Below, one piece after another: positions 1-64,000 of a stretch of DNA of 64,000 nt. The translations under genes and the position numbers were made by a program. Numbering within the stretch: position 1 is the stretch's first letter; the number at the start of each line of letters is the position of its first letter. This DNA comes from an uncultured Candidatus Saccharibacteria bacterium. Its GTDB lineage: Bacteria; Patescibacteriota; Saccharimonadia; Saccharimonadales; 2-12-FULL-41-12. The notes beneath the pieces were generated by a model that saw nothing but the letters and a program-made list of their open reading frames with translations, had not been told where the DNA came from and searched no databases. Location: assembly GCA_964521095.1 (NCBI GenBank), contig CAZFPJ010000001.1, positions 38,974 through 102,973 of the forward strand, given 5' to 3'.

Positions 1-136
1 AGTCGAGAATACAGTATATATATTACCCAACGAAGAGCACAGAGTATTGTTAAGTAGGCCCAACAACATTATCGGTGAACTTGTGGTAAGGCATATTAGC
101 CCCGATGACCCCAAAGTGACAATACGATAACTAAAT

Positions 137-2707
137 TTAGTTCGGTTTGTAGCTTAACAGATACTTCTTTATCTTGGGTTCGTCTCGTTTGCGCCAGGCT
201 ACTCTGGCTTCTATCTCCGAAAAAGCTACGGTGATATTGCGGTGTAGTGCCACAACTTTGAGCTTTGGTGTAAAGAATGTAACAAACTTTTCTTGCCACT
301 CGGGCGTGTTAAGCGGGCCAGCCGAATATGTAACAAAATGGTCAAAAGATTTGCTGTCGCCATAGATGCCCTCTAGCCGAGTCCAGTTTGTTGTTAACCA
401 GTCCCAGGCAAGCTCTCTGGTGTGTTTGTTTTGCATCAGATACGCATACCAGCGAAAGATGTCTTGTGGGCGCACAAAACCATCCTCTCCCAGACTGGCA
501 GTTATGATATGCTTTGCATCTTCTGTATTCTTAACGCGACAAATTCCTGCTGTTATAGCGTGCTGCACATCTGGGTTGGTAGAAGTTTTGTATTGATTCA
601 TGAGATCATCTAGGTCGGCTTGGCCACCTCGCACAGCAACGCCGACAATTAGGGCGCGATAATCGGCGGGTAAGTCCGCAACAGTTTTGGCTTTTTTATA
701 ACGGTTGATTGCTTCGTCGATTGCTATTTTATCTTGCCCGGATGTCATCAGAGCCACCATGGTGTGGCGCAGGTGCTTAGTGTTCGGGTCGTCAGAAACT
801 TGGTCATCCCAGCCAAGACTTGCAAACTGGTCTTTTGCCAGAGAAACACGGAGTCTACGCAGGGCTACCGCAGAGGCTTTATCGCCCTCTATAAGCCCAC
901 TCGCAAGACTAATTGTTCGACATATTAATGCCCATACGGCATCTCGAGGTTCGTGCGCACAACCTTCAATAATAGCCATAGAGTCTGCGACACTGGCATC
1001 TCCGCGCCGAGCCAAGAGGAGTTGATCGTTCAAGATGTTGATCCGTGACTCTGCTTTTACGGTCTGGTTGGCTATTGCTGTTGCTAAGAAATTCTTGTGG
1101 TCTTTGGTCGTATAGTTTGTTACAAAATGTCCGCTAGCAGATGTATTCAAAATAATTTCATTGGGCTTGGATATTTCAAACTCCGTAGTTTTTTGGTCTA
1201 GCAGTTCGATATTGAGCTCGGATTCCGCCAATAGTGGTATGGGCCAAAGGTATTTTGAATCCTTTTGGTCCAACACAAAACGCTCTTGCGACAGCATTAT
1301 CTTGTTGCCTTTGGCTCCCACAGACACAACAGGCATGCCAGATTGCTCTAGCCAGGGGCTCATAAGAGCGTTTATGTCTTTGCCACTAGCCTTTGATAGC
1401 TCTGTCCACAAGTCGTCCTTGGTTGTGTTTTTGTAGGCATGTTTCGAAAAATATGTTCTTAGGCCTTCTCGGAAAGCTTTTTCGCCAATGTAATCGAGGA
1501 GCATCTTGAGCAATCGTCCTCCTTTGGCATAGACAATCGCTGGGTCGAACAGGCTGTGGATCTCGTCGGGGTGGTTTACGGCAACTCGTACTGGCTGTAC
1601 GGCCTTGTAGATATCTCGGTTAGAAGCCGACAAAACATCCATGGTGACATATTGCTCCCACTGGTGCCAGTCTGGGTGAAGTCTGTCCAGGGCTACATGC
1701 TCCATCATGCTGGCAAAACTCTCGTTAAGCCATAAGTCGTCCCACCACTTCATGGTTACGAGGTTGCCAAACCATTGGTGGCTTAGCTCGTGCGCTACCA
1801 CCATAGATATATATTGCTCACTAGACAGCGAGCGGTTTTTAGGGTCCGTTAGCAAGGCGATCTCTCGGTAGGTTATAAGGCCCCAGTTTTCCATGGCACC
1901 ACTTTCGAAGTCGGGCAGGGCTACCTGGTCGACTTTTGGTAAAGGGAAGGGTGTGTCAAAGTAATCTTCAAAAAATTCTAGTACTTTTACTGCCTCTTCG
2001 TTAGCATATTGCATAAAGCTAAGCGGTTGCGCTACCGTGCCCCAGGTTTGCACCAGCTGGCCTGCTTTGGTCTTGGCTTTTACGGCGTGCATCTCGCCGG
2101 TTACAAAAGCTAGCAGATAGGTGCTCATCATTGGTGTAGTATCGAAGGTAGTTACGAGCTTACCGTTCGCTTCTTTTTGAGATTTGGCAGGGGTATTTCC
2201 AAGCACCACTTCACCTTTTTTGGTGGTTAGGGTGAGGTCAAAGGTGGCTTTGGCTTCGGGCTCGTCAATACAAGGGAAGACCTCGCGCGCGTGATGCGAC
2301 TCAAATTGGGTAGCCAGGAGCTTTTTCTTTTGTCCTTCATGCTCAAAGTAGCATGGATAGAGCCCATGCATTTGGTCGGTAATGCGCCCAGAAAATTCCA
2401 AAGTTATTTGGTATTGGCCTGGATAGACCATGTTTTTGCTGTGCAAGCGAACTTCGTCAAATTTGTTATGAGTGTTTATACGATCAACCTCGATAGCTTT
2501 TTGGTCTTTGCCAAGTTTCTCGAGCTTTGCGCTTGTAACCTTTAAGTCCTTTTGGTGCAGAGTGATGCGTTGGCTTGGCCGACCAGTCTTTTTGCCAATG
2601 ATTACTACAGACCCCGTAAAGGTCATGTTATCTGTGTTCGGGTGCAGAGATAGTCCGTAATGCTCGGGCTGAAAGTCCCGAAAGAGTCTTTTTACTGTTT
2701 TAGTCAT
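137..2707 (-). CDS. pepN: M1-family aminopeptidase N
   Basis: 856-aa ORF with the GAMENWG exopeptidase motif and HELSHQWFGNLVTMKWWDDLWLNE (HExxH-x18-E zinc site). Confidence 0.9.
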   Translation of the reverse strand: MTKTVKRLFRDFQPEHYGLSLHPNTDNMTFTGSVVIIGKKTGRPSQRITLHQKDLKVTSAKLEKLGKDQKAIEVDRINTHNKFDEVRLHSKNMVYPGQYQITLEFSGRITDQMHGLYPCYFEHEGQKKKLLATQFESHHAREVFPCIDEPEAKATFDLTLTTKKGEVVLGNTPAKSQKEANGKLVTTFDTTPMMSTYLLAFVTGEMHAVKAKTKAGQLVQTWGTVAQPLSFMQYANEEAVKVLEFFEDYFDTPFPLPKVDQVALPDFESGAMENWGLITYREIALLTDPKNRSLSSEQYISMVVAHELSHQWFGNLVTMKWWDDLWLNESFASMMEHVALDRLHPDWHQWEQYVTMDVLSASNRDIYKAVQPVRVAVNHPDEIHSLFDPAIVYAKGGRLLKMLLDYIGEKAFREGLRTYFSKHAYKNTTKDDLWTELSKASGKDINALMSPWLEQSGMPVVSVGAKGNKIMLSQERFVLDQKDSKYLWPIPLLAESELNIELLDQKTTEFEISKPNEIILNTSASGHFVTNYTTKDHKNFLATAIANQTVKAESRINILNDQLLLARRGDASVADSMAIIEGCAHEPRDAVWALICRTISLASGLIEGDKASAVALRRLRVSLAKDQFASLGWDDQVSDDPNTKHLRHTMVALMTSGQDKIAIDEAINRYKKAKTVADLPADYRALIVGVAVRGGQADLDDLMNQYKTSTNPDVQHAITAGICRVKNTEDAKHIITASLGEDGFVRPQDIFRWYAYLMQNKHTRELAWDWLTTNWTRLEGIYGDSKSFDHFVTYSAGPLNTPEWQEKFVTFFTPKLKVVALHRNITVAFSEIEARVAWRKRDEPKIKKYLLSYKPN

Positions 2708-2738
2708 AGAGTATTAGTATACGGCAAACTCCAATATA

Positions 2739-2768
2739 TTGACAAATGATAAGAGAGTATGATATAAT
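2739..2768 (+). promoter_or_regulatory. sigma70-like promoter (TTGACA-18-TATAAT) with no downstream CDS
   Basis: TTGACA at 2739-2744 and TATAAT at 2763-2768. It points away from pepN into a region with no + strand ORF. Confidence 0.5.
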
Positions 2769-2774
2769 ATAAAG

Positions 2775-2952
2775 AGCACGAGCCTTGAGGTAGGTTATCT
2801 CGGTTAAAACTGTATGGTCATGACAGACTTTTCTTTCCCGCCCAAAGCGGTCCTCCCTTCGTCCTTTACCCTCAACTTTCATATCTAGCTTGTCATTTTT
2901 TCATTAATAGATTATTATAGATGTAGTAGTCGGCCAGCAGGTCGACTTTTTT
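2775..2952 (+). ncRNA. candidate ~180-nt small RNA of unknown class
   Basis: Bracketed by the consensus-like promoter at 2739-2768 and an intrinsic terminator at 2928-2952. Internal pairings include UUGAGG/CCUCAA and CCGC-CCAAA-GCGG. The only ORF is a 24-codon one with no RBS. Confidence 0.3.
2928..2952 (+). terminator. rho-independent terminator
   Basis: AGUCGGCC-AGCA-GGUCGACU stem-loop followed by a T6 run. There is no T-run on the opposite strand. Confidence 0.6.
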
Positions 2953-3099
2953 CATGTACATTTGTAATGAAATTTAATAATAAAAAACGGCTCGTTTTGT
3001 ACTTGAGATCAGTACAAGGAAACGGCGAGGAACGGAGTAAAACATACATTGAGTATGTTGCACGAGTACCGAAGCCTGTTGACGCAGTAATGAGCCAGG

Positions 3100-3145
3100 A
3101 GCTTTAGCGGTGCAGGCAGACTGTGTCTGGCTGGCAGGCTAAAGC
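3100..3145 (+). promoter_or_regulatory. long leader hairpin immediately upstream of the nusA RBS
   Basis: GCTTTAGC (3101-3108) pairs with GCTAAAGC (3138-3145). It encloses CAGAC-TGT-GTCTG and is followed by the AAGGAG RBS and the ATG at 3164. Confidence 0.35.
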
Positions 3146-3163
3146 GATACATAAGGAGACGAG

Positions 3164-4354
3164 ATGGATACACTAGATGTAAAACAACTAGGCTTAGTCA
3201 TAAAGACCATTGCCGAAGAAAAAAACTTGCCAGAAGAGTCTGTGCAAGAAGTAGTAGAGCAGGCCCTAGCTGCCGCCTACCGAAGAGACTTTGGTGACCG
3301 CGAGCAAGAAGTTCGAGTGAGCATAAACTTTAATACAGGCAATATCGATATATTTATTACCAAAGAAGTTGTCGAGCGAGTTGGCGACGAACGGTTTGAG
3401 TTAACCGTAGAGCAGGCCAAAAAGTTCAAAAAAGATGCCAAGATTGGTGATGAGATCGAGATAGCAGAAGTACCAGAAACTTTTGGTAGAGTTGCTGCCC
3501 AAACCGCCAAGCAGGTTATCTTGCAGAGGCTTCGTGAGGCAGAACGAGAGATAATCATGAACGAGTACCAAGACAAGATTGGTACGGTCTTAAACGGCAT
3601 AGTAGCTAGGGTAGAAGGCCGGATTGTCCGAGTAGACCTAGGTCGTGCCCAGGCAATCATGCCTAGTAGCGAGCAAATACAGGGTGAGCGATATCACCCC
3701 GGACAGCGCCTAAAAGTGTTCTTGAAAGATGTAGAACGAGGTATGCGGGGCCCTCAGCTTGTGGTTTCGCGGGCCAGTACAGACTTTATGGAATGGTTGT
3801 TCCGCGGAGAAGTGCCAGAGATGGAGAGTGGCGCAGTAGAGATCAAAGCAATAGCTAGGGAAGCTGGCGTGCGAAGCAAGATTGCCGTTGCAAGCACCGT
3901 ACCTGGAGTTGATCCAGTCGGTACATTTGTTGGTGGCCACGGAACCCGAGTCAACGCCGTTATGAGCGAGATTGGCGAGCAAGAAAAGATAGATATCATT
4001 GTCTGGGATGAAGACCCAATAAGTTTTCTAAAGAATGCCCTTAGCCCGACTCAGGTTAGCAGTGTCGAGCTAGATGATGCCGAAAAACGAGCCAAGGTAA
4101 TTGTGCCAGAGGACCAACAGAGTATCGCTATTGGTAAAGGTGGTCAAAATGTCCGTCTAGCCAGCAAGCTTACCGGTTACGAAATAGATATTACTGCAGA
4201 TGAAGCTACTGCACCTGAAGAAGCCAAAGCCGAAGTTACTACTAGCAAGCCCCTTGGCGGACAAAGACTAAAGAAAAAAGAGGCCCTTGAAAGTAGTTTG
4301 CTCGAAGCTATCGAAGAGCATGGCCAAGACGCCCCCGACTCGAACAAAGAATAA
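3164..4354 (+). CDS. nusA: transcription termination/antitermination factor NusA
   Basis: 396 aa with NusA N-terminal, S1 and KH regions (IAIGKGGQNVRLASKLTGYEIDI). No C-terminal acidic repeats. Confidence 0.93.
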   Translation: MDTLDVKQLGLVIKTIAEEKNLPEESVQEVVEQALAAAYRRDFGDREQEVRVSINFNTGNIDIFITKEVVERVGDERFELTVEQAKKFKKDAKIGDEIEIAEVPETFGRVAAQTAKQVILQRLREAEREIIMNEYQDKIGTVLNGIVARVEGRIVRVDLGRAQAIMPSSEQIQGERYHPGQRLKVFLKDVERGMRGPQLVVSRASTDFMEWLFRGEVPEMESGAVEIKAIAREAGVRSKIAVASTVPGVDPVGTFVGGHGTRVNAVMSEIGEQEKIDIIVWDEDPISFLKNALSPTQVSSVELDDAEKRAKVIVPEDQQSIAIGKGGQNVRLASKLTGYEIDITADEATAPEEAKAEVTTSKPLGGQRLKKKEALESSLLEAIEEHGQDAPDSNKE

Positions 4355-4396
4355 GCGTTTACATTTGCCCCCGACAAGAGTATCGTCAGAAGTACG

Positions 4397-4768
4397 ATGT
4401 TTTTTAGGAACCCTGAAAGAGGCGATAACTATCCAGAGAAGGCTACTGCCTACGAGGCACTCCAATGCAAGTCTTGCGGAGATGGTTTGTGTCACCCAGT
4501 CGGTAACGGTACTTTAATAGAAGAAAATCGGCGCAGGATGGCCGGCACCGTTAGCTGGGTGGTATCAGTAGAGTGTCCTAATTGTGATCTGGTTAGTGAT
4601 GTGTTTATGGATAGTCAGGGAGTCAGAGAGTTGTATGACGCTCAAGCTGAAGGGCTACAAGATCTAAAGCGAGATCTCGAAGATATTACTCGTTTGAATA
4701 TGATTCTAGAAGTAGAGGTGTTTGCAGGCGCTTTGCGCAATGGGTATATTTTGCCTGAGGATTTCTAA
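4397..4768 (+). CDS. hypothetical zinc-ribbon protein
   Basis: 123 aa with two CxxC pairs (CKSCGDGLC and CPNC) followed by a helical acidic tail. No family recognised. Confidence 0.6.
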   Translation: MFFRNPERGDNYPEKATAYEALQCKSCGDGLCHPVGNGTLIEENRRRMAGTVSWVVSVECPNCDLVSDVFMDSQGVRELYDAQAEGLQDLKRDLEDITRLNMILEVEVFAGALRNGYILPEDF

Positions 4769-4769
4769 G

Positions 4770-4796
4770 CTAGCACTCTTGTATGTCGAGTGCCAG
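4770..4796 (+). promoter_or_regulatory. CIRCE-like inverted repeat (putative HrcA operator) upstream of clpC
   Basis: CTAGCACTC-N9-GAGTGCCAG compared with the CIRCE consensus TTAGCACTC-N9-GAGTGCTAA. There is one mismatch between the arms. Confidence 0.55.
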
Positions 4797-4807
4797 GATG
4801 GTACTAT
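4779..4807 (+). promoter_or_regulatory. putative clpC promoter overlapping the CIRCE element
   Basis: TTGTAT (4779-4784, inside the CIRCE spacer), a 17-nt spacer, then TACTAT (4802-4807). Confidence 0.4.
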
Positions 4808-4857
4808 TTATGTAGTGGATTTACCACGAAGCATTGTATAAATGGAGAGCTGTAATT

Positions 4858-7320
4858 ATGATGCCATCGGCAGACTTTCAGGATTTTTTGAATCATTTGA
4901 CAGAAAATGCGCTAGCTAGTTTGCGCAATGCTGATGCTATTGCCCGTGGTCACGGTAGTTCATATGTTGGAACAGAACATCTGTTGTTAGGTGTTCTAGC
5001 ACAAGATTCTTCCATGGGCGCTAAGCTTTTAGACGGAGCAGGGGTAACTCTGCAAAAAGCTCGGTTGGCGCTCAACACTCCTCCCAGGGGATCTGGTGAG
5101 TTGGGGGCTAAAGGCCTCAGTGAGGTTGCAAAGCTTACGCTCAAGATGGCCTATGAGATTGCTAGAGATTTTGGCCAAGAATACTGTGGCACCGAACACA
5201 TACTGCACAGCATACTAGGTCAAAAAAATGCTAGAGCAACCGAAATGCTTCGATCTATGGGTGTCAATGTAGAACACCTAAATATAGAGCTAGAGCAATT
5301 TTTGAATAGGCAACAAACGCAGGGCCCGAGCGACATATCTACTGCGACCAAGAAGCGCAAAAAGAGTGCCCTCGATTTTTTTGGCACAGACTTAACGGAC
5401 AAAGCTGTCAAGGCAAAGCTTGACCCTGTGGTTGGGCGAGATGCTCAAATTGCTAGGATTATTACAATATTAAGTCGCAGAACCAAGAATAACCCAGTGC
5501 TCATTGGTGATCCGGGGGTTGGGAAAACGGCAATTGTCGAGGGGCTAGCCTCTAGAATTGTGGCCGAAGAAGTTCCAGACAATCTGCTTGGCAAACGAAT
5601 AGTAATGCTTGATCTTGCTGCCATGATTGCTGGCACAAAGTACCGTGGTGAGTTTGAGGAACGGCTTAAAAAAGTGATGGCAGAGCTAGAGAGCGACTCT
5701 AAGACAATAATTTTTGTTGACGAACTACACCTGATCGTTGGCGCAGGAGCCGCCGAGGGGGCTATGGACGCTGGTAATATGTTAAAGCCAGCGCTGGCGC
5801 GGGGCAAGATACAGCTTATTGGTGCTACTACCACCGATGAATATTCAAAATATGTTGAAAAAGACGCAGCACTAGAACGACGATTTCAGCCAGTTATAGT
5901 GCCAGAAGCTACCCCTAGCGAGACAGTCAACATATTAAAGGGTTTGCGCAAACACTACGAGAAGTTTCATAAAGTCAAAATTAGCGATGAAGTCATTGAC
6001 GACACGGTCCGGTTTGCTAGCCGGTATCTAAACGATCGTTTTATGCCAGACAAAGCCATCGACTTGCTCGATGAAGCATCGGCCCACCTGCGGGTGAATA
6101 AAGGCAAGACACCGTCAGAGCTCCGCAAGGCTCAGAAAGAACTCCGCTTGTTGCAGGTCCGCATAGAAGACGCGGCAACGGCCGAAAACTATGAATTGGC
6201 AGCAAAGTTTAAAACTAAAGCCAGTCAATTATCCAAAGATATTTTGAAGTTGCAAGCCAAACACAATGACGGCAGAGTTTTGAACTTATCTAGTGACGAT
6301 GTTGCTAATGTGGTGGCTAGGATTACCGGTGTGCCAGTGAACAAGGTCATTCGTAGCGAAGCCAAGTATCTCTTGAATCTAGAAAAAACTTTATCAAGCT
6401 ATATTATCGGCCAGGAGGAAGCGGTAGAGGCTGTCAGTAAGGCTGTTCGACGAAATCGTAGTGGCGTATCTGATGGCCGTCGCCCGATTGGTTCATTTGT
6501 TTTTCTTGGTCCAACCGGCGTTGGTAAAACAGAGCTTGCAAGGGTTTTGGCCCGAGAATTCTTTGGCTCCGAAGATAGTCTGATAAAGATAGACATGAGT
6601 GAATTTGGCGAACACCACAATGTGTCCAGACTCATGGGCGCGCCGGCTGGGTATGTTGGTTACGACGACGGAGGGCAGTTGACGGACAAAATTCGTAGAC
6701 AACCTTATAGTCTTGTCTTGTTTGACGAGATTGAAAAAGCCCACCCTGATGTGTTTAATATAATGTTACAGCTATTAGAGGATGGCCGGCTAACCGATGG
6801 TAAGGGTCGAGCGATAGACTTTAGTAACACCATTATAATCATGACTAGCAATATTGGCGCCGAGAAGTTACAGAAAGAGTCGGAGTTTGGCTTTTCCGCA
6901 GATACTAGCAAAGATCTTAATGACCTTGATCAACTGCACAAACGAAATCAAGAAAAGGTTTTCGCTGAGCTTAAGAAACTGATGCGCCCCGAGATGATTA
7001 ATCGAATCGACAAAGCTATAGTTTTCCGGTCGCTCACCAAGAGCGAGATCCAAAAGATTTTAGACATACAGATTGGTGAGTTGTCCGAGAGGCTATTGCG
7101 ACAAGGACTGGGGATTAAGCTAGATAAAAAAGCCAAGAAGCTTCTGATAGAAAAAGGGTATGATCCACAAAATGGGGTGCGCCCAATGCGCAGAGTTTTG
7201 CAGGACGAGATAGAAGACCCTATATCGGAGGCTCTGCTAGATGCGACCTACCAAAAAGGTACGGTTGTTTTGGTAAGCGCTCGCGCTAATAAACTAGTTT
7301 TCAGTTCGAACAAAGAATAA
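4858..7320 (+). CDS. clpC: ATP-dependent Clp protease ATP-binding subunit ClpC
   Basis: Clp_N repeats, two AAA+ modules (GDPGVGKT and GPTGVGKT) and a UVR-like linker. The ATG at 4858 follows GGAGAG; the TTG at 4834 in the ORF track is less likely. Confidence 0.92.
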
Positions 7321-7351
7321 GCTGTTATACTGGTTCTTGAGATAAATTATT

Positions 7352-8308
7352 ATGCGATTTCGTATTATTGGTATCAGTACCCTTTTGGCGCTTATTGTAG
7401 CTGGCGTTAGTGTCTACAAATTTCAGGCTATATCTGACTGGCTGGCTCTGTATAACTATGCTCCATCCAGTCAAGTAGTCACTTTGGCCGATCAGACGAC
7501 AATGCAAGATGGCACCAGGCGCGTGTTCTATGTCAATCATCCTTCAATAGATTCCAAGGCTGTTTTTAACGAGCATTGTCCTAAAAACGCCGAAAAAACC
7601 ATAGTGTTAGGTTGTTTTACCCCTCCCAAGGGTATTTATCTTCTAGGAGTTAACGACAGTCGGCTAAATGGAGTGGTGCAAGTTACTGCATCTCATGAAG
7701 TCTTGCATGCAGAGTACGAGAGGCTAAGCGGTGGCGAAAAAGCCAGAGTCAATGCCATGATAGAAGAGGCCTATAAAGATGTTAAGGACGAGCGGATCAA
7801 AAGTGCTGTAGAAGCTTATAAAAAATCTGGTGCCGATGTTAATAACGAGCTGCATTCTATATTGGCAACAGAGGTAGACAAACTACCCCAAGACCTAGAA
7901 GAGTATTATTCAAGATATTTTAAAGACAGAAAAAAGGTCATTGCGTACTACGCGTCTTACGAGCAAGCCTTTAAAGACCTAAAATCTCAGGTTGATCAAG
8001 ATGACAAAAAACTAGCTAGTTTAAAATCAATCATAGAGTCTAACCAAAAGCGCATAGAAACTGGCGGGCAAGAGATTGATGCCGAAAGGAAGAAGATGGA
8101 TAGTTTGTTGTCTAGCAAAAAGATAGACGAATATAACGAAGCTGTACCAGATTTTAATCAGAAAGTTAAAGATCACAATAGCCTGGTTGCTGGCACGAAG
8201 TCGTTGATACAGGAATATAATAAACTAGTCGAGCAACGCAATAATATTGCCGTGCAACAGCAACATCTCTTTGAGGCAATAGACAGTAGCAAGCTAACCG
8301 ACAAGTAG
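7352..8308 (+). CDS. membrane-anchored hypothetical protein with an HExxH motif and a coiled-coil tail
   Basis: N-terminal TM segment (IIGISTLLALIVAGVSVY), the motif SHEVLHAEYERLSGGEK, and a Lys/Glu-rich C-terminal half. Confidence 0.7.
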   Translation: MRFRIIGISTLLALIVAGVSVYKFQAISDWLALYNYAPSSQVVTLADQTTMQDGTRRVFYVNHPSIDSKAVFNEHCPKNAEKTIVLGCFTPPKGIYLLGVNDSRLNGVVQVTASHEVLHAEYERLSGGEKARVNAMIEEAYKDVKDERIKSAVEAYKKSGADVNNELHSILATEVDKLPQDLEEYYSRYFKDRKKVIAYYASYEQAFKDLKSQVDQDDKKLASLKSIIESNQKRIETGGQEIDAERKKMDSLLSSKKIDEYNEAVPDFNQKVKDHNSLVAGTKSLIQEYNKLVEQRNNIAVQQQHLFEAIDSSKLTDK

Positions 8309-8331
8309 GTCTGCTAAACTATTAAGTAATT

Positions 8332-9684
8332 ATGGCAAAAAAGACTAACACCAGATTTGTTTGCAGTAGTTGTGGCGCAAATTTTAGCGCTTGGGCTGGT
8401 CGCTGTAGCACTTGTGGCGAGTGGAACACTCTGCAGGAGGAGGCGATATTGGTGGGGGGTTCTTTGGGCGCAAATACCAATAGCAAGGGTCTCGAGCTAG
8501 TTTCTCCTGCTTCGGTTAGCAAAACCAAGCTTGTTAAAAGGGTAGCGACTGGGATTGGTGAGGTAGACACTGTTTTGGGGGGCGGGCTAGTTCCGGGTAG
8601 TGCCGTGTTGATTGCTGGTCAGCCAGGAATTGGCAAGAGTACCCTGCTGTTGCAACTGTCGGCATTTTTATCTAAAGGCTCAAAAGTTTTGTATGTAAGC
8701 GCCGAAGAGTCGGTGCAACAAATAGGGCTTAGGGCTTCTAGGATTGACGCAACTGAGAGTAACTTAAAGCTAGCAAGCAGTACTAGTGTAGAAGAGATAG
8801 TTGTTGCCATGCAGAGCAAGGCATACGATGTTGTAATAGTTGACTCCATTCAGGCGGTAGCTGTCTCGGAAGTCGGCTCTTTGGCTGGGACTGTCAGTCA
8901 GATCACTAATAGTACTCATATGCTCATGTCTGTAGCCAAACAAACCAATACGGCGGTTATCATGGTGGGACATGTTACTAAAGAAGGTAATATTGCCGGT
9001 CCTAAAGTACTAGAGCATGTAGTTGATGTCGTTTTGCAACTTGAAGGAGACAGATATGGTGGCTTCAAGATGTTACGAAGTGTCAAAAATCGTTTTGGCT
9101 CGACCAACGAAGTTGGTATTTTCGAGATGCAGGACGACGGGCTTAAGCCGGTAGAGAACCCCTCGGCCGCACTTTTATCAGAGAGGCAAATTAGCGACGG
9201 TTCGGTAGTTCTAGCAACCATGGAGGGCAGTCGGGCTTTGTTGGTAGAAGTTCAGGCGCTGGTTAACAAAACTTCTTATGGATACCCAAAACGAACGGCT
9301 AGCGGGCTAGAGCTTAATAGGCTAAACCTGTTGGTCGCCATGCTAGAGCAGAGGACAAAACTGAATTTGTCTGACAAGGACATCTATATCAATATTGTCG
9401 GTGGAATCAAAATTAGCGAGCCCGCTGCCGACTTGGCAGTATGTCTAGCCATCGGTTCCGCGTCCAAAGGCCTTAAGCTCAAAGAAAACGCTGTTGTGTT
9501 TGGGGAAGTAGGGTTGAGTGGTGAGGTACGCCATGTACCTTTTGTAGACAAACGGATCGCTGAAGCCAAAAAGCTTGGATTTAAGTTAGCGATTGGTCCA
9601 AAAAACCAGAGCTCCAAAAAGATAGCTTCTCTGAGTAGTGTTTCTAGTGTCAGAGAAGCTCTGAATACTTTTCTCGAAAACTAA
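8332..9684 (+). CDS. radA: DNA repair protein RadA/Sms
   Basis: Zinc ribbon CSSCGANFSAWAGRCSTCGEWNT, Walker A GQPGIGKST, the KNRFG motif and a Lon-like C-terminus. Confidence 0.95.
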   Translation: MAKKTNTRFVCSSCGANFSAWAGRCSTCGEWNTLQEEAILVGGSLGANTNSKGLELVSPASVSKTKLVKRVATGIGEVDTVLGGGLVPGSAVLIAGQPGIGKSTLLLQLSAFLSKGSKVLYVSAEESVQQIGLRASRIDATESNLKLASSTSVEEIVVAMQSKAYDVVIVDSIQAVAVSEVGSLAGTVSQITNSTHMLMSVAKQTNTAVIMVGHVTKEGNIAGPKVLEHVVDVVLQLEGDRYGGFKMLRSVKNRFGSTNEVGIFEMQDDGLKPVENPSAALLSERQISDGSVVLATMEGSRALLVEVQALVNKTSYGYPKRTASGLELNRLNLLVAMLEQRTKLNLSDKDIYINIVGGIKISEPAADLAVCLAIGSASKGLKLKENAVVFGEVGLSGEVRHVPFVDKRIAEAKKLGFKLAIGPKNQSSKKIASLSSVSSVREALNTFLEN

Positions 9685-9708
9685 ATTCTCAAAGATAGAT
9701 TGACCATA

Positions 9709-12696
9709 TCAGGGACCAACAGTAGCGTTAACTTGGTTGCCGGCACTGTCTTTTGCATAGACTTGAGTTCCAGCAGGAGCCTGAGATTGAGGTATTGTAC
9801 ACGAACTTCCTCCACCACTACAGAGCTCAGTGTTGCCTGAAGACTTATAGACAGTTACCATACCGGAATTGCCAGACCAGCTAAATAGGGTGTTTCCACC
9901 TTGTATCTTTGCGGTTAGGCCAATTGAGGCACCTCCTGCACTAACTGTTTTGCTGTCAGACGAGTCATATAGAACACTGTCGATTATTTCGGCCGATACA
10001 GTGACTGGCCCCGTCCCAGATATAGATGTACAAGGCAGTTGAACAGTAGATGGGCTACTGTCTACATTAAATGTTTGGACTGTATTGCCATTAACCTTGA
10101 AGTTAATCGTTCCACGATAGGTTGCGCTCGACAACGCATGCGTTCCTTGTGATGCCGTGGCAACAAACACTCCACTTGGTGTACAGGTATCTGGGCCACT
10201 AAGGGTTATGGCTGGTTTGGCGTCGTCACATTTGTGTACATCGTCTCGCTCTGTAGTACTGCTACTACCACCTCCACCAGCATGGAATTTGTCGCTGGCA
10301 AATTCGTTTGCTACAGCATTGCCGGTTGTTTGTTTGGCTCGTGCAGGCGTACAGTCGGTGGCTAGCTTATTAGACACTATGTCGATAGTTTGCTTGCTGT
10401 TGGCCGAGCGTTTTTTGTACCAAGAAGGGTACAGGTCTGTCGATGGGCTGGGCTCGCGGGAGCCAACACCGACATGAGTTCTTACTACAAAGGCCGGCAG
10501 AGATTGGATGCCTTTAGGTCGTTGTCTTTGTTCTGGCTTTTTGCCATCATGAGCTTTTTGCATCCAGCCAGCAACAATCGGTTGAGTCATATTCTCCATA
10601 AAACCGGATAGTTCTTTTTGCCTATTGTGGTAGCCAACCCAAGCACCCGCCGCGTATTGAGTGGATTCGCTCAGCATCCAGCCGTCTTTAGAGTCGTTGG
10701 TTGTGCCGGTTTTGAAGCCAAAATGCCAGCCTTTGTACCTGTGTGTTTTGTTGCCAAGATAGCTAGCGTTTGGGTCTTCGATCATGTCAGCGACAATATA
10801 GGCAGATTCGTCTCGCACAGCTTGCTTGCCTGCTGTTGGCTTCCACTCGTCGACTGTTTTGTTAGCAGAGTCCTCGATCTTTAAGATGTATGTTTGAGGA
10901 ATATTGCGTCCATTGCGCGAAATTGTAGCAAAGCTATGGACATGTTCGTCGAGCTTCAAGTAGGCACCATCGCCGATAGCTGCCGAGCCGTAACAAGGTG
11001 CTTCCTTGGTTAGTTTATCGTCGTAGTAACACTTGTAGCCTTGCCCTTCCAGTCCGTTGCCTTTGTCTTTTAGACCAAGCTTTCCAGCTGTTTCGATAGT
11101 TTTTTCTGGACTAGTTGTAAGCATGGCCTTAACTGCTGGTACATTTCTGGATCCACCAAGCGCATAGCGAAGGGTTAGCGGTCCAGGATAGCGGAAGTCG
11201 TAGTTTTGCAGACAGTTACCGCCCTGTTGTGGACGAGCTTTGTTCGTACAAGGGTAGCCTGGTATCTTATCCTGGGTGTCATACAACACTGTCCCTGCTC
11301 CAAAGTCGGAAGTGTTTTCTAGGATAGACAAGTAGTCATACGGTTTGAAGCTAGAGCCAGGAGGTAGCTTAGTCCTAGCGTAGTTATTTTGTCCGTGTAC
11401 AGGATTATTGAAATCATCGCCTCCAACCAGGGCTACCATCTGCCCAGTTTTAACATCTTCGGCTGCAAACGCTGCTACATCTCCACCCTGGCGCTTAACC
11501 TGGGTGATGCCTTTTCTAACTTGCTCTTCAGCAATCTTCTGCAGATTAGAATCTAGCGTTGTCGTGACTTTCCAGCCACCTCGTTTAACGGTCGAGGCAC
11601 CAAACCTAGCTTGAAGCTCTTCTTTTGCAGTGAGGACGAACCAAGGAGCAGTTATGCCGTCATATTTTGGTTTGCGTTGCTTCATCTTTGTTGTGGTGTC
11701 AATCTTTTTGGCTTCGTCGCGTTCTTTGGCAGTGATCATACCCTGTTGCTCCATCAGATCTAGCACGTAATGCTGTCGGCCAACTAAGGCTTCCTTGTCG
11801 TAACGAGCTCCATAAGGCGAATAGTATGTAGGAGATTTCGGGATTGCTGCTAGAAAAGCTGCTTCATCCAAGGTGAGTTCTTTGGCTGGCTTGCCAAAGT
11901 AGTCTTGCGTAGCAGCCTCTGCGCCATAAGTTATGTCCGCGTATGGCGCGGTATTTAGGTATCCGGCCAAGATTTCTTGTTTTGTATAGGTTCGCTCTAG
12001 CTCGACCGACAAAATGACTTCTTTCACTTTACGGGTGTAAGTGCGGTCCTTGCTCCAGTTTTGAGTAAGCTTAACTAACTGTTGGGTTATAGTTGACCCA
12101 CCCTGAGTGCCACCGCGACCAAGGGCATTGTTAACGCCGGCACGAGTAATGCCCCTTACATCAAACCCGCCGTGCTTAAAGAAGTCTTTGTCTTCGATAG
12201 CAATAGTTGCATCTTTTAGATTTTTGGGGAGCTCTTCATTTTTGATAGGTGTGCGTTTTACGGCATCATAATCTTCCCAAAGCAAGGTCTGCCCAGTCCT
12301 GTCATAGTAGCGGATAGATCCACCGATATTGTTACCAGAGATGTCTCGAAGGTTTGGCAAGTCTTTTCTAAAATAGGCAAAAATACCAACAAGCAACACA
12401 AATCCAAGGGCAATCGCCACGCCGGTAACTTTGAGGGCCATAATGCCACCCTCTCTACTAAACCAGTAGTTAGCAACCCGTTTTGGGTGCATGCGGTATA
12501 GGGTGCGCTTGATCTTCCCCTGAGGTAGGGAGGCTAAATAGGCGGCTTTCTCGCGCGACCGGGCATCTTTATTAATGGCTCTCTTTGTTCGCATATTGCG
12601 GTTAAGCTTAATAGTGTTGCCACTTTTGGTGGTGTATTCGTTTTTATTTGGACGGTTTCGTCGCCCAAAAGAGGGTATTTTAAAGAATTTGCTCAT
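9709..12696 (-). CDS. ponA: class A penicillin-binding protein (glycosyltransferase + transpeptidase) with long N- and C-terminal extensions
   Basis: GT51 motifs EDKDFFKHGGFD and GGSTITQQL. Transpeptidase motifs SSFKP, SRN and KTGT. A ~250-aa Ser/Thr/Gly/Cys-rich C-terminal extension. Confidence 0.92.
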   Translation of the reverse strand: MSKFFKIPSFGRRNRPNKNEYTTKSGNTIKLNRNMRTKRAINKDARSREKAAYLASLPQGKIKRTLYRMHPKRVANYWFSREGGIMALKVTGVAIALGFVLLVGIFAYFRKDLPNLRDISGNNIGGSIRYYDRTGQTLLWEDYDAVKRTPIKNEELPKNLKDATIAIEDKDFFKHGGFDVRGITRAGVNNALGRGGTQGGSTITQQLVKLTQNWSKDRTYTRKVKEVILSVELERTYTKQEILAGYLNTAPYADITYGAEAATQDYFGKPAKELTLDEAAFLAAIPKSPTYYSPYGARYDKEALVGRQHYVLDLMEQQGMITAKERDEAKKIDTTTKMKQRKPKYDGITAPWFVLTAKEELQARFGASTVKRGGWKVTTTLDSNLQKIAEEQVRKGITQVKRQGGDVAAFAAEDVKTGQMVALVGGDDFNNPVHGQNNYARTKLPPGSSFKPYDYLSILENTSDFGAGTVLYDTQDKIPGYPCTNKARPQQGGNCLQNYDFRYPGPLTLRYALGGSRNVPAVKAMLTTSPEKTIETAGKLGLKDKGNGLEGQGYKCYYDDKLTKEAPCYGSAAIGDGAYLKLDEHVHSFATISRNGRNIPQTYILKIEDSANKTVDEWKPTAGKQAVRDESAYIVADMIEDPNASYLGNKTHRYKGWHFGFKTGTTNDSKDGWMLSESTQYAAGAWVGYHNRQKELSGFMENMTQPIVAGWMQKAHDGKKPEQRQRPKGIQSLPAFVVRTHVGVGSREPSPSTDLYPSWYKKRSANSKQTIDIVSNKLATDCTPARAKQTTGNAVANEFASDKFHAGGGGSSSTTERDDVHKCDDAKPAITLSGPDTCTPSGVFVATASQGTHALSSATYRGTINFKVNGNTVQTFNVDSSPSTVQLPCTSISGTGPVTVSAEIIDSVLYDSSDSKTVSAGGASIGLTAKIQGGNTLFSWSGNSGMVTVYKSSGNTELCSGGGSSCTIPQSQAPAGTQVYAKDSAGNQVNATVGP

Positions 12697-12928
12697 AAAA
12701 TTAATGTTTTTACTTAGGGGTTTATACCTGAGTAATTGTTGCCTCCAGTTACGCTAATCTATTATACATGAGCGATTACAAAAAGTTAGTAATTTTTAGT
12801 TTGTATTACAGCAGAGATTTTAGCTGTCAAAGCTTAAGTATGCCTGAGAATCATAAAAGCCTCTCTGCTACCCTAAAATCGACAATTGTTTGGGAGTAAG
12901 AGGCTTTATCTTTATAATCTATAGAATA

Positions 12929-14161
12929 ATGAAATTAAGCGAAGAACTCATTTGGCGCGGATTTGTTAACCAAACCACCTTTTCAGATATAAATAAGATA
13001 GACAGCCAGGAGTCGAAGGTCTTTTATCATGGCTTCGATGCTTCGGCAGACTCACAAACCGTTGGCAATTTGGCCGCCATGATGCTAGACCGATTGCTCA
13101 TAAAACATGGATACAAAGCGGTTTTGCTAGCTGGTGGCGCTACCAGTCTAATCGGTGATCCGGGGGGCAAAGACAGCGAACGAACCCTGCAGAGCGAAGA
13201 AGTAGTAGCAAATAATATACAAAAAGCCGAGAGGCAATTGCAACAAGTTTTTCGAGGGTTAGATTTTACTCTAGTTAATAATCTAGATTGGTACAAAGAC
13301 ATGCTAGTACTAGAGTTTTTGCGAGATATCGGTAAACACTTTAGCATGACTCCGTTGGTGCAACGCGACTATATTGCCAAGCGGATGGGCGAGGGTGGTG
13401 ACGGCGTTAGCTATACCGAGTTTAGTTATACACTCCTTCAGGGCTATGATTTTCTAAAGCTTTACAGAGATTTTGGGGTGACATTACAGCTGTCTGGTAG
13501 CGACCAGTGGGGCAACGGGTTATCTGGAGTAGATCTGGTTCGTCGTGTCGAAGGAGCAGAGGTAAACCTGATAACCATGCCTCTAATCATTAACAAGTCT
13601 ACTGGCAAGAAATTTGGCAAGAGTGAAGAAGGGGCCATCTGGTTAGATTCCAACAAAACTAGCGTTTTTAGGTTTTATCAGTTCTGGCTAAATGTTGAGG
13701 ACGAAAGTGTTGGCGATTACCTCAAAATTTTCACAGAGCTACAAAAAGACGAAATAGGACAGCTAATGCAAGAGTTCTCCAAAGATAAGCGTGCGCGGTT
13801 AGCGCAAAAGGTGCTTGCGTACGAGGTTACCAAAATAGTTCATGGAGAAGATCGAGCTAATTCGGCCGTAAAGGCTACAGAAGTCTTGTTTGGTAGCTCT
13901 GATGCGTCTAATCTTACTAGTGAGGACATCGAGGTCCTGAGGGCAGAAATACCAGTTGTAGATGCTCAAGATAGCCTAATAGCTACGCTTGTTGCGGCAA
14001 AACTAGCAGGCTCGAACGGAGAAGCCCAACGCTTAATAGATGCTGGCGGAGTGGCTATAAATGGCCAAAAACAGACTCACAATGCAGAAAATCCTTTCAA
14101 AAAAGGGTACAGTCTGCTCAAAAAAGGCAAGAATAGTTTTGCCATAGTGACTGCGAATTAG
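12929..14161 (+). CDS. tyrS: tyrosyl-tRNA synthetase (atypical HIGH motif)
   Basis: YHGFDASADS...GGATSLIGDPGGK, the KFGKS (KMSKS) motif and a C-terminal S4 domain. The ATG at 12929 is preferred over the TTG at 12890. The HIGH position reads TVGN. Confidence 0.9.
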   Translation: MKLSEELIWRGFVNQTTFSDINKIDSQESKVFYHGFDASADSQTVGNLAAMMLDRLLIKHGYKAVLLAGGATSLIGDPGGKDSERTLQSEEVVANNIQKAERQLQQVFRGLDFTLVNNLDWYKDMLVLEFLRDIGKHFSMTPLVQRDYIAKRMGEGGDGVSYTEFSYTLLQGYDFLKLYRDFGVTLQLSGSDQWGNGLSGVDLVRRVEGAEVNLITMPLIINKSTGKKFGKSEEGAIWLDSNKTSVFRFYQFWLNVEDESVGDYLKIFTELQKDEIGQLMQEFSKDKRARLAQKVLAYEVTKIVHGEDRANSAVKATEVLFGSSDASNLTSEDIEVLRAEIPVVDAQDSLIATLVAAKLAGSNGEAQRLIDAGGVAINGQKQTHNAENPFKKGYSLLKKGKNSFAIVTAN

Positions 14162-14181
14162 TTATACTGGCATCGTAAGAT

Positions 14182-14958
14182 ATGACAAAATCTAAAACTA
14201 CAACTAGTAAAAAACGAGCAGATCAGTACGACAACGACAATTACAACTACTTAAAATACTGGAGTGGTCGAGATTACGAGCACGCCTCGGAAGAAATGGC
14301 AATTCGTCGTTTTTTGAAAGGCAAGCATTTTGGGGCATCTGCAGACATTGGTGGTGGTTATGGACGGCTGTGCTTACTCCTAAGTAACTATTCGGACCAA
14401 GTAACCTTGGCAGAGCCGTCTAGAGCTCAGCTTAAAATAGCCAAAGATTTTCTAAAAGATTTTCCGGATATCGACCAAAAGCTCATGCAGGCTGATGACT
14501 TAAAGTTCAAAGACGAATCACTCGATCTAGTCACTATGATACGAGTCATGCACCATTTGCCTAACCCAATACCAGAACTAGCAGAGATTCATCGCGTCCT
14601 AAAGAACGACGGTATCTTTATATTAGAGGTTGCTAACTATGCTCATGGTCGTAACAGGGTGAAACATCTTATGAAAGGCAAAAAACTACCCACCGAACCT
14701 GTAGACATTCGTTCTGCCAAAAATAAGCGCGAAGAAGAGATAGCCTTTGTCAATCACAACCCCAAGACCGTGATCAAGCAACTAGAAAAAGTTGGTTTTT
14801 CGGTAGAAGGTGTTTTGTCTGTATCCAACCTGCGTTCTCCTAGGTTAAAGAAACTAATGCCTCGTGGTGTAATGATTGGCGCCGAGAAGGTTATGCAACC
14901 AACTTTGGCGCGTACCTATTTTGGTCCAAGCGTGTTCTTTTTGCTTAAGAAAAAATAA
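14182..14958 (+). CDS. class I SAM-dependent methyltransferase
   Basis: Motif I DIGGGYGRL and a Methyltransf_11-like core (LDLVTMIRVMHHL, NDGIFILE). Confidence 0.85.
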   Translation: MTKSKTTTSKKRADQYDNDNYNYLKYWSGRDYEHASEEMAIRRFLKGKHFGASADIGGGYGRLCLLLSNYSDQVTLAEPSRAQLKIAKDFLKDFPDIDQKLMQADDLKFKDESLDLVTMIRVMHHLPNPIPELAEIHRVLKNDGIFILEVANYAHGRNRVKHLMKGKKLPTEPVDIRSAKNKREEEIAFVNHNPKTVIKQLEKVGFSVEGVLSVSNLRSPRLKKLMPRGVMIGAEKVMQPTLARTYFGPSVFFLLKKK

Positions 14959-14974
14959 ATTAAGCATAACTTTA

Positions 14975-15003
14975 TTGACACCAACAAAAATACGCGGTAT
15001 AAT
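14975..15003 (+). promoter_or_regulatory. consensus sigma70 promoter
   Basis: TTGACA (14975-14980), 17-nt spacer, TATAAT (14998-15003). Confidence 0.6.
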
Positions 15004-15052
15004 GTTATACATAATATTTAAAGTTTAAAGTCAAAACAAAGGGGCAAAAACC

Positions 15053-15508
15053 ATGGCTAAACAAAAAGAAACAGCTCAACCAGGGCTAGTTTTTGAATTT
15101 ACAAATCCACAAGATCGCGCAACAATTGACGCCATCAGCGTATCTGTTGAGTTGGCTAAAGAGTCCGACGAATGGGTGGCCGAACAAGAAGAAGATGGCT
15201 TGCCCACTCAACCAGCATCGTTGCGTGTCAGTAGTGCTGTTATCAAGAATGCCCTAGAGGCTGATCAAATATTGGGCACAAGCGAAGTCGTGCAAGACCT
15301 GCCTTTGGTAGAGAGAATACCAATTACTGAAGCGTACAGGACTAGTCTTGTGATTCATGAAGACGAACTGCCTTTTGTGCTAGGGGCGCTAGAAGTTGCT
15401 TCGGAAATAGCCACAGAAAAATCTTTCATCCAAGATGGGACCTATAGGTTCGATCAGGCCACAGAAGCACTACAGCAAGATCTATCGAGTCTAGCTAAGG
15501 TCGCTTAG
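15053..15508 (+). CDS. hypothetical acidic protein
   Basis: 151-aa ORF after a consensus promoter and a GGGGC RBS-like stretch. No recognisable domain. Confidence 0.6.
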   Translation: MAKQKETAQPGLVFEFTNPQDRATIDAISVSVELAKESDEWVAEQEEDGLPTQPASLRVSSAVIKNALEADQILGTSEVVQDLPLVERIPITEAYRTSLVIHEDELPFVLGALEVASEIATEKSFIQDGTYRFDQATEALQQDLSSLAKVA

Positions 15509-15552
15509 TAGACATAGGTGTCAAGATTTTCCGCTATACTGTGTAGGTATAG

Positions 15553-17583
15553 ATGAGTGAAGATATATCAACACTAAAAGGTGTTGGCGAGACTATAGCC
15601 AAGAAACTGCAGAGCATGGGCTTGCATACTGTCCATGATTTGCTTTTCAATTTCCCCAAGAGGTATGAAGATTATTCTGTTATAACGCCCATCAACAAGT
15701 TACGGCCCGGGCAGGTGACAATTCAGGCCAAACTAAATTCGGTCAACGCCAGGTATGTTAGACGAGGACTACACATTACAGAGGCTGTAGTCAGTGACAA
15801 TACTAGTAGCGTTCGTTTGGTTTGGTTTAACCAGCCCTACAGAGCAAAAGCAATCAAAAAAGATTCTGAATATTTCATCTCTGGCAACTTCGAGATGAGT
15901 GGGCGCCGATTAGGGATTATGAACCCCAGCATGGAGTTAGTTAGTAATCTCCCTGCCAGCACAGCACGGATTGTGCCAATATACCGTGAGACTAAAGGAT
16001 TAAAGTCGCACACAATCCGAAAAGTTATGAATCAACTGGTAGAACAACTAGCAGATTTGCCAGAAGTCATCCCGACCAAGATAGTGACCGATAATAACCT
16101 GATGTCCTTCTCGGAGGCTTTACGAGCAATTCATTTTCCAGCCAACAGTCAAGATATCGAGGAGGCAAGACGCCGTTTGGGTTTCGACGAGGTTTTTGCG
16201 CTGATATTAGCAGGATTAATCGCAAAACAAGAGAACCAACGCGAAAAAGCTTTGCCGATAGAATTTAAACAGGATTTGGCAAAACAATTTGTCGATAAGC
16301 TACCGTTTGATCTAACTGACGCACAAAGAAAAGTAGTCTGGCAGATATATCAAGACATCGGAAAAGATGTACCCATGAATCGACTTGTCGAGGGCGATGT
16401 GGGATCAGGAAAGACAGTGGTCGCTGCTATGACTGCTGTGATGACGATGTCAAAAGGCTATCAGGTTGCGTTGATGGCGCCGACTGAGCTTTTGGCTCGT
16501 CAACACAGTGAAACAATGTACGAACTTCTTAAATCTTTGGGTATGCAAGACAGCGTAGTATTGTTGGCCGGAAGCCAAAAGCCAGCCGAGAAACGACAAG
16601 CCCATGCGCGAATTGCCAGCGGTGAAGCTAAACTAATTGTTGGTACGCATGCTGTTATCGGTGAAAAAGTTGATATGCATAAGCTGGCGCTAGTTATTGT
16701 TGACGAACAGCATCGTTTTGGAGTGGAACAGCGTCAAAAATTGCAAAAAAAGGCTGGTCATATGCCCCATGTTCTTAGCATGACGGCTACGCCAATCCCC
16801 CGCACCTTGGCTTTGACTGTCTATGGTGAGCTCGATGTTTCGTTGCTCGATGCTATGCCTCTTGGCCGAAAGCCAATTATCACTAAAGTCGTCTCGCCCA
16901 ATAGCAAGGAAAAGTTATTTAAAGACCTAGACGCGTTGATTGAACAGGGCCAGCAAATGTTTGTAGTTTGCCCACTTGTTTCAGAGTCGGATTTTTTGCA
17001 AGTACTTTCCGCCGAAGAAGTCTATAAAACTTTTAGCCAAAAAACTTTCAAAAATCGTCGGGTTGGGCTAATCCACGGCAAGATGAAGTCTGAAGAAAAA
17101 GAAACCGTCATGCAGGCTTTTGCAAGCGGGAACCTAGATATTTTAGTGTCGACAACGGTTATAGAGGTTGGGGTTGATGTGCCAAATGCAAATATTATGG
17201 TGGTCGAAGGAGCGGAACGGTTTGGGTTGGCACAAATGCACCAACTTAGAGGTCGGGTTGGGCGGAGTGCCAAGCAGGGGTATTGCTATTTAATTATGAG
17301 TGACAGTTCTGCTCCAACCAGGCGACTTAGGGCGATAGAGCAGTCTACAGATGGCTTTAAGCTAGCAGAACTAGACTTAGAGATTCGCGGTCCAGGGGCA
17401 ATCTATGGGCGGGCGCAACACGGGCAACTAGACCTACGAATTGCAAATCTTACAGATGTTCGTTTAATTGCTTTGGCGAGAAAGTCAGCCAAAGAATTTA
17501 TGGATAAAGACGATAAGCTCATTTTGTATCCTGAACTAGCCAAGCAAGTCAAAGAAAACCAGCTGATAACGAACCTGAATTAG
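15553..17583 (+). CDS. recG: ATP-dependent DNA helicase RecG
   Basis: Wedge/OB N-terminus, DVGSGKT Walker A, a DEQH box and the QLRGRVGR motif. Confidence 0.93.
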   Translation: MSEDISTLKGVGETIAKKLQSMGLHTVHDLLFNFPKRYEDYSVITPINKLRPGQVTIQAKLNSVNARYVRRGLHITEAVVSDNTSSVRLVWFNQPYRAKAIKKDSEYFISGNFEMSGRRLGIMNPSMELVSNLPASTARIVPIYRETKGLKSHTIRKVMNQLVEQLADLPEVIPTKIVTDNNLMSFSEALRAIHFPANSQDIEEARRRLGFDEVFALILAGLIAKQENQREKALPIEFKQDLAKQFVDKLPFDLTDAQRKVVWQIYQDIGKDVPMNRLVEGDVGSGKTVVAAMTAVMTMSKGYQVALMAPTELLARQHSETMYELLKSLGMQDSVVLLAGSQKPAEKRQAHARIASGEAKLIVGTHAVIGEKVDMHKLALVIVDEQHRFGVEQRQKLQKKAGHMPHVLSMTATPIPRTLALTVYGELDVSLLDAMPLGRKPIITKVVSPNSKEKLFKDLDALIEQGQQMFVVCPLVSESDFLQVLSAEEVYKTFSQKTFKNRRVGLIHGKMKSEEKETVMQAFASGNLDILVSTTVIEVGVDVPNANIMVVEGAERFGLAQMHQLRGRVGRSAKQGYCYLIMSDSSAPTRRLRAIEQSTDGFKLAELDLEIRGPGAIYGRAQHGQLDLRIANLTDVRLIALARKSAKEFMDKDDKLILYPELAKQVKENQLITNLN

Positions 17584-17667
17584 TGCACTTGCATTAAGCA
17601 ATATTTTTCTCTGCCTCGATTCTCTGCGGATGTTCAAAATATCTCTCAATACAAGTACAATACCTGT

Positions 17668-18201
17668 ATGAGAGTTGTTGCAGGAAAACTTGGTGGGCAG
17701 AATTTTGAAGCCCCAAAAGGGCACAGAACGCATCCAATGAGCGAAAAGGCTCGGGGCGCGCTGTTTGCCTCTCTTGGTGATATAGAGGGTCTGACAGTTT
17801 TAGATTGCTTTTCTGGGAGCGGAGCGTTGTCTATCGAGGCTGTCAGCCGTGGTGCTACAGAGGTTGTGGCGGTAGAGCACGACATAAATGCCTACAAGAC
17901 TATCGCCAAAAACTATAAAAAACTAGGTATAGAAACTATCGCAAAAGCGATCAAGGCCAATGTGACTGGCTGGTCCAACCGGCACCCCAATACCGTATTT
18001 GATATTGTGCTTTGTGATCCTCCATATGACGACATTCAATACAAGATAATTCGCAAGGTGGCCCGCCATGTTAATGGCCAGGGTACATTAGTGCTATCTT
18101 TGCCTAGTAATCACGACACATTAACCCTAGAGGGGCTAGAAGTTGTCCTAAATAAAGATTATGGCGATGCCCAACTAGTTTTTTATAAAAAAATCGGGTA
18201 A
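17668..18201 (+). CDS. rsmD: 16S rRNA (guanine966-N2)-methyltransferase RsmD
   Basis: 177 aa with the RPT/HPMSEK N-terminus, FSGSGALSIEA and the DPPY motif. Confidence 0.85.
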   Translation: MRVVAGKLGGQNFEAPKGHRTHPMSEKARGALFASLGDIEGLTVLDCFSGSGALSIEAVSRGATEVVAVEHDINAYKTIAKNYKKLGIETIAKAIKANVTGWSNRHPNTVFDIVLCDPPYDDIQYKIIRKVARHVNGQGTLVLSLPSNHDTLTLEGLEVVLNKDYGDAQLVFYKKIG

Positions 18202-18228
18202 AATACTACAGTTAATTACCAAACCTGC

Positions 18229-18313
18229 GCGGATGTGGTGGAATTGGTAGACACGCTAGTCTTAGGAACTAGTGCCGCAAGGCGTGAAGGTTCAAGTCCT
18301 TTCATCCGCACCA
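18229..18313 (+). tRNA. tRNA-Leu(UAG), CCA encoded
   Basis: Acceptor GCGGATG/CATCCGC, anticodon loop CUUAGGA, long variable arm and T-arm GAAGG-TTCAAGT-CCTTT. Confidence 0.9.
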
Positions 18314-18376
18314 GACACGGCAGCTTCTTTTTGAAGCTGGCTTGTCTGGTATGATTAGACCAGACCCTAACACCCT

Positions 18377-18601
18377 AGGCGTGAAGGTGAGAACTGCCAG
18401 TGGCAGATCGCAAGGGAGTCAACTCTTGCAAATTTACTTACCAACGGTAAGCTTGTTTGCAAAGATGTTGCGACGGGTGAGATGAGCCAGTGGCTCATTG
18501 CAAGGACACTCAACAGATTTGAAGCTATGCTTCAAGTATGCTGATGTCGGGCCTGCAGGATGTAGGCGCCAGAATGTGACCAAGTCCTTTCATCCGCACC
18601 A
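18377..18601 (+). repeat. second copy of the tRNA-Leu 3' portion, split in the T-loop
   Basis: AGGCGTGAAGGT (18377-18388) equals 18280-18291. CAAGTCCTTTCATCCGCACCA (18581-18601) equals 18293-18313. The two halves are separated by 192 nt. No matching 5' acceptor strand (GCGGATG) is present. Confidence 0.8.
18389..18580 (+). ncRNA. candidate structured RNA inside the split tRNA-Leu T-loop copy
   Basis: Hairpins at 18394-18406, 18426-18462 (7 bp + 6 bp), 18482-18498 and 18519-18535. An internal ~38-nt repeat (18386-18423 vs 18476-18514) carries compensatory stem changes. Confidence 0.35.
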
Positions 18602-18618
18602 AAATCAGGATTTTTCAA

Positions 18619-19518
18619 ATGAAATTCTTTAAATCTTCATCAAAGAAAGAAAATCTAACCAGGACACAACGACTTAAGAGGATACTCAAAGTCGTTTTTT
18701 ATATTGTGTTTTGGTTGAGTGTATGGACTCCTATTGCCTGTATTATTGCACTGCCGATAGTGCTGACTCTACTGAATATATTCGAAAGAAATAATATGGC
18801 AACAGTAGCAACGCAGTCTAATATTTTGGTCGGAATTACATGTATGGCTGTGGCCTTGGTGTTTTTCGGCGCTATATGGCTTCTCCGCAATCGTAAGTCT
18901 TTGTTTATGAGAGTAGGTAGAAGTGTATTGCTTGTTTGTACATGGATTGGGCTAATTTTCGGAGTGGCTGTATTGGGCAGTACCGCTATGGATTCGCGTA
19001 AGCCCTCTACAGCGAACCAGACACAGCCATTGCCCTATCAGCTCCAGCAAAATCCAGAGCTCCTAGCGGTGACTAAAGAGGTCGGAGCTGTATATGTATC
19101 TGATTTAAATATGAGTTATGTTGACGGGTACGCCCAGGTAGACAGGAGAGGAGAATATAAGTATTTTAATGACGCGGCAGGCAAACCAATGCGTGGAGAT
19201 ATGACAATTAAAAAAGGTACCGTAGGTGATGAGCTGCGTCGATATGTTGCACATGAGTACTTGCATCATATTTGGTACACAAAACTGACTACTAGCGAAA
19301 AAGACTTGCTAACGAGCCATCTCATTGTAGCGTATGGCCAAGATTGGTATATGAAACAACGCACAAACAGTGGCTATGCTGACAGTGGAACGCTAGCGCC
19401 TACAGAATTGTTTTCTTTCTATTGCACGGAAGAGGCTGACAGATGGCTCCCCCAGCCAGTACTTGAACAGTGTAATAAGTATATTAATCGTAGTGTGCTT
19501 CAATTTAGTAGAACCTAG
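18619..19518 (+). CDS. polytopic membrane protein with an HExxH motif
   Basis: About four N-terminal TM segments followed by a soluble domain with VAHEYLHHIWYTKLTTSEK. The motif context resembles the ORF at 7352-8308. Confidence 0.7.
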   Translation: MKFFKSSSKKENLTRTQRLKRILKVVFYIVFWLSVWTPIACIIALPIVLTLLNIFERNNMATVATQSNILVGITCMAVALVFFGAIWLLRNRKSLFMRVGRSVLLVCTWIGLIFGVAVLGSTAMDSRKPSTANQTQPLPYQLQQNPELLAVTKEVGAVYVSDLNMSYVDGYAQVDRRGEYKYFNDAAGKPMRGDMTIKKGTVGDELRRYVAHEYLHHIWYTKLTTSEKDLLTSHLIVAYGQDWYMKQRTNSGYADSGTLAPTELFSFYCTEEADRWLPQPVLEQCNKYINRSVLQFSRT

Positions 19519-19538
19519 GGTAGAATAGATTTAAGTAT

Positions 19539-20780
19539 ATGAAACTTTCGATACAACCATACAAAGGCACCCGAGATTTTTACCCAGAAGACATGCGCTT
19601 GCGTAACTGGATGTTTGGCAAGTGGCGTACGACCTTGGAGAGTTTTGGTTACGAAGAATACGACGGTCCTATCCTCGAGGCTTTAGACTTATACACCGCT
19701 AAAACTAGCGAAGAAATAGTTAACGACCAATCATTTAACTTTGAAGACAGGGGCGGTAGGCGAGTGGTTATGCGTCCCGAAATGACACCAACGGTGAGCC
19801 GTATGGTGGCCAAAAAGCGCCAAGAATTGGGCTATCCACTTCGGCTTTATAGCATTCCGAATTGCTTTAGGTACGAGAGGCAACAGCGGGGGCGCTTGCG
19901 AGAATTTTGGCAACTCAATGCCGATTTGTTTGGGGTTGAGGGCGTAGAGGCAGAGCTCGAGATGATACTGCTGGTTAGTAGCCTAATGAAATCTTTTGGA
20001 GCCGCAGAAGATAGTTACGAGATTAGGGTTAATTCGCGCAAGCTACTTAACCAAAAAATTACCGAGGCTGGCGCTAAAACTTCTGCTAGCGAAGTGATTC
20101 GCTTGATAGATAATATCGACAAGCTAGAAAAAACAGAGTTTTTAGACAAGCTAAGCCAGCAAGTCGAACAACCAGACAGACTGTATAGTTTTTTGACCAA
20201 TGCAGATTCGGCCGAGGATAACCAGCTGGTAGAGAAAGCCAAAAACGCTGGCGTCTCAAACATCCGCTTTGTGCCAACTATTGCTCGAGGGTTTGAATAC
20301 TATACAGACATAGTGTTTGAAGTGTTCGACACCGATGCAGACAATAATCGGGCGATGTTTGGTGGCGGTCGTTACGACGGGCTGGTGGGCGAATTTGGCG
20401 TAGAGCCGGTGCCGACTGTTGGTTTTGGCATGGGCGATGTGACTTTCCAGAACTTTCTAGAATCAAACGGACTTGTTCCCGAACTAAATACAACAACAGA
20501 CCTATACATTGCGCCAGTTGGCGATACAGTTGATGAGTGCCAGTCATTGGCTCAAAAACTTCGAACAAAGGGGCTTAGTGTTGCTGTAGATATTTCTGGG
20601 AAAAAGCTAGACAAGCAGATAAAAAACGCCGACAAAAAAGGCATAAGATTTGTTTTGTTTGTGGGCCAGCAAGAGATCGACGCCGACAGCTATAAGCTCA
20701 AAAACCTTGCGACAGGTGAAGAAACCCAGCAAGACACCGAGCAAGTAGTGTCTACCATAAAAAATTACCGTAAGCAGTAG
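19539..20780 (+). CDS. hisS: histidyl-tRNA synthetase
   Basis: Class II motifs (MRPEMTP, FRYERQQRGRLREFWQ, GGGRYD) and a C-terminal anticodon-binding domain. Confidence 0.93.
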   Translation: MKLSIQPYKGTRDFYPEDMRLRNWMFGKWRTTLESFGYEEYDGPILEALDLYTAKTSEEIVNDQSFNFEDRGGRRVVMRPEMTPTVSRMVAKKRQELGYPLRLYSIPNCFRYERQQRGRLREFWQLNADLFGVEGVEAELEMILLVSSLMKSFGAAEDSYEIRVNSRKLLNQKITEAGAKTSASEVIRLIDNIDKLEKTEFLDKLSQQVEQPDRLYSFLTNADSAEDNQLVEKAKNAGVSNIRFVPTIARGFEYYTDIVFEVFDTDADNNRAMFGGGRYDGLVGEFGVEPVPTVGFGMGDVTFQNFLESNGLVPELNTTTDLYIAPVGDTVDECQSLAQKLRTKGLSVAVDISGKKLDKQIKNADKKGIRFVLFVGQQEIDADSYKLKNLATGEETQQDTEQVVSTIKNYRKQ

Positions 20781-20814
20781 TCAGGTCGGCGGTTTCTTGT
20801 TACACTGACACCTT

Positions 20815-22089
20815 ATGAATGTAAAACGAACCAACAAATCCAAGACCGAAGTAACACTAACAATTTCTGCTACGCAGGCAGACCTGGATAAGCTTAAAAC
20901 GCATGTGCTAAAAAAGCTCGCCAAAGATGTTAAGATGCCTGGTTTTCGAACCGGTACGGCACCAATTGCTCTTGTCGAGAAAAACATTGACCAAACGCGA
21001 CTGCAAACCGAGTTTTTAGACGAGGCGCTGACTCACTTGTACGCAGATGCTACTGCCTCCGAAAGCATTCGCCCAGTTACCAAGCCAGATGTTCAAATCA
21101 AGAAGTTTGTACCTTTTACGGAGCTAGAATTTGATGTCACCACAGGGGTTATTGGTGACTTTAAGCTACCAAACTACAAGACAATTAAAGTCGAAAAGCC
21201 AAAGATTACAATTTCTGCCAAAGATGTCAAAGAAGTACTGGACTCGTTGCAGACTCGTATGGCAACGCACAAAGATGTACAGCGACCAGCCAAAAAAGAC
21301 GACCAAGTAGTCATAGATTTTGCTGGCAAAGACGACAAAGGTCAGCCAGTTTCTGGTGCAGATGGCAAAGACTACCCATTAGTTTTGGGCAGTAACTCGT
21401 TTATCCCTGGATTCGAAGACAATCTACTCGGTCTAAAAGCTGGCGAGCAAAAGATCTTTACACTTAAGTTTCCTAAAGATTACGGCGTATCGGCCCTTGC
21501 CAGCAAAGATGTAACTTTTGCAGTGACTGTAAATAAGGTGCAGGAAGCTACAAAACCCGAGTTAGATGACGCGTTTGCTAGTAGTGTCGGGCCGTTCAAA
21601 ACAGTCGCCGAGCTCAAAGACGATATTGAAAAACAGTTAACTGCCGAGCGACAGGCCGAGGTTACTCGCAATCACCAAAACGAGGTTGTAGCTAGTCTTG
21701 TAGAAAAACTAGACATGGCACTGCCAAAAGAGCTAATTAACCAGCAAGCCACCTACAACATCGACGAAGTTCGGCGCAACTTGATGTACAAAGGCCAGAC
21801 TTATGAAGAATACTTAAAAGTCGAAGGGCACACCGAAGAGGCATATAGAGAAAAAGTAGTTATCCCTCAGGCCGAAAAACAGCTAAAAACCAGCATTATG
21901 CTAAGCGAAATAGCCCAAAAAGAAGGGTTGGCTGTGACTCCAGAAGAGTTAGAAATTCGCCTACAACTGCTAAAGGGCCAATACGCCCAAGACAAGCTAA
22001 TGCAGGCCGAGCTAGACAAACCAGAAAACCAACAAGACATCGCTCAGCGCATGCTAACCGAAAAAGTCCTCGAACTTTTGACCAGCTAG
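20815..22089 (+). CDS. tig: trigger factor
   Basis: 424 aa with an N-terminal ribosome-binding region (GFRTGTAP), an FKBP-like middle (IPGFEDNLLGLKAGE) and a C-terminal helical arm. Confidence 0.93.
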   Translation: MNVKRTNKSKTEVTLTISATQADLDKLKTHVLKKLAKDVKMPGFRTGTAPIALVEKNIDQTRLQTEFLDEALTHLYADATASESIRPVTKPDVQIKKFVPFTELEFDVTTGVIGDFKLPNYKTIKVEKPKITISAKDVKEVLDSLQTRMATHKDVQRPAKKDDQVVIDFAGKDDKGQPVSGADGKDYPLVLGSNSFIPGFEDNLLGLKAGEQKIFTLKFPKDYGVSALASKDVTFAVTVNKVQEATKPELDDAFASSVGPFKTVAELKDDIEKQLTAERQAEVTRNHQNEVVASLVEKLDMALPKELINQQATYNIDEVRRNLMYKGQTYEEYLKVEGHTEEAYREKVVIPQAEKQLKTSIMLSEIAQKEGLAVTPEELEIRLQLLKGQYAQDKLMQAELDKPENQQDIAQRMLTEKVLELLTS

Positions 22090-22145
22090 AATAATACAAA
22101 ATTACCCTCTTGTGGATAAACCCTTGACACTACTGTCTAGGGGGA

Positions 22146-22185
22146 GGTAATATTGCAACATATATCAAAGCGTTAGCAATAACAC
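22146..22185 (+). repeat. 40-bp direct repeat, copy 1 (promoter -10 plus leader)
   Basis: GGTAATATTGCAACATATATCAAAGCGTTAGCAATAACAC, preceded by TTGACA at 22124-22129. Matches 23595-23634 at 39 of 40 positions. Confidence 0.85.
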
Positions 22186-22207
22186 AAAAACTAAAACAAG
22201 GAAACAG

Positions 22208-22507
22208 ATGAAACAAAAGAATAACCTCATCAGATCCCAAGAAGGTATTGCCCACCTAGGACTAATAGTCTTGGCACTAGTAGTCATCGGAGCCGTAGGC
22301 TTTGGCGCCTGGCGGGTAGCTAGTAATAACAAAAGCAATGATAGTGTCCAGGTTACAGAAATCAGCGAAGAAGAGGCAGACGCCGCTCTTGACCAGATAG
22401 AAGACGACTCAAGCACAGTTAGCGACAATACCGAAACAACTACTAACTTTACTGATCAGTCAGCCACTAGCGAAGTAGACGGAGGATCCAACAATGCAAG
22501 TTTCTAA
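22208..22507 (+). CDS. hypothetical membrane-anchored acidic protein
   Basis: 99 aa with one TM segment (GLIVLALVVIGAVGFGAW) and an acidic Ser/Thr-rich tail. Overlaps the next ORF by 14 nt. Confidence 0.6.
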   Translation: MKQKNNLIRSQEGIAHLGLIVLALVVIGAVGFGAWRVASNNKSNDSVQVTEISEEEADAALDQIEDDSSTVSDNTETTTNFTDQSATSEVDGGSNNASF

Positions 22508-23540
22508 AACCAACTCACTCATAACTCGTGGCATTGCTTTTGTAGCCGCGTTTGCTTTTGCAGTAACTGTCTTTACTCCGGCAATAGTTAGTGCCCAAGA
22601 CGCCTCGGCTACTACTCCAGCCCCAGCAACCGGATTCAAGGCTAACCTTACAAACAAAGATACTTGCATAGCATCTTTTACGGCCAACCCTAATGTTGCA
22701 GAAGTCAAAAAGTACGGCCAAGAACGCATCGACAAACGCCTGGCAACTGTAGAAAAACTAGATAAAGCAGTCGACAAATTTTACAAAGAGCGTAAAAGCA
22801 CCTACGACGACAAAGCAGACAGTATAGATGTAACACTAGGTAGATATGCTGACAAAGACCTAAAAAGGAAGCTTCCTGACGCCGATGCCCACAAAAAAGC
22901 ATTAAACAAGAATATTGCAGACCGCAAAAAACTTCTCAAGAAGTTTAACGGTCAACTAAAAGAAGCAGGCGACCAACCAGCAGCAATTGGTGCCGCAACT
23001 TGTTCAGCTATCATAGATGGACGCATATATAACGGTTTAGTAGCAAAATACAAACAACAGACAAAACTAGACCGCATCTCTATGCGTAACGCTATTAACC
23101 AGGCTCGCTACGACGCCGCCCACGGCATAAAGTCTGGCGTAAAAGGTATGCCAAATCCAGAAAAGAATAACGATGAGATTAAGTCTGCCCAAAAACTGCT
23201 AAACAGCGATAAGTCTGCTCAAAAAGAGATTGACGCACTAGAAGCTAAAGTCATCAAAAAAGAAGCCCCAGACATAGCCAAAGACTATAAAAAAGTAGCT
23301 GCTGATGCCAGGGCTGCTAAAAAAGCCGAACAAGCTAAAGCACAGCCACAGCCAGGTGGTGGCAAGGGTGGGGGCTGTAAAACTGGGCAGAAGAAAGCAT
23401 CAAATGGTGTATGTTGGTCTCCCCCTTCTTCCGCACAAGAGAAGAAGACCGCGTATTTAAAGTGCTACAAAGGCAAACCACCAAAGTATACTGCGGGCCA
23501 GTGGGCTAAAATCTGTACAAAAGCAGCCTATGGAGGATAA
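22494..23540 (+). CDS. hypothetical secreted Lys-rich protein with a Cys-containing C-terminus
   Basis: Signal peptide ending in TPAIVSAQDA, a Lys/Ala-rich helical body, a GGGKGGG linker and a four-Cys C-terminal module. Confidence 0.7.
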   Translation: MQVSKTNSLITRGIAFVAAFAFAVTVFTPAIVSAQDASATTPAPATGFKANLTNKDTCIASFTANPNVAEVKKYGQERIDKRLATVEKLDKAVDKFYKERKSTYDDKADSIDVTLGRYADKDLKRKLPDADAHKKALNKNIADRKKLLKKFNGQLKEAGDQPAAIGAATCSAIIDGRIYNGLVAKYKQQTKLDRISMRNAINQARYDAAHGIKSGVKGMPNPEKNNDEIKSAQKLLNSDKSAQKEIDALEAKVIKKEAPDIAKDYKKVAADARAAKKAEQAKAQPQPGGGKGGGCKTGQKKASNGVCWSPPSSAQEKKTAYLKCYKGKPPKYTAGQWAKICTKAAYGG

Positions 23541-23594
23541 GAGGGTTCAGTTTAGTTACAAAAACATAGCCCTCTTGACCAAACCCTCCGGGGG

Positions 23595-23634
23595 GGGTAA
23601 TATTGCAACATATATCAAAGCGTTAGCAGTAACA
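23595..23634 (+). repeat. 40-bp direct repeat, copy 2
   Basis: GGTAATATTGCAACATATATCAAAGCGTTAGCAGTAACAC, preceded by TTGACC at 23575-23580. Confidence 0.85.
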
Positions 23635-23711
23635 CGGAGCTAAAGGCTTTGCAGGCTACATTTGATTCAGGCAAAAGTGTACTGAAGTAGCAATGAGCGT
23701 AGAGGCACAAA

Positions 23712-23738
23712 CTAGCACTCGGGATTGACGAGTGCTAG
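23712..23738 (+). promoter_or_regulatory. CIRCE-like inverted repeat (putative HrcA operator) upstream of clpP
   Basis: CTAGCACTC-GGGATTGAC-GAGTGCTAG with perfect arms. The stem is extendable to 12 bp (23709-23741). Confidence 0.7.
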
Positions 23739-23753
23739 TTTGCTTATTATAAT
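23725..23753 (+). promoter_or_regulatory. clpP promoter overlapping CIRCE
   Basis: TTGACG (23725-23730, in the CIRCE spacer), 17-nt spacer, TATAAT (23748-23753), ATG at 23763. Confidence 0.6.
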
Positions 23754-23762
23754 AGATATATT

Positions 23763-24356
23763 ATGAGTGTGTTGATTCCAACGGTCATAGAGCAAGAAGG
23801 TCGCGTAGAGCGAGCCTATGATATTTATAGTCGATTGCTAAAAGATCGGATCATCTTTTTGGGGACAGATGTAAACGAGCACACTGCAAATTTGGTAGTA
23901 GCGCAGTTACTCTTTTTGGCAAACGAAGACCCAAAGAAAGACATTAGCCTATACATTAACAGCCCCGGTGGTAGTGTGTATGATGCGCTAGCCATTTATG
24001 ACACTATGCAGTTTGTTGGCCCCGACATCCAAACAGTCGGTATTGGCGTACAGGCCAGTGCGGCAGCTTTTTTACTTAGCAGTGGCGCAAGAGGTAAACG
24101 ATCTTTGCTAGAGCACGCAACCGTGATGATACACCAGCCATCTAGTGGTACGCGTGGTAAGGTGACCGACCAAGAAATAGACCTACGGGAATCGCTTCGG
24201 GTGAAGAAGTTGCTCGAGGAAATTATGGCCAAGAACACTGGCCAGAAGGTCGGCAAAATTCACGCCGACATGGAGCGCGACAAATGGCTAACCGCCGAAG
24301 AAGCCAAAAAATACGGTCTGGTCGACAAAATCATCACCACAACCCCTCAGAAATAA
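23763..24356 (+). CDS. clpP: ATP-dependent Clp protease proteolytic subunit
   Basis: 197 aa. [16 protein letters not shown], catalytic Ser context [15 protein letters not shown] His and ERD Asp. Confidence 0.95.
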
Positions 24357-24368
24357 TATTTTAAATTC

Positions 24369-24397
24369 TTGACGAGCACCCAAAAAACCAATATACT
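24369..24397 (+). promoter_or_regulatory. putative rpoB-rpoC promoter
   Basis: TTGACG-17-TATACT, about 240 nt upstream of the rpoB ATG. Confidence 0.45.
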
Positions 24398-24635
24398 GAG
24401 GTCATAAGAAGTAGTGGCCGTAGATTTTGTATTGTCAAAAAAATGGGGTTTGACACCAGCAAAATCATACGCAGTAATCTTCGGTTATACGCTGTTAGAA
24501 GCACTCTGATCAGGTTTCTAACAAGTACAACAGATAAAACAAACCAAACCATTGCTCCATGCAAATGCAATCTTGGAGTTTACCCCGTTATTATTTGACC
24601 ACAATAATACAACAAAGAAGGAGTACTAAAAGTAC

Positions 24636-27600
24636 ATGGCCAAGACTCAAGCCCCGATAAGCGGTACAATCGCTCGCACATATTTTACTACTAACAACCC
24701 AGTTATAGATCTACCCAACCTGGTGGACCACCAGAACAAGTCTTTTCAATGGTTTGTCGAGGAAGGACTGGGCGAACTGCTAGCCGAGATTAGTCCAATA
24801 GACGACTATACTGGAACAAAATTATCATTAAGTTTCAAAGATTATCACTTTGAAGACCCCAAAACTACCGAAGCCGAAGCTCGCGAAAACAACATTAGCT
24901 ACGAAGCGCCCCTAAAAGCCAAGGTAGAACTAACCAACAAAGTAACCGGCGAAGTCAAAGAGCAAGAGATATATCTGGGTGATTTCCCATGCATGACAAG
25001 TCGCGGAACTTTTGTCATTAACGGTGCAGAACGAGTTGTGGTGAGTCAGCTAATTCGTTCGGCCGGTGTGTTCTTTACTGCCGATCAGTCGGGTGGCCGA
25101 AATGTTTATGGGGCCAAGGTTATTCCTGGCCGTGGCGCATGGCTGGAGTTTGAGACCGCTGCCAACGGGGCTTTGTTTGTCAAGATTGACCGCAAGCGAA
25201 AGATTGCCGTTACAACCCTACTTCGAGCATTAGGTATGAGCGAAGCTCAGATGAAAGATGCCTTTAAACATGTCGATCAAGGTAAGAGTAGTTACCTAGA
25301 CGCAACCCTAGACAAAGACCCTTCTAAAACTGCTAGCGAAGCTTTGATTGAAGTGTATCGACGACTTCGTCCGGGCGACCTAGCAACTGTAGACAACGCT
25401 CGAAGCTTGCTAGAAAACATGTTCTATAACTACAAGCGATTCGATTTTTCTAGGGTTGGTCGCTACAAAATCAACAAACGACTTGACCTAAAGGTTCCAA
25501 ATACAGCCGAAAACCGCGTGATGCGACTCGAGGACTTGACCGCAATTATTAGCGAGCTTATCCGCCTAAACAACACACAAGAGCCAGCCGACGACATTGA
25601 CAGTCTAGCTAACAGGCGAGTAAAGCTGGTTGGCGAGCTAGTGCAACGACAGTTTAGGATTGGTTTGCTTCGTATGGAGCGAAACACCAAAGACCGCATG
25701 AGCATGAGCGAGATCGAAACCGTAACTCCTGGGCAACTCATTAACGCTCGGCCAATTGTGGCAGCTGTTCGTGAGTTTTTTGCCAGTTCACAGTTATCTC
25801 AGTTTATGGACCAGATTAACCCAGTTAGTGAGCTTGCGCACAAGCGACGATTTAGCTCTATGGGGCCAGGTGGTTTGAGTCGAGAACGAGCAGGATTTGA
25901 GGTGCGAGATGCCCACGAAACTCACTATGGACGAATTTGTGCTGTAGAAACTCCCGAGGGTGCAAACATTGGGCTTGTGCTAAACCTTGCTAACTATGCT
26001 CGGATAAACGACTATGGCTTTATAGAGACTCCTTACCGCAAGGTTATCAATGCAGTGACTGCCAAAGATGCGGTTGGTCATATCGCTTCTGTCAACCTAG
26101 AAGACGCAGGTGGTAAGACTATTGTCAAAACAGGATCTAAAATTACTGATGCCGACGCTAAAAAGCTAGCTAGTGTAAAAGATCGTGCCACCTGGCCCGT
26201 TAAAGCCCGGGTTACGAGCGAGATTGTTTATCTTGATGCCGACGGCGAGTCGCAGGCTATCATTGCTGGCGCAGGAAATGCCGTAGACAAAGACGGATAC
26301 TTTAAGGAAGCCCGAATTGGTGCCCGCGAATATATGCAGGTCGCCGAGGTAGATGCCAACGATGTCAACTACATGGACGCCAGCAATAACCAAATCATTG
26401 GTTCTATTGCCGGGCTTGTGCCATTTGTAGAGCGAGACCGTGTAGACCGTGCTCTTGTAGGTTCTAACCAGCAAAAACAGGCTGTACCACTAATTCAGCC
26501 AAGATCACCAATTGTTGGTACCGGCCTAGAAGCAACAGTCGCTGCAAACAGTGGCCAGGTTGTCTATGCCGAAGGCAAAGGCACGGTTGTTAGCGCTTCT
26601 GCCGACGAAGTTGTTGTGGCTTACGAAAAGCGAAAAGCTACTTATAAACCAATGCACTATGTTAGGAGTAACGAAGGTACTAGCATTAACCAAAGAGTCG
26701 TTGTAAACAGTGGCGACAAAGTGAAGCCAGGCGATGTACTAATAGAGGGTATGTCTATAGAAAACGGCGAGCTAGCGCTTGGTCGTGACCTAGTCGTGGC
26801 CTTTATGCCATGGAACGGCTACAACTTTGAGGACGCTATGGTGCTTTCCCGCAAAATCGTAGAAGACGACACTCTAACCAGCATACATATTGTTGATTAC
26901 ATGACAGAAGTCCGCGAGACCAAACTAGGCCCAGAGATCATAACTGGCGACATTCCAAATGTTAGCGAAGATGCTCTAAGACACCTAGACGAAGAAGGTA
27001 TCGTACGCATTGGTGCCGAAGTGCATCCTGGCGATATCTTGGTAGGTAAAATTACTCCAAAGGGCGAACAAGAACTTTCTAGCGAAGAGCGGTTGCTCCG
27101 AGCAATCTTTGGCGAAAAGGCCAAAGAAGTCCGAGATACTTCTCAGCGGATGAGTAATGGTAAGCACGGTAAAGTTGTTGGTGTTAAGGTGTTTAGTCGT
27201 GCCAACGGACATGAGCTAAAAGCTGGCGTCATCATGCAGATTCAGGTATTTGTAGCTCAGATGCGTAAGGTTCAGGTTGGCGACAAGCTAGCTGGACGAC
27301 ACGGTAACAAGGGCGTTATTGCCAAGATTTTGCCACAAGAAGACATGCCATTTACAGAAGACGGCACCCCAGTAGACATAGTTCTTAACCCGATGGGTGT
27401 TCCGAGTCGTATGAACCTTGGTCAGTTATTCGAGACTCACCTTGGTATGGCGGCTAGGGCGCTTGGCATCAAAGTCGCTACTCCATCATTCAATGGTGTG
27501 CCTGTTAGTAAAATTAAAGAGCTCCTCAAAGAAGCTGGTTACCCAGAAGATGGCAAGCAACAGCTGTATGACGGCCGTACCGGAGAAGCCTTTAAAGAGC

Positions 27601-28172
27601 GAACAGTGGTTGGCAACATGTACATGCTAAAACTAACTCACATGGTAACCGACAAGATCCACGCCCGTTCAACTGGCCCATACACTATGGTGACTCAACA
27701 GCCACTAGGTGGTAAGGCACAAAATGGTGGACAAAGGTTCGGAGAGATGGAGGTCTGGGCTCTAGAAGCTTATGGCGCATCTAACACTTTGCAGGAAATG
27801 CTTACTATCAAGTCCGACGATGTTTATGGACGAAGCAAAGCTTACGAATCTATTGTTAAGCAGACAGAAATTGTTGGACCAAAAGTTCCAGAAAGCTTTA
27901 ATGTATTGGTAAAAGAGTTGCAGGGTCTTGGCCTAAAAGTCGACCTAATCGCCAAAGCAGAGGCTATTGACGCCGAAGAAGTCTTGGCCGAGAGCATCAA
28001 AGGAGAGGCAGAAGCACCGTCAGAAGTTGAGGTCCCAGACGCAGAGATTAGTAATGTAGATGTGTCGGAAGATGCAAAAATAGACGAATTTATGGTAATG
28101 GAGCTCCAGGATGATGTCCCGGCGACCGTTGCCCAAATATCAGATGATGTAAACGAAGAGGAGAGCAAATAA
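24636..28172 (+). CDS. rpoB: DNA-directed RNA polymerase subunit beta
   Basis: 1178 aa with conserved beta-subunit blocks (SQLSQFMDQINP, GRHGNKGV, NPMGVPSRMN, GEMEVWALEAYGA). Confidence 0.97.
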   Translation: MAKTQAPISGTIARTYFTTNNPVIDLPNLVDHQNKSFQWFVEEGLGELLAEISPIDDYTGTKLSLSFKDYHFEDPKTTEAEARENNISYEAPLKAKVELTNKVTGEVKEQEIYLGDFPCMTSRGTFVINGAERVVVSQLIRSAGVFFTADQSGGRNVYGAKVIPGRGAWLEFETAANGALFVKIDRKRKIAVTTLLRALGMSEAQMKDAFKHVDQGKSSYLDATLDKDPSKTASEALIEVYRRLRPGDLATVDNARSLLENMFYNYKRFDFSRVGRYKINKRLDLKVPNTAENRVMRLEDLTAIISELIRLNNTQEPADDIDSLANRRVKLVGELVQRQFRIGLLRMERNTKDRMSMSEIETVTPGQLINARPIVAAVREFFASSQLSQFMDQINPVSELAHKRRFSSMGPGGLSRERAGFEVRDAHETHYGRICAVETPEGANIGLVLNLANYARINDYGFIETPYRKVINAVTAKDAVGHIASVNLEDAGGKTIVKTGSKITDADAKKLASVKDRATWPVKARVTSEIVYLDADGESQAIIAGAGNAVDKDGYFKEARIGAREYMQVAEVDANDVNYMDASNNQIIGSIAGLVPFVERDRVDRALVGSNQQKQAVPLIQPRSPIVGTGLEATVAANSGQVVYAEGKGTVVSASADEVVVAYEKRKATYKPMHYVRSNEGTSINQRVVVNSGDKVKPGDVLIEGMSIENGELALGRDLVVAFMPWNGYNFEDAMVLSRKIVEDDTLTSIHIVDYMTEVRETKLGPEIITGDIPNVSEDALRHLDEEGIVRIGAEVHPGDILVGKITPKGEQELSSEERLLRAIFGEKAKEVRDTSQRMSNGKHGKVVGVKVFSRANGHELKAGVIMQIQVFVAQMRKVQVGDKLAGRHGNKGVIAKILPQEDMPFTEDGTPVDIVLNPMGVPSRMNLGQLFETHLGMAARALGIKVATPSFNGVPVSKIKELLKEAGYPEDGKQQLYDGRTGEAFKERTVVGNMYMLKLTHMVTDKIHARSTGPYTMVTQQPLGGKAQNGGQRFGEMEVWALEAYGASNTLQEMLTIKSDDVYGRSKAYESIVKQTEIVGPKVPESFNVLVKELQGLGLKVDLIAKAEAIDAEEVLAESIKGEAEAPSEVEVPDAEISNVDVSEDAKIDEFMVMELQDDVPATVAQISDDVNEEESK

Positions 28173-31100
28173 TGCGACGGTACAATAGCGGAACAGATAT
28201 TGCAGATTTTGACGCGGTACGATTAGCAGTAGCCAGTCCAGAAGATATCTTGGATTGGAGCCACGGCGAAGTCACCAAGCCAGAAACTATTAACTATAGA
28301 ACCCAAAAACCAGAGCGAGATGGCCTGTTTTGTGAACGGATCTTTGGGCCCGTTAAAGACATAAACCCACACGATGCCAAGTATAAAGGCGTTCGGTCAC
28401 GAGAAGCCGCTGTAGACAAAAACGGCGAGCTAGTTACGCGGTCAATCGTTAGGCGAGAACGCATGGCGCACATTCAGTTGGCTAGCCCAGTCGCGCACAT
28501 TTGGTTCCTTCGAGGGACTCCTAGTGCCGTTGGTTTATTGTTGGGCCTAACTGTCAAAAATCTAGAGCGAGTTGCCTACTTTGCAAGCTACATTATCAAA
28601 GAAGTAGACATCGAAAAACGAGATCAATTGCTAACCGACAAAGAAGCAGAGTTTTCGGCTGCAGAACAAGCCATCAAGGCTCGTTACGAAGAAGAAGCCA
28701 AAAAAGACGACGCCAATGTAAAAGCTTTGGCCGAGGCTCAGACCAAAGAGTTAGAAGAAGTTAACGAACAGTTCGAAATATTTAAAAACCAAGTAACTGC
28801 TCTAGAAAAATGCAATCTAATTAGCGAAAACGACTACAGAGAACTTCCAGAAAACCTAAGCGACCTTATTCAGGTAGGCATGGGTGGCTCTGCACTTAAA
28901 GACCTTTTGGACAAGGTTGACCTAGTCCAGCTAATCGAAGACTTAACAAAAGAGGCAGAAGAAGCCAAAGGTCAGCGCAAAAAGAAGATTCTAAAGCGAC
29001 TTCGTTTGCTTGAGAGTATGGAGCGCGCCGGGATTAAGCCGACCAGCATGTGCGTTAGCGTCTTGCCGGTAATTCCTCCAGACCTTCGTCCGATGGTTCA
29101 GCTAACTGGTGGACGATTTGCTACCAGTGACTTAAACGATCTGTACAGGCGAGTTATTAACCGTAACAACCGTTTAAAGAAGTTGATCGACCTAAATGCC
29201 CCAGAAGTTATTTGCCGTAACGAGCAGAGGATGCTTCAGGAAGCAGTTGACGCACTAATAGACAACAGTAGCGCCCGATCTGGTCGTGCAGTTGCAGCAA
29301 CTGGCCAACGCCGTCGTTTGAAGTCTTTGAGCGACATGCTAAAAGGTAAGCAGGGTCGTTTCCGTCAAAACCTACTTGGTAAACGAGTTGACTACTCTGG
29401 CCGTTCGGTGATTGTAGCCGGCCCAGACCTCAAGATGCACCAATGTGGTTTGCCAAAGATGATGGCCCTGGAATTATTTAAGCCATTTGTAATTGGACAG
29501 CTCATCAAAGAAGAGTTTGCCCACAATATCCGTAGCGCAACGCGCATGATCGAACTTGGCGAAACAGCCGTTTGGGACGCTCTTGACGAGGTTATTAAGG
29601 ACAAATATGTTCTGCTAAACCGTGCGCCATCACTGCACCGTCTTTCTATCCAAGCTTTTCACCCTGTACTAATTGAGGGTAAGGCAATTCAGTTGCACCC
29701 ACTAGTTTGTAAGGGTTTCAACGCTGACTTCGATGGAGACCAGATGGCCGTTCATTTGCCTCTGTCAGATAGGGCGCAAGAAGAAGCTCGCAATATAATG
29801 GCAGCGGACAAGAACCTTCTAAAACCAGCCGATGGTTCGCCAATACTTCATATCGAGCAAGATATCGTGCTTGGTTGTTACTACCTAACTTACATTCGAC
29901 CAAACCAGAAGCCAAAGAAGGCAGAAGTTTACAAAGATCTTAACGAAGCATTAATGGCATTTGACAAGGGTGCGCTTGCCTTGCAGGATGAGATTACGAT
30001 TGACTTCCGTGGTCAAAAACTAACCAGTACTCTAGGTAGGTTTTTGTTTAACGAGCTTTTCCCCGAAGATTTTGCATTCCAAGATGACCCAATGACCAAA
30101 AAACGACTAGCCAAGGTTATGACAGATGTTTACCAGAAATATGGCCAGACCAAGAGCGCCGAGATTGCCGACAAACTAAAAGACCTCGGCTTTAAGATGG
30201 CAACTTTGTCCGGTATATCTATGGGTATGAGCGACTTTGTAGATGTCAAAAAGCTAGACAGCATTTTAGAATCTGCCGAAGAAAAAGCTACAGCAGTTAG
30301 TGACCAGTTCGATCAAGGGTTCATTACTGAAGACGAAAGATATCGTCTAACCATAGAAGCCTGGACAAACTCTGATGCTCAGGTACAAGCTGCGCTTAGC
30401 GAGCAGTTTAGTGGCGAAGACACGGCTATGTCGTTAGCTGTTGTGTCTGGAGCGCGTGGTTCTATTGTGCAGGTAAAACAGGTGATCGGTTCTGTAGGTA
30501 TCTTGTCCGATGCCACAGGACGAGCCATGGAGCTACCTATTAAGAGTAACTATCGTGATGGCCTAAACCCGCTAGAATACTTTACTTCTACAAGAGGTCA
30601 GAGGAAGGGGCTAATCGACACAGCCCTTAAGACTGCCGACTCTGGGTACCTAACTAGACGACTGGTAGATGTTGCCCAGGATGTTTTTACCACAGACGAA
30701 GACATTAAAGACCCAGGTTTTGCTATCTATCGCGCCGATGCCGAAGAAGTTGGGGTAGACTATTCCTTCAAGCTTGCTGGCCGATACGCTGCAGAACCAA
30801 TTGCTAAATATGTTAAGGCTGGTGAGCTAATAACCCAAGAGATAGCTCTGGCTATTGAGTCCGACAAATCTATTGACGGCGCCAAGGTGATGAGTGTGCT
30901 TAGCGCTAGCGGTGTTCGAGGAGTGAATCGCAAGAGTTACGGCATCGACCCAGCTACTGGCGAACTAGTTACCGACCATAGCCCAATTGGTGTAATTGCT
31001 GCCCAGAGTATTGGTGAGCCAGGTACTCAGTTAACCCTAAAGACTTTCCACTCTGGTGGAGCCGCAGTTGCCGATGACATCACCCAGGGTCTTCCTCGTG

Positions 31101-31975
31101 TAGAAGAGCTATTTGAAGCTCGAATTCCAAAGGGTAAAGCATATCTTTCTGACATACCTGGCAAGGTTGCAGTTTGGGAAGAGGGTGACCAGTATGTGGT
31201 CCAGGTTACTAACGATGAAGCCCAGGTTACCGATCTAAAAATTGGTGATCGAACGGTATCTATTGCTACTGGCACAGAAGTAGCAGTTGGTGATGTAGTC
31301 GCTTCCGGTGAAAAAGGCGAGAATCCACTAGTTTCTCCAGTTGCTGGCAAAGCGACAGTTAACAAAAAATCTATCAAGATTACACCTGCAGGACAGAGTG
31401 TGATCAAGTACAACATCCCAAGCTACAAACAATTGCTTGTCAAAGACGGTCAAGAAGTTGTTTCTGGACAGCGCCTTACTAACGGTTCTATTAACCTGCA
31501 TGACCTTATGTCTCTGCAGGGCGTAGAAGCCACTCAGCGCTACATCATGAACGAGATTCTTCGTATCTTTGCTAGCCAAGGTCAAAACATTGCCGACAAG
31601 CACCTAGAGATTATTGTTCGACAGATGTTTAGCCGTGTACAGATCGAAGACGCTGGCGACAGCGACTTTGTAACAGGTGACATAGTTAGCAAGATGGCTG
31701 TTATTGAAGCCAACGAACAGCTTGTAGCCGGCAAGAAAGAGCCCGCAGCTTACAACCAGCTTCTGCTTGGAATTACCAAGGCATCGTTGAGCACCGATTC
31801 GTTCCTAAGCGCAGCATCTTTCCAGGACACAACTCGAGTACTGATATCCGCCGCTACTAGTGGAAAAGTGGACAACTTGTATGGGCTAAAAGAGAATGTC
31901 ATCTTGGGTCGAAGGATCCCAGTTGGCACCGGATTCAATGCCCTAGAAGAGAAAGAACTTGAAGAAGTAGCCTAA
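28172..31975 (+). CDS. rpoC: DNA-directed RNA polymerase subunit beta'
   Basis: 1267 aa with the [12 protein letters not shown] catalytic motif. Its start overlaps the rpoB stop (TAATG). Confidence 0.97.
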
Positions 31976-32066
31976 AAGATGGTAAAATACACAGCAATAG
32001 CTTTTAGTAACCTAACGCCAGCAAGAAGGGCTGGTCGCTGAGAAAGAGCGAAAGACATTTTAATAT

Positions 32067-32480
32067 ATGCCTACAATCAATCAGTTAGTCCGAAAGCCTC
32101 GTACTAGAACCAGTGCCAAGAGTAAATCGCCTGCTTTACAGCGAGTGGTTAACAACCTAAAGACAAAGAACTACGAGAAGGCTTCTCCGTTAAAGCGAGG
32201 AGTCTGTATCAAGGTAACTACCAAAACACCTAAAAAGCCTAACTCGGCCCTACGAAAAGTCGCTCGTGTACGACTAAGCAACGGGCATGAGGTTTGGGCT
32301 TATATTGGTGGCGAAGGACACAACTTGCAAGAACACGCCGCAGTGCTAGTTCGCGGTGGTCGTGTAAAAGACCTTCCTGGTGTTCGCTACCACATTGTCC
32401 GTGGAGCACTAGACTTACAGGGCGTTGCCAACAGAAAACAAGGCCGTTCCAAGTATGGCGCCAAGAAAGAGAGTAAGTAG
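32067..32480 (+). CDS. rpsL: 30S ribosomal protein S12
   Basis: [10 protein letters not shown]...[10 protein letters not shown]. Confidence 0.97.
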
Positions 32481-32960
32481 ATGCCCCGCAAAAAAACTAA
32501 AGATCTAGTCCGAGACATCCCAGCCGACCGAGTGTACAACAGTGTTGCAGTACAACGACTAATTAACCGAGTTATGCTTGATGGCAAAAAGCAAATTGCC
32601 GAACGACTTGTGTATGGCGGTATGCAAAAATCTGCCGACAAACTAAAGGTACAAAACCCGCTAGAAGTGTTCGAGCAAGCTATGGCAAACATCAAGCCTT
32701 CTGTAGAGACTCGTTCTCGCAGGGTTGGTGGTGCTAACTACCAGATTCCGTTTGAAGTAAAAGGTCAACGACAGAATCATCTAACTACTATGTGGTTTGT
32801 GGCTGCAGCTCGAGCCCGCAAAGGCATGAGTATGGAAGACCGAATTGCCCTTGAGCTTACAGATGCCTACAATAGCGCCGGTGCGGCAGTTAAAAAACGC
32901 GAAGACATGCACAAGATGGCCGAAGCCAACCGAGCTTTTGCTCATTTTGCCCGATACTAA
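32481..32960 (+). CDS. rpsG: 30S ribosomal protein S7
   Basis: 159 aa with S7 blocks (GKKQIAERLVY, ANYQIP), in the str operon position. Confidence 0.96.
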   Translation: MPRKKTKDLVRDIPADRVYNSVAVQRLINRVMLDGKKQIAERLVYGGMQKSADKLKVQNPLEVFEQAMANIKPSVETRSRRVGGANYQIPFEVKGQRQNHLTTMWFVAAARARKGMSMEDRIALELTDAYNSAGAAVKKREDMHKMAEANRAFAHFARY

Positions 32961-33000
32961 TCACCCCCTGGTGGGATAATAATTTCAAGAAAGTAAACCA

Positions 33001-35088
33001 ATGAGTTCCAAAAAATATCCACTAAATAAACTTCGTAACATCGGTATTATTGCCCACATTGACGCGGGTAAGACAACTACCACCGAAGGTATCCTGTTTC
33101 GAACTGGCTTAAAGCACAAAATTGGTGCTGTTCATGAGGGAGAAACCACTACTGACTGGATGGAGCAAGAACGAGAAAGAGGCATAACTATTACATCAGC
33201 CGCTGTTACTTGTTATTGGAAAGACCACCAGATTAACATCATCGATACTCCTGGACACATTGACTTTACTGTAGAGGTAGAACGGTCACTTAGGGTGCTT
33301 GATGGCGCTGTGACTGTATTTGATGGCAAGATGGGTGTAGAGAGCCAGAGTGAAACCGTCTGGCGTCAGGCCGACAAATATGGGGTACCACGAATTTGCT
33401 TTATTAACAAAATCAACCAAACCGGCGGTGATTTTTACAAGTCTCTTGACTCTATACATGCACGGCTTAATAAAGCTGCTTTCCCAATCCATTTACCAAT
33501 TGGTTTCGAACAAGGGATCAACGGAGTTGTCGACCTCATCGAGATGAAGGCCTACACATATAAAGAATTTACAGACAAAGAACTTACAGAGGGCGAAATC
33601 CCGGCTGACATGCTCGACAAGGCCAAAAAATACCGAAGTTTATTAATCGAAAATGCCGTCGCTGAAGACGAAGCTATGCTAGAGAAATACTTCGAAGTTG
33701 GTGAGGATGGCCTAAGTGTCGACGAGATTAAGCAAGCTATCCGTACAGCTGTACTTAGCGGTAAATTCTTTGCAGTTACAGGTGGAGACGGCCGAGGCGT
33801 AATTGTAGAAAAAGTGCTGGACTCTGTTGTAGAACTTCTTCCGTCGCCAATCGACCGAGGATCTGTTTGGGGCAAGCACGCTAAATCTGGTGACGAGATC
33901 GAGCGCAAACCAGACTCTGCAGAGCCTTTTGCTGGCCTAGCTTTCAAGATAGCAACTGACCCATTTGTTGGAAAACTTAGTTTTGTTAGGGTATATTCTG
34001 GTAAGCTCCAAGCCGGTAGCTATGTTCTTAATAGTTCTTCTGGCGAAAAAGAGCGAATTGGCCGAATTGTGCGAATGCAAGCCGATCAACGCCAAGATGT
34101 TACCGAAATTGTAGCTGGCGATATCGCCGCAGTTGTAGGACTTAAAGCTACTACTACTGGACACACACTAACAGATCAGGCCAACCCAATTGTGCTAGAG
34201 AGCATCACTTTCCCAGAGCCTCCAGTCAGTATTGCAATCGAGCCAAAAACCAAAGTCGACCAAGAAAAAATGAGCCTTGCCTTGCAACGACTTGCAGAAG
34301 AAGACCCAACTTTTAGGATCAAAGTAGACGAAGAAACTGGCCAAACCATTATTCGTGGTATGGGCGAGTTGCACCTAGAAATTATCGTAGACCGCATGAA
34401 GCGCGAATTTAAGGTAGAGGCCAACATTGGTCAGCCTCAAGTTGCCTACCGCGAGACTATCCGAAAAGACAGCGTGGAAGTCCAAGGTAAATTTATCCGA
34501 CAATCTGGTGGTCGTGGTCAATATGGTGATGTTTGGCTCCGTCTTAGCCAGAACGAATCGGGTAAAGGTCTTGAGTTTATTAACTCTATCAAGGGTGGAG
34601 TGATTCCTCAGGAGTATATCAAGCCTGTTAGCGAAGGTATTAAAGAAGCCATGAGTAACGGTGTTTTGGCTGGATATCCTGTTGTAGACATCAAGGCCGA
34701 GCTGTATGACGGTAGTTTTCACGATGTTGACTCTAGCGAGATGGCCTTTAAAATTGCCGGTTCTATGGCGCTCCAAGAAGGTGTTAAAAAGGCCAACCCA
34801 GTGTTGCTCGAGCCTATCATGAAGGTTGTGGCCGTAACTCCAGAAGAGTTTATGGGTGATGTCATCGGAGACCTAAATAGCAAACGAGGGCGCATAGAAG
34901 CCATGGAAGACCTAGCGAATGGCGTCAAACAGATTACCTCATTTGTGCCACTTGGTGAGATGTTTGGCTACACCACCAACCTTCGTTCTATGACCCAGGG
35001 CCGAGCCAGCTCTAGTATGGAGCTAGATCACTATGCCGATGTACCTCCAAATGTAGCCGAAGCCATCATAGCTAAAACCAGCAAATAG
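33001..35088 (+). CDS. fusA: elongation factor G
   Basis: [13 protein letters not shown]1 motif and DTPGHIDF; 695 aa. Confidence 0.97.
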
Positions 35089-35097
35089 GTATCGATT

Positions 35098-35271
35098 ATG
35101 GAGGGGAGAGAATTCTCGAGTGAAGAACCTCAACCCATCATTAATGAACTTAGCTTGGCCAGTAGAGTCATGCTATCTATATTTAACCTTGGACTTATTA
35201 GTCCAAAAGAATTTAAAGTAACTCCAGAAGATATTCAAAAATATCAATTTAACCCCGAAGGAGATGCCTAA
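35098..35271 (+). CDS. possible 57-aa small protein
   Basis: ATG at 35098 and TAA at 35269-35271 overlapping the next ATG (TAATG). No clear RBS. Below the ORF-track cutoff. Confidence 0.3.
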   Translation: MEGREFSSEEPQPIINELSLASRVMLSIFNLGLISPKEFKVTPEDIQKYQFNPEGDA

Positions 35272-35516
35272 TGAGCTGGCAAGATATTGTATTGACCATT
35301 GGTAATCTGGTTTTTATCGTAGCGTTAATCCCGTCAATCTTGAGTAAAGATAAGCCACATTTGCTTACTAGCCTTACCAACGCAACCGTCTTGTTTGTGA
35401 TAGCTCTGGTCTATAGTACCCTACACCTGTATTTGTCTGGTGTGGTTTTGGTCGTAACCGGTTCGCTATGGCTTACTCTTGCTTGGCAAAAATACGCTAA
35501 GTCAAAAGCGAAATAA
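35271..35516 (+). CDS. hypothetical small membrane protein (2-3 TM)
   Basis: 81 aa and hydrophobic. A GAAGGAG RBS lies 7 nt upstream. Sits between fusA and tuf. Confidence 0.6.
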   Translation: MSWQDIVLTIGNLVFIVALIPSILSKDKPHLLTSLTNATVLFVIALVYSTLHLYLSGVVLVVTGSLWLTLAWQKYAKSKAK

Positions 35517-35519
35517 CCC

Positions 35520-35548
35520 TTTACAACCGTATTGTAATCGGCTAAAAT
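35520..35548 (+). promoter_or_regulatory. putative tuf promoter
   Basis: TTTACA-17-TAAAAT. Confidence 0.5.
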
Positions 35549-35622
35549 AGATTGGTAAATTGCGTGAGTCATTGAGATTTATGCGAAATAATTTTAAAGA
35601 AAATAATAGGAGAATATAATTT

Positions 35623-36804
35623 ATGGCAGATTTTGACCGAAGTAAGCCTCATGTAAATGTAGGTACCATGGGACATGTTGACCACGGTAAGACTACTCTT
35701 ACAGCTGCAATTACTCATGTACTTGCAAAGAAGCTTCCAAGTGCAGTAAATGTACCAAAAAACTACGACGAGATCGATAACGCACCAGAGGAGAAGGCTC
35801 GTGGTATTACCATCGCTACTTCTCACCAAGAGTACGAAAGCGAAAAGCGACACTACGCTCATGTTGACATGCCTGGTCACGCCGACTATGTCAAAAACAT
35901 GATTACAGGTGCCGCCCAGATCGATGGCGCTATTCTTGTTGTAGGTGCAAACGATGGCCCATTGCCACAAACTCGTGAGCATGTTCTTCTTGCTCGCCAG
36001 GTTGGCGTGCCAAAGATTGTTGTTTTTATGAACAAGATGGACCTTGCAGATCCAGAGCTTGTAGAGCTTGTAGAGATGGACATTCGCGAACTTCTTGAAA
36101 AGAACGGTTTTGACGAAAACGCTCCTATCATCAAGGGTTCTGCTACAAAGGCTCTAGAAGGCGACACAGCTAACGAAGACGCAATTATGGAGCTTGTTAA
36201 GGCTCTTGACGAGTATGTTCCAGAACCAAAACGAGAGCTAGACAAGCCTTTCCTAATGCCTATCGAAGATGTATTTTCTATCAAGGGCCGAGGTACTGTT
36301 GCTACTGGTCGTATCGAGGCTGGTGTAGTAAAGGTTAACGACGAAGTAGAGATTGTTGGTATCCGTGAGCCAAAGAAATCAGTTGTAACTGGTATCGAAG
36401 CGTTCAAAAAGAGCCTTGACCAAGGTCAAGCTGGTGACAACGCTGGTATTCTTCTTCGAGGTATCGAGCGAGACGATATCGAACGAGGTCAGGTTATCGC
36501 CAAGCCAGGTTCTATCACTCCTCACACAGAGTTTGACAGCGAAGTTTATATCCTTACCAAAGAAGAGGGTGGTCGACACACTCCTTTCTTCAAGGGTTAC
36601 AAGCCTCAGTTCTACTTCCGAACTACGGATGTAACTGGTGAGGTTGAACTTCCAGCCGACAAAGAAATGGTTATGCCAGGTGACACAATCACCTTCAAGG
36701 TAAAACTGCTTGCACCAATCGCTATGGAACAAGGTCTTCGCTTCGCTATCCGTGAAGGTGGCCGAACCGTAGGTGCCGGTGTTGTAACAAAGATCATCAA
36801 ATAA
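35623..36804 (+). CDS. tuf: elongation factor Tu
   Basis: [21 protein letters not shown] and NKMD; 393 aa. Confidence 0.98.
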
Positions 36805-36826
36805 TCTTCTAGCAACACACCGTGAA

Positions 36827-36859
36827 CCCCAGAAGTAAGTTAATCACTTCTGGGGTTTT
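36827..36859 (+). terminator. rho-independent terminator after tuf
   Basis: CCCCAGAAGT-9 nt-ACTTCTGGGG followed by TTTT. Confidence 0.8.
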
Positions 36860-37053
36860 ACTTTTGGCGGATTGCTTTGTCGACTGGCGTCTATCGCTCG
36901 CTCGTCGTATGTAAAATACGACTCGCTCTCTCTTCCTGGTCTCCTCACACTCCATCCAAATGTGTCACTGGAAGGATCTTCCTGAGAAGCCAAAAAGAGC
37001 TCCCAAAATCGGAGCCCTTTTAATTTGTATCACCCAGTGAGATAATACAATTA

Positions 37054-37434
37054 ATGAGTCCTGAAATTATATCTTGGCAAGAGCATAAAGAGCGTGAACG
37101 ACAACAAGCTCAGGCGTCGCTTATTGATGTTGCGTTTGAGCACCCAGATGGCATTAGTGCTTGGAATATCAGGAAAGAGGCATGTGCTCGAGATCAAAGA
37201 GCTTTCTATGCATCAGATGAGAGACAGATCGAGCGAGAGGAAGAGCGACATCTAAGAGATGCAGGCAGGCCTGTGCCTTGGGGTATATCAAAAACACCTC
37301 CTGACGAGGCTTTGTATGGGCTGGTGCTTTCAGGGTTGAGAGAGTCGGGAATACTAGTCAGAAATACAGCTGATCTAATTGTTCTCGAACCAGAACTCTT
37401 CAACGAGAGACTCGTTGCTAAAGTTTCGCAGTAG
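37054..37434 (+). CDS. hypothetical protein
   Basis: 126-aa charged ORF between tuf and rpsJ. No recognisable domain. Confidence 0.5.
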   Translation: MSPEIISWQEHKERERQQAQASLIDVAFEHPDGISAWNIRKEACARDQRAFYASDERQIEREEERHLRDAGRPVPWGISKTPPDEALYGLVLSGLRESGILVRNTADLIVLEPELFNERLVAKVSQ

Positions 37435-37559
37435 ATTTTTACCAACGAATCTGTTAAAATAGGCTAATCATTAATAAAATTTGCTGACTAAAAGTTATTT
37501 TGCTTTAAAGACAAAACAATGTTACAGCAAACTGAGCAATCAGGAAGGAACAACACCTT

Positions 37560-37922
37560 ATGGTAGAGGCCAAAAAAACTACTACAAATAAAACAACTGA
37601 GGCAAAAGCTCCTACGGGCGGTCAACGAATTCGTATTCGCTTGAAAGCCTATGACCACAAAGTTATCGACCAATCTGCAAAACAGATTGTAGATACTGCT
37701 CTTCGAACCGGAGCAACCATTGCAGGGCCAGTGCCGTTGCCAACCCGTCGGAGTACCTTTACAGTGGTAAAAAGCCCACATGTATACAAAAAAGGCCGTG
37801 AACAGTTTGAGATGCGTGTCCACAAGCGACTTATAGATGTTCTAAATCCAACTCCTAAAACTATAGATTCTCTTATGAATCTAAGTCTTCCAGCCGGCTG
37901 TGACGCCGAAATCAAGATGTAG
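37560..37922 (+). CDS. rpsJ: 30S ribosomal protein S10 (N-terminally extended)
   Basis: [23 protein letters not shown] core with a ~17-aa Lys/Thr-rich N-terminal extension. Confidence 0.95.
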
Positions 37923-38031
37923 CTACTTTTTGAGCGTAAATTAAGATTGTGGTGGCGTCTCTCTGTGCGAGAGGCCTGGAGCTCTTTCTTCGGGCTAGGG
38001 GCACTGTTATTTCGATGGACAGTGGCGTATA

Positions 38032-38316
38032 ATGACGCTTATGGCAAAGAAAAAGCAAAAATCTAAAAAAGTTGTGTCTAATCAAGACGGTGTGTATTTT
38101 TTAAAACTGACATTGTTTGTGCTAGTTGGCTCTCTGTGGATCAAGGTTACCTCTGGCGAAAACCTACAAATTCCAATACCAATCGGGCTACTAATTGGCC
38201 TAATGTTTGTTAAAAACGAGCACTTTCAGGTCGATCGCAAGATTGACTACGCGATTTTGCTCATCGCATCGTTTATTGGCTTTTGGGCGCCATTTGGCAT
38301 ATATATATCGTTATAA
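38032..38316 (+). CDS. hypothetical small membrane protein (3 TM)
   Basis: 94 aa with a basic N-terminus and three hydrophobic segments. The alternative ATG at 38041 lies 7 nt after a TATAAT box. Confidence 0.6.
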
Positions 38317-38498
38317 AAATTCCTAAAAAAGCGTTATTCTATAATACTTTTTAAAAAAATTACAACACCCAAAGTACTAGTGTTAGGCTTGACAAGAAAA
38401 CCTATATTTTGTAGGGTAAAAATTCGTGCTTTTCAAAAAAGGGACTTTATTGGCACGAGTTTTGAACTAGAAAATTAAGCAATAACCAGGAGGGTTTT

Positions 38499-39260
38499 AT
38501 GCGATTTACCGCAGTAGTTGCGGGTGTATTTTTGTTTGCCTTGATTTTGGCAACAGACAAACCGCAGGCGCAAGCCGAAGCAAATATTAACAGTAATATT
38601 CAACTGTCTTCAACCAAGATAGACAATGTTTTGGAAGAGGTTGTTGACGAGGCTAAGCGAGGCGATCAGCCCGCACCAGTGACTGCATCTGCAGAGTACA
38701 CGGTTGTTAACGGGGACACTTTGGCAAAAATAGCCACAGAGCACAACCAAACATGGAAGAGATTATTTGATAAAAATCAGCAAATCACTGATCCCAATAT
38801 CATAACTCCGGGCCAAAAGATTTTGATCCCGAGTAAGGATGAAGTATTGCCCGAACGAGCAGTTCCAGCCTCTGCGCCAGTACAGAGCCAGCCTGTAAGA
38901 GCTCCAAGAAGTAGCGCTACGGTACAGGGCGCACAAGCCCCAACGCAATATAGTCGAGGCGACTCTAGTGGCAATAGGTATTACTACGGATATTGCACCT
39001 GGTATGCCAAACAGAGGCGCCCTGATCTGCCGAATAACCTTGGGGATGCTATTAGCTGGGTGGCTCGAGCCAGAGCTCAGGGTATAGCTACTGGTTCTAC
39101 GCCTAGGGTTGGCGCGGTTGGTCAACAGGGGAACCATGTTGTTTTTGTAGAGGCGGTCAACGCTAACGGCACAGTGACTATTAGCGAGATGAACTATGTC
39201 GGTCGTGGCGTGGTTAACAGCAGAACAGTGCCTGCCGGAACTTTCCAGTACATTTATTAG
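38499..39260 (+). CDS. secreted LysM-CHAP peptidoglycan hydrolase
   Basis: Signal peptide MRFTAVVAGVFLFALILATDKPQAQA; LysM (YTVVNGDTLAKIA...GQKILIP); CHAP Cys/His (GYCTWYAKQ, GNHVVFVEAV, ISEMN); AGGAGG RBS. Confidence 0.85.
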   Translation: MRFTAVVAGVFLFALILATDKPQAQAEANINSNIQLSSTKIDNVLEEVVDEAKRGDQPAPVTASAEYTVVNGDTLAKIATEHNQTWKRLFDKNQQITDPNIITPGQKILIPSKDEVLPERAVPASAPVQSQPVRAPRSSATVQGAQAPTQYSRGDSSGNRYYYGYCTWYAKQRRPDLPNNLGDAISWVARARAQGIATGSTPRVGAVGQQGNHVVFVEAVNANGTVTISEMNYVGRGVVNSRTVPAGTFQYIY

Positions 39261-39497
39261 GCATTTGTTCTTGGGCACATACTTTGTAGAATTTACAGCA
39301 TATTGACAGAGGTAACATTTTTGTGGTAATCTGTTATGGTAACTCAAAACAAAGTATGGCGTATTCGGAAGGTCTACCAACGAATAACAGAGGTAGAAAC
39401 CACCAGGCGTCATCATTTTAATTGTTTGTCCAGGCGAAGTTGACTATATTTCAGGCGACTTGTTTTGGAAAAATAATACGCTGACAGAAAGAAGGAA

Positions 39498-40115
39498 ATG
39501 AAAGCACTCATCACCCGAAAACTTGGTATGACAAGCACCATAGCAGAAGATGGCGCAGTAATTCCTGTTACCTTGCTTGCTGTAGACAAAAATGTAGTTA
39601 CTCAGATTAAGAACACAGAAGTTGACGGCTATAAGGCTATCCAAGTCGGAACAAACGAAAAGAAGCGCTTACTAAACAAGCCACAGCTTGGGCATCTCAA
39701 AAGTTCTAAGGCAAGTGTGACTATTGTGCGAGAATTTCGAGTAGACGAATTACCAGAACAGATGAAGGTCGGCGATGAATTATCAGCCGACCTTTTTAGT
39801 GTTGGTGATGTAGTAGATGTAACCGGCCAGAGCAAGGGTAAGGGCTGGGCAGGCACTATTAAGCGCCACAACTTTCACCGGCAACGCAAGACTCATGGTG
39901 GAAAGGGTAATACTCGTCAGCCTGGATCTATCGGTTCGATGTATCCGCAAAAGATCTTTAAGGGCAAAAAGATGGCCGGTCAGATGGGTGCAGAGCGGGT
40001 GACTGTTAAAAAGCTAAAGATAGCTCTAGTAGACACCAATAAATCGCTTATTGGTGTGCACGGCGCTATACCAGGCCCTCGCAAAGGTATTGTTCTGTTG
40101 AAGGAGGCAAAATAG
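39498..40115 (+). CDS. rplC: 50S ribosomal protein L3
   Basis: 205 aa with L3 blocks (GKGWAGTIKRHNF, GSIGS). Confidence 0.96.
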   Translation: MKALITRKLGMTSTIAEDGAVIPVTLLAVDKNVVTQIKNTEVDGYKAIQVGTNEKKRLLNKPQLGHLKSSKASVTIVREFRVDELPEQMKVGDELSADLFSVGDVVDVTGQSKGKGWAGTIKRHNFHRQRKTHGGKGNTRQPGSIGSMYPQKIFKGKKMAGQMGAERVTVKKLKIALVDTNKSLIGVHGAIPGPRKGIVLLKEAK

Positions 40116-40116
40116 T

Positions 40117-40755
40117 ATGGCAACTCCAACCTTTACCAAAACCGGAACAAAGGCAACCACTGCCGTGACTTTAGACAAAAAAGTGTTTGCCGAAAATGTG
40201 GAAAATCATGAACTATTAAAGCAGGCTTACACAGCTTATCTTGCAAACGGCCGAGAGAATTTGGCAGTTACCAAAACTCGTGGCGAAGTCCGTGGTGGTG
40301 GCAAGAAACCATGGAAGCAGAAAGGTACTGGGCGAGCACGATTTGGTAGCTCTCGCGTTCCTATTTGGCGAGGTGGTGGTATCACTTTTGGTCCAACTGG
40401 TAACGAAAATTATTCCAAGAAAGTCAACATTAAGGCCAAACGAAAGGCTATCCGCCAAGCACTCAGCCTTGCATCCAAGAGTGGGCAAATACTTGTTGTT
40501 GAGACATTTGACTGCAAAGACGGCAAGACAAAGCCAACCGTAGAATTGCTAAATAAGATTGGTGCTACCAGGCGAGTTCTTATTGTTGTTGCGCAAAATG
40601 ACGAGCTTGTGAATCGAGCTACTAGAAACTTACAAGATGTTAAGGCAGTTCAGGCTCAGTATCTTAATGTGTATGATGTTATGAATGCTGATTTTATAGT
40701 AATTAGTAAAGAATCTTTAGAGATCATATCTAACTGGTTGGGAGGCGACAAATAA
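40117..40755 (+). CDS. rplD: 50S ribosomal protein L4
   Basis: 212 aa. KPWKQKGTGRAR, in the operon position. Confidence 0.96.
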   Translation: MATPTFTKTGTKATTAVTLDKKVFAENVENHELLKQAYTAYLANGRENLAVTKTRGEVRGGGKKPWKQKGTGRARFGSSRVPIWRGGGITFGPTGNENYSKKVNIKAKRKAIRQALSLASKSGQILVVETFDCKDGKTKPTVELLNKIGATRRVLIVVAQNDELVNRATRNLQDVKAVQAQYLNVYDVMNADFIVISKESLEIISNWLGGDK

Positions 40756-41126
40756 TGTCCAAGACTATAGCCCTAAAACCACGAATGAGCGAAAAAACTT
40801 ATGCTTTGTCGCAGACAGAAAATGTATTTGTGTTTGATGTCCCAACAGACATTAACAAGGTTCAGGTCAAAGAAGCTGTTCAAGCTCAGTTTGATGTAAC
40901 CGTAGAGGATGTTCGCATACTAATAGTAAAGGGTAAGCGAAAAGCCTCTGTCCGCAAGCGGAGCCGAGGTGTTATGGGCAAGCGAGCCGATACCAAAAAG
41001 GCCTATGTCCGCCTTGTTCAAGGCGATTCTATCCCTGTTTTTGCCGCTATCGAAGAAGCCGAAGCCAAAGAAGCCAAGGCCGAAGAAAAGCTAGCTAAAA
41101 AGGCCAAGAAAGAGGAGAAAAAGTAG
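40755..41126 (+). CDS. rplW: 50S ribosomal protein L23 (Lys/Glu-rich C-terminal tail)
   Basis: L23 core (LKPRMSEKTY, FDV) plus an AEAKEAKAEEKLAKKAKKEEKK tail. Confidence 0.94.
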   Translation: MSKTIALKPRMSEKTYALSQTENVFVFDVPTDINKVQVKEAVQAQFDVTVEDVRILIVKGKRKASVRKRSRGVMGKRADTKKAYVRLVQGDSIPVFAAIEEAEAKEAKAEEKLAKKAKKEEKK

Positions 41127-41957
41127 ATGCCGATTAAAAACTACAAACCTACTACCCCTGGCCGACGAGGCATGACCAGCCAAGATTTTGACGGCATTAC
41201 TACGAAGAAGCCGGTAAAATCACTACTTAGAGTCAAAAACCGAACCAATGGTCGCAATAATCAAGGGCGGATTACCGTTCGACATCGTGGTGGTGGAGCT
41301 CGCAAGTTTTATCGTCTTATGAACTTTAAGTTTGAAGGCGAAGCAACTATTGAACATATCGAATACGACCCAAACCGAAGTGCCCGAATTGCCCGAATCA
41401 AAGACACTAATAACAAATACCACTATATTTTAGCTGCCAATGGCATGAAGGTTGGCCAGACAATCAAGACTGGCGAAGAAATCGCCATAGAAACAGGCAA
41501 CCGGTTGCAACTAAAGAATATCCCAACTGGTAGCGTTATTCATGCTGTCGAGCTACAGGTAGGTCGCGGTGCACAGTTAGGTCGGAGTGCCGGCACTAGC
41601 ATCCAACTTGTAGCAAAGGACGAGAAATATGCACAACTTCGTTTGCCAAGTGGTGAAGTTCGCTTAGTAAATGTCGAGTGTTTTGCAAGTATTGGCGTTG
41701 TTGGCAACGAACAGCACCAGAATATTAAAGTTGGTAAGGCTGGGCGATCTCGTCATAAAGGTAAACGGCCAAGTGTGCGAGGTGTTGTGATGAACGCCGT
41801 AGACCACCCACATGGTGGTGGTGATGGTGGACGACACGGTATAGGCAAAGACCCGCGAACACCTTGGGGTCAAAAGACTTTGGGATACAAGACTCGCAGT
41901 CGCAAGAGTACAAATAAGTTTATTGTAAAAAGCCGTCACGCAGGGAAGAGGAAATAG
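41127..41957 (+). CDS. rplB: 50S ribosomal protein L2
   Basis: [16 protein letters not shown] and [11 protein letters not shown]. Confidence 0.97.
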
Positions 41958-41959
41958 TT

Positions 41960-42235
41960 ATGAGTAGAAGTCTTAAAAAAGGACCATTTATAGACCCTAA
42001 GCTAGCCAAGAAGGTTAACGCTCTTGGCAAAGATGATCGCACGATTATAAAGACTTGGGCTCGTGCATGTGCTATTCCGCCAGAATTCGTAGGTCGCACA
42101 ATAGCCGTTCATAACGGACGGGTGCATGTTCCAGTATTTATTACCGAAAACATGGTCGGCCATAAGCTTGGCGAATTTTCTCCAACTCGTAAATTCCGAA
42201 GTCACGGTGGTAAGCTTGCGAAAGGTAAGAAATAA
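41960..42235 (+). CDS. rpsS: 30S ribosomal protein S19
   Basis: SRSLKKGPF...GHKLGEF. Confidence 0.97.
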
Positions 42236-42648
42236 TGAGCGATACCGTAAAAGCTAGTGCCAAAAATGTTCGGATGAGCCCACGAAAAGTTGCTGTGGTA
42301 GCGTCTCTTGTGCGTGGGCGGACTGTTGCCGAAGCAGTAACTATCTTGTCTCACACTCCACGACGCTCTGCTACCCCTGTGCGCAAAGTGGTAGAAAGCG
42401 CAAAAGCAAATGCCGAAAATAATCACGGATACAAAGCTGACTCGCTAGTTATAACGCATATTAGTGTTACACCGGGCATTCGTTTAAAGCGATACCGTCC
42501 CGCTGCACATGGTCGGGCATTGCCGTTTGAGCGCAAGAGTTCGCATATTTTTGTAGAAGTTTCTGGCGAAAAGCGAGCAACCAAGAAACCAGCCGACAAG
42601 CCAGAAGCAACAAAGACCGAAGCTAAGCCAAAGAAGGAGAGCAAATAA
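42235..42648 (+). CDS. rplV: 50S ribosomal protein L22
   Basis: 137 aa. VRMSPRKV...RAKG-like core, in the operon position. Confidence 0.95.
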   Translation: MSDTVKASAKNVRMSPRKVAVVASLVRGRTVAEAVTILSHTPRRSATPVRKVVESAKANAENNHGYKADSLVITHISVTPGIRLKRYRPAAHGRALPFERKSSHIFVEVSGEKRATKKPADKPEATKTEAKPKKESK

Positions 42649-43277
42649 TGGGTCAAAAAGTAAATCCAATTAGCATGCGACTCCAGGTCAATAAAAATTG
42701 GCGAAGTAAATGGTTTGCTAACAAACGAGAATACGCAAACTACTTGACTAAAGATCTTGAAGTCCGACGAATGATCAGCACCAGCCTCGGTAGCCGTGCG
42801 GCTATTAACAAGGTAGACATAGAGCGGTCACCAAACTTGGTCACAGTAACTATTACTACCGCAAAAGCCGGTGTTGTAATCGGCCGTGGTGGTTCTGGAG
42901 CTCAAGAGCTAAAAACTAAGATCGAAAAGATCTATGGTGTACCAGTTCGAGTTAATATCGAAGAGATTAAGAAACCAGAGATGTACGCCAAGTTGGTAGC
43001 CGAAAATATTGCACATCAATTAGAGCGAAGAATGTCATTTCGCCGTGCTATCAAGCAAGCATCTGCCGCTACTATGCGGGCCGGTGCTCAGGGTATTCGT
43101 ATTGAGGTATCTGGTCGACTTAATGGCGCAGAGATGAGCCGTCGCGAAAAAGAGGTTGCTGGATCTGTGCCTTTGCACACACTTCGTGCCGACATTGATT
43201 ATGCTGGTGTTCCTGCCAAGACTGTTGCTGGCATCATTGGCGTTAAGGTTTGGATCTACAAAGGAGAGTCGTCGTAA
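42648..43277 (+). CDS. rpsC: 30S ribosomal protein S3
   Basis: [12 protein letters not shown] with a KH domain (GVVIGRGG). Confidence 0.97.
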
Positions 43278-43693
43278 TGTTGGTACCAAAAAAGACTAAA
43301 TTCCGACGAGTCATGAAGGGGCGAATTACCGGCCCCGCAACTAGTGGTAATACTATCGCTTTTGGCCAGTACGCACTTCAGTCAATGGGTAACGAGAGAA
43401 TCACTAGCCGTCAAATTGAGGCTGCTCGTCAGGCAATGACCCGATATATTAAACGAGGTGGTAAGATCTGGATTCGTATTTTTCCTCATATTCCAGTCAC
43501 CAAAAAACCCGTGGGTCTAAAGATGGGTGGAGGCAAAGGCGCTCCAGAGTATTTCGTTGCCAAAGTCCGAAAGGGCACTATTTTGTTTGAAATGCAGGGT
43601 GTTAGCGAAGAAGTAGCGCGTGAGGCAATGCGACTCGCTGCACATAAACTACCAGTAAAAACTAGGTTCATCACCAGCGAGGACTCATTATGA
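43277..43693 (+). CDS. rplP: 50S ribosomal protein L16
   Basis: [11 protein letters not shown]. The ATG at 43277 overlaps the rpsC stop; the track ORF at 43250 is an upstream extension. Confidence 0.96.
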
Positions 43694-43890
43694 AGGTAGT
43701 AGAAATTAGAAAAATGAAGACAGAAGAGCTGATCAAGAATGCAACAGAGTTGCGCGAAGAATTGGCCGAGTTAAAGAGGCGGTTGCGTATGGGCGAGACC
43801 ACCAATGTCAGAACTATTCGTAACAAACGCAAGGATCTTGCTCGAGTTTTGACAGTAATGAGCGAACAGCTCACTAAGGAGAATCTATAG
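43690..43890 (+). CDS. rpmC: 50S ribosomal protein L29
   Basis: 66 aa. [16 protein letters not shown], in the operon position. Confidence 0.93.
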
Positions 43891-44178
43891 ATGGCCAAGA
43901 CACTAACTGGACGAGTAAGTAGTAACGCTACCAATAAGACTATTGTTATTACTACGCAAACCCGAAAAACTCACCCGCTTTACAAAAAGCAGTACACTGT
44001 GACCAATAAGTTTATTGCTCATGACGAGAATAACGAGTGCAATATTGGTGATCTTGTGTCTATTGTAGAGACTAGACCACTTTCTGCTAGAAAGCGTTAC
44101 AAGCTAGAGAGCATTATCGAGCGAGCGACCTTAACCCAAGAAGACCGAGCAGTCATGGACAAGGAAGAGGCAAGCTAA
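43891..44178 (+). CDS. rpsQ: 30S ribosomal protein S17
   Basis: 95 aa. [16 protein letters not shown]...[11 protein letters not shown]. Confidence 0.95.
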
Positions 44179-44546
44179 TGATCCAGCAAGAATCTCGTTT
44201 AAATATTTGCGACAACAGTGGCGCCAAAGAGATACTGTGTATTCGTGTGCTTGGCGGTACTCGTCGTCGGTACGCCCGTGTTGGCGACATCATTGTTGCT
44301 ACTGTTAAAGAGGCTAACCCGAGTGGTAATGTCAAAAAGAAAACAGTCATCCGCGCAGTAGTTGTTAGGACAAAGAACACTATCCATCGCAAAGACGGTT
44401 CGTCTATTCGTTTTGACGATAACGCTGCAGTCGTTATTGGTGACGATAAGCAACCCAAGGCGACTCGTATTTTTGGGCCAGTACCCCGAGAACTTCGAGA
44501 CATGGGATACTCTAAGATAATCAGCCTTGCACCGGAGGTACTATAA
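44178..44546 (+). CDS. rplN: 50S ribosomal protein L14
   Basis: [17 protein letters not shown]. Confidence 0.97.
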
Positions 44547-44887
44547 TGAGCGTAAAACAACCAACTGTCTACAAAATTCGCCTTAAAAAGGGAGATAATG
44601 TAATTGTGCTCTCTGGTAAATACAAAGGCCAGACCGGAGTTATCGAGGCTACTCATCCCAAAGAAAACAAGGTAACTATAACTGGTATCAACATCGTCAA
44701 AAAAGCTGTAAAACCAAATCGTTTACACCCACAAGGTGCAATTGTAGAGATTACCAAACCAATGTGGGTTAGCAAAGTAGCGTTAGTAGAGCCGGCTAGC
44801 AAAAAACCATCAAAAGTAGGTTACAAATTAGATAAAGACGGCAAAAAAGTTCGTATTTATAAGCGAACTGGAAAGGAAGTAAAATAA
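44546..44887 (+). CDS. rplX: 50S ribosomal protein L24
   Basis: KOW motif (KKGDNVIVLSGKYKG). Confidence 0.95.
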   Translation: MSVKQPTVYKIRLKKGDNVIVLSGKYKGQTGVIEATHPKENKVTITGINIVKKAVKPNRLHPQGAIVEITKPMWVSKVALVEPASKKPSKVGYKLDKDGKKVRIYKRTGKEVK

Positions 44888-45468
44888 TGGCTACAAAAGA
44901 AAAACAGCAAGTCACTACGGCACTTCCTCGACTAAAAAAATTGTATAACGACCAAGCCAAAGACCTTCAAAAAGAGCTTAGTTTAGGCAATATCAACCAA
45001 ATACCAGCCCTCGAAAAGATTGTCATAAATGTTGGTTTGGGTCGATCCAAAGACGACAAAAAAGTCTTTGAGGTTGCCACTAATACACTAACGAAAGTTA
45101 CAGGCCAAAAACCAATCAACACATTTGCGCGGATGAGCATTGCGTCTTTCAAGCTCCGCGAAGGTAACAAGGTCGGCATGAAGGTAACCCTTCGTGGCGA
45201 TCGTATGTACGAATTTTTGGACAGGCTAATAAACATTGTGTTGCCAAGGCTTCGTGACTTCCATGGTGTCAGCGCTAAGGCTTTTGACAAGCAAGGTAAC
45301 TACAGTATTGGGCTTAGCGAGCAGTCTATCTTTCCAGAGCTTAGCTTTGAAGAAACTACAACTCCACACGGCATGCAGATTGTCGTAGTAACATCTACTA
45401 ATAACCCAGAACACTCCCGAGCACTTCTAGAGAAGTTCGGTATGCCGTTCGAAAAGGAGAAGAAATAA
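44887..45468 (+). CDS. rplE: 50S ribosomal protein L5
   Basis: 193 aa with L5 blocks ([22 protein letters not shown]). Confidence 0.96.
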
Positions 45469-45469
45469 T

Positions 45470-45739
45470 ATGGCCAAAAAATCTATAGTTGCCCGAGACG
45501 CAAAGAGAAAAAAGATGATTGAACAGTATGCTACCAAGCGAGCAGAGCTTAAGGCTGCCGGAGATGTAGAGGGCTTGCATTTATTGCCCCGCAACTCTTC
45601 GCCTACAAGATATAAAAATCGCTGTAGCGAAACTGGTAGACCGCACGCTTATATGCGTATGTTTGGACTTAGCAGAATTAGCTTCCGCGAGCACGCATCG
45701 AAAGGCGAAATTCCGGGCGTAACAAAGGCAAGCTGGTAA
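45470..45739 (+). CDS. rpsN: 30S ribosomal protein S14 (long, Cys-free form)
   Basis: 89 aa with a [13 protein letters not shown]-like core. No CxxC pairs. Confidence 0.94.
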
Positions 45740-45748
45740 GGAGAATAT

Positions 45749-46144
45749 ATGGTATCTACAGACCCAATTTCAGACATGTTAACAAGAATCCGTAACGCGA
45801 TAGCCGTTGCCAAAACAGAGATTAGCATGCCACATTCTAAAATCAAACAACAGGTAGCAGAACTTCTAAAGACATCTGGCTTTATTGATGGCGTAAAGGC
45901 CGAAGGCAAGGGCATAGAAAAGAAACTACTAATTACCATCAACAGCGAGTCGTCAAACGCTCGTATCACAGAGATCACTAGGCTAAGTCGTCCTGGTCGT
46001 CGCTGGTATGTCGGCGCAGATGACATACCAACAGTTAAGCGAGGCCGAGGAATTGTTATTTTGTCTACCTCTAGAGGTCTTATGACAGGCAGAGAAGCTA
46101 AAAAGCAAAAAGTTGGTGGCGAACTAATTTGTCAGGTTTACTAA
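45749..46144 (+). CDS. rpsH: 30S ribosomal protein S8
   Basis: DPISDMLTRIRNA. Confidence 0.96.
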   Translation: MVSTDPISDMLTRIRNAIAVAKTEISMPHSKIKQQVAELLKTSGFIDGVKAEGKGIEKKLLITINSESSNARITEITRLSRPGRRWYVGADDIPTVKRGRGIVILSTSRGLMTGREAKKQKVGGELICQVY

Positions 46145-46169
46145 TAGGTTAATTTAAAAAGGAAATAAG

Positions 46170-46709
46170 ATGAGTCGTATAGGAAAACTACCGGTCAAAA
46201 TCCCATCTGGTGTGACAATCACTGTCGACAATGACAATATTACTGTCAATGGAGCAAAAGGTTCACTCACCCAATTTACGATGCCGGGCATCAATGTCAA
46301 GCAAGAGGGTGACGAGATTGTCGTAACCAGAATTAATGACGAGCCAAAAAACAGAGCCAAGCATGGACTAATGCGGTCATTACTGCAAAACATGGTTACT
46401 GGCGTTTGCCAAGGGTTCGAGAAAAAACTCGAAGTAAACGGCGTTGGTTTTAAAATTGCTCAAGCTGGGTCCGACCTAAAAATGAGCCTTGGTTACTCTC
46501 ACGAAGTTGTTTACAAAGTACCCCAGGGTATTACTACCACAGTTGCCCAAAACACAATCACTGTTTCTGGCATCAGTAAACAGCAGGTTGGACAGGTCTC
46601 AGCAGAGATCAGGGCACTACGAAAACCAGAGCCTTACAAGGGCAAGGGTATCAAATATGTAGACGAACGAATTCTTCGGAAGAGCGGTAAGTCAGGGAAG
46701 GATAAATAG
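46170..46709 (+). CDS. rplF: 50S ribosomal protein L6
   Basis: MSRIGKLPVKIPSGV. Confidence 0.96.
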   Translation: MSRIGKLPVKIPSGVTITVDNDNITVNGAKGSLTQFTMPGINVKQEGDEIVVTRINDEPKNRAKHGLMRSLLQNMVTGVCQGFEKKLEVNGVGFKIAQAGSDLKMSLGYSHEVVYKVPQGITTTVAQNTITVSGISKQQVGQVSAEIRALRKPEPYKGKGIKYVDERILRKSGKSGKDK

Positions 46710-46711
46710 AC

Positions 46712-47065
46712 ATGAATAGACTAGATTCTAAGCGAAAAAATACCGAACGCCGAGCACACAGAGTGCGAACTATGGTGCGTGGAACTACTGACCGCCCTAG
46801 GCTTAGCGTTAATATTAGCAACAGGCATGTATCGGCGCAGATCATTGATGATCAGGCTGGCAAAACCTTAGTCTCCGCTACAACCGTTAAAGGTAAGCAA
46901 ACTGGCACTTTGACCGACCAAGCCAAGCTAATCGGTGCAGATATTGGCAAAAAGGCCAAGGCCAAAAAGATCAAGACAGTAGTCTTAGACAGAGGTAGTA
47001 AGCTTTATCACGGACGAGTAAAAGCCTTAGCAGAGGCTGCTCGCCAGGAAGGACTGGAGTTTTAG
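46712..47065 (+). CDS. rplR: 50S ribosomal protein L18
   Basis: 117 aa. [19 protein letters not shown]...[19 protein letters not shown]. Confidence 0.95.
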
Positions 47066-47069
47066 CATT

Positions 47070-47609
47070 ATGGACAGAAACCCAAGAGGACCAAGAAACC
47101 CAAGAGGGCAAGTCAAGGAAGAGAAGCAGTTCGAAGAGCGAGTGCTCAATATTGACCGAGTTGCTCGAGTAGTTAAGGGTGGACGACGATTCCGATTTCG
47201 TGCGCTTGTAGTTGTTGGCGACCAAAAAGGCCGAGTTGGCGTAGGTAGCTCCAAGGGAGCCGATGTAACAACTGCCGTATCAAAGGCGGTCGAAGTAGCA
47301 AAAAAGAACCTGCTAGACCTAAAGCTATACAAAGAAACCTTACCTCACGAAACGCAAGCCAAGGTTGGTGGCGCAGACATCTTGATCATGCCTGCTAGCG
47401 CTGGTACCGGGCTAATTGCCGGTGGTGTAGTGCGAACAATCTTAGAAGTTGGCGGAGTTGGTAACGCGCTTTCAAAGTCGCTAGGCTCTTCTAACAAGAC
47501 TAACATTGCCTATGCAACTATCGAAGCTCTTAGTAAGCTAGAATCTGCTGATAATTGGGTAACTTCTAAGTCCAAAGTAGCACCCAAGAAGGCCAAGGTA
47601 AGTAAATAA
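47070..47609 (+). CDS. rpsE: 30S ribosomal protein S5
   Basis: [22 protein letters not shown]. Confidence 0.96.
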
Positions 47610-47610
47610 T

Positions 47611-48084
47611 ATGAAATTTAATGAACTAACAATCAAAAGTAGCAAAAAGCCAACTCGAGTTGGTCGTGGTATATCTGCTGGTAAAGGTAAAACTGCTGGA
47701 CGAGGTACAAAAGGACAGGGTGCCCGAAAAAGTGGTGGTGTTCGTCCAGGATTTGAAGGTGGTCAGATGCCACTTTACATGCGAATACCAAAACTTCGTG
47801 GTTTTACTTCGCATAGGCGTCCTGCTGTCAATATTTTTACCGACGAGCTAGACGGCCTCGGCAAAAGCTCTATTGATCCACATGTTTTGGCAGAACAAGG
47901 CCTCATAGAGAGCCCATACATCAAGGTAAAACTACTAGGCCGTGGTGAAGTATCTAAAAAACTGACCATCAAACTAACTTCGGCTAGCGCAGGAGCAATC
48001 AAGTTGGTAGAAAAAGCTGGTGGCTCGTTTGAATCAATTGACCAGATAAAACGACCTTCTAAGAAGGCGAAAACTACAAAGTAA
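47611..48084 (+). CDS. rplO: 50S ribosomal protein L15
   Basis: GRGISAGKGKTAGRGTKGQ. It starts 1 nt after the rpsE stop, leaving no room for rpmD. Confidence 0.95.
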   Translation: MKFNELTIKSSKKPTRVGRGISAGKGKTAGRGTKGQGARKSGGVRPGFEGGQMPLYMRIPKLRGFTSHRRPAVNIFTDELDGLGKSSIDPHVLAEQGLIESPYIKVKLLGRGEVSKKLTIKLTSASAGAIKLVEKAGGSFESIDQIKRPSKKAKTTK

Positions 48085-48180
48085 GTTGTAAAAAACGCAA
48101 ATATCGTTAGAAAAATATCTTCTAACGGCAACAATAGGGTAAAATGTAACAATGATTAGTTGGGGCGGTTTACAAAAAAC

Positions 48181-49668
48181 ATGAATTGGAAAATTATTCT
48201 CAAGTCTCTCAAAGACAAAGATATGCAAAAGCGTCTCTTTGCTGTTGTTGGTATTATCGTTGTTTTCCGGTTCATGGCACATATTCCCATACCGCTTGGA
48301 GACCCTCAGACCTTACGACAGGTGCTAGAAAGCCTGTTTACTTCATCCGACAGTTCGCAGTTTTTAAGCTTTGTTAATGTTTTGTCTGGTGGCGCTTTGG
48401 CTAACTTTTCTATTATGTTGGTTGGTTTAGGCCCATACATCAACGCCAGCATTATCATGCAACTGCTAACCAAGGCTATACCAAAGCTAGAAACTCTTAA
48501 CAAAGAGGGCGAATTTGGTCGTAAAAAGATAAACCAGATGACCCGTATGCTAACTTTCCCGCTAGCCATCATCCAGTCTGTCGGTGCGCTATATCTAGTA
48601 AAACAATCTGCATCACAGGTTTCTGGCTTGGGCGATATTACTGCTAATAGTTCCTTGCTCCAATGGGTTTTGATGGTGTCGGCAATGACAGGTGGAGCCA
48701 TGATGCTCATGTGGCTTGGCGAGCTAATTACCGAGCAAAATATTGGTAATGGTATATCCTTGCTTATTACAGTTGGTATTATCGCTAGCTTACCTCAGAC
48801 CATAACTGGGCTTGTTAGTACCGTTTTTGACAACACCAAGTGGCAGATCCTTGGCATAACCTTGCCTGTTAGTCAGAAGACGGTGATCTACTTATTCTTT
48901 ATATTCCTGGCAATATTACTGGTAACTGTCTTTGTCGTAAAACTCAACGAAGCCTCCAGAAAGCTGGTGGTTAATTATGCCAAGCGAGTTCAGGGCAATC
49001 GTACTTATGGTGGCGTTACGACTGTCTTGCCTGTCAAACTCATTACTGCTGGCGTTATACCAATCATTTTTGCAGTTGCGTTCCTTAGTGTGCCAAGTTT
49101 TGCCGGGCAGATTATGTCCAGTAGCAGTAACCCCAAATTCCAAGAGTTAGGGGTTAACCTGTCTACATGGTTCCAGACTCCTAGTGCTCAAACTTTCCAG
49201 GCGGGCGGTTGGCATCCGTACATTTACCCAGTTACTTACTTTGTTCTGGTATTCTTGTTTACCTTTTTCTACACCAGTATTGCTTTTAATGCCAAAGATA
49301 TCGCAGAGAACTTACAAAAACAAGGTGGTTTTATTGCAGATATCCGTTCTGGCACCGAGACAGAAAAATACCTTACAAAAGTTGTTAACAGGCTAACTCT
49401 TTTTGGGGCACTAGCACTTGGAGCATTAGCGGTGGTGCCAATTGGCGCCGAGATATTCCTGGGCAACAACCTTGCTATAGGAGGTACTAGTATATTGATT
49501 TTGGTAGCTGTATCGCTCGAAACACTCCGAAAGATAGAATCGCGGGCTCTAATGATAACTTACAACCAATACGATGGTTCGGATTTCTTCCAGATGCCCG
49601 ATGAGGACGAGAAAAATGCTGGTCGGTTCAATCGCTTAAAGAAACCGTTTAGGCGGTCTGCAAAATAA
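48181..49668 (+). CDS. secY: preprotein translocase subunit SecY
   Basis: ~495 aa with 10 TM segments and SecY blocks (GLGPYINASIIMQLL, GELITE). The ATG at 48181 is preferred over the TTG at 48160. Confidence 0.95.
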   Translation: MNWKIILKSLKDKDMQKRLFAVVGIIVVFRFMAHIPIPLGDPQTLRQVLESLFTSSDSSQFLSFVNVLSGGALANFSIMLVGLGPYINASIIMQLLTKAIPKLETLNKEGEFGRKKINQMTRMLTFPLAIIQSVGALYLVKQSASQVSGLGDITANSSLLQWVLMVSAMTGGAMMLMWLGELITEQNIGNGISLLITVGIIASLPQTITGLVSTVFDNTKWQILGITLPVSQKTVIYLFFIFLAILLVTVFVVKLNEASRKLVVNYAKRVQGNRTYGGVTTVLPVKLITAGVIPIIFAVAFLSVPSFAGQIMSSSSNPKFQELGVNLSTWFQTPSAQTFQAGGWHPYIYPVTYFVLVFLFTFFYTSIAFNAKDIAENLQKQGGFIADIRSGTETEKYLTKVVNRLTLFGALALGALAVVPIGAEIFLGNNLAIGGTSILILVAVSLETLRKIESRALMITYNQYDGSDFFQMPDEDEKNAGRFNRLKKPFRRSAK

Positions 49669-49684
49669 TCTTTAGCTACAGGGG

Positions 49685-49713
49685 TTTACAACCTCGGTGG
49701 CTTTTGATATAAT
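49685..49713 (+). promoter_or_regulatory. putative infA promoter
   Basis: TTTACA-17-TATAAT, 17 nt upstream of the infA ATG. Confidence 0.5.
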
Positions 49714-49730
49714 TCCTTGCAGTTATATTT

Positions 49731-49952
49731 ATGGCAAAGAATAAGGAAGTAATCGAACTTTCAGGAACAATTATTGAGACGCTTCCGGGAACCCAGTTCC
49801 GGGTAGAGCTCCAAAATGGCCATCAAATCATAGCCCATGTCGCCGGTAAAATGCGAAAACATTATATTCGTATCGTTCCCGGAGACAGCGTTACGGTCGA
49901 GTTGACCCCTTATGATCTTACAAAGGGCAGAATCACCTACCGCAAATCATAA
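49731..49952 (+). CDS. infA: translation initiation factor IF-1
   Basis: 73 aa S1-like domain. [32 protein letters not shown]. Confidence 0.97.
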
Positions 49953-50052
49953 CAATATTAAGCAGTGAGTCATGTTTTGCTAAAAAGCATGATCCGTATG
50001 ACTCTCGCTTCAAGTGTAGCGAGACCCCAAAGAAGAAAGGAATTCTAACGGG

Positions 50053-50169
50053 ATGAAAGTACGTGCAAGCGTCAAGAAAATCAGTCCAGACGACAAGATA
50101 GTCCGCCGTAAGGGTCGGCTTTATGTTATTAATAAATTTAAACCTAAGCACAAGCAGAGGCAGGGATAG
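50053..50169 (+). CDS. rpmJ: 50S ribosomal protein L36 (Cys-free form)
   Basis: Read by hand: [38 protein letters not shown], 38 aa, below the ORF-track cutoff. Confidence 0.9.
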
Positions 50170-50172
50170 TAT

Positions 50173-50559
50173 ATGGCTCGAATTTCTGGTGTAACCATAC
50201 CCGCCGATAAGCAAGTACAGATTGCGCTAACTTATATCTATGGTATAGGTCCGCATTTTTCAAAACTTATCCTAGAAAAAGCAAAAGTAGATCCAACTGT
50301 TCGGGTTAAAAACCTAACAGATGCAGAAGTTGGTCGTATTTCCGAGATTATTGCCGACGACTATACGGTAGAAGGTGAGCTACAACGGCTAGTAACAGGT
50401 AACATTAAACGGCTCAAGGATATTGGTGCTTATCGTGGCCTTAGACACAAGAATAATCTTCCAAGTCGAGGACAGCGTACCAAAACCAACGCTAGAACTC
50501 GCCGAGGCAAGAAAACAACCGTTGGCGGAACTGCTAAGAAGGTAGCAGCAAAGACTTAG
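50173..50559 (+). CDS. rpsM: 30S ribosomal protein S13
   Basis: MARISGVTIP...YRGLRHKNNLPSRGQRTKTNART. Confidence 0.97.
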   Translation: MARISGVTIPADKQVQIALTYIYGIGPHFSKLILEKAKVDPTVRVKNLTDAEVGRISEIIADDYTVEGELQRLVTGNIKRLKDIGAYRGLRHKNNLPSRGQRTKTNARTRRGKKTTVGGTAKKVAAKT

Positions 50560-50563
50560 TATT

Positions 50564-50965
50564 ATGGCAGAAGAAGTAGTAAAGACAGTTACAAGAAAAA
50601 AGAAGGTCAAGCGAACCGTTGCAGTTGGCCAGGTTCATGTACTTGCAACCTTTAACAACACTATAGTTTCGGTTACCGACACCAAAGGCGGAGTACTTAC
50701 TCAGGCCAGTGCTGGTGCTTGCGGTTTCCGCGGTAGCAAAAAAGGCACAGCGTACGCAGCTCAGGTTGCTTCTGAGAAGGCAATTAACTCCGCAAAACAG
50801 CAATACAATTTATCCAAGGCAGATGTTTTTATCAAGGGTGTTGGCCTTGGGCGAGAAGCCGCTGTACGAGCTCTATCGTCCGCTAACATAAGTGTAGAGT
50901 CCATTACAGATGTTACCACCATTGCTCACGGAGGCTGTAGACCACGAAAGGCGCGGAGGTTGTAG
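50564..50965 (+). CDS. rpsK: 30S ribosomal protein S11
   Basis: HVLATFNNTIVSVTD...GFRGSKKGT. Confidence 0.97.
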   Translation: MAEEVVKTVTRKKKVKRTVAVGQVHVLATFNNTIVSVTDTKGGVLTQASAGACGFRGSKKGTAYAAQVASEKAINSAKQQYNLSKADVFIKGVGLGREAAVRALSSANISVESITDVTTIAHGGCRPRKARRL

Positions 50966-50968
50966 AAC

Positions 50969-51583
50969 ATGGCACGAGATAGACAATCAATTGTAAAAAT
51001 GAGTCGTCGTGAAGGCTATGCTCTTCATCCAAAGGCTCACAAGGCATTAGTTAAGCGACCAAATCCGCCCGGTCAACAACAGCGGTCTTTCCGCAACAAG
51101 CCTAGCCAATACTCTTTGCAACTTCGTGAAAAGCAAAAGGTAAAACGACTATATGGTCTTTTGGAGAGGCAGTTTAGAAACCTCATGAAAGAGGCAACCC
51201 GGGCTCAGGGCCAATCTGGCGAAGCGCTACTTAGGTTCCTAGAGCAAAGACTAGACAACGCAATCTACCGAGCGGGCTTTGCCGTTAGTCGTCGAGGCGC
51301 TAGACAACTAGTTACACACGGACATTTCGAGCTCAATGGTCGCAGAGTAGACATCCCATCCATTCGCCTAAAGCCAGGTGACAAGCTAACTCTTCGTAGC
51401 AAAAGTAAAAACAGCGACTACTTTAAGCGTCTAGACGAAGTCAGTCCAGCCGGAAACGATACTCCTGCATGGATCAAGGTCAACCGCAAAAAGTTCGAAG
51501 TAGAGGTTGTTGGTACGCCTTCCAGAGAAGAAGCTGAGATAGATATAAAAGAGCAATTAATAGTTGAGTATTACTCGCGTTAA
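50969..51583 (+). CDS. rpsD: 30S ribosomal protein S4
   Basis: 204 aa. LEQRLDNAIYRAGFAVSRRGARQLVTHGHF (S4 domain). Confidence 0.96.
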   Translation: MARDRQSIVKMSRREGYALHPKAHKALVKRPNPPGQQQRSFRNKPSQYSLQLREKQKVKRLYGLLERQFRNLMKEATRAQGQSGEALLRFLEQRLDNAIYRAGFAVSRRGARQLVTHGHFELNGRRVDIPSIRLKPGDKLTLRSKSKNSDYFKRLDEVSPAGNDTPAWIKVNRKKFEVEVVGTPSREEAEIDIKEQLIVEYYSR

Positions 51584-51602
51584 ATAAAGGAGACTAAATA
51601 AG

Positions 51603-52547
51603 ATGTCTAAAAATATTCATACACCCGGAATCGTACATGTCGAAGAGCACAGTGCTGTTTCTGCAAGTTTTTCAATAGAGCCCCTACACAGTGGCTACGG
51701 GATGACCCTTGGCAACAGTATTCGACGAGTTCTTTTGTCTTCTATTTCTGGCGCCGCTGTAACAGGATTCAAAGTAGATGGCGCAAGCCACGAATTTACT
51801 ACGCTAGCTGGCGTAAAAGAAGATGTAGTAGACATCATCTTGGCTCTCAAAGGAGTTCGATTCAAAGTATTCAGCGACGAGCCTCAGACTATTCGTCTTG
51901 TCAAGAAAGGCAAAGGCGCAGTTACAGCTAAAGATATCCAGACAAATGCCGATGTTGAAGTAGTGAATCCAAGTCATGTTATTGCGACCTTAGACGCCGA
52001 TAAGTCAAGCATTGCTATGGACATAATCGTCGAAAAAGGCCGAGGATACCGCACCGTAGCAGAGTTTTCTGGCAAAAAAGTAGTTTCTGACCTCATTAGC
52101 GTCGACGCTATCTTTAGTCCAGTCCAGCGAGTTCGATACAAGGTAGAGAACACTCGTGTTGGTCAGATGACAGACCTCGATAAACTAATCATTACTATCG
52201 ATACAGACGGTTCTATCACTCCAAAGGATGCCTTCGAAGAGGCTAACGCCATCTTGATTAACCAGTACACCGCATTGGCTGGTCAAACCAGAGTAGAAGC
52301 TGCACCATCGTTGACTACAAGCTCTGACGAGTCTAGCGCTAGCACAGAAGACGATTCTCCGGCTTTGATGACATCTATCGAAGACCTAAACCTTTCTGCC
52401 AGGACTACTAACGCACTTGTAAACAACGACATCCACATCCTAAAAGACCTATTCTCTCTTAGCGATGCAGAGCTTCGTGATCTAAAAGGATTTGGCAGTA
52501 AGGCCCTAGACGAAGTCAAAGAAAAAATGGCGGAGATGGAGTTCTAA
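51603..52547 (+). CDS. rpoA: DNA-directed RNA polymerase subunit alpha
   Basis: 314 aa. GNSIRRVLLSS N-terminal domain and a C-terminal domain (LNLSARTTNAL). Confidence 0.96.
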   Translation: MSKNIHTPGIVHVEEHSAVSASFSIEPLHSGYGMTLGNSIRRVLLSSISGAAVTGFKVDGASHEFTTLAGVKEDVVDIILALKGVRFKVFSDEPQTIRLVKKGKGAVTAKDIQTNADVEVVNPSHVIATLDADKSSIAMDIIVEKGRGYRTVAEFSGKKVVSDLISVDAIFSPVQRVRYKVENTRVGQMTDLDKLIITIDTDGSITPKDAFEEANAILINQYTALAGQTRVEAAPSLTTSSDESSASTEDDSPALMTSIEDLNLSARTTNALVNNDIHILKDLFSLSDAELRDLKGFGSKALDEVKEKMAEMEF

Positions 52548-52548
52548 G

Positions 52549-53028
52549 GTGCACCGACACGGATATAAAGGTCGTAAATTTGGAAGAGAGCGAGATCAAA
52601 GGCGCGCCCTTATCAAGGGTCTTGCGGATTCTCTGATAAAATACGAATCTATCGAAACAACACTACCAAAGGCCAAAGAGCTTAGCTCGTACACCGAAAA
52701 GCTAATCACCAAGGCTAAAAAGGGCAACCTTCATAGTCGCAGACAAGTCATTGCAAAATTGCAGACGCTTGACTCGGCTCACAAGTTGATGGACGAGATA
52801 GCACCAAAGCTATCTGCCAGAAATAGCGGTTATTTGCGAGTTGTTCGTACCAAGTTGCGTCGTGGAGACAACGCTCAGTTGGCGCGGATAAGCTTTGTAG
52901 ATGATCTTAGCAAGCCGGCTCCAAAGCCAGTAGCCAAGGTCGAGACCAAAAAGGTAGCTCCCGCTAAAAAGACATCTGTCAAAAAAGCATCTACAGCCAA
53001 GGCTAGCGCCTCGAAAGGAACCAAATAA
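52549..53028 (+). CDS. rplQ: 50S ribosomal protein L17
   Basis: GTG start, MHRHGYKGRKFGR, with a Lys/Ala-rich C-terminal tail. Confidence 0.94.
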   Translation: MHRHGYKGRKFGRERDQRRALIKGLADSLIKYESIETTLPKAKELSSYTEKLITKAKKGNLHSRRQVIAKLQTLDSAHKLMDEIAPKLSARNSGYLRVVRTKLRRGDNAQLARISFVDDLSKPAPKPVAKVETKKVAPAKKTSVKKASTAKASASKGTK

Positions 53029-53480
53029 TGAGCAACAAAAAGACTTATTCGCAAAAACCTACCGAAGTTAGCCGAAAATGGTTCGTTGTTGATGCCAGCG
53101 ACATTGCTTTGGGTCGTCTAAGCACTGTAGTTGCCGGACTTTTGCTGGGCAAAGGCAAGCCAACCTACACGGCACATGTAGACGGCGGTGACTTTGTAGT
53201 AGTAATTAACAGCGACCAGCTAGTTGTTACTGGCGACAAGCTAAACAAGAAAATCTATTACCGACACACCCACTACCCTGGAGGCCTAAAAGAGACCGCT
53301 CTAAAGGACAAGATCGAAAAAGATTCTACAGAAGTGATAACACTTGCTGTTCGTGGCATGTTGCCAGCCAACAAGTTGCGCGACGGTCGTCTAAAACGCC
53401 TCAAGGTCTATACTGGTAACGATCACAATCATTCGGCTCAGGCTCCAGAAGTTCTTGATCTAAAGAAAGGTAAAGCATAA
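53028..53480 (+). CDS. rplM: 50S ribosomal protein L13
   Basis: 150 aa. WFVVDASDIALGRLST. Overlaps the rplQ stop. Confidence 0.95.
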   Translation: MSNKKTYSQKPTEVSRKWFVVDASDIALGRLSTVVAGLLLGKGKPTYTAHVDGGDFVVVINSDQLVVTGDKLNKKIYYRHTHYPGGLKETALKDKIEKDSTEVITLAVRGMLPANKLRDGRLKRLKVYTGNDHNHSAQAPEVLDLKKGKA

Positions 53481-53872
53481 TGGCATATTTTTACGCACTA
53501 GGACGACGCAAGAGTTCTACAGCCAGAGTACGGTTAACCCCAAAAGGCAAAGGTACAATCGTTATTAACGACAAGCCAGTTAACGAATATTTTGCGGACA
53601 GTCAGTACATAATTCACGAGCTAGAAAAGCCTTTTTCTGCACTAGAGCAAGAAAACACATACACTATCACTGTTAAAGTATCTGGTGGTGGAAATACTGG
53701 GCAGGCTCAGGCTATCCAGCTTGGTATTGCCAAGGCATTGGTAGAGATGAACCCAGACTACAAGAGCACCCTAAAGCGAGCCGACCTGCTTGGACGAGAC
53801 CCCCGCGAAAAAGAACGAAAGAAATTTGGCCTTAAAGGCGCTCGAAAGCAACGACAGTTTACCAAACGATAG
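53480..53872 (+). CDS. rpsI: 30S ribosomal protein S9
   Basis: GRRKSSTARVRL...RDPREKERKKFGLKGARKQRQFTKR. Confidence 0.96.
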   Translation: MAYFYALGRRKSSTARVRLTPKGKGTIVINDKPVNEYFADSQYIIHELEKPFSALEQENTYTITVKVSGGGNTGQAQAIQLGIAKALVEMNPDYKSTLKRADLLGRDPREKERKKFGLKGARKQRQFTKR

Positions 53873-53966
53873 AAACCTCTTTGTTTTTGTTTGTAAGAGT
53901 TTTAAGTTTTAGCTCAATAAATTATGAGAAGTTTACGCATGTATTCGGGTATAATTAATAGTAATT

Positions 53967-55097
53967 ATGAGTAAACAAGTAATATTAACTGGTCTTAGAG
54001 CCAATAACGATCTTCATATTGGCAATTATCTGGGGGCTTTGCTTCCTATTGTCGATATGGCAAAAAATAAATCAAAAGACTATCAGATCAATTTGTTTGT
54101 GCCAGACTTGCATAGTTTTACTACGCCAATCGACCACAGTAAATTGCAGGCTCAAATTATGCAAAATTTACGAGTTTTTGTGGCCTCTGGCCTGCCATTG
54201 GACGACGATAATGTTAACTTGTATCGTCAAAGCTACATCCCAGCGCATTCAGAGCTGACCATCATCCTTAACAGTTTTACTGGCTTTGGCGAGATGAGTC
54301 GCATGACTCAGTTTAAAGAAAAGAGTGCAATCACATACCCTGAAGTACGGACTTATGAGAATGTAATCCCTAAAGCCGAAGAGAAATCGGGCCTTAATAG
54401 ACAAGTCAATGTGGTTGATGTGCCAAGAGCGCACACAAACAGCAGAACTAGTGTTGGACTTTTCGACTATCCAGTGCTAATGGCGTCAGATATTTTGTTG
54501 TACAACACTACATATGTACCGGTTGGCGACGACCAGTCGCAACACCTAGAGTTTACGCGTGACATTGCCGAGCGTATGAACAACAAATTTGGGGATCTGT
54601 TTGTTGTGCCAAAACCGGTCAAAGACCAGCACGCATTGTTTGGCAAAGACCAGGGTTTGCGCATCAAAGACTTACAAGACCCTTCTAAAAAAATGAGCAA
54701 GAGTGACGAGTCCGGTAAGGGCATAATATTTATGAGCGACTCCCCAGAGGAGGCTCGAGGGAAGATCATGAGTGCAACAACAGATAGTCTAGCTAGCGTA
54801 GCTTACGATCCTATAAACCAGCCAGGAATTGCTAACTTGCTACAGATACACGCCTTGCTAAAGGGGCAGTCTGTAGCAGAATCCGCCAAAGAATTTGCTG
54901 GGCAATCACAGTATGGCGAATTTAAAAATGCAGTTGCAGAAGTTGTGGTCTCCTTTTTGTCAGATTTTCAGAGCAACCTAAGTCAAGTTGATGATGCCAA
55001 AATTATCGACAAGCTCCAAAAGGACGAAGCCAAGATGGGTGATATTGCCCAGCAGACACTTCAGAAGGTTCAAAAAGCTGTAGGCTTAAGGAGCTAG
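53967..55097 (+). CDS. trpS: tryptophanyl-tRNA synthetase
   Basis: LHIGNYLG (HIGH-type) and KMSKS motifs. 376 aa with an insertion of ~40 aa relative to compact TrpRS. Confidence 0.9.
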   Translation: MSKQVILTGLRANNDLHIGNYLGALLPIVDMAKNKSKDYQINLFVPDLHSFTTPIDHSKLQAQIMQNLRVFVASGLPLDDDNVNLYRQSYIPAHSELTIILNSFTGFGEMSRMTQFKEKSAITYPEVRTYENVIPKAEEKSGLNRQVNVVDVPRAHTNSRTSVGLFDYPVLMASDILLYNTTYVPVGDDQSQHLEFTRDIAERMNNKFGDLFVVPKPVKDQHALFGKDQGLRIKDLQDPSKKMSKSDESGKGIIFMSDSPEEARGKIMSATTDSLASVAYDPINQPGIANLLQIHALLKGQSVAESAKEFAGQSQYGEFKNAVAEVVVSFLSDFQSNLSQVDDAKIIDKLQKDEAKMGDIAQQTLQKVQKAVGLRS

Positions 55098-55098
55098 C

Positions 55099-55950
55099 GT
55101 GGAGGATAGCGCTCGGCTTGATATTTTTGTAGCAAAACAATTGCCGGATTTACCCAGAACCCACGCTCGTAGACTGATAGACACCGAGCAAGTTCTAGTT
55201 AACGGTCAGCCTGTTACAAAAGCTGGGTATCGCTTGCGAGCTACAGACGAGGTACAGATACTCCAGTCTCATATATCCCAAGACATTCCTAAAATCAGTA
55301 TCCCAATATTGTACGAAGACGAAGACTGCGTGGTCATCAACAAGCCTGTCGGTTTGCTGTCGCACAGTAAAGGTGCATTCAACCCCGAACCAACCGTTGC
55401 TTCGTGGCTAGCCAATATGTATACAGACAAGTCAGAGGGCGACCGTGACGGGATTGTGCATAGGCTAGACAGGGGTACCAGCGGAGTCATGATCTGCGCC
55501 AAAAACATCACCGCCCAAAAGTTTTTACAAAAGCAATTTTCTGTTCGTAAGGTCAAAAAAACCTACATAGCCTTGATAGAAGATACTATGGATCCGCCTC
55601 AGGCTGTTATAGATATGCCTATCCAGCGCAACCCAAAAGAACCCCAGAGGTTTAGAGTTGGAGCAAACGGCAAACCTTCTGTAACTGCTTATAAAACTCT
55701 CAAAACTATCAAACATAAAGACCATGCATTTAGCACCATAGAGCTAAAGCCGACAACCGGACGAACGCATCAGTTGCGTGTGCACCTAGGATACTTCAAG
55801 CACCCGATAGTAGGAGATAGCTTCTACAAGGGGTTAGAGGCTGACCGCCTGTATTTGCATGCCCAGTCGCTAGAGATTACTTTGCCGAACAAGCAAAGAA
55901 AAACATTTATAGCAGAGTTGCCTGCAGAGTTCGAGGAGCCAAAGGTATGA
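55099..55950 (+). CDS. RluA/RluD-family pseudouridine synthase
   Basis: GTG start, N-terminal S4-like region and the catalytic HRLDRGTSG motif. Confidence 0.88.
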   Translation: MEDSARLDIFVAKQLPDLPRTHARRLIDTEQVLVNGQPVTKAGYRLRATDEVQILQSHISQDIPKISIPILYEDEDCVVINKPVGLLSHSKGAFNPEPTVASWLANMYTDKSEGDRDGIVHRLDRGTSGVMICAKNITAQKFLQKQFSVRKVKKTYIALIEDTMDPPQAVIDMPIQRNPKEPQRFRVGANGKPSVTAYKTLKTIKHKDHAFSTIELKPTTGRTHQLRVHLGYFKHPIVGDSFYKGLEADRLYLHAQSLEITLPNKQRKTFIAELPAEFEEPKV

Positions 55951-56795
55951 AGCCAATCACCAGTGCTTACACCGACGAACAGCTAGCCGTTCTGGCCAGC
56001 AACTCAATGGGGGTGGTTGGGCTAGTCGCTCCTAAAGGGGGCGGAAAGCAGTTCTTAGCAGAGCATTTAGCGGATACTATTTTGGACAGCCAGTATTTTG
56101 CATACAAAAAGGTAGTTGTTGCGGTTAGTAAAGACGGTACAGACATGGCCCGCGACCTACAGAGCTTTTTAAAGTTAACTGTACCGGGCAAGGACTCGCT
56201 CAAAAGAGTATTGGTCATAGCCGATTTCGATAACTTTGGGCATAATGCACAAAACGCTTTGCTAAAAACACTCGAGGAGCCACCCCTAGACACCAGCATC
56301 ATAATTACGGTATCAGACACAAAAAAAATATTAGACACAATCCGCTCACGAGTCAGGTGGCATAGGCTGCACCCATTATCTTTAGACGAAGCAAAAAGTC
56401 AGCTCAAAGGGTACAATGACGCAGAGGTAGAAAAGGCTTGGCATATCAGCCAGGGTAGTGCTGGTTTGTTGGTTAATCTTTTGCAAGAGGGCAGTGACCA
56501 CGAGATGGTGCAGGCAATAAACATCGCCAAAGAACTGTTAAAGCAAGATACTTACGGGCGTCTCGTACAGATAGACAAGATACTAAAACAAAAAGACTTT
56601 AACATGAGTTTGCTACTAGATGCCATGAGCAGGCTTTTGCGTTCTGCTCTACACAACGCATCCAAAAAGCCTTCTTCGAGCAAAGTTACAGCCACTCTAG
56701 TTGGCCAGATAAAGCAAGTATCAACAGCGCAGGATTTGTGCGACCGCAATGTACACTCAAAAGCAATTTTAACAAACCTATTTTACGCCCTGTAG
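55947..56795 (+). CDS. holB: DNA polymerase III delta'-like subunit
   Basis: QNALLKTLEEPP box, degenerate P-loop (APKGGGKQ), SRV(R) sensor. ATGA overlap with the upstream gene. Confidence 0.75.
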   Translation: MKPITSAYTDEQLAVLASNSMGVVGLVAPKGGGKQFLAEHLADTILDSQYFAYKKVVVAVSKDGTDMARDLQSFLKLTVPGKDSLKRVLVIADFDNFGHNAQNALLKTLEEPPLDTSIIITVSDTKKILDTIRSRVRWHRLHPLSLDEAKSQLKGYNDAEVEKAWHISQGSAGLLVNLLQEGSDHEMVQAINIAKELLKQDTYGRLVQIDKILKQKDFNMSLLLDAMSRLLRSALHNASKKPSSSKVTATLVGQIKQVSTAQDLCDRNVHSKAILTNLFYAL

Positions 56796-56822
56796 GTTAA
56801 AAATGGTATAATGAGACACTAG

Positions 56823-57497
56823 ATGTACGAATTATTAGCAGTCGCAGGATTTGGGTGGTTAACGCTTCGAGCTTTCTCTCACCACAAAAAAGAACTAGAG
56901 GACGACATTCCACAAAAGATGGTCGACCGAGTCGGTAAACTTTGGGATATTGTGCACCAGGGTATGCGAGACAACCGTTTGCTTCGTGCCGAAAAAGCAC
57001 TTTTAACTATCCTCAAAATTGACGAAAAAAACGCCCCTGCTTATAACCGACTAGGCATTTTGTATGCCAAGCAAAAAGAGTACAAAGACGCTATAGACTG
57101 CTTCGAGATAGCTAGCGGTATAGACCCAAGTCCCTCAAGCCTACACAACCTAGGGCTTATTTATTACGAGACAGAAAACTACGAAAAGGCTTCTATAGCT
57201 TTCGAGCATGCCCTAGAGATAGACGACACTATGGCCGCAAGACACATCGCCCTAGCCAAAGCCCTAGAGCATATCGGTAACGAAAAACTCATGCTAGAGC
57301 ACTTAGAACGAGCATCAGAGCTAGAGCCAAGCAAAGAAAGCCTCACTCTGCTCGCCAAAGGCTATCGCCAGCGAGGTATGGAAGACAAGGCCGACCTGGT
57401 CGAAGACAAGCTCAAAAAACTAGCAAAGCCAACAGCCACCACCAAGAAAAGTGCTAGACGCCTTCGGGTCAGGCGACCAAAACGCGTTGTATTATAA
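56823..57497 (+). CDS. TPR-repeat protein with an N-terminal membrane anchor
   Basis: Repeated AxxxLGxxYxxxxxYxxAIxxFExAL units and a basic C-terminal tail. Confidence 0.8.
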   Translation: MYELLAVAGFGWLTLRAFSHHKKELEDDIPQKMVDRVGKLWDIVHQGMRDNRLLRAEKALLTILKIDEKNAPAYNRLGILYAKQKEYKDAIDCFEIASGIDPSPSSLHNLGLIYYETENYEKASIAFEHALEIDDTMAARHIALAKALEHIGNEKLMLEHLERASELEPSKESLTLLAKGYRQRGMEDKADLVEDKLKKLAKPTATTKKSARRLRVRRPKRVVL

Positions 57498-57520
57498 AAG
57501 ATAAACTAGGTTAATATCTT

Positions 57521-58033
57521 TTAGTCTTCTTCGTCTGATTCGGGGCTAGTTAGCGCTCCGTATTCCGCCAACAAAGCGTGTGTTTGCTCTGCAAAATCTA
57601 TGCCAAACTCTTCTTGCATCGGTTCATACATCTGGCTAGCCCCGTCGTGGGTTTCAGCAAATGCAATTACTGTTCCCAGAGTGTCTTTGATATGTTCGGG
57701 CAATCGCTCTGTATTAAAATAGTCAAAGTCTTGTTCGTACACCTCAGAAGCGTCTACGGCCCAACCGAGGGGCGTTTTTATTACAAAAACAGGCGCCGCA
57801 CAATCTTCGTCGTACAAAAAACTTTCCATATCATGACAATCATCTTTGTTGCCATCTCCATAAACTCTGTCACCTATGTCTAGGTATACCACTCCGGTTC
57901 TGTCCACGATTAGTGAGTCTTCGGACACTACAAATACTTCATTTTCTGCAATGTCTTCAATGACTTTGGTCAGCTGTTCTTTGGGTATGCGGTGGGGTTC
58001 GGCGTCAAACCTGCCTTCAAAACTCTCAAACAT
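57521..58033 (-). CDS. hypothetical highly acidic protein
   Basis: 170 aa from the ATG at 58033, rich in Asp/Glu, with the C-terminus ending SPESDEED. A TATAAT box (58048-58043) lies 9 nt upstream of the ATG. Confidence 0.6.
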   Translation of the reverse strand: MFESFEGRFDAEPHRIPKEQLTKVIEDIAENEVFVVSEDSLIVDRTGVVYLDIGDRVYGDGNKDDCHDMESFLYDEDCAAPVFVIKTPLGWAVDASEVYEQDFDYFNTERLPEHIKDTLGTVIAFAETHDGASQMYEPMQEEFGIDFAEQTHALLAEYGALTSPESDEED

Positions 58034-58074
58034 GATACCTATATTATACAATAGAAGAATCAAATAATAAAGAC

Positions 58075-58225
58075 ATGCAGGGAGAGGGATTCGCCTCGCT
58101 TCCAGCGAGCCCGAAACTTCGCGATTGGCAAACTAGTTGCCATCGGAAGGTTTCCTTGCGAAATGCCACAGGCATTTCTCACCCCGAAGGCTTTCCCCTC
58201 GAGTGTTTGAATCTGTCCGGCCCAA
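58075..58225. other. hairpin-dense intergenic element (possible ncRNA, strand uncertain)
   Basis: Stems at 58095-58109 (CTCGCT/AGCGAG), 58126-58142 (TGGCAA/TTGCCA), 58145-58155, 58160-58178 (8 bp GAAATGCC/GGCATTTC) and 58183-58190 (a UUCG tetraloop on the minus strand). GAGGG (58084-58088) and CCCTC (58196-58200) close the element. Confidence 0.3.
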
Positions 58226-58227
58226 GC

Positions 58228-58249
58228 AAAAACCCCACAAGATGTGGGG
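58228..58249 (-). terminator. rho-independent terminator after the tRNA-Thr/tRNA-Tyr pair
   Basis: On the minus strand: CCCCACA-TCT-TGTGGGG followed by TTTTT. Confidence 0.75.
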
Positions 58250-58257
58250 CCATTGCT

Positions 58258-58343
58258 TGGTGCAGGGTGTAGGATTCGAACCTACGAAGGCATAAGCCGA
58301 CAGATTTACAGTCTGTTGTGTTTGACCGCTTCACTAACCCTGC
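58258..58343 (-). tRNA. tRNA-Tyr(GUA), CCA encoded
   Basis: Acceptor GCAGGGT/ACCCTGC, anticodon loop CUGUAAA, long variable arm and T-arm GTAGG-TTCGAAT-CCTAC. Confidence 0.9.
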
Positions 58344-58353
58344 GGAATATATC

Positions 58354-58371
58354 TGGAGCCACCTGTCGGAT
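58354..58371 (-). repeat. orphan copy of the last 18 nt of tRNA-Thr(UGU)
   Basis: TGGAGCCACCTGTCGGAT is identical to 58437-58454. It lies 10 nt upstream of the tRNA-Tyr 5' end on the minus strand. Confidence 0.85.
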
Positions 58372-58436
58372 ATCGCTTACGCTCCTTCCTGCGCTCCTCG
58401 TCCGCCGAACCTTCGGTTCTCATGCCGACGGGCTCG

Positions 58437-58513
58437 TGGAGCCACCTGTCGGATTCGAACCGACGACCCCCTGTTTACAAAACAGGTGCTCTAACCAGCT
58501 GAGCTAAGGTGGC
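58437..58513 (-). tRNA. tRNA-Thr(UGU), CCA encoded
   Basis: Acceptor GCCACCT/AGGTGGC, anticodon loop UUUGUAA and T-arm GTCGG-TTCGAAT-CCGAC. Confidence 0.92.
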
Positions 58514-58545
58514 ACAAACTATTGATTTGTTAATTCTTCTGCTAT

Positions 58546-58559
58546 AGCTGGTTAGAGCA
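58546..58559. repeat. inverted copy of the tRNA-Thr(UGU) D-arm segment
   Basis: AGCTGGTTAGAGCA is the exact reverse complement of 58487-58500, which lies inside the tRNA gene. Confidence 0.8.
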
Positions 58560-58593
58560 AAATACTTATTAATCTATTCTGCAGTAAACTGCG

Positions 58594-58613
58594 CCAGCTG
58601 AGCTAAGGTGGCA
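58594..58613 (-). repeat. orphan copy of the first ~19 nt of tRNA-Thr(UGU)
   Basis: CCAGCTGAGCTAAGGTGGCA is identical to 58495-58514. It lies 100 bp upstream of the gene on the minus strand. Confidence 0.85.
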
Positions 58614-58713
58614 AATTACAGATACAAGTCTATCAAAAAAATGCAAAAATTCCTAATCTGTTCAACTACTTTTTTATAGAGGTAGTTTCTGGTATAGTAA
58701 ATTGCAGTTTGAT

Positions 58714-58788
58714 GCCATCTTAGCTCAGGGGTAGAGCACATCCATGGTAAGGATGGGGTCCCGGGTTCAAATCCCGGAGATGGCTCCA
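58714..58788 (+). tRNA. tRNA-Thr(GGU), CCA encoded
   Basis: Acceptor GCCATCT/AGATGGC, anticodon loop AUGGUAA and T-arm CCGGG-TTCAAAT-CCCGG. Confidence 0.92.
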
Positions 58789-58835
58789 ATTTTAAGTATT
58801 GAAAAAACATAACTAATCTGTTAATATTATAACTT

Positions 58836-59042
58836 ATGGCAAAAAAAGGTGACAAACGAAAATTAGTAGGACTTGTTTCGGAAGAAACAGGGCATAGAAC
58901 CTATTACACAAAAAAGAATGTCCAAAACACTCCGGACAAGCTAGAACTACGCAAGTACGACCCGATCGCTCGCAAGCATGTACTATATGTCGAGACCAAG
59001 AAAAACCTCGGTCGAAACGAAGTCAAGCCTCGCAAAAAGTAA
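58836..59042 (+). CDS. rpmG: 50S ribosomal protein L33 (Cys-free form)
   Basis: 68 aa. RTYYTKKN...[21 protein letters not shown] pattern. No CxxC. Confidence 0.88.
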
Positions 59043-59048
59043 TCAGAC

Positions 59049-59888
59049 CTAGTCTAGCTTGGAAAAAGTCGCTCTAATAGCAACGACGGCATTGCAAAGG
59101 TCAGACAAGGCTTCTGTTTTGTCTTTGTCTGGAGGGCAGATAGCCTGGACTCTGGGTAGATCCCCTGTATCTTCCGATAGAGTAGGTAGTTCAAAATAAG
59201 ATGCCTCGGCTTCGGTTTCGGACCCAAAGTCGCTGGCTGTAACTGTACGCGTAACGCAGTCCATATGGTATGTAGACTCGACTGCACAAAAGCCAGCTCT
59301 CAAGAATATTGCATGATAATAAGTAGCTTCTTGCCCAACTCGTTCTCGGGCTAGCGTACCAGCTTGTTCCAGCAGGCTGTTGATCCGTTCGTCATCGTTT
59401 ATTAGGTCGTCACCCACGAGGTTGTGGTTGCGAGCATCCCACAATATAGAAAACAGCTCTTCGTAACCCTCTTGATCCCCGATTGCCATTGCATCAAAGT
59501 CTATCATTTTTGCCCACTCGGCGTTAAATTGCACTTTTGCGATACCCGGAATCTCTTCATCTGTCTCTTCTAGGTTGACATTGACTGTCAGTATCTCAAC
59601 CTCTGCGTCGCCATTTTTGACCCCAAAACTTTGCTTATAAATAACGGGGGTAATCACTTTGCCATCTTTTGCGTCTTCTAGGTTGGCATAATCTAGGTCA
59701 AAGGTAGACTCTGTTTGCACAAAATACCCTCCCAGCATGTCGCCTCGCTGGCCTATAAAATTATAATGTTTGTCGGTGTATCGGCTGGGGTTTTGGTCGG
59801 GTATACGAGCCTCAATAATACTGCTATGAAGCTTTTCGGTTGCTAGTTGCATCAAGAACTCAATATCTGATTCGGGATACCTGTCCAT
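59049..59888 (-). CDS. hypothetical acidic protein
   Basis: 279 aa from the ATG at 59888. No recognisable domain. Promoter TTGATT-17-TATAAT, with the -10 box ending 6 nt before the ATG. Confidence 0.6.
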   Translation of the reverse strand: MDRYPESDIEFLMQLATEKLHSSIIEARIPDQNPSRYTDKHYNFIGQRGDMLGGYFVQTESTFDLDYANLEDAKDGKVITPVIYKQSFGVKNGDAEVEILTVNVNLEETDEEIPGIAKVQFNAEWAKMIDFDAMAIGDQEGYEELFSILWDARNHNLVGDDLINDDERINSLLEQAGTLARERVGQEATYYHAIFLRAGFCAVESTYHMDCVTRTVTASDFGSETEAEASYFELPTLSEDTGDLPRVQAICPPDKDKTEALSDLCNAVVAIRATFSKLD

Positions 59889-59894
59889 TAGTAT

Positions 59895-59923
59895 ATTATA
59901 GCACAACCAATAAAATTAATCAA
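59895..59923 (-). promoter_or_regulatory. promoter implying a leaderless mRNA
   Basis: On the minus strand: TTGATT (59923-59918), 17-nt spacer, TATAAT (59900-59895), then ATACTA and the ATG. Confidence 0.55.
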
Positions 59924-59959
59924 CCAGGTAGGGAAGCGCAAAACTAGGCTTTTGCGGGA

Positions 59960-60247
59960 TTATTTTTTATTTTTGACCAGACGGATAATCCCAGAGGATA
60001 CGAGGCCTAAAACACCAAGCGGTATTGTATAAAACGCCACCCACCCAAAGGTAAACATAGTGTAGACTAGTTGCCCCATGGTCGTGTCCCCAATTTTGCA
60101 CGAGTCGCCCCCTGCATATCCAGAACTACAATTTAGTAAATTAGATAACAAATTAGACAATATTAATGAGAGGATAGGGAGCAAAATAATAGCCAAGCTC
60201 ATCCAAAACAGCCATTTATTTTTGCTAAACTTACTTTCAGTCTTCAT
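59960..60247 (-). CDS. hypothetical membrane protein (3 TM)
   Basis: 95 aa with hydrophobic segments WLFWMSLAIILLPILSLILSNLL and FGWVAFYTIPLGVLGLVSSGII. Confidence 0.6.
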   Translation of the reverse strand: MKTESKFSKNKWLFWMSLAIILLPILSLILSNLLSNLLNCSSGYAGGDSCKIGDTTMGQLVYTMFTFGWVAFYTIPLGVLGLVSSGIIRLVKNKK

Positions 60248-60324
60248 AACTTTAGAATTGTATACTTAGCAAGAATAGATAGCAATCGTAGCTTTAGTTT
60301 GGGTGAGTGTGGACATAAGGGGTC

Positions 60325-60672
60325 TTACAGTGATTCAAGAAACTGTTTTAATACAACCGCGTGGTTTGCTTTGGGGTCTTTTGCTCCGTACAGTAGCGTC
60401 AGTCTGTCATTGCCTTTTACTCGGTCGAGTAGTTTTTGAGGCTCGGCGCTGGTTGTTAGCTCGCTTTGGTACTGCATGGCAAACTCTTCAAATCTTGCTG
60501 GATCGTGGCCAAACCAACGGCGCAGATCGGTGCTCGGCGCTACAGCTTTGCACCACTCATCAAGCGTTGCCACCTCTTTTTTGACGCCACGGGGCCACAA
60601 ACGATCAACTAGTACACGATACCCATCATCTCCGGTGGGCTTATCGTAAACGCGCTTAACAACTATATCCAT
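60325..60672 (-). CDS. DUF488 (YeaO-like) family protein
   Basis: MDIVVKRVYDKPTGDDGYRVLVDRLWPRGVKKE...WCKAVAPSTDLRRWFGHDP is the typical DUF488 signature. The ATG at 60672 is preferred. Confidence 0.85.
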   Translation of the reverse strand: MDIVVKRVYDKPTGDDGYRVLVDRLWPRGVKKEVATLDEWCKAVAPSTDLRRWFGHDPARFEEFAMQYQSELTTSAEPQKLLDRVKGNDRLTLLYGAKDPKANHAVVLKQFLESL

Positions 60673-60770
60673 ACTAACTAGTATACTCCCCATGTTCGCA
60701 AAAGTTCTCCGCATACTAAAGCAAATAACTAGCACGCAGGGCTCGATGAAGATGTTTTATTTAGGCCCTC

Positions 60771-61145
60771 TCATTTAGTATATTTTTTAATTCGCGAGCT
60801 GTCTTCACGGCTTTTGTTGTTTTTTGAATACAGCTCAACAAGTAGGATCTTATCGTTTTGGCGAATTGCGACAAACACGATGCGTAGTTTTTGGCGGTAT
60901 TGTGGCGAGTCGGTATCAAGACGCATTTTGATTATCTCGATCTCATCGGTCGACCCAGGCAATATGGCAGCTTTTTTGCTAGCAAAAAACTGTTTGCGGT
61001 ATTCCGCCAGATTATACTCTGGCGATTTTATGTATAGCGCCTCTACCTTCGAACGCACACGCTTAACATCTGACTGTATAGTCGGTACGCGCTTGGCTAG
61101 TGCTTTGATATCTTTTTTGAATTCTGGTGTCTGCTCAAAGTTCAT
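60771..61145 (-). CDS. putative toxin, RelE/ParE-superfamily-like
   Basis: 124 aa. Overlaps the upstream antitoxin-like gene by 11 nt. C-terminal LRIVFVAIRQNDKILLVELYSKNNKSRED resembles RelE/HigB-type toxins. Confidence 0.6.
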   Translation of the reverse strand: MNFEQTPEFKKDIKALAKRVPTIQSDVKRVRSKVEALYIKSPEYNLAEYRKQFFASKKAAILPGSTDEIEIIKMRLDTDSPQYRQKLRIVFVAIRQNDKILLVELYSKNNKSREDSSRIKKYTK

Positions 61146-61923
61146 CGTCCGGCTCGGTCACGGCGGTAGCAGTAGTTCGGTAAAAGGTATCGCGGTAATC
61201 AATCGGCTGGCCCTGCTTGGCCACAACCCACGGCGTGTCCTGGTGTGACAGCTCACTTAGTTCACTGGCAGACTTGTCACCCAGCTCGGCCAATGTGTTA
61301 TCAATATGGCGCAGCTCATCTGCTCCTAGCTCACTTAGTGTCGTCGTCTTGAGCGGTAGATACTTCCTCTGTATTTTTTTGAAAAACTGAGTCTCTACAA
61401 TCTCTAGCTCATGGGCAGATTCCATTCCTTTGACTACCGAGCGAAAGTCGGCTACTGGCGACGGTCCGTATTTGTTGTGAATATATGTCAGGCCGGTGAT
61501 GCTGTGGCCTGTCTTTTCGTAATAATTGAAGTCGATGAAATAAAGTAGCTTATACAGCACCGTCTCGCCGACATTTGGTTTGGCGCCGACCTTGCCAAGG
61601 ATATATAGCAACACTTGGCGGAGCTTTTCGGGCTGAAACTCTGGTGCGATATCTCGTGGAATAATCTCTGCTGTGGCAGTTCGCCGGTATTCCGCCACTG
61701 GCTCGTGGACACTGTCCATCGTACCGATATCGCCACTAATCAAATCCTCAATTCTTACACCGTAGTATTTACTAATCTGCTGCGCAACCTCGAGGTTTAG
61801 AGGACGCTTGCCAGTTTCGATACTGGCGTAGGTAGCACGAGCAATACCGATACCACTAGCAGCATCAGCCTGGCTCACGCCGGCCCTATTTCGTAGTTCT
61901 CGTATCGTCTTGGCTGTATTCAT
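61135..61923 (-). CDS. XRE-HTH + DUF4065 (Panacea/SocA-like) antitoxin
   Basis: N-terminal HTH (IRELRNRAGVSQADAASGIGIARATYASIETGKR) and a DUF4065 core (VLYKLLYFIDFNYYEKTGHSITGLTYIHNKYGPSP). The ATG at 61923 lies downstream of the promoter. Confidence 0.8.
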   Translation of the reverse strand: MNTAKTIRELRNRAGVSQADAASGIGIARATYASIETGKRPLNLEVAQQISKYYGVRIEDLISGDIGTMDSVHEPVAEYRRTATAEIIPRDIAPEFQPEKLRQVLLYILGKVGAKPNVGETVLYKLLYFIDFNYYEKTGHSITGLTYIHNKYGPSPVADFRSVVKGMESAHELEIVETQFFKKIQRKYLPLKTTTLSELGADELRHIDNTLAELGDKSASELSELSHQDTPWVVAKQGQPIDYRDTFYRTTATAVTEPDDEL

Positions 61924-61957
61924 AATGCTTGCCCACTGATTATGCTTTAATGACTTC

Positions 61958-61986
61958 ATTGTAGCTAACTCTACAAAATTAGTCAA
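61958..61986 (-). promoter_or_regulatory. promoter of the toxin-antitoxin operon
   Basis: On the minus strand: TTGACT (61986-61981), 17-nt spacer, TACAAT (61963-61958). The TTG start in the ORF track is the -35 box. Confidence 0.6.
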
Positions 61987-62177
61987 TCATACTGATACAA
62001 TGAATTTATTTTGACGCTCACCTGGCTGTTCATGAGCATGGGGAGGAGCCAGTCGCGGAGGCGAGAGAGGTTTTGAGATTGTTGGCGGTTGCGGTCGATT
62101 TCTACATATTGCGCCTTATTCTCTATTATATAGCAAGATAATCTAGGTAACCATCAATTGTACCATCTTCTTTTGGG

Positions 62178-62849
62178 TTATAAATAACCTTTCTCCGATA
62201 GCTTTGTGTACTCGGAGCTTGAAACTATAAGGTGATCTATGACATCTATTCCCATAATCTTGCCCGATTCAACTAATTTTCTAGTTGTGTAGATATCCTC
62301 TTCTGATGGTGTGGTGTCTCCTGATGGGTGATTGTGGGCTATAACGATGCCGGCAGCGTTGTTGTCCAGAGCAATTCTGAAAACCTCACGCGGCTCGACT
62401 ACTGATATGTCTAGCGCTCCGATTGAAACTATCTCACTAATTACGGATCCCTTTGTATTAATGCAGATAACTTTGAATATTTCCTTTTTCTCATACCCGA
62501 TTTCTTTTATAAGCAGATCGGCTACCTTTTCAATGTTGATGAATTCTGTTTTAGCTGAACTTAAATTATTTTTACCCGATAATATTCCCAGTTCTCTAGC
62601 TAGTTTAATACCGAAAATACTTGATTTCCCCAGTCCCTTTATCTTCATTAGGTCGATATCGCTGGCATTTATAGTCCCGTTAGCTGTTCTGAATCTTGCA
62701 ATTAACTCTTTTGCAAGTGGCTTGCAGTCTTTTCTAGGGATGCCGATGGTCAATAGCAACTCTATGATCTCATAGTCTAAAAATCCGGCGAGACCGTTAT
62801 TTAGAAACTTTTCTCGTAATCGCTTGCGATGGCCGTCATGATCAGCCAT
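62178..62849 (-). CDS. radC: RadC-family JAB/MPN domain protein
   Basis: N-terminal HhH-like region (LREKFLNNGLAGFLDYEIIELLL) and a JAMM motif (HNHPSGDTTPSEED). The ATG at 62849 lies 2 nt after the upstream stop. Confidence 0.88.
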   Translation of the reverse strand: MADHDGHRKRLREKFLNNGLAGFLDYEIIELLLTIGIPRKDCKPLAKELIARFRTANGTINASDIDLMKIKGLGKSSIFGIKLARELGILSGKNNLSSAKTEFINIEKVADLLIKEIGYEKKEIFKVICINTKGSVISEIVSIGALDISVVEPREVFRIALDNNAAGIVIAHNHPSGDTTPSEEDIYTTRKLVESGKIMGIDVIDHLIVSSSEYTKLSEKGYL

Positions 62850-62851
62850 GA

Positions 62852-64000
62852 TTATTGTCTTCTTAGTCTCTTTTTGAAATATTCTTGCGTTTCGGGATCT
62901 GTACAATAAATAAAACACCCCTTCATGCCACGAGACATAAGTACTCTATATGTATTCTTTATTATCATATTTTCCATAATATCTGCTCTTGCAGGATCCT
63001 CACGACTAAGTTTTTTAAACCCAAAAATAGACTTATCTGTAGTTGCCCTTTTCGATATGTCTGTGAACATCTTTCCTTCCCTGACACTAAGGTCATCACC
63101 AATGATTACTCCTACATAATCTAGCTCGAGACCTTGGCATGTATGGACGCAGCCAACTTCAGTTACGGATTCGGCGTGCACTATCCATGATTGTCCTTGC
63201 TCATTCAAGTTCCATCGAGCTTTATAGCTGTTTATTTCGATATCAAAGAGCTCAGGATTTTTCTTACTAATCCAATTCCAGCAATACCCAGCGAGCATAC
63301 GTGACTTATTGTTGTGCAAATTCTTCCCTTTGATTAATTCATGCATTTCTGAGGGATCATCTATAACACGAAAATCATAATCGATATCATCCAGAGTGGT
63401 GTTCGCGGTATCCCTTATTTGGAGCGCATCATCAAGCCATGCTAAATAGCCGTCTGATCCATTGCATCTAAACTGAGATTCAAGCTCATATTCACAGTAA
63501 TCTGCCTCAAAAGATTCTGCCCATTGCTTGATTACATCAACTTCGCCGATATCCTTCAGTGTTACTCTCTGATCTTCGTCAATAAAGAATATAGTGGTTT
63601 TTGCTGAATTAATTAATTCTTTAATTTGATTTTCGCCTTTGTTGTTGAATAATCCAGACCTTTCATTTAGACGCTGTGCTTCATCGACTATCAAAGCGTC
63701 GAATGTGTTTGATTCTGTTTCAGTGAATGAGCCAGAGGAGGTAAAAAGGTTAGATATTCTCGACTTTGTAAATTTACCCGTAAGCATTACCTGAAAAACC
63801 TCTCGAGGGGCAGAATTTCTCGTCACATAGTGCGTAACAAGCCCTTGTTTTGTAATTTCAGAGAGTAGGTTAATGGCAACTACCGATTTCCCGGTCCCTG
63901 GGCCGCCCTTTACTACAACAACATTTTTTACACTAGATTGTGACTTTTGTGTAAGATTCAGAGCTGTTTCATAAACAATTTTCTGAGTATCTATCAATGT
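62852..64000 (-). CDS. DUF2075-family P-loop NTPase (SF1-helicase-like), 5' end outside the window
   Basis: Walker A GGPGTGKS, Walker B ALIVDEAQRL, and the VHTCQGLELDYVGVIIG and RVLMSRGMKG blocks. The reading frame stays open to the window edge. Confidence 0.8.
   Translation of the reverse strand, partial: TLIDTQKIVYETALNLTQKSQSSVKNVVVVKGGPGTGKSVVAINLLSEITKQGLVTHYVTRNSAPREVFQVMLTGKFTKSRISNLFTSSGSFTETESNTFDALIVDEAQRLNERSGLFNNKGENQIKELINSAKTTIFFIDEDQRVTLKDIGEVDVIKQWAESFEADYCEYELESQFRCNGSDGYLAWLDDALQIRDTANTTLDDIDYDFRVIDDPSEMHELIKGKNLHNNKSRMLAGYCWNWISKKNPELFDIEINSYKARWNLNEQGQSWIVHAESVTEVGCVHTCQGLELDYVGVIIGDDLSVREGKMFTDISKRATTDKSIFGFKKLSREDPARADIMENMIIKNTYRVLMSRGMKGCFIYCTDPETQEYFKKRLRRQ

Follow-up and report, generated by a model that had tools for sequence, protein, structure and literature searches.

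The window, that is, the whole 64-kb stretch of DNA analysed here, contains an intact tRNA-Leu(UAG) gene and, directly behind it, a composite element at 18314-18601. The tRNA gene is the source of every tRNA-derived piece of this element. The parts are as follows.

18229-18313, forward strand: intact tRNA-Leu(UAG), CCA encoded (ARAGORN; Rfam RF00005, 59.8 bits)
18310-18350, forward strand: long hairpin with 18-nt arms, ACCAGAC...GTCTGGT (inverted repeat I1)
18347-18376, forward strand: decayed antisense copy of the tRNA-Leu 3' half, TGGT plus the complement of acceptor, T-arm and variable arm (alignment to the tRNA reverse complement)
18377-18388, forward strand: sense copy of tRNA-Leu positions ~43-54, i.e. 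variable-arm 3' strand, T-stem 5' strand and T54 (exact 12-mer repeat D3)
18386-18475, forward strand: module unit 1 (covariance model R1, 38.6 bits; nhmmer, model positions 1-73), with GGUGAGA, H1 (18391-18409), GCAAGG (18410-18415) and P2 (18414-18474), the latter with an extra loop hairpin (18437-18451)
18476-18567, forward strand: module unit 2, complete (R1, 67.1 bits, model positions 1-89), with H1 (18481-18499), P2 (18504-18548) and H3 (18549-18567)
18568-18580, forward strand: displaced 3' part of unit 1 H3, GCCAGAAUGUGAC (compared with the single-unit H3, GGGGTCGC-AGAA-TGTGACC)
18581-18601, forward strand: sense copy of tRNA-Leu positions 56-76, i.e. rest of T-loop, T-stem 3' strand, acceptor 3' strand, discriminator and CCA (exact 21-mer repeat D2)

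The second 3'-half copy behind tRNA-Leu(UAG), described in an earlier note on this DNA, is borne out by two exact repeats, the 12-mer AGGCGTGAAGGT at 18280-18291 and 18377-18388 and the 21-mer CAAGTCCTTTCATCCGCACCA at 18293-18313 and 18581-18601. The 192-nt insert (18389-18580) lies exactly in the T-loop of this copy, as the note had it, and stands in place of T55; the flanking pieces 18377-18388 and 18581-18601 pair with each other as closing T-stem. Between the two 21-nt repeats there are 267 nt without an ORF. The hairpin at 18310-18350 links the ACCA end of tRNA-Leu to the TGGT opening the antisense copy, and would be the fold-back axis of the element. In other loci the same position is occupied by a terminator composed of A-tract, hairpin and T-tract. 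Here, no terminator is called and no T-tract follows the hairpin, so that read-through from tRNA-Leu probably carries transcription into the element. The antisense copy, taken alone, is a weak match to the tRNA-Leu reverse complement (score 20, z 0.9), and it is assigned as such because the same feature is found in most of 57 canonical loci.

Two repeats placed 90 nt apart had also been reported. Repeats of 30 nt each, 80% identical and with compensatory stem changes, are indeed present at 18386-18415 and 18476-18505, but they are really H1 of two complete modules of ~88 nt. Unit 1 is broken after CGACGG by unit 2, which is nested in it at GGGGT^CGC; comparison of a single-unit locus (L070) with a double-unit locus (L052) gives the same insertion point. 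The stretch 18314-18601 is thus a nested double copy of a ~88-nt non-coding module. The motif has 3 matches in the window, as against 0.00 expected from shuffles, and the region folds with z = -4.4 (the opposite strand equally, z = -4.5). An identical sequence is present in independent Logan assemblies from two sequencing runs, and the element is therefore no assembly artefact; the contig of a third run stops before the element. The observation at this locus is confirmed as real, far from chance and no one-off, and the interpretation first given to it is partly supported.

ARAGORN and Rfam (E<=10) call nothing in 18314-18601, the only tRNA call at this locus being 18229-18313. A 5' acceptor strand is lacking, as noted before, and neither program finds a second tRNA or tmRNA. 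Nothing in 18314-18601 is able to pair with CATCCGC, and a tmRNA or tRNA-like molecule with a distant 5' acceptor strand was rejected for want of a complementary strand as well as of a call. The Rfam scan proposed in the note (Rfam 15; gathering scan of the window and E<=10 scan of 18100-18800) yields no family for the element. A T-box-like pairing of GGUG with CACC was discarded too: the GGU is the copied G52-G53-T54, and many host tRNAs have no CACCA end.

Three elements of this kind are present in the window, at tRNA-Leu, tRNA-Tyr and tRNA-Thr(UGU). The features of the latter two are listed below.

58258-58343, reverse strand: intact tRNA-Tyr(GUA) (ARAGORN, Rfam)
58076-58251, reverse strand: second element of the same family, behind tRNA-Tyr (R1, 93.1 bits; terminator call; alignments), with terminator (58251-58228), antisense copy (58224-58189), sense piece (58188-58181) and module (58183-58094)
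58093-58076, reverse strand: decayed copy of the tRNA-Tyr 3' end, part of the same element
58437-58513, reverse strand: intact tRNA-Thr(UGU) (ARAGORN, Rfam)
58354-58436, reverse strand: mini element between tRNA-Thr and tRNA-Tyr, without terminator (compared with family II inserts), with antisense copy (58436-58413), GGTTCG (58411-58406) and 34-nt insert (58405-58372)
58371-58354, reverse strand: exact copy of the last 18 nt of tRNA-Thr, part of the mini element
58546-58612, reverse strand: sense/antisense/sense arrangement without module on the 5' side of tRNA-Thr(UGU), with the first 19 nt of tRNA-Thr in sense (58612-58594), filler, and an antisense D-arm piece (58558-58546)

The similar, weaker arrangement suspected at tRNA-Thr(UGU) is real; its 34-nt insert is of a different, family II-like type. 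The full module behind tRNA-Tyr and the antisense copy at 18347-18376 are additions to the first description.

Homologues, which the note proposed to look for, are numerous. A pattern scan detected the module in at least 118 stretches, all but a few of which carry Saccharibacteria or Saccharimonadales in their record titles and come from metagenome-assembled genomes. Searching ~0.89 Mb of these loci with R1 gave 157 module copies. A tRNA is found within 400 nt of 120 copies; of the others, 32 are at locus edges, and those inspected among the remaining 5 sit in tRNA fragments. The distance from module start to tRNA clusters at 64-89 nt. About 20 or more tRNA identities serve as hosts, each element carrying copies of its own neighbouring tRNA, and more than half of the tRNA genes in the sampled loci are flanked by such elements, a frequency biased upward since the homologous loci were chosen by pattern match. 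The module thus represents a Saccharibacteria-wide family residing almost exclusively in tRNA-derived DNA beside intact tRNA genes, and the locus-specific novel ncRNA considered before is rather one nested double member of a phylum-wide family.

Usually the intact tRNA is followed by a hairpin or terminator, a decayed antisense copy of its last ~35 nt, a sense piece (~40-54), the module, and a sense piece (56-76) with CCA, the module being situated between T54 and C56. Tandem arrays of units are found in L100, L076 and L119. Modules are further present upstream of tRNAs, where they occupy the D, anticodon, variable or T loop of 5' pseudo-copies of almost full length. With few exceptions among the cases examined, the module is on the same strand as the host tRNA sequence. 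The Rfam gathering scan of 18 related loci returned only tRNA, rRNA and RNase P. That the module might be a piece of rRNA or RNase P RNA was rejected, as there are no matches inside those genes in L078 and L073. Full-text literature searches found no description of the module, and the ~88-nt element is apparently undescribed so far.

The module consists of (GG)U-GA, H1 (8 bp, NGU loop), GCAAG, P2 (a long variable hairpin), GG and H3, i.e. of three helices, the whole being closed by the T-stem of the partial tRNA copy. In the consensus, the T-stem directly abuts H1, with 4-5 unpaired nucleotides on the 3' side only. Double changes are seen in 25 of 37 pairs in one analysis and in 25 of 31 in another. 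Paired cells amount to 96.3%, compared with 72% in shuffles and 27-44% when partner columns are slid. On the tRNA-sense strand G·U exceeds A·C by 8 to 1 (177 vs 21). The junction nucleotides GUGAGA, GCAAGG and CGGG are invariant, and one G·U pair is conserved. The fold is under strong selection on the tRNA-sense strand; selection on RNA structure, argued for earlier, is thereby corroborated by both covariation and strand asymmetry. The module represents a new family of RNA-like structures that is well supported and fit for Rfam-style curation.

Such features invite the explanation that the module is a functional tRNA-linked ncRNA domain, closed by the T-stem, transcribed by read-through from the tRNA promoter and acting as RNA. 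It might form a four-way junction binding a protein or ligand, serve as a 3'-trailer for tRNA maturation or stability, or act as a decoy for T-arm-binding enzymes or toxins; the tRNA flanks would be its closing stem, perhaps also processing signals, and turnover of copies would be tolerable, the function being a collective one. The very strong covariation, the invariant junction nucleotides with the conserved G·U pair, and the strand asymmetry all suit an RNA, and so does the missing T-tract behind the tRNA-Leu hairpin. There is no terminator between tRNA-Thr and tRNA-Tyr, so that the mini element lying between them must be co-transcribed. Elements are kept in very small, streamlined genomes, and the module is conserved to a degree comparable to tRNA across genomes with ~49% RecG identity. 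Subtypes are 90-95% identical across such genomes, and lineages as divergent as these have an element at tRNA-Leu(UAG); both observations would also fit a strongly constrained functional RNA.

The distribution among relatives speaks against this explanation. The empty sites which the note proposed to look for are present in related genomes. The closest relative (L122; RsmD 75% identical) has an empty site despite an identical tRNA-Leu (85/85), L123 is likewise empty, and L124 has nothing within the available 94 nt. In L125 the same tRNA is accompanied by two units belonging to other families. Four loci (L121, L116, L043, L023) have RecG or HisRS in common with the window beside tRNA-Leu(UAG), and their P2 subtypes differ. 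Presence, copy number and subtype thus turn over between related genomes. Occupation of one tRNA by different subtypes or even families likewise argues against a functional domain, and modules in the anticodon and D loops of truncated pseudo-tRNAs, or nested in each other, are hard to rationalise as design. Besides, a canonical terminator precedes most copies, and the acceptor/CCA end and antisense copy decay freely. We regard a functional ncRNA as a serious competitor, if on balance the less likely explanation.

Further signs of mobility come from nested insertion at the same GGT^C motif, observed in ~11 loci, and from L036, where a derived variant (GCATT-CAGG) occurs at two tRNAs of one genome: one copy interrupts a tRNA-Pro pseudo-copy in its D-arm, the other, 94% identical, a partial tRNA-His copy in its T-loop. 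Dispersed copies have a median identity of 0.69 within a genome and 0.68 between genomes, and there is therefore no sign of recent bursts. No mobilising enzyme and no autonomous version with an ORF was found; an ORF inside P2 or H3 was considered for the latter, but the partial model matches proved to be nested double units or inserts of other families. A Y1 (HUH) transposase or RAYT domain is absent from the neighbouring ORFs examined (8-kb genome pieces). The module begins with GGTGAGA and ends with GTGAC(C) or GGTAGG(TC); these ends are not inverted repeats, and there is no clear target-site duplication. Instead of duplication, the junctions exhibit loss of T55 or GGT microhomology. H1 and H3 are located at the two ends of the module and the target is approximately GG(T)^(T)C, with a spacing unlike that of IS608-type ends.

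The tRNA-derived flanks are preserved less well than the module. Antisense copies in the 57 canonical loci have a median identity of 23/35, compared with 7.8 for shuffles. Their mismatches are AT-biased (G/C to A/T), T positions (complement of A) being the least changed. In 19 of the 57 loci the 3' copy no longer has its acceptor part, while the module there still scores above 90 bits. The turn-around point lies ~33-38 nt from the 3' end, an approximate value, as palindromes make the automated mapping noisy. The antisense copy was also considered as a functional partner of the 3' copy; this was rejected, the acceptor part being the least conserved and the changes AT-biased rather than wobble-preserving. 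Nor did it display the adenine-specific differences of a diversity-generating retroelement, and such an origin was dismissed.

Direct repeats extending from T-loop to CCA are the textbook footprint of integration at tRNA genes, and the 21-nt repeats might accordingly be read as attL and attR of a degraded element with a T-loop-to-CCA core, as the note had also considered. In L019, two units even flank a 2.6-kb segment encoding a LexA-like S24 peptidase. No recombinase was found there, however, and in the window the short interval between the repeats holds neither integrase nor cargo. The module occurs at ~20 tRNA identities, each with its cognate repeat, which a single attP cannot supply. An integrase would not account for the additional 12-nt repeat 5' of the insert or for the antisense copy, nor for modules that precede tRNAs or occupy D, anticodon and variable loops, and comparisons with phages, plasmids and viral contigs gave no match. 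Among the examined candidates for kb-scale islands flanked by repeats only L019 resembles one (L017 and L111 merely have second tRNAs with similar ends), and no decayed end of a larger island was seen at the window locus. A classical integrase scar is thus very improbable.

Alternatively, the module could be, or have been, a small tRNA intron, the partial copies representing dead intron-bearing genes which were replaced by intron-less ones through duplication or a foreign allele. Insertion points coincide with the cloverleaf loops (D, anticodon, variable, T), the 5' pseudo-copies are almost complete, and in L011 and L040 the interrupted copy is an internally consistent allele different from the adjoining intact tRNA, which suggests gene replacement. 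Patescibacteria are, moreover, rich in tRNA introns (PMC13011429). Once the module is removed in silico, however, ARAGORN calls a tRNA in only 4 of ~120 copies, and each of the three restored calls inspected lacks a proper acceptor 3' end and lies beside an intact copy. A module within a sole-copy tRNA was not seen in the sampled loci, and the 3' halves in which most copies reside never possessed a 5' half. Rfam gives neither a group I nor a group II signal (group I core: no match at E<=10 in 18100-18800), the consensus structure has no bulge-helix-bulge motif, and a module of 88 nt is far below known self-splicing introns. An intron-like origin appears improbable.

We favour the explanation that the module is a structure-dependent miniature mobile element targeting GGT^(T)C in tRNA loops, accompanied by fold-back duplication which preserves an intact tRNA, and assign it a probability of roughly 0.45. 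The module would be the selfish mobile part, copies of which are inserted at GG(T)^(T)C in single-stranded, folded sequence of tRNA genes. Its main target would be the T-loop between T54 and C56, with D, anticodon and variable loops as further ones; insertion into the GGGGT^CGC stem of a second module would give nested doubles like the one in the window. Interruption of a single-copy tRNA gene would be lethal, so that the persisting copies would be those left with an intact tRNA and a spare, module-bearing partial copy. Reconstructed from its end products, fold-back or template-switch synthesis could leave precisely this combination; one strand switch at the hairpin behind the tRNA and a second ~35 nt from the CCA end would produce the sense-antisense-sense order. 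The spare tRNA pieces (antisense copy, acceptor end) would then decay, with module and closing stem being kept. The hairpins are presumably required by the mobilising machinery or in the strand-switching step, and the intermediate could be ssDNA or RNA.

A more speculative extension, which we consider unlikely, is a new class of mobile RNA or ssDNA element specialised on tRNA loops, protein-less or moved by an as yet unrecognised enzyme, whose conserved four-way-junction fold itself carries the activity and whose spread drives phylum-wide fold-back duplication, even replacement, of tRNA genes. The four-way junction may be a small ribozyme or a guide scaffold using the adjoining tRNA-identical flank.

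Saccharibacteria genomes are among the smallest bacterial ones; notwithstanding, these elements are a major overlooked feature of their tRNA loci. If mobile, they would be rare elements aimed at the universally conserved T-loop and reshaping essential single-copy genes by partial duplications, antisense copies, tandem arrays and allele replacement, and both the mechanics of template switching and tRNA-gene turnover would become directly testable. If functional, they would constitute a new kind of tRNA-linked RNA. In practice, partial tRNA copies can mislead tRNA annotation and integration-site prediction.

With att-site duplications the elements share the direct repeat of the tRNA 3' end from T-loop to CCA and the intact tRNA at one junction, but they are only ~180-290 nt long without integrase or cargo, place one insert at ~20 tRNA identities with a cognate repeat each, and possess an extra 5' repeat (~40-54), an antisense copy and a covarying folded insert. 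Like REP/BIME, Correia, RUP, BOX, Rickettsia palindromic elements and IS200/IS605-derived palindrome-associated elements, they are short, non-coding and multi-copy, with several subfamilies per genome, compensatory hairpin changes, possible nesting, fixed orientation to the target, and hairpins near both ends without long terminal inverted repeats. They differ from these in residing in tRNA-derived sequence only, mainly at T54/C56, in the sense-antisense-sense triplication of the tRNA 3' half, and in having neither a linked transposase (Y1, RAYT, DDE) nor target-site duplication. Many short non-coding copies (157 in 0.89 Mb of loci; 3 units in the window) are reminiscent of MITEs, from which the module is set apart by its lack of terminal inverted repeats and target-site duplication. 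Related inserts in D, anticodon, variable and T loops of many tRNAs are also known from the mobile non-canonical tRNA introns of Thermoproteales, and the host lineage is rich in tRNA introns, as the group I introns of Patescibacteria tRNAs attest (PMC13011429). The Patescibacteria introns treated in that paper are anticodon-loop introns only, and bacterial tRNA group I introns measure 184-894 nt (PMC13011429). In contrast to tRNA introns, the module is just 88 nt long and resides in truncated copies beside an intact gene, has no bulge-helix-bulge or group I core, and its removal restores no tRNA.

A further parallel in arrangement is offered by fold-back and template-switch rearrangements, which yield inverted triplications (DUP-TRP/INV-DUP). 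The order of sense, antisense and sense copies is the same, with one turn-around at a palindrome, here the terminator hairpin, and a second at microhomology. Unlike these rearrangements, the arrangement described here is bound to one particular inserted module and is a systematic, recurrent feature of dozens of tRNA genes from many genomes.

The tRNA-Leu(UAG) gene of the window is followed by a second, partial copy of itself. The 12-mer AGGCGTGAAGGT, which covers tRNA-Leu positions about 43-54, occurs again as an exact copy at 18377-18388, and the 21-mer CAAGTCCTTTCATCCGCACCA, reaching from C56 to CCA, at 18581-18601; between these two repeats, T55 of the copy is replaced by 192 nt. The 5' acceptor strand is absent from the copy, and no second tRNA, tmRNA or known family was detected downstream of the tRNA by ARAGORN or by Rfam, even at E<=10. 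An earlier note, made from the sequence alone, had described a tRNA-Leu followed by a second 3'-half copy with a 192-nt T-loop insert and no 5' acceptor strand, and the exact repeats together with the ARAGORN and Rfam results prove this description correct. The two covarying internal repeats it reported do differ by compensatory changes in their stems; these 30-nt sequences (18386-18415 and 18476-18505) are in fact H1 hairpins of two copies, or units, of a folded non-coding module of about 88 nt (family I, with helices H1, P2 and H3). The Leu element, present in identical form in two independent assemblies, is a nested double with unit 2 inside unit 1:

18229-18313: tRNA-Leu(UAG), located by ARAGORN and Rfam
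18310-18350: long hairpin linking the ACCA end of tRNA-Leu to the antisense copy
18386-18475: unit 1, matching model positions 1-73 and broken after CGACGG by unit 2
18476-18567: unit 2, complete (67 bits)
18568-18580: displaced 3' part of H3 of unit 1

The stretch 18347-18376, missed in the earlier note, appears to be an antisense copy, now decayed, of the tRNA-Leu 3' half. Antisense similarity to tRNA-Leu is weak by itself within the window (z 0.9); this reading is suggested by recurrence of the same feature across the family.

A third match in the window to the degenerate pattern GGTGAGA-N4-CC-N-GTGG-N4-T-N-GCAAGG (none expected by chance) lies after tRNA-Tyr on the minus strand, and a mini element between tRNA-Thr(UGU) and tRNA-Tyr represents another insert family in the same architecture. 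The tRNA-Leu hairpin has no T-tract after it and no promoter was predicted before the next ORF in the window, and the genes of the tRNA cluster that contains the mini element have no terminator between them; therefore at least some copies must be transcribed. This next ORF (299 aa, no Pfam family; 18619-19518, plus strand) starts 18 nt past the Leu element and may be co-transcribed through it, because no promoter-like site is predicted between it and the tRNA. On the 5' side of tRNA-Thr(UGU), at 58546-58612 (minus strand), a sense copy of the first 19 nt, short hairpin filler and an antisense D-arm piece display the same sense-antisense-sense logic without a module.

The general architecture was derived from an alignment of 57 canonical loci. 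Behind an intact tRNA with encoded CCA stands a hairpin whose palindrome extends as far as the CCA; in most cases it is a terminator made of A-tract, stem and T-tract. Next come TGG and a diverged antisense copy of the last ~35 nt of the same tRNA, then a sense copy of tRNA positions about 40-54, the ~88-nt insert, and a sense copy of positions 55/56-76 with CCA. The antisense copy matches its local tRNA specifically, as at related loci L052 (Pro) and L079 (Glu) from other genomes, with median identity of 23/35 compared with 7.8 for shuffled sequence. The order of segments is therefore that of a triplicated tRNA 3' half (sense, antisense, sense) whose third copy carries the insert in its T-loop. 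By approximate mapping, the turn-around falls some 33-38 nt before the 3' end, in class I as in class II tRNAs. Whole units (3' tRNA copy, terminator, antisense copy, sense piece, insert) form tandem arrays in L100 (1-700; 194-nt period, about 2.5 units), L076 (about 6800-7000), L119 and L059, with the terminator duplicated past the last copy. Nested doubles occur in about 11 loci; comparison of single-unit L070 with double-unit L052 places the second unit at GGGGT^CGC, which matches the GGT^(T)C motif of the T-loop site. Two tRNA-Lys(CUU)-derived units in L019 (2815-5795) surround a 2.6-kb segment that codes for a LexA-like S24 peptidase protein and also contains three ORFs without Pfam match; the segment may be a small island captured between units.

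Alignment of 41 units revealed invariant blocks GGUGAGA, GCAAGG and CGGG, and in the consensus fold H1, P2 and H3 radiate from a junction that the T-stem closes. This MAFFT alignment, independent of the model, contains double compensatory changes in 25 of 37 pairs. It agrees with an alignment of 113 copies that was fitted to the model, which favours structure, and in which 96.3% of cells are paired (71.9% when shuffled, 27-44% with partner columns slid), double changes affect 25 of 31 pairs and the covariation score is 0.62 versus about 0.07 in slid controls. Because G·U pairs outnumber A·C pairs (177 versus 21) and one G·U pair is kept in 92 of 112 sequences, the folding strand is the tRNA-sense strand, as RNA or single-stranded DNA. 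P2 exists in at least four sequence types, each 90-95% identical across genomes.

A scan for the pattern across bacteria and archaea, with each species represented by one genome, yielded at least 118 stretches. Almost all matches listed are metagenome-assembled and labelled Candidatus Saccharibacteria, Saccharimonadales or unclassified Patescibacteria, a distribution that assigns the window itself to a Saccharibacterium. The sole cyanobacterium-labelled match among those listed, a 2.4-kb Calothrix metagenome contig (L012, JANNFJ010000648.1) with a typical module, has probably been mis-binned and would belong to Saccharibacteria. The motif starts 62-88 nt past a same-strand tRNA gene in about 60 of the listed loci, and is found downstream of tRNAs for Leu, Tyr, Lys, Gln, Ala, Val, Ser, His, Gly, Pro, Met, Arg, Glu and Cys. 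R1, a covariance model based on nothing but the module, detected 137 copies at E<0.01 in 757 kb, and an nhmmer search with a profile of the module found 157 across about 0.89 Mb of loci. Of these 157, 120 lie at most 400 nt from an ARAGORN tRNA and 32 of the remaining 37 at locus edges; those inspected among the five left over are within tRNA fragments. For 151 tRNAs with enough flank, a module was found within 320 nt downstream in 68 cases, upstream in 27 and on neither side in 61, frequencies that are inflated because the loci were picked by pattern match. Twenty-four of the 61 module-free tRNAs have their own partial sense copy downstream, mostly of the 3' end at about +150-185, and those inspected carry other insert families in the same architecture. 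At least three such families share it: II (L076, L111, L045, L028, L049), III (L119) and IV (L084, L088, L035, L045, L125). Families III and IV have an H1-like hairpin in common, and family IV contains CCUUGC, the complement of the family I invariant GCAAGG.

In a second arrangement, the module is carried by a 5'-anchored pseudo-copy of the adjacent tRNA, upstream of its intact gene, and the GG^ site that it occupies varies: it lies in the T-loop (L033, L004, L024, L118, L080), variable loop (L011, L078), anticodon loop (L087, L073) or at the 3' side of the D-arm (L107, L056). These pseudo-copies end before the acceptor 3' strand, often next to a short antisense T-loop piece. The one in L078 (module at 3038-3128) is a tRNA-Ala pseudo-copy in the 16S-23S rRNA spacer, just upstream of intact tRNA-Ala and tRNA-Ile. 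The interrupted copies in L011 (about 5420-5750) and L040 (about 1-330, minus strand) are different alleles from the adjoining intact tRNA, with their own matching stems, and it looks like the resident tRNA gene was replaced by an imported copy; a 3' remnant of the old allele is present past the intact gene in L011. Modules interrupting tRNA sequences might be taken for intron relics. This fits poorly, since of about 120 copies only 4 were called as a tRNA by ARAGORN once the module had been removed in silico, and the three of these inspected are truncated and adjoin an intact gene.

In L121, L116, L043 and L023, tRNA-Leu(UAG) adjoins RecG (49-57% identical), with RsmD or HisRS where detected, and each locus has a family I element, with differing P2 types or unit numbers. 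Closer relatives were obtained by a metagenome scan with RsmD. In L122 (RsmD 75% identical, tRNA-Leu identical at 85/85) the tRNA is followed just by a plain terminator; L123 (63%) lacks an element, as does L124 (54%) within the 94 nt present, and two units of other families stand in tandem in L125 (56%). Because L122 and L123 are empty and L125 is differently occupied, the element is dispensable for tRNA-Leu(UAG) and is gained, lost or replaced. Gene order around this tRNA is fluid; L122, the closest relative, has a 202-aa ORF (482-1090, minus strand) in the RsmD to tRNA-Leu interval, which is only 27 nt long in the window.

Dispersed copies within a genome generally resemble each other no better than copies from separate genomes do (median identity 0.69 versus 0.68). 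The one clear exception is L036, where two copies share a derived variant at 94% identity, one in a tRNA-Pro pseudo-copy (D-arm) and one in a partial copy of tRNA-His (T-loop), which is direct evidence for copying from one tRNA context to another. Mismatches between antisense copies and the tRNA complement are biased from G/C to A/T and show no adenine-specific signature. In 26 of the 57 loci the 3' sense copy is still perfect (21/21); in 19 the acceptor/CCA part is gone (15/21 or fewer). As modules at the latter still score above 90 bits, selection retains the module and its closing stem, not tRNA mimicry.

An insertion process behind the module's distribution is indicated by insertions that are nested or at many sites, by orthologous sites that are empty or occupied differently, and by the derived variant that two copies share. 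Covariation specific to one strand points to a folded, single-stranded intermediate that is important to the element. On both grounds we favour the view that the module is a structure-dependent miniature mobile element targeting GG(T)^(T)C in tRNA loops. Judging from the end products, the sense-antisense-sense duplication would be a footprint of fold-back or template-switch synthesis sparing the intact tRNA. Against mobility count the little sign of recent bursts and a degree of conservation that equals the tRNA's own; moreover, neither inverted terminal repeats nor target-site duplication were found at the module, and no mobilising enzyme was found. Because of these points, a functional tRNA-linked RNA remains a serious rival. 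Classical integrase scars fit poorly.

The module had no match in Rfam 15, viral contigs, or phage or plasmid records, and full-text literature searches found no description of it. We place the family among the small structured mobile repeats, as a new version of them; there is a real possibility that it stands farther apart. The one related report describes group I introns in Patescibacteria tRNAs, which differ in lying only in the anticodon loop and measuring 184-894 nt (PMC13011429).

Follow-up and report, generated by a model that had tools for sequence, protein, structure and literature searches.

A replaceable slot between tig and clpP in a Saccharimonadales lineage holds a rare gene pair and a direct repeat of its predicted promoter region

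Direct repeats of a unit's own 5´ region that bracket a single unit are known from segmental duplication followed by partial deletion and from insertion-duplication of the Campbell type. Flexible genomic islets of the replacement type have sharp borders, between which close relatives carry different contents. CIRCE/HrcA operators occur at heat-shock genes, and clpP is dually regulated in some streptococci. The locus described here, which invites comparison with all of these systems, belongs to a member of the Saccharibacteria. These organisms live attached to host bacteria, and to our knowledge their surface proteins are almost entirely uncharacterised.

In this study, we analyzed the interval between tig and clpP in a 64,000-nt stretch of DNA (the window) and the corresponding loci of related genomes. 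The features of the interval are as follows.

Positions 20815 to 22089, forward strand: tig, the trigger factor gene (Pfam Trigger_N, FKBP_C and Trigger_C), left border of the slot.
Positions 22095 to 22185, forward strand: promoter-region repeat, copy 1, with a diverged upstream part (22095-22124) and a near-identical core (22140-22185).
Positions 22208 to 22507, forward strand: p99, an open reading frame for a small predicted membrane-anchored protein.
Positions 22494 to 23540, forward strand: p348, an open reading frame for a protein with a predicted Sec-type signal peptide, a helical domain, a linker and a Cys tail.
Positions 23557 to 23635, forward strand: promoter-region repeat, copy 2 (orphan), with a diverged upstream part (23557-23587) and the core (23590-23635).
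Positions 23636 to 23707, forward strand: non-coding stretch of 72 nt between copy 2 and the clpP operator.
Positions 23712 to 23738, no strand assigned: predicted CIRCE operator, CTAGCACTC-N9-GAGTGCTAG, in a stem that spans 23708-23742; right border of the slot.
Positions 23725 to 23753, forward strand: predicted proximal clpP promoter (TTGACG, 17 nt, TATAAT; 11/12 consensus positions).
Positions 23763 to 24356, forward strand: clpP (Pfam CLP_protease, E 1.8e-74).

In this Saccharimonadales lineage, the interval that begins after the tig stop codon and runs up to the clpP CIRCE operator constitutes a replaceable slot. In a three-way blastn comparison, the DNA similarity between genomes ends at the tig stop codon and returns exactly at the clpP operator, and what lies in between differs among 12 related genomes. 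One slot (L004) is empty, with a gap of 93 bp; five slot loci (L024, L025, L026, L029 and L030; tig identity 67-75%) contain sets of genes that include NUDIX; and the slots of four more distant genomes (L001, L002, L003 and L009) hold unrelated small ORFs. A preliminary description of the locus had presented tig-clpP as a conserved neighbourhood, which holds here with a content that varies across the related genomes, and the comparison of empty sites that it proposed shows that the cassette is not universal. Its value of 1.45 kb for the spacing needs correction, as tig and clpP lie 1673 nt apart and 1450 is the period of the repeat. The cassette, whose only ORFs are p99 and p348, has the same GC content as the neighbouring DNA, which rules out a foreign base composition. 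No recombinase or transposase was found in or beside it (Pfam, NCBIfam, PHROGs and PADLOC), nor were terminal inverted repeats found at its ends.

The right border of the slot matches the CIRCE consensus TTAGCACTC-N9-GAGTGCTAA with two mismatches, which are symmetric, and its spacer and right arm contain the -35 box of the clpP promoter. The hairpin at this place, whose CIRCE identity the preliminary description had missed, could be mistaken for a terminator; this interpretation was rejected because the hairpin is the CIRCE operator and is conserved before clpP in relatives. A pattern search found CIRCE upstream of clpP in 10 related loci, and a variant with four mismatches was recognized by eye in L023. 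Two CIRCE-type sites were observed in the window (0.05 expected), the second being a CIRCE-like site with three mismatches at 4770-4796, upstream of clpC. Since sites of the CIRCE type are present at both clpP and clpC, HrcA control of the Clp protease is suggested for this lineage. No hrcA was found among the ORFs scanned in the 64-kb window, and a search of the literature on HrcA/CIRCE in Saccharibacteria gave nothing relevant. The arrangement downstream of clpP, where clpX had been reported as absent and rpoB as following, is as described but is not special to this genome. No Clp ATPase follows clpP in the Saccharimonadales loci where that region was examined, and rpoB comes after clpP, directly or past one small ORF, in L001, L002, L003, L009, L023 and L026. 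A clpC-like gene is located elsewhere within the window.

As first described, the two genes of the cassette overlap: the reading frames of p99 and p348 share 14 nt (ATGCAAGTTTCTAA), and the start codon of p348 and its GGAGGA ribosome-binding site sit within the 3´ end of p99. The p99 protein consists of a basic N-terminus, an EGIAHLGLI motif, a transmembrane helix and an acidic tail with a net charge of -15, and nothing reaches the threshold for it in Pfam or NCBIfam. A type IV pilin-like identity was considered and rejected, as the site reads EG/IAHLG with Glu absent at +5, in contrast to the G/FTLIE type of prepilin motif, and no N-methyl domain was hit in NCBIfam or Pfam. The p348 protein is rich in Lys (54 residues, 15.5%; net charge +30, pI 9.75), with a Gly-rich GGGKGGG linker at residue 288 followed by a basic tail with four Cys, all in agreement with the preliminary description; the Cys residues total six (58, 170, 295, 307, 324 and 341), and Cys58 and Cys170, which fall in the helical domain, are conserved. 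Its signal peptide was assigned by reading the sequence directly: residues 1-34 run ..KTNSLITRGIAFVAAFAFAVTVFTPAIVSA/QD (..AIVSA/QD), with a basic N-terminal segment and then a hydrophobic core ahead of a site of the A-x-A type, and the S-A-Q cleavage site is kept throughout the alignment of the p348 family. Structure prediction of p348, which had been proposed earlier, gave a confident, all-helical AF2 model (pLDDT above 90 for residues 50-285) with a helical domain of ~235 aa, the signal region being modelled only as an isolated helix (residues 12-27) of low pLDDT. No fold match was found in PDB or BFVD, where the best Foldseek E values were 0.4 and 0.1, respectively, with TM-scores below 0.25. 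Comparison of both proteins with Pfam, NCBIfam, PHROGs, PADLOC and PDB sequences returned only noise from transmembrane segments or low complexity, and the PDB sequence matches were discarded as artificial Gly/Ser linkers.

On the basis of these sequence features, p348 is predicted to be a Sec-type secreted, basic protein, and p99 is probably its membrane-anchored acidic partner. The p99 protein would span the membrane, its N-terminus on the inner side and its strongly acidic tail exposed on the outer side. The p348 protein, exported by the Sec route, would be elongated, helical and strongly basic, with a linker rich in Gly and a basic tail that contains Cys. In all four modules measured, the charges are complementary (-13 to -15 for the tail of the small protein, +26 to +42 for the large protein), and the two may form a cell-surface pair joined through opposite charge.

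A word-indexed protein search returned only p99 and p348 themselves, and they could have been taken for ORFans, had not exhaustive HMMER searches and synteny found relatives. The p348 family has 17 hits among 1.84 billion representatives. For the family-wide search for loci, a 12-sequence alignment was too divergent and a 6-sequence alignment led to three loci. The orthologues in L023 (46% identity and E 1e-67 for p348; 52% identity for p99) occupy the same slot, likewise overlap by 14 nt, and have a similar promoter layout. The EGIAHLGLI motif and the acidic tail are also found in the partner proteins from L023, L031, L033, L038 and the second pair of L039. Modules outside the slot adjoin ABC transporters and invariably consist of a small and a large gene; in L039, two modules stand in tandem. 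We regard p99 and p348 as members of a rare, uncharacterised family of putative surface or secreted proteins.

The direct repeat around the gene pair had been given as matching at 39 of 40 positions. The identity is correct, as the 40-mer at 22146-22185 recurs with one mismatch, but the second copy lies at 23596-23635, one position further than reported. Ungapped extension lengthens the repeat to 46 nt (22140-22185 and 23590-23635; 44/46 identical, period 1450), with the two differences at 22145/23595 and 22179/23629, and of which 33 nt (22146-22178) are without any mismatch between the copies, in direct orientation. No further copy of the 40-mer exists in the 64 kb even when three mismatches are allowed (0 expected by chance), and each half searched singly gave the same two sites of the window and no others, so the generic, dispersed promoter motif that the preliminary description had considered is not seen. 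The JGI metagenomes and IMG/VR contained no match to a 28-mer taken from it. All four junctions of the repeat were seen in independent Logan contigs (k=31; runs SRR14271331, 332, 335, 336 and 338) that begin or terminate within the repeat, and an assembly artefact is excluded on this ground.

Both copies are predicted to be a promoter plus leader, and the boxes named earlier were located in each. Copy 1 has a -35 box TTGACA (22124-22129), a spacer of 18 nt and a -10 box TAATAT (22148-22153), and also holds a G-run and a leader of ~30 nt; copy 2 has TTGACC (23575-23580), a spacer of 17 nt and TAATAT (23598-23603), and lacks 13 nt adjoining the G-run in comparison with copy 1. The sequences downstream of the two copies are unrelated. 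Upstream, the similarity continues with indels for ~45 nt beyond the core: the gapped alignment of 22095-22124 with 23557-23587 scores 26.5, as compared with 13.5 +/- 2.9 for shuffles, of which 4/2000 reach that value. This upstream similarity implies that the whole promoter region was duplicated. Divergence is greater in the upstream part than in the core (Fisher p = 0.007 by columns, 0.03 by events).

We consider that the orphan copy 2 most likely derives from turnover of the gene pair and not from insertion of a mobile element, and assign a probability of about 0.55 to this reading. The module would have had its own promoter region duplicated over 80-90 nt, and the 46-nt repeat would be the well-kept core of this duplication, in which copy 1 would drive the translationally coupled p99 and p348, and copy 2 would be an orphan promoter ~16 nt past the p348 stop codon, facing 72 nt of non-coding DNA and then the CIRCE/clpP promoter. 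Such an arrangement could result if one copy or allele of the module recombined with another and the coding part of one of them was then lost, the starting point being either a tandem array of modules, as in L039, or a single-crossover integration inside the promoter core; the tandem pairs of L039 are consistent with both. In fact, the 5´ region of the module recurs in direct orientation ~16 nt after the p348 stop codon, as expected of a tandem remnant. The repeat copies are 96% identical and the cassette proteins of the window and L023 only 46-52% identical, which indicates that the duplication is much younger than the cassette.

The preliminary description had seen in the repeat a promoter and leader duplicated when the cassette was inserted or recombined in. 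The repeat does appear to be promoter plus leader, and the slot is exchangeable, but the repeat does not mark an insertion, as the comparison with L023 makes clear. For the cassette to have entered the leader of a pre-existing promoter, with duplication of promoter and leader in the manner of a target-site duplication or attL/attR-like sites, is in our opinion unlikely, even though direct repeats exactly bracket the cassette with a 1450-bp period, the slot has an empty allele in L004, and the patchy distribution on the tig tree, in which L023 groups with the NUDIX-carrying L024, is more parsimonious with two separate acquisitions. The cassette of L023 sits in the same slot with a single promoter and no second copy, and the module is free of flanking repeats in L023, L031 and L033; the repeat is thus better regarded as a species-specific promoter duplicate than as an insertion scar. 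Moreover, the layout of TTGACA, 10 nt, G-run and -10 box is common to copy 1 and the L023 cassette promoter, i.e., it travels with the cassette, which argues that the repeat is part of the cassette and not of the target site. A duplicated region of 80-90 nt with indels is also unlike a target-site duplication, and the missing recombinase, transposase and terminal inverted repeats speak against this route as well. The repeat would accordingly be a scar of module turnover, neither a target-site duplication nor an attachment site.

The contrast between the core and its surroundings admits a different interpretation, as a near-identical core beside diverged upstream DNA could instead come from selection or gene conversion. 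Selection might keep the copies alike as a shared promoter/operator that co-regulates the module and a distal clpP transcript, e.g., through a regulator bound at -10 to +30. The 96% identity of the core next to diverged DNA would fit such a role, as would the retention in copy 2 of a 5/6 -35 box at the correct spacing despite the 13-nt deletion. However, the core sequence is conserved in no relative, the leader of L023 being different, and it contains no convincing palindrome or known operator; in addition, a recent neutral duplicate would be just as likely to show two differences in 46 nt. We therefore judge a shared operator improbable.

The 33 nt of perfect direct identity are also a possible substrate for homologous recombination, by which the cassette could be lost reversibly as a 1450-bp circle in a mixed population, and the k=31 contigs fit the chromosomal and the circular arrangement alike. 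Nevertheless, 33-46 nt are short for efficient RecA recombination, no empty allele is in evidence, and the 313-kb NCBI contig carries the cassette. The single-copy allele that had been anticipated was not found for the same species, where k=31 contigs would not resolve one. Reversible loss, which we hold to be highly improbable, would in any case be a consequence of the repeat rather than its origin, and is compatible with the turnover of modules.

Module turnover raises the question of whether the 72 nt after copy 2 contain a relic of the second module copy, and no coding relic was found there. Aligned with the cassettes of the window and L023, the stretch scores 19 and 22, respectively, with shuffle means of ~18 (reached in 347/1000 and 93/1000); the comparison thus gives no positive sign that a second module was deleted here. 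Two candidates picked out by eye, the 3´ end of a p348-like gene (QKCTEVA.. versus ..RICTTVANGA* in L023) and the mature N-terminus (GF.A.L), were dismissed as not significant by shuffles. The stretch has no significant similarity to relatives and is conserved in no related locus.

The same stretch could belong to a small RNA of ~100-135 nt, driven by copy 2 and ending at the strong hairpin 23708-23742. Downstream of a promoter-like site there is indeed a 14-bp hairpin with a T-rich tail after it, and the segment as a whole is more stably folded than shuffles (z -4.1). However, this hairpin is the CIRCE operator at the DNA level, kept upstream of clpP in relatives, and the fold signal of the segment comes from it, the remaining 100 nt folding like shuffles (z -0.9). 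With no Rfam match for the 72-nt stretch or the copy-2 segment, and with the stretch unconserved in related loci, a small RNA is very unlikely. Under the turnover reading, copy 2 would probably serve as an additional upstream promoter; its transcripts would enter the CIRCE hairpin and clpP, where they would terminate or be read through.

These findings leave current views intact, and the repeat is an ordinary kind of rearrangement scar. The locus illustrates how reduced genomes without conspicuous mobile elements exchange small accessory modules, here between a core gene and a regulatory operator that stays fixed. As a rare, fast-evolving and predicted-exported pair that moves between sites, p99 and p348 are a reasonable candidate for host interaction and offer a testable family. 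One could go further and propose that they found a Saccharibacteria-restricted, two-component surface structure, in which an acidic membrane tether holds a helical, basic rod that is stabilised by disulfides and has a variable, Cys-rich tip for host contact, and which spread from genome to genome and also into the tig-CIRCE slot through promoter-seeded recombination, the repeats allowing on/off loss within the population; we regard this proposal as quite unlikely.

Compared with known systems, a parallel at the level of the repeat is segmental duplication with partial deletion, or insertion-duplication of the Campbell type, as direct repeats of the module's own 5´ region bracket one module here and a tandem array is known in L039. 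A crossover within the core would leave diverged, then identical, then unrelated sequence, which is the order found. Unlike what tandem duplication would lead one to expect, the coding sequence of the second unit has left no recognisable remnant in this one genome. The predicted long antiparallel helical bundle of p348 shares only its general fold class with elongated helical-bundle proteins (BAR-like, ClyA-like or apolipophorin-like), and we do not assign p348 to any of these groups. The slot as a whole is similar to replacement-type flexible islets in its sharp borders (the tig stop codon and CIRCE), its contents varying in close relatives with one empty allele, the lack of a mobility gene, the native base composition and the predicted exported proteins. 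It differs from them in being very small (0.1-1.7 kb), in having a regulatory operator as one border and in carrying an orphan promoter duplicate inside. With CIRCE/HrcA systems it shares an inverted repeat of the consensus form that overlaps a sigma-70-type promoter, at a protease gene and kept in relatives (clpP here, with a CIRCE-like site at clpC). In contrast to known CIRCE elements, the -35 box is built into the spacer and right arm, and the operator doubles as the fixed right edge of a variable gene slot.

The window derives from a Saccharibacteria (Saccharimonadales) genome, and the nearest public tig genes come from MAGs of such bacteria. Between tig and clpP it carries p99 and p348, an overlapping gene pair that constitutes a conserved two-gene module. 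The genes of this region follow one another as listed.

Genes around the cassette in the window
19539-20780, hisS
20815-22089, tig
22208-22507, p99
22494-23540, p348
23763-24356, clpP
24636-28172, rpoB

The gap between tig and clpP measures 1673 nt rather than the 1.45 kb given in the preliminary description, and the cassette has the same GC content as its neighbours. The stretch from the tig stop codon to the CIRCE operator before clpP is a replaceable slot, whose contents we compared in twelve related genomes (L handles denote loci from other genomes).

Slot contents in relatives, with tig identity to the window
L023, 76%, two-gene cassette resembling that of the window
L024, L025, L026, L029, L030, 67-75%, NUDIX-containing sets of two or three genes
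L001, L002, L003, L009, 52-56%, unrelated small ORFs
L004, 49%, 93-bp gap, effectively an empty site
L005, 48%, clpP not found within ~6 kb past tig

The preliminary description had proposed looking for empty sites among relatives; the content is indeed variable, and L004 supplies such a site. In a three-way blastn of the window, L023 and L024, similarity ends at the tig stop codon and starts again at CIRCE (window 23710-23712, L023 4091-4094, L024 8208-8213). A neighbour-joining tree of tig places L023 together with the NUDIX-carrying L024 (85% identity) and the window outside both, and the cassette is therefore patchily distributed. On this single-gene tree, parsimony favours two replacements over a single gain with two losses.

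The right border of the slot is a 14-bp hairpin (23708-23742), flagged by a terminator scan, that contains CTAGCACTC-N9-GAGTGCTAG. Compared with the CIRCE consensus TTAGCACTC-N9-GAGTGCTAA, this sequence has two mismatches, placed symmetrically, and the hairpin is a CIRCE (putative HrcA) operator. The clpP -35 box, TTGACG, lies within the CIRCE spacer and right arm and is followed, after 17 nt, by TATAAT. The same arrangement, with the built-in -35 box, precedes clpP in all 12 examined related Saccharimonadales loci that have clpP (those listed are L001-L004, L009, L023-L026, L029 and L030); ten were recovered by pattern search, and L023, a 4-mismatch variant, was recognised by eye. A second, CIRCE-like site with 3 mismatches (4770-4796) stands directly before a clpC-like gene (4834-7320), and no hrcA was found among the window ORFs scanned. 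Together, the two sites point to control of the ClpCP protease by HrcA in this lineage. The absence of clpX after clpP holds for the window, but it is no peculiarity of it: wherever the region past clpP was examined in Saccharimonadales loci, no Clp ATPase follows, and rpoB comes directly or after one small ORF. In L026, a partial left half of CIRCE (GAATTAGCACTCTGGGT; 6264-6290) precedes the complete clpP CIRCE (6450-6476) by ~190 nt, which is another rearrangement with a short duplication at the slot border.

The gap between clpP and the rpoB leader forms a second variable slot, with an ORF of 181-260 aa in several relatives. The ORF of L023 has a faint FR47 acetyltransferase-like match; no such ORF is present in the window, L004, L024, L025 or L029.

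The clpP-rpoB gap
L001 8661-9410
L002 8543-9256
L003 2993-3775
L009 8540-9250
L023 4729-5274
L026 7110-7655
window 24357-24635

The rpoB 5' leader contains a stretch of ~85 nt, immediately downstream of a TTGACG/17/TATACT promoter, that hardly varies across seven genomes, the tig proteins of which are only 67-76% identical to that of the window. A small ORF over this stretch does not keep its frame and Rfam gave no match; the stretch may be a leader RNA element not recognised so far. A 40-nt insertion (24485-24524) after ..AATCTTCGG occurs only in the window.

The conserved stretch of the rpoB leader
window 24400-24484
L023 5311-5391
L024 8905-8983
L025 9495-9593
L026 7676-7776
L029 4320-4411
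L030 8289-8370

Elsewhere in the window, an ORF of 299 aa between tRNA-Leu and hisS (18619-19518) is predicted to encode several membrane helices. Pfam gave no match for it, and L023-L026 have other genes at this position and no counterpart there; it looks like another variable position of the tig neighbourhood. A minus-strand cluster (61135-63997), adjoining tRNA genes at 58.2-58.8 kb, encodes an HTH plus SocA/Panacea antitoxin-like protein, a RadC-like JAB protein and a Schlafen-group-3 helicase-like protein and looks like a defence or toxin-antitoxin islet.

Word-indexed protein searches with p99 and p348 returned self-hits only. An ORFan pair was nevertheless rejected on the strength of family members found by HMMER and of the L023 orthologs. 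Only 17 members of the p348 family (E <= 1e-3) came out of an exhaustive HMMER search across 1.84 billion representatives. In L023, the counterpart of p99 has 85 aa (52% identity) and that of p348 has 374 aa (46% identity over residues 16-269, E 1e-67); the two genes show the 14-nt stop/start overlap seen in the window. A small gene precedes every family member with readable context (L031, L033, L038 and, twice, L039); its product has a basic N-terminus, (D/N)GIAHLGLI, one hydrophobic helix, G-x-(W/Y)-R-V and, except in the first L039 pair, an acidic tail. These modules sit elsewhere in the genome, adjoining ABC transporters where the neighbourhood is readable (L031, L033, L039). In L039, two modules that have diverged from one another stand in tandem beside an ABC transporter gene: 81+308 aa (2527-3688) and 82+356 aa (3772-5071), with large proteins barely alignable with each other.

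The p348 protein has a Sec-type signal peptide (..AIVSA|QD), the S-A-Q site being conserved in the family. Residues 50-285 are predicted to form long helices (pLDDT >90), and the conserved Cys58 and Cys170 are consistent with a disulfide. A Gly-rich linker then leads to a basic four-Cys tail, which is what varies within the family. Foldseek gave nothing significant, only generic helical bundles (best E 0.4 in PDB, 0.1 in BFVD), and sequence searches of Pfam, NCBIfam, PHROGs, PADLOC and PDB gave no real match. By the positive-inside rule, p99 is predicted to have its N-terminus in the cytoplasm and its acidic tail outside the cell. In four modules measured, the small-protein tail has a net charge of -13 to -15 and the large protein one of +26 to +42 (pI 9.8-10.1). 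Because of this charge complementarity and the translational coupling, we infer that the two may work as a pair at the surface, p99 as an acidic tether and p348 as a basic secreted rod, and regard them as a putative, rare and uncharacterised Saccharibacteria surface-protein pair.

The direct repeat reported around the cassette is confirmed. A second instance of the 40-mer at 22146-22185, differing at one position, stands at 23596-23635; the earlier coordinates are correct for the first copy and off by one for the second. Ungapped extension gives a core of 46 nt, identical at 44/46 positions and spaced by 1450.

Cores of the direct repeat in the window, each with a promoter-like arrangement of boxes
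22140-22185, copy 1, with TTGACA/18 nt/TAATAT
23590-23635, copy 2, with TTGACC/17 nt/TAATAT

No third copy occurs in the 64 kb at <=3 mismatches (zero expected by chance), and each half, searched separately, finds only the same two places, which within the window disposes of a dispersed promoter motif. The repeat is not a MAG assembly artefact, since independent Logan assemblies of five sequencing runs (k=31), which break exactly inside it, supply all four junction sequences; these contigs speak for the junctions only, not for whether every cell holds the cassette between the copies. The upstream flanks of the cores are also related, with indels (22095-22124 and 23557-23587; local score 26.5 versus 13.5 +/- 2.9 for shuffles, reached by 4/2000), and have diverged further than the cores themselves (Fisher p = 0.007 by columns, 0.03 by events). 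Downstream of the cores, local comparison finds the DNA unrelated. Copy 1 is laid out as TTGACA, 10 nt, G-run and -10, as is the promoter of the orthologous L023 cassette. Copy 2, which begins ~16 nt past the p348 stop codon, lacks 13 nt beside the G-run and takes a different upstream hexamer as its -35 box.

The repeat had been read as the footprint of cassette insertion. It is instead a duplicate of the module's own promoter region, specific to the species of the window; no mobility gene or inverted repeats tied to it were found, and the other modules compared (L023, L031, L033) have no flanking direct repeats. The repeat is far younger than the module: its two copies share 96% identity, the orthologous proteins 46-52%. 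A small RNA driven by copy 2 is not supported: Rfam gave no match, and the fold z of -4.1 falls to -0.9 without the CIRCE hairpin. Transcripts from copy 2 would run into that hairpin and clpP. Most likely, the repeat is a scar of module turnover. A tandem array like that of L039 could have lost the coding part of its second unit, or a single crossover inside the conserved core could have brought in a second allele, which would produce exactly the pattern observed: divergence upstream, identity in the core and unrelated sequence downstream. The weak point of the turnover reading is that the 72 nt past copy 2 have no significant similarity to any module part or related locus. As a whole, the locus is an accessory slot of an ordinary kind, marked by a rearrangement scar and lying beside a conserved, putatively CIRCE-controlled clpP promoter.

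Follow-up and report, generated by a model that had tools for sequence, protein, structure and literature searches.

A predicted PanAT toxin–antitoxin pair with a HigB2-like toxin in an uncultured Saccharibacterium

The 64,000-nucleotide window analysed here, from the genome of an uncultured Candidatus Saccharibacteria bacterium, carries on its minus strand two overlapping genes that we name panA and panT. The upstream gene, panA (61135..61923, minus strand), encodes 262 amino acids plus a stop, with an XRE helix-turn-helix (HTH), a flexible linker, a Panacea domain and a conserved C-terminal tail, and is the predicted antitoxin. The downstream gene, panT (60771..61145, minus strand), encodes 124 amino acids plus a stop and is the predicted toxin, with a RelE/ParE-type fold for which HigB-2 is the nearest relative. 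The genes share 11 nt, ATGAACTTTGA (61135..61145, minus strand), the toxin ATG lying within the final panA codons (..D E L stop). The two reading frames and their 11-nt shared end had been described in an earlier sequence-only reading of this DNA, and both are present on the minus strand, as are the peptides cited there. The frames called by the program were 61135..61986 (283 aa from a TTG) and 60771..61145. A 283-aa PanA starting at TTG 61986 was rejected because that TTG is part of the –35 hexamer and homologues begin 21 codons further in; their N-termini open with M[NTD]F..TIR.LR, which places the PanA start at ATG 61923 and gives the 262-aa protein. In 70 of 72 pairs panT begins with ATG, and the 11-nt overlap implies that translation of the toxin is coupled to that of the antitoxin and probably limited by it.

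The domain content proposed for PanA was borne out by Pfam profiles, with both domains well above their cut-offs. The XRE-type HTH (61741..61905, minus strand; PanA residues 7–61) matches HTH_3 with an E-value of 4e-14 (52.8 bits against a cut-off of 23), is modelled by AlphaFold at a pLDDT of about 85, and superposes in Foldseek on DdrO, P22 c2, C.AhdI and C.BclI with 1.0–1.4 Å rmsd over about 60 residues. The Panacea, or DUF4065, domain (61228..61557, minus strand; residues 123–232) matches SocA_Panacea PF13274 with an E-value of 5.6e-19 (69.6 bits against a cut-off of 25.7) across model positions 1–112 of 113, and the folded core predicted around it spans residues 98–228 (pLDDT 72–93). A fold search of the PDB found no Panacea structure.

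A sigma-70-type promoter lies ahead of the pair (61958..61986, minus strand), with the –35 box TTGACT at 61986–61981, a 17-nt spacer and the –10 box TACAAT at 61963–61958. It agrees with the consensus at 10 of 12 positions, and no other site in the 2.2 kb searched matches better. In all, 6 sites were returned, against 3.2 ± 1.9 in shuffled sequence, so one promoter site by itself proves little. Among 55 distinct upstream regions of homologous loci, most have the architecture TTGAC[TA]-17-TAnAnT, usually 51–66 nt upstream of the panA ATG (range 35–76), and this recurrence is beyond chance; the promoter noted originally stands. Within the spacer, and overlapping the –10 box, the sequence reads as a palindrome, TTGTAG-N6-CTACAA (61959..61976, minus strand), that we regard as a candidate operator. 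The spacer AAAwTTGTAGmATwwGC is kept across diverged loci more than promoter function requires, and a strict GTAG-N4-8-CTA[CT] arrangement occurs in only 8 of the 55 upstream regions, with the reverse arrangement in 7 more. A longer inverted repeat surrounds the promoter (61949..62010, minus strand), with 15-nt arms AATAAATTCATTGTA and TACAATGAAGTCATT that are 87% complementary, share a perfect 9-nt core (TTCATTGTA/TACAATGAA) and are separated by 32 nt; it was found in the window alone and carries less weight than the conserved spacer. The HTH of PanA would most likely bind the palindrome within its own promoter as an operator. A putative HsdS remnant 5' of the promoter gave no match in a Pfam search.

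The two genes occur together far beyond this genome. In 79 of 84 related loci a panA gene lies immediately upstream of the toxin gene and ends 11 nt inside it, and all five unpaired loci are interrupted by contig ends, so that PanA keeps a conserved two-gene, toxin–antitoxin-like architecture across genomes and contexts. A scan of species-representative genomes with a 15-sequence alignment of the toxin as query recovered 76 loci, almost all in Saccharibacteria. The module occupies one syntenic site in 42 genomes, and some genomes hold two copies. The earlier remark that toxin–antitoxin modules are sparse in CPR genomes therefore does not extend to panA–panT, a cassette that in Saccharibacteria is common, mobile and in some genomes duplicated. 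At 50% identity the wider PanT family divides into 376 clusters, and its loci extend from Saccharibacteria to other CPR lineages, Actinomycetota and Bacteroidota. The flanking genes fall into 106 clusters, which apart from the single syntenic clade are almost all singletons, and because the flanks differ between loci the module moves as a unit. The DUF488, RadC and DUF2075 genes reported beside the pair are indeed there, the last of them encoding a DUF2075/SLFN-g3 helicase by Pfam. DUF488 as a third component of the module was rejected, since downstream genes vary among the other loci. Among the recurrent neighbours of the module are Zeta toxin, Fic/Doc, RhuM and GmrSD genes.

These surroundings bear on the biological role of the pair. 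Its main function might be abortive-infection defence, in which the Panacea domain would sense a phage cue and release the toxin; such a role is compatible with the toxin–antitoxin reading, and we consider it possible but doubtful. It is favoured by the published hypothesis that Panacea is a sensor (PMC10440598) and by the company that the module keeps, in the window or elsewhere: RadC, the DUF2075/SLFN helicase with its weak AbiO/Nhi similarity, GmrSD, RhuM, an Eco57I/ResIII enzyme and an SLFN AlbA_2 ATPase. Against it, many flanking genes are housekeeping genes (for example MraW, SRP54, PCRF, ATP synthase), and the 42-genome syntenic clade appears to be vertically inherited. In addition, PADLOC returned no match for the toxin and only generic HTH models for PanA, and tblastn with the toxin found zero copies in 50,697 phage and 72,556 plasmid records.

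The key to how the toxin is held in check may lie at the C-terminus of PanA. The tail, VVAKQGQPIDYRDTFYRTTATAVTEPDDEL (61138..61227, minus strand; residues 233–262), is a candidate toxin-neutralising segment. AlphaFold predicts it to be disordered (pLDDT 33–44), yet its conservation (0.71) is close to that of the Panacea core (0.73) and far above that of the linker (0.35), and falls only to 0.69 once the four codons common to the toxin gene are left out. Across 48 close homologues no substitution is seen at G238, Y243, R244, Y248, R249, T253, V255, E257 or L262, although part of this conservation could reflect packing against the Panacea domain that AlphaFold missed. In multidomain PanAs, appended elements neutralise the toxin and Panacea has been proposed as a sensor (PMC10440598). 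Conservation and predicted disorder together suggest that the tail probably neutralises PanT. A more specific proposal, which we hold tentatively, is that PanT is held by this 30-residue, disordered, near-invariant tail (..IDYRDTFYRTxxTAVTEPxDEL) and not by Panacea, the tail folding onto a HigB2-like mRNase while the Panacea domain would act as the sensor of a trigger.

The same module and toxin could instead be governed by the folded Panacea domain neutralising PanT directly, the tail being the end of the domain or a segment constrained by the gene overlap. Direct neutralisation by Panacea is documented for single-domain PanAs, such as that of B. choladocola (PMC10440598). The Pfam model extends to residue 232, an H-x-D-x-P-W motif at 227–232 is invariant, and the final four tail codons double as the start of the toxin gene. 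Several observations nevertheless make this arrangement unlikely. First, as given above, the tail stays conserved without the overlapped codons and is predicted to be disordered next to a confidently modelled core. Second, an appended element neutralises in all multidomain PanAs dissected so far, and HTH-Panacea alone failed to neutralise the RelE-related toxin MqsR (PMC10440598). Finally, in a single case, locus L078, a paralogous HTH-PanA is followed by another downstream ORF and has another tail.

Single-sequence searches say little about PanT. The window protein had no match in Pfam, NCBIfam or PADLOC, nothing usable came from the PHROGs scan, and a search with the single sequence against PDB sequences gave noise only. 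The curated RelE/ParE family models (PF05016, PF06296, PF15738 and others) likewise did not recognise it. A match of the 15-sequence profile to mitochondrial L1 (E 0.01, N-terminal helices) was rejected as low-complexity helical similarity. The AlphaFold model, in contrast to these searches, is confident (pLDDT 91.1, pTM 0.82) and has a beta-alpha-alpha-(alpha-beta insert)-beta-beta-beta-alpha topology. RelE-superfamily structures are among its top Foldseek matches in the PDB: HigB2 (8a0x, probability 0.92), HP0894 (4lsy, probability 1.00, TMt 0.67), YafQ (4ml0/4q2u, 0.98), the Cami1 RelE domain, Mycobacterium tuberculosis HigB1 and RelE1. Superfamily matches, at probabilities of 0.66–1.00, thus place the model in the RelE/ParE fold, in which N-terminal helices lie against an antiparallel beta-sheet, with an extra insert, although they are marginal by other measures (Foldseek E 5e-3 to 0.4, TM 0.35–0.67, rmsd 4.6–8.8 Å) and confined to the C-terminal 50–55 residues. 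Family profiles point the same way. HigB-2 was the top match of a 106-sequence PanT family profile among solved structures (hmmsearch, E 0.016), and hhalign of the family against HigB-2 (its sequence as used being identical to PDB 5ja9_C, a member of PF06296) gave a probability of 84% with a pairwise E of 7e-6. Sub-threshold matches to PF06296 occur in 9 of the 106 relatives (best E 0.0022), the most for any family, followed by PF05016 in 3 and PF15738 in 2. The description of the toxin as RelE-like thus stands on fold and profile evidence, but not on curated family models. Structure prediction and profile comparison give good support to PanT being a RelE/ParE-fold protein closest to Vibrio cholerae HigB-2.

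The predicted active-site face lies on strands beta2–beta4 (60822..60929, minus strand; codons 73–108), with K73 and R75 on beta2, R88 on beta3 and E104, Y106 and K108 on beta4. In the profile alignment, R75, R88, Y106 and K108 fall opposite HigB2 R51, R64, Y82 and K84, residues that mutagenesis has shown to be important (PMC5416850). Among 106 family members, K73 is kept in 105, R75 in 90 with Lys in 12 more, R88 in 105, E104 in 103, Y106 in 86 with Phe in the other 20, and K108 in 99. The HigB2-type set is therefore retained across the family (R75 85%, R88 99%, Y106 81% with Phe in the rest, K108 93%). The Phe found at position 106 in 19% of the family is to be set against the 1200-fold loss of activity in HigB2 Y82A. 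Taken with the model, these equivalences suggest that free PanT is probably a ribosome-dependent mRNase that cuts mRNA in the ribosomal A site.

That the 124-aa protein has no toxin activity, and serves an XRE/Panacea transcription factor as co-regulator or accompanies it as an inert partner, is very unlikely. Zero curated toxin models match it, and Kurata et al. saw no toxicity in E. coli for several of the PanTs that they had predicted (PMC8832971). Against that, the model has a RelE fold with an active-site face whose basic and aromatic residues are conserved, the antitoxin-then-toxin order is obligate and translationally coupled in about 80 loci, and the published HHpred analysis of PanT group T14, introduced below, assigns it to HigB-2 at 99.7%. 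Within the toxin reading, RelE and ParE share one fold, and fold alone does not separate an RNase from a gyrase poison. To our knowledge ParE proteins lack the set of four catalytic and mRNA-binding residues found in HigB2, and equivalents of all four are kept on the sheet face of PanT. Despite weak ParE_toxin matches in three family members (best E 0.022), a ParDE chimera low in the Foldseek list (probability 0.23) and the listing of ParE domains among PanTs by Kurata et al. (PMC8832971), a ParE-type poison of DNA gyrase in the same architecture is very unlikely, as the top-ranked superfamily structural matches are all RNases (HigB2, HP0894, YafQ, HigB1, Cami1) and the family profile reaches no superfamily member other than HigB-2.

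The central claim of the sequence-only reading, an HTH-Panacea antitoxin overlapping a RelE-fold toxin, is upheld by the domain matches, the structural model, the profile similarity to HigB-2, the active-site equivalents and the pairing in 79 of 84 loci. We put the probability at about 0.75 that panA and panT form a chromosomal type II PanAT operon comprising a HigB2-like mRNase toxin, HTH autoregulation, neutralisation by the tail and coupled translation. In the mechanism that we propose, the single sigma-70-type promoter would drive panA and then panT, and the N-terminal XRE HTH would bind the palindrome inside the promoter and repress the operon. PanA would consist of this HTH, a poorly conserved flexible linker, the folded Panacea domain and a 30-residue tail that is disordered on its own. 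By folding onto PanT, the tail would neutralise it, in a manner reminiscent of the segments of HigA2 and RelB that are disordered, or of a Phd-C extension known from another PanA, and the Panacea domain would serve as a scaffold, a sensor or a second contact. In the PanT fold an additional helical insertion separates alpha2 from beta2, and Glu104 lies on the active-site face of the sheet. Once free, PanT would enter the ribosomal A site and cleave the translating mRNA, resulting in growth arrest. The analysis itself establishes the domains, the fold model, the remote homology, the conserved residues, the pairing of the genes in varied surroundings and the conserved promoter; that PanT is toxic and cleaves mRNA, that the tail neutralises it, that PanA occupies the operator and that the pair acts in addiction or phage defence is inferred.

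The immediate gain is one of annotation, in that two genes of the "hypothetical/XRE regulator" kind become a PanAT pair with a HigB2-like toxin, which is routine when taken alone. Should the tail reading be true, the stable retention of the module in synteny, with intact toxins, by oral Saccharibacteria that depend on hosts and have reduced genomes (about 40 genomes at species level) would suggest that its role is under selection; that role could be phage defence or control of growth in episymbiosis and not mere addiction. The wider value is modest, and the question that the family could address is the function of Panacea in multidomain antitoxins. A four-part PanA whose disordered tail is strongly conserved, together with over 60 pairs of natural sequences, would make a convenient system for separating the neutralising element from the trigger-sensing one.

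The pair is an ordinary new example of the PanAT systems, which have been catalogued since 2022. HTH-PanA antitoxins and PanTs with similarity to RelE/ParE or HigB-2 are already in the catalogue of Kurata et al. (PMC8832971), where Dataset S1 contains a PanT group, T14/pT15, that HHpred assigns to HigB-2 (99.73%). T14 ranges over archaea, Cryosericota, Saccharibacteria and Bacteroidetes and includes Ca. Saccharimonas aalborgensis and the oral isolate TM7 HOT_356, in both of which an HTH-PanA gene precedes the toxin gene with a –11 overlap; its named members include WP_015641600.1 and WP_129619247.1. The group is marked 'notest' in Dataset S1 and is absent from discussion in the text of that paper (PMC8832971). 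Both T14 and the window locus place an antitoxin with N-terminal HTH and Panacea domain ahead of a small, unannotated HigB-2-type toxin, and both families are phylogenetically broad. From descriptions shared with the catalogue (phylum, HTH-PanA, gene order, –11 overlap and HigB-2 similarity) we infer that the window PanT probably belongs to T14, which makes the earlier suggestion of a new PanT class unlikely. The catalogue does not describe the conserved tail, promoter and operator set out here.

Among characterised systems, the toxin most resembles that of V. cholerae HigB2-HigA2 (5ja9, 8a0x; PF06296), with which it shares the RelE-type fold, the C-terminal helix and the active-site equivalents. 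HigA2, like PanA, joins an XRE HTH to a disordered segment, which is neutralising in HigA2 and a candidate for that function in PanA. The locus is nevertheless not a higBA module. The toxin comes first in higBA, whereas in the window, as in each of the 79 paired loci, the antitoxin gene precedes it. Unlike HigA2, the window antitoxin contains Panacea, and its candidate neutralising segment is C-terminal where that of HigA2 is N-terminal. PanT differs from HigB2 in an insert of about 25 residues (38–62) and an added, near-invariant Glu104, and its similarity lies below the PF06296 threshold. The experimentally validated MqsR:PanA of Bacillus fungorum (Ernits et al. 2023, PMC10440598) likewise combines a RelE-superfamily mRNase with a multidomain, HTH-containing PanA in which Panacea is not the neutralising element. 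However, that PanA has a ZBD-HTH-Panacea arrangement and neutralises by its zinc-binding domain, whereas the window PanA lacks this domain and has the conserved C-terminal tail, and the toxins belong to different groups, MqsR there and HigB2-like here. RelBE and DinJ-YafQ of E. coli and HP0894-HP0895 of H. pylori have ribosome-dependent mRNases with the fold predicted for PanT. Neutralisation by a disordered antitoxin segment and autoregulation at the operon promoter, as proposed for the window pair, are described for them (PMC5416850), but their antitoxins are of the RHH type, with neither the HTH nor the Panacea domain of PanA. YafQ and HP0894 rely on His-based catalysis, in contrast to the Arg/Lys/Tyr set plus Glu conserved in the PanT family.

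The window encodes, on its minus strand, an antitoxin-toxin pair in which panA, listed as a 283-aa ORF with a TTG start (61135..61986), precedes panT, a 124-aa ORF with an ATG start (60771..61145); the two genes overlap by 11 nt at 61135-61145 (minus strand, ATGAACTTTGA). The TTG at 61986 was rejected as the panA start because it opens the -35 hexamer of the promoter, and every PanA homologue from ~70 loci opens with M[NTD]F..TIR.LR, a few residues ahead of the HTH. We therefore place the start at the ATG at 61923, in agreement with the 262 aa given to the antitoxin by the sequence-only reading. Both peptides quoted in that reading were found in window ORFs, and its central proposal, a PanA-type toxin-antitoxin module with a RelE-fold partner, is right; the finding is real.

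PanA matches two Pfam models above their curated cut-offs, HTH_3 (E 4e-14) and, over the full model length, SocA_Panacea (PF13274, E 5.6e-19), and has >4,000 relatives at E <= 1e-10. Modelled by AlphaFold with 48 homologues, PanA comprises an HTH domain (residues 1-63, pLDDT about 85), a disordered linker (residues 64-97), the Panacea core (residues 98-228, pLDDT 72-93) and a C-terminal tail (residues 229-262, pLDDT 33-44). The HTH overlays the XRE repressors DdrO, P22 c2, C.AhdI and C.BclI at 1.0-1.4 A, and a fold search of solved structures with the Panacea part returned no match. Across 27 diverse PanA-toxin pairs, conservation is 0.73 in the Panacea core, 0.71 in the tail (0.69 without the four overlapped codons), 0.62 in the HTH, 0.54 in the toxin and 0.35 in the linker. 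Neutralising regions that fold upon binding are typically disordered alone yet conserved like a folded core, and the conserved, disordered tail of PanA is likely the neutralising element, the one point worth pursuing. When other multidomain PanAs were dissected, toxins were neutralised by the appended elements Phd-C, PAD1 and ZBD, and HTH-Panacea alone failed to neutralise the RelE-related MqsR (PMC10440598), which supports a division of labour in which an appended element neutralises. At one related locus (L078), a second, Pfam-confirmed HTH-Panacea gene overlaps a 140-aa ORF by 26 nt (252-1383). The two genes precede the HigB2-like module by about 0.4 kb, an arrangement that at the sequence level is a tandem of PanAT-like cassettes. 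The 140-aa protein had no Pfam match and reached only 23% probability against the toxin family (hhalign). The tail of the paralogous PanA differs from that of the PanA in the HigB2-like module, a single case consistent with a partner-specific tail.

The 124-aa toxin matched no model in Pfam, NCBIfam or PADLOC, and no curated RelE/ParE model reached its sequence threshold. An indexed search recovered 15 close relatives and an exhaustive profile search 376 clusters (50% identity) at E <= 0.001; judged by these alignments, the toxin is a member of a real protein family. In its confident AlphaFold model (pLDDT 91, pTM 0.82), beta1, alpha1 and alpha2 are followed by an additional helix with a short strand (residues about 38-62), then by beta2, beta3, beta4 and a helix at the C-terminus. 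Roughly half of the broad family has gaps at the 38-62 insert, which we therefore regard as a subfamily elaboration. RelE-superfamily mRNases ranked first when the model was compared with the PDB by Foldseek (V. cholerae HigB2, H. pylori HP0894, E. coli YafQ, the RelE domain of Cami1 and M. tuberculosis HigB1), with probabilities of 0.85-1.00, E-values of only 5e-3 to 0.14 and TM-scores of 0.35-0.67. HigB-2 was also the top solved-structure match of a 106-sequence toxin-family profile (E 0.016; 84% probability by hhalign), the sequence compared being identical to PDB 5ja9_C and a member of PF06296. Sub-threshold matches to PF06296 occur in 9 of the 106 relatives, more than to any other family.

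Mutagenesis has shown that R51, R64, Y82 and K84 of HigB2 are required for activity (PMC5416850), and profile alignment places these residues at toxin R75, R88, Y106 and K108. Among the 106 family members, K73 on beta2 is kept in 105, R75 on beta2 is R in 90 and K in 12, R88 on beta3 is kept in 105, E104 on beta4 in 103, Y106 on beta4 is Y in 86 and F in 20, and K108 on beta4 is kept in 99. Because K73/R75 and E104/Y106/K108 are each spaced by two along their strands, strand periodicity predicts that these five residues should lie on one face of the sheet.

The promoter TTGACT-17-TACAAT (61986..61958, minus strand) agrees with the consensus at 10 of 12 positions, better than any other site in the region. 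Most of 55 distinct upstream regions carry TTGAC[TA]-17-TAnAnT, as a rule 51-66 nt ahead of the panA ATG (range 35-76), and the spacer AAAwTTGTAGmATwwGC is itself conserved across loci with unrelated surrounding DNA. In the window, the palindrome TTGTAG-N6-CTACAA (61976-61959) lies within the spacer and overlaps the -10 box, and the promoter lies between the arms of a longer inverted repeat; both would fit autorepression by a dimeric XRE HTH. Since the strict palindrome is found in only a minority of loci, its assignment as a candidate operator is tentative. We propose that a single promoter would drive panA and then panT, with toxin translation coupled to that of the antitoxin via the 11-nt overlap, and that PanA may repress the promoter by operator binding through its HTH. 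The conserved tail would hold the toxin, with the Panacea domain serving as scaffold or sensor, and free toxin would, like HigB2 and RelE, be a ribosome-dependent mRNase. Toxicity, RNA cleavage, the role of the tail and operator binding are each inferred.

Scanning species-representative genomes gave 76 loci, almost all of them in Saccharibacteria and a few in other CPR lineages, Actinomycetota and Bacteroidota, so the earlier suggestion that toxin-antitoxin modules are sparse in CPR genomes is unsupported. Judged by these relatives, the window very probably derives from a Saccharibacterium. Together with eight metagenomic loci these make a set of 84, in 79 of which a PanA homologue lies directly upstream and ends 11 nt inside the toxin gene; a contig end interrupts the remaining five. 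Flanking genes fall into 106 clusters. Four of these stem from a single syntenic clade (42 genomes) and nearly all the rest are singletons; the panA-panT pair therefore moves as a unit. Searches of phage and plasmid collections found no module toxin. Recurrent neighbours include Zeta toxin, Fic/Doc, RhuM and GmrSD as well as ordinary housekeeping genes. Within the syntenic clade, identities of 97% for PanA, 95% for the toxin and 89-97% for flanks fit vertical descent in which both genes have stayed intact. Throughout this clade (L012-L055, about 42 loci in MAGs of Saccharibacteria at species level) the module has the same syntenic position, upstream of a group-1 glycosyltransferase, and the resemblance of PanA and toxin identity to that of flanking genes indicates long vertical retention. 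The MAG JABCZM01 carries two diverged module copies (L011 and L071). Both genes are split across several frames in a complete Saccharibacteria genome (CP064992.1; L077, 2192-3380) and in a Thermoleophilia MAG (L080, 2216-3216), through decay of these copies or through errors in the assembly.

A short dead-end frame (62026-62130, minus strand) that ends in ..NLSRLRDWLLPMLMNSQVSVK* closely precedes the panA promoter. It looks like the C-terminal part of HsdS, a subunit of type I restriction-modification systems, a likeness that would point to a decayed R-M gene; the 48-aa fragment had no Pfam match. Beyond it, 62178-63997 (minus strand) encodes a RadC-like JAB protein and an SLFN-g3/DUF2075 helicase, whose ORF extends to the window end and which PADLOC matches weakly to AbiO, Nhi and PDC-S41. 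GC there is 0.37-0.40 versus 0.45-0.49 across the toxin-antitoxin genes, and the stretch therefore has the appearance of an accessory or defence block acquired separately. The gene immediately downstream of the toxin, in the same orientation, encodes a DUF488 protein (60325-60735, minus strand; top Pfam model 'inactive DUF488-N3i subclade', E 6.4e-39), which is probably outside the module because it is not adjacent to it in other loci. About 2 kb from the module lie tRNA-Tyr, two tRNA-Thr genes and a 68-aa ORF that looks like ribosomal protein L33 (58258-59042); between this cluster and the module are a 285-aa acidic protein (59049-59906) without a Pfam match and a 95-aa predicted membrane protein.

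A higBA module was rejected as the identity of the pair, since the gene order is reversed. Panacea antitoxins were described by Kurata et al. (2022), who reported an HTH N-terminal domain in 343 PanAs and ParE domains in some PanTs (PMC8832971). Their Dataset S1 lists a group, T14/pT15, that is absent from the main-text discussion and whose members are all labelled 'notest'; its representative matches HigB-2 at 99.73% by HHpred (PMC8832971). A 'new PanT class', as first proposed for the window toxin, is thus unsupported. T14 takes in Methanobacteria, Cryosericota, Bacteroidetes and two Saccharibacteria, Ca. Saccharimonas aalborgensis and TM7 HOT_356; in both Saccharibacteria entries the antitoxin is an HTH-PanA, its gene comes before that of the toxin, and the overlap is -11 (PMC8832971, Dataset S1). 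Because the window pair agrees with every listed trait, its membership of T14 is almost certain, and it belongs to a catalogued but experimentally untested kind of PanAT system.
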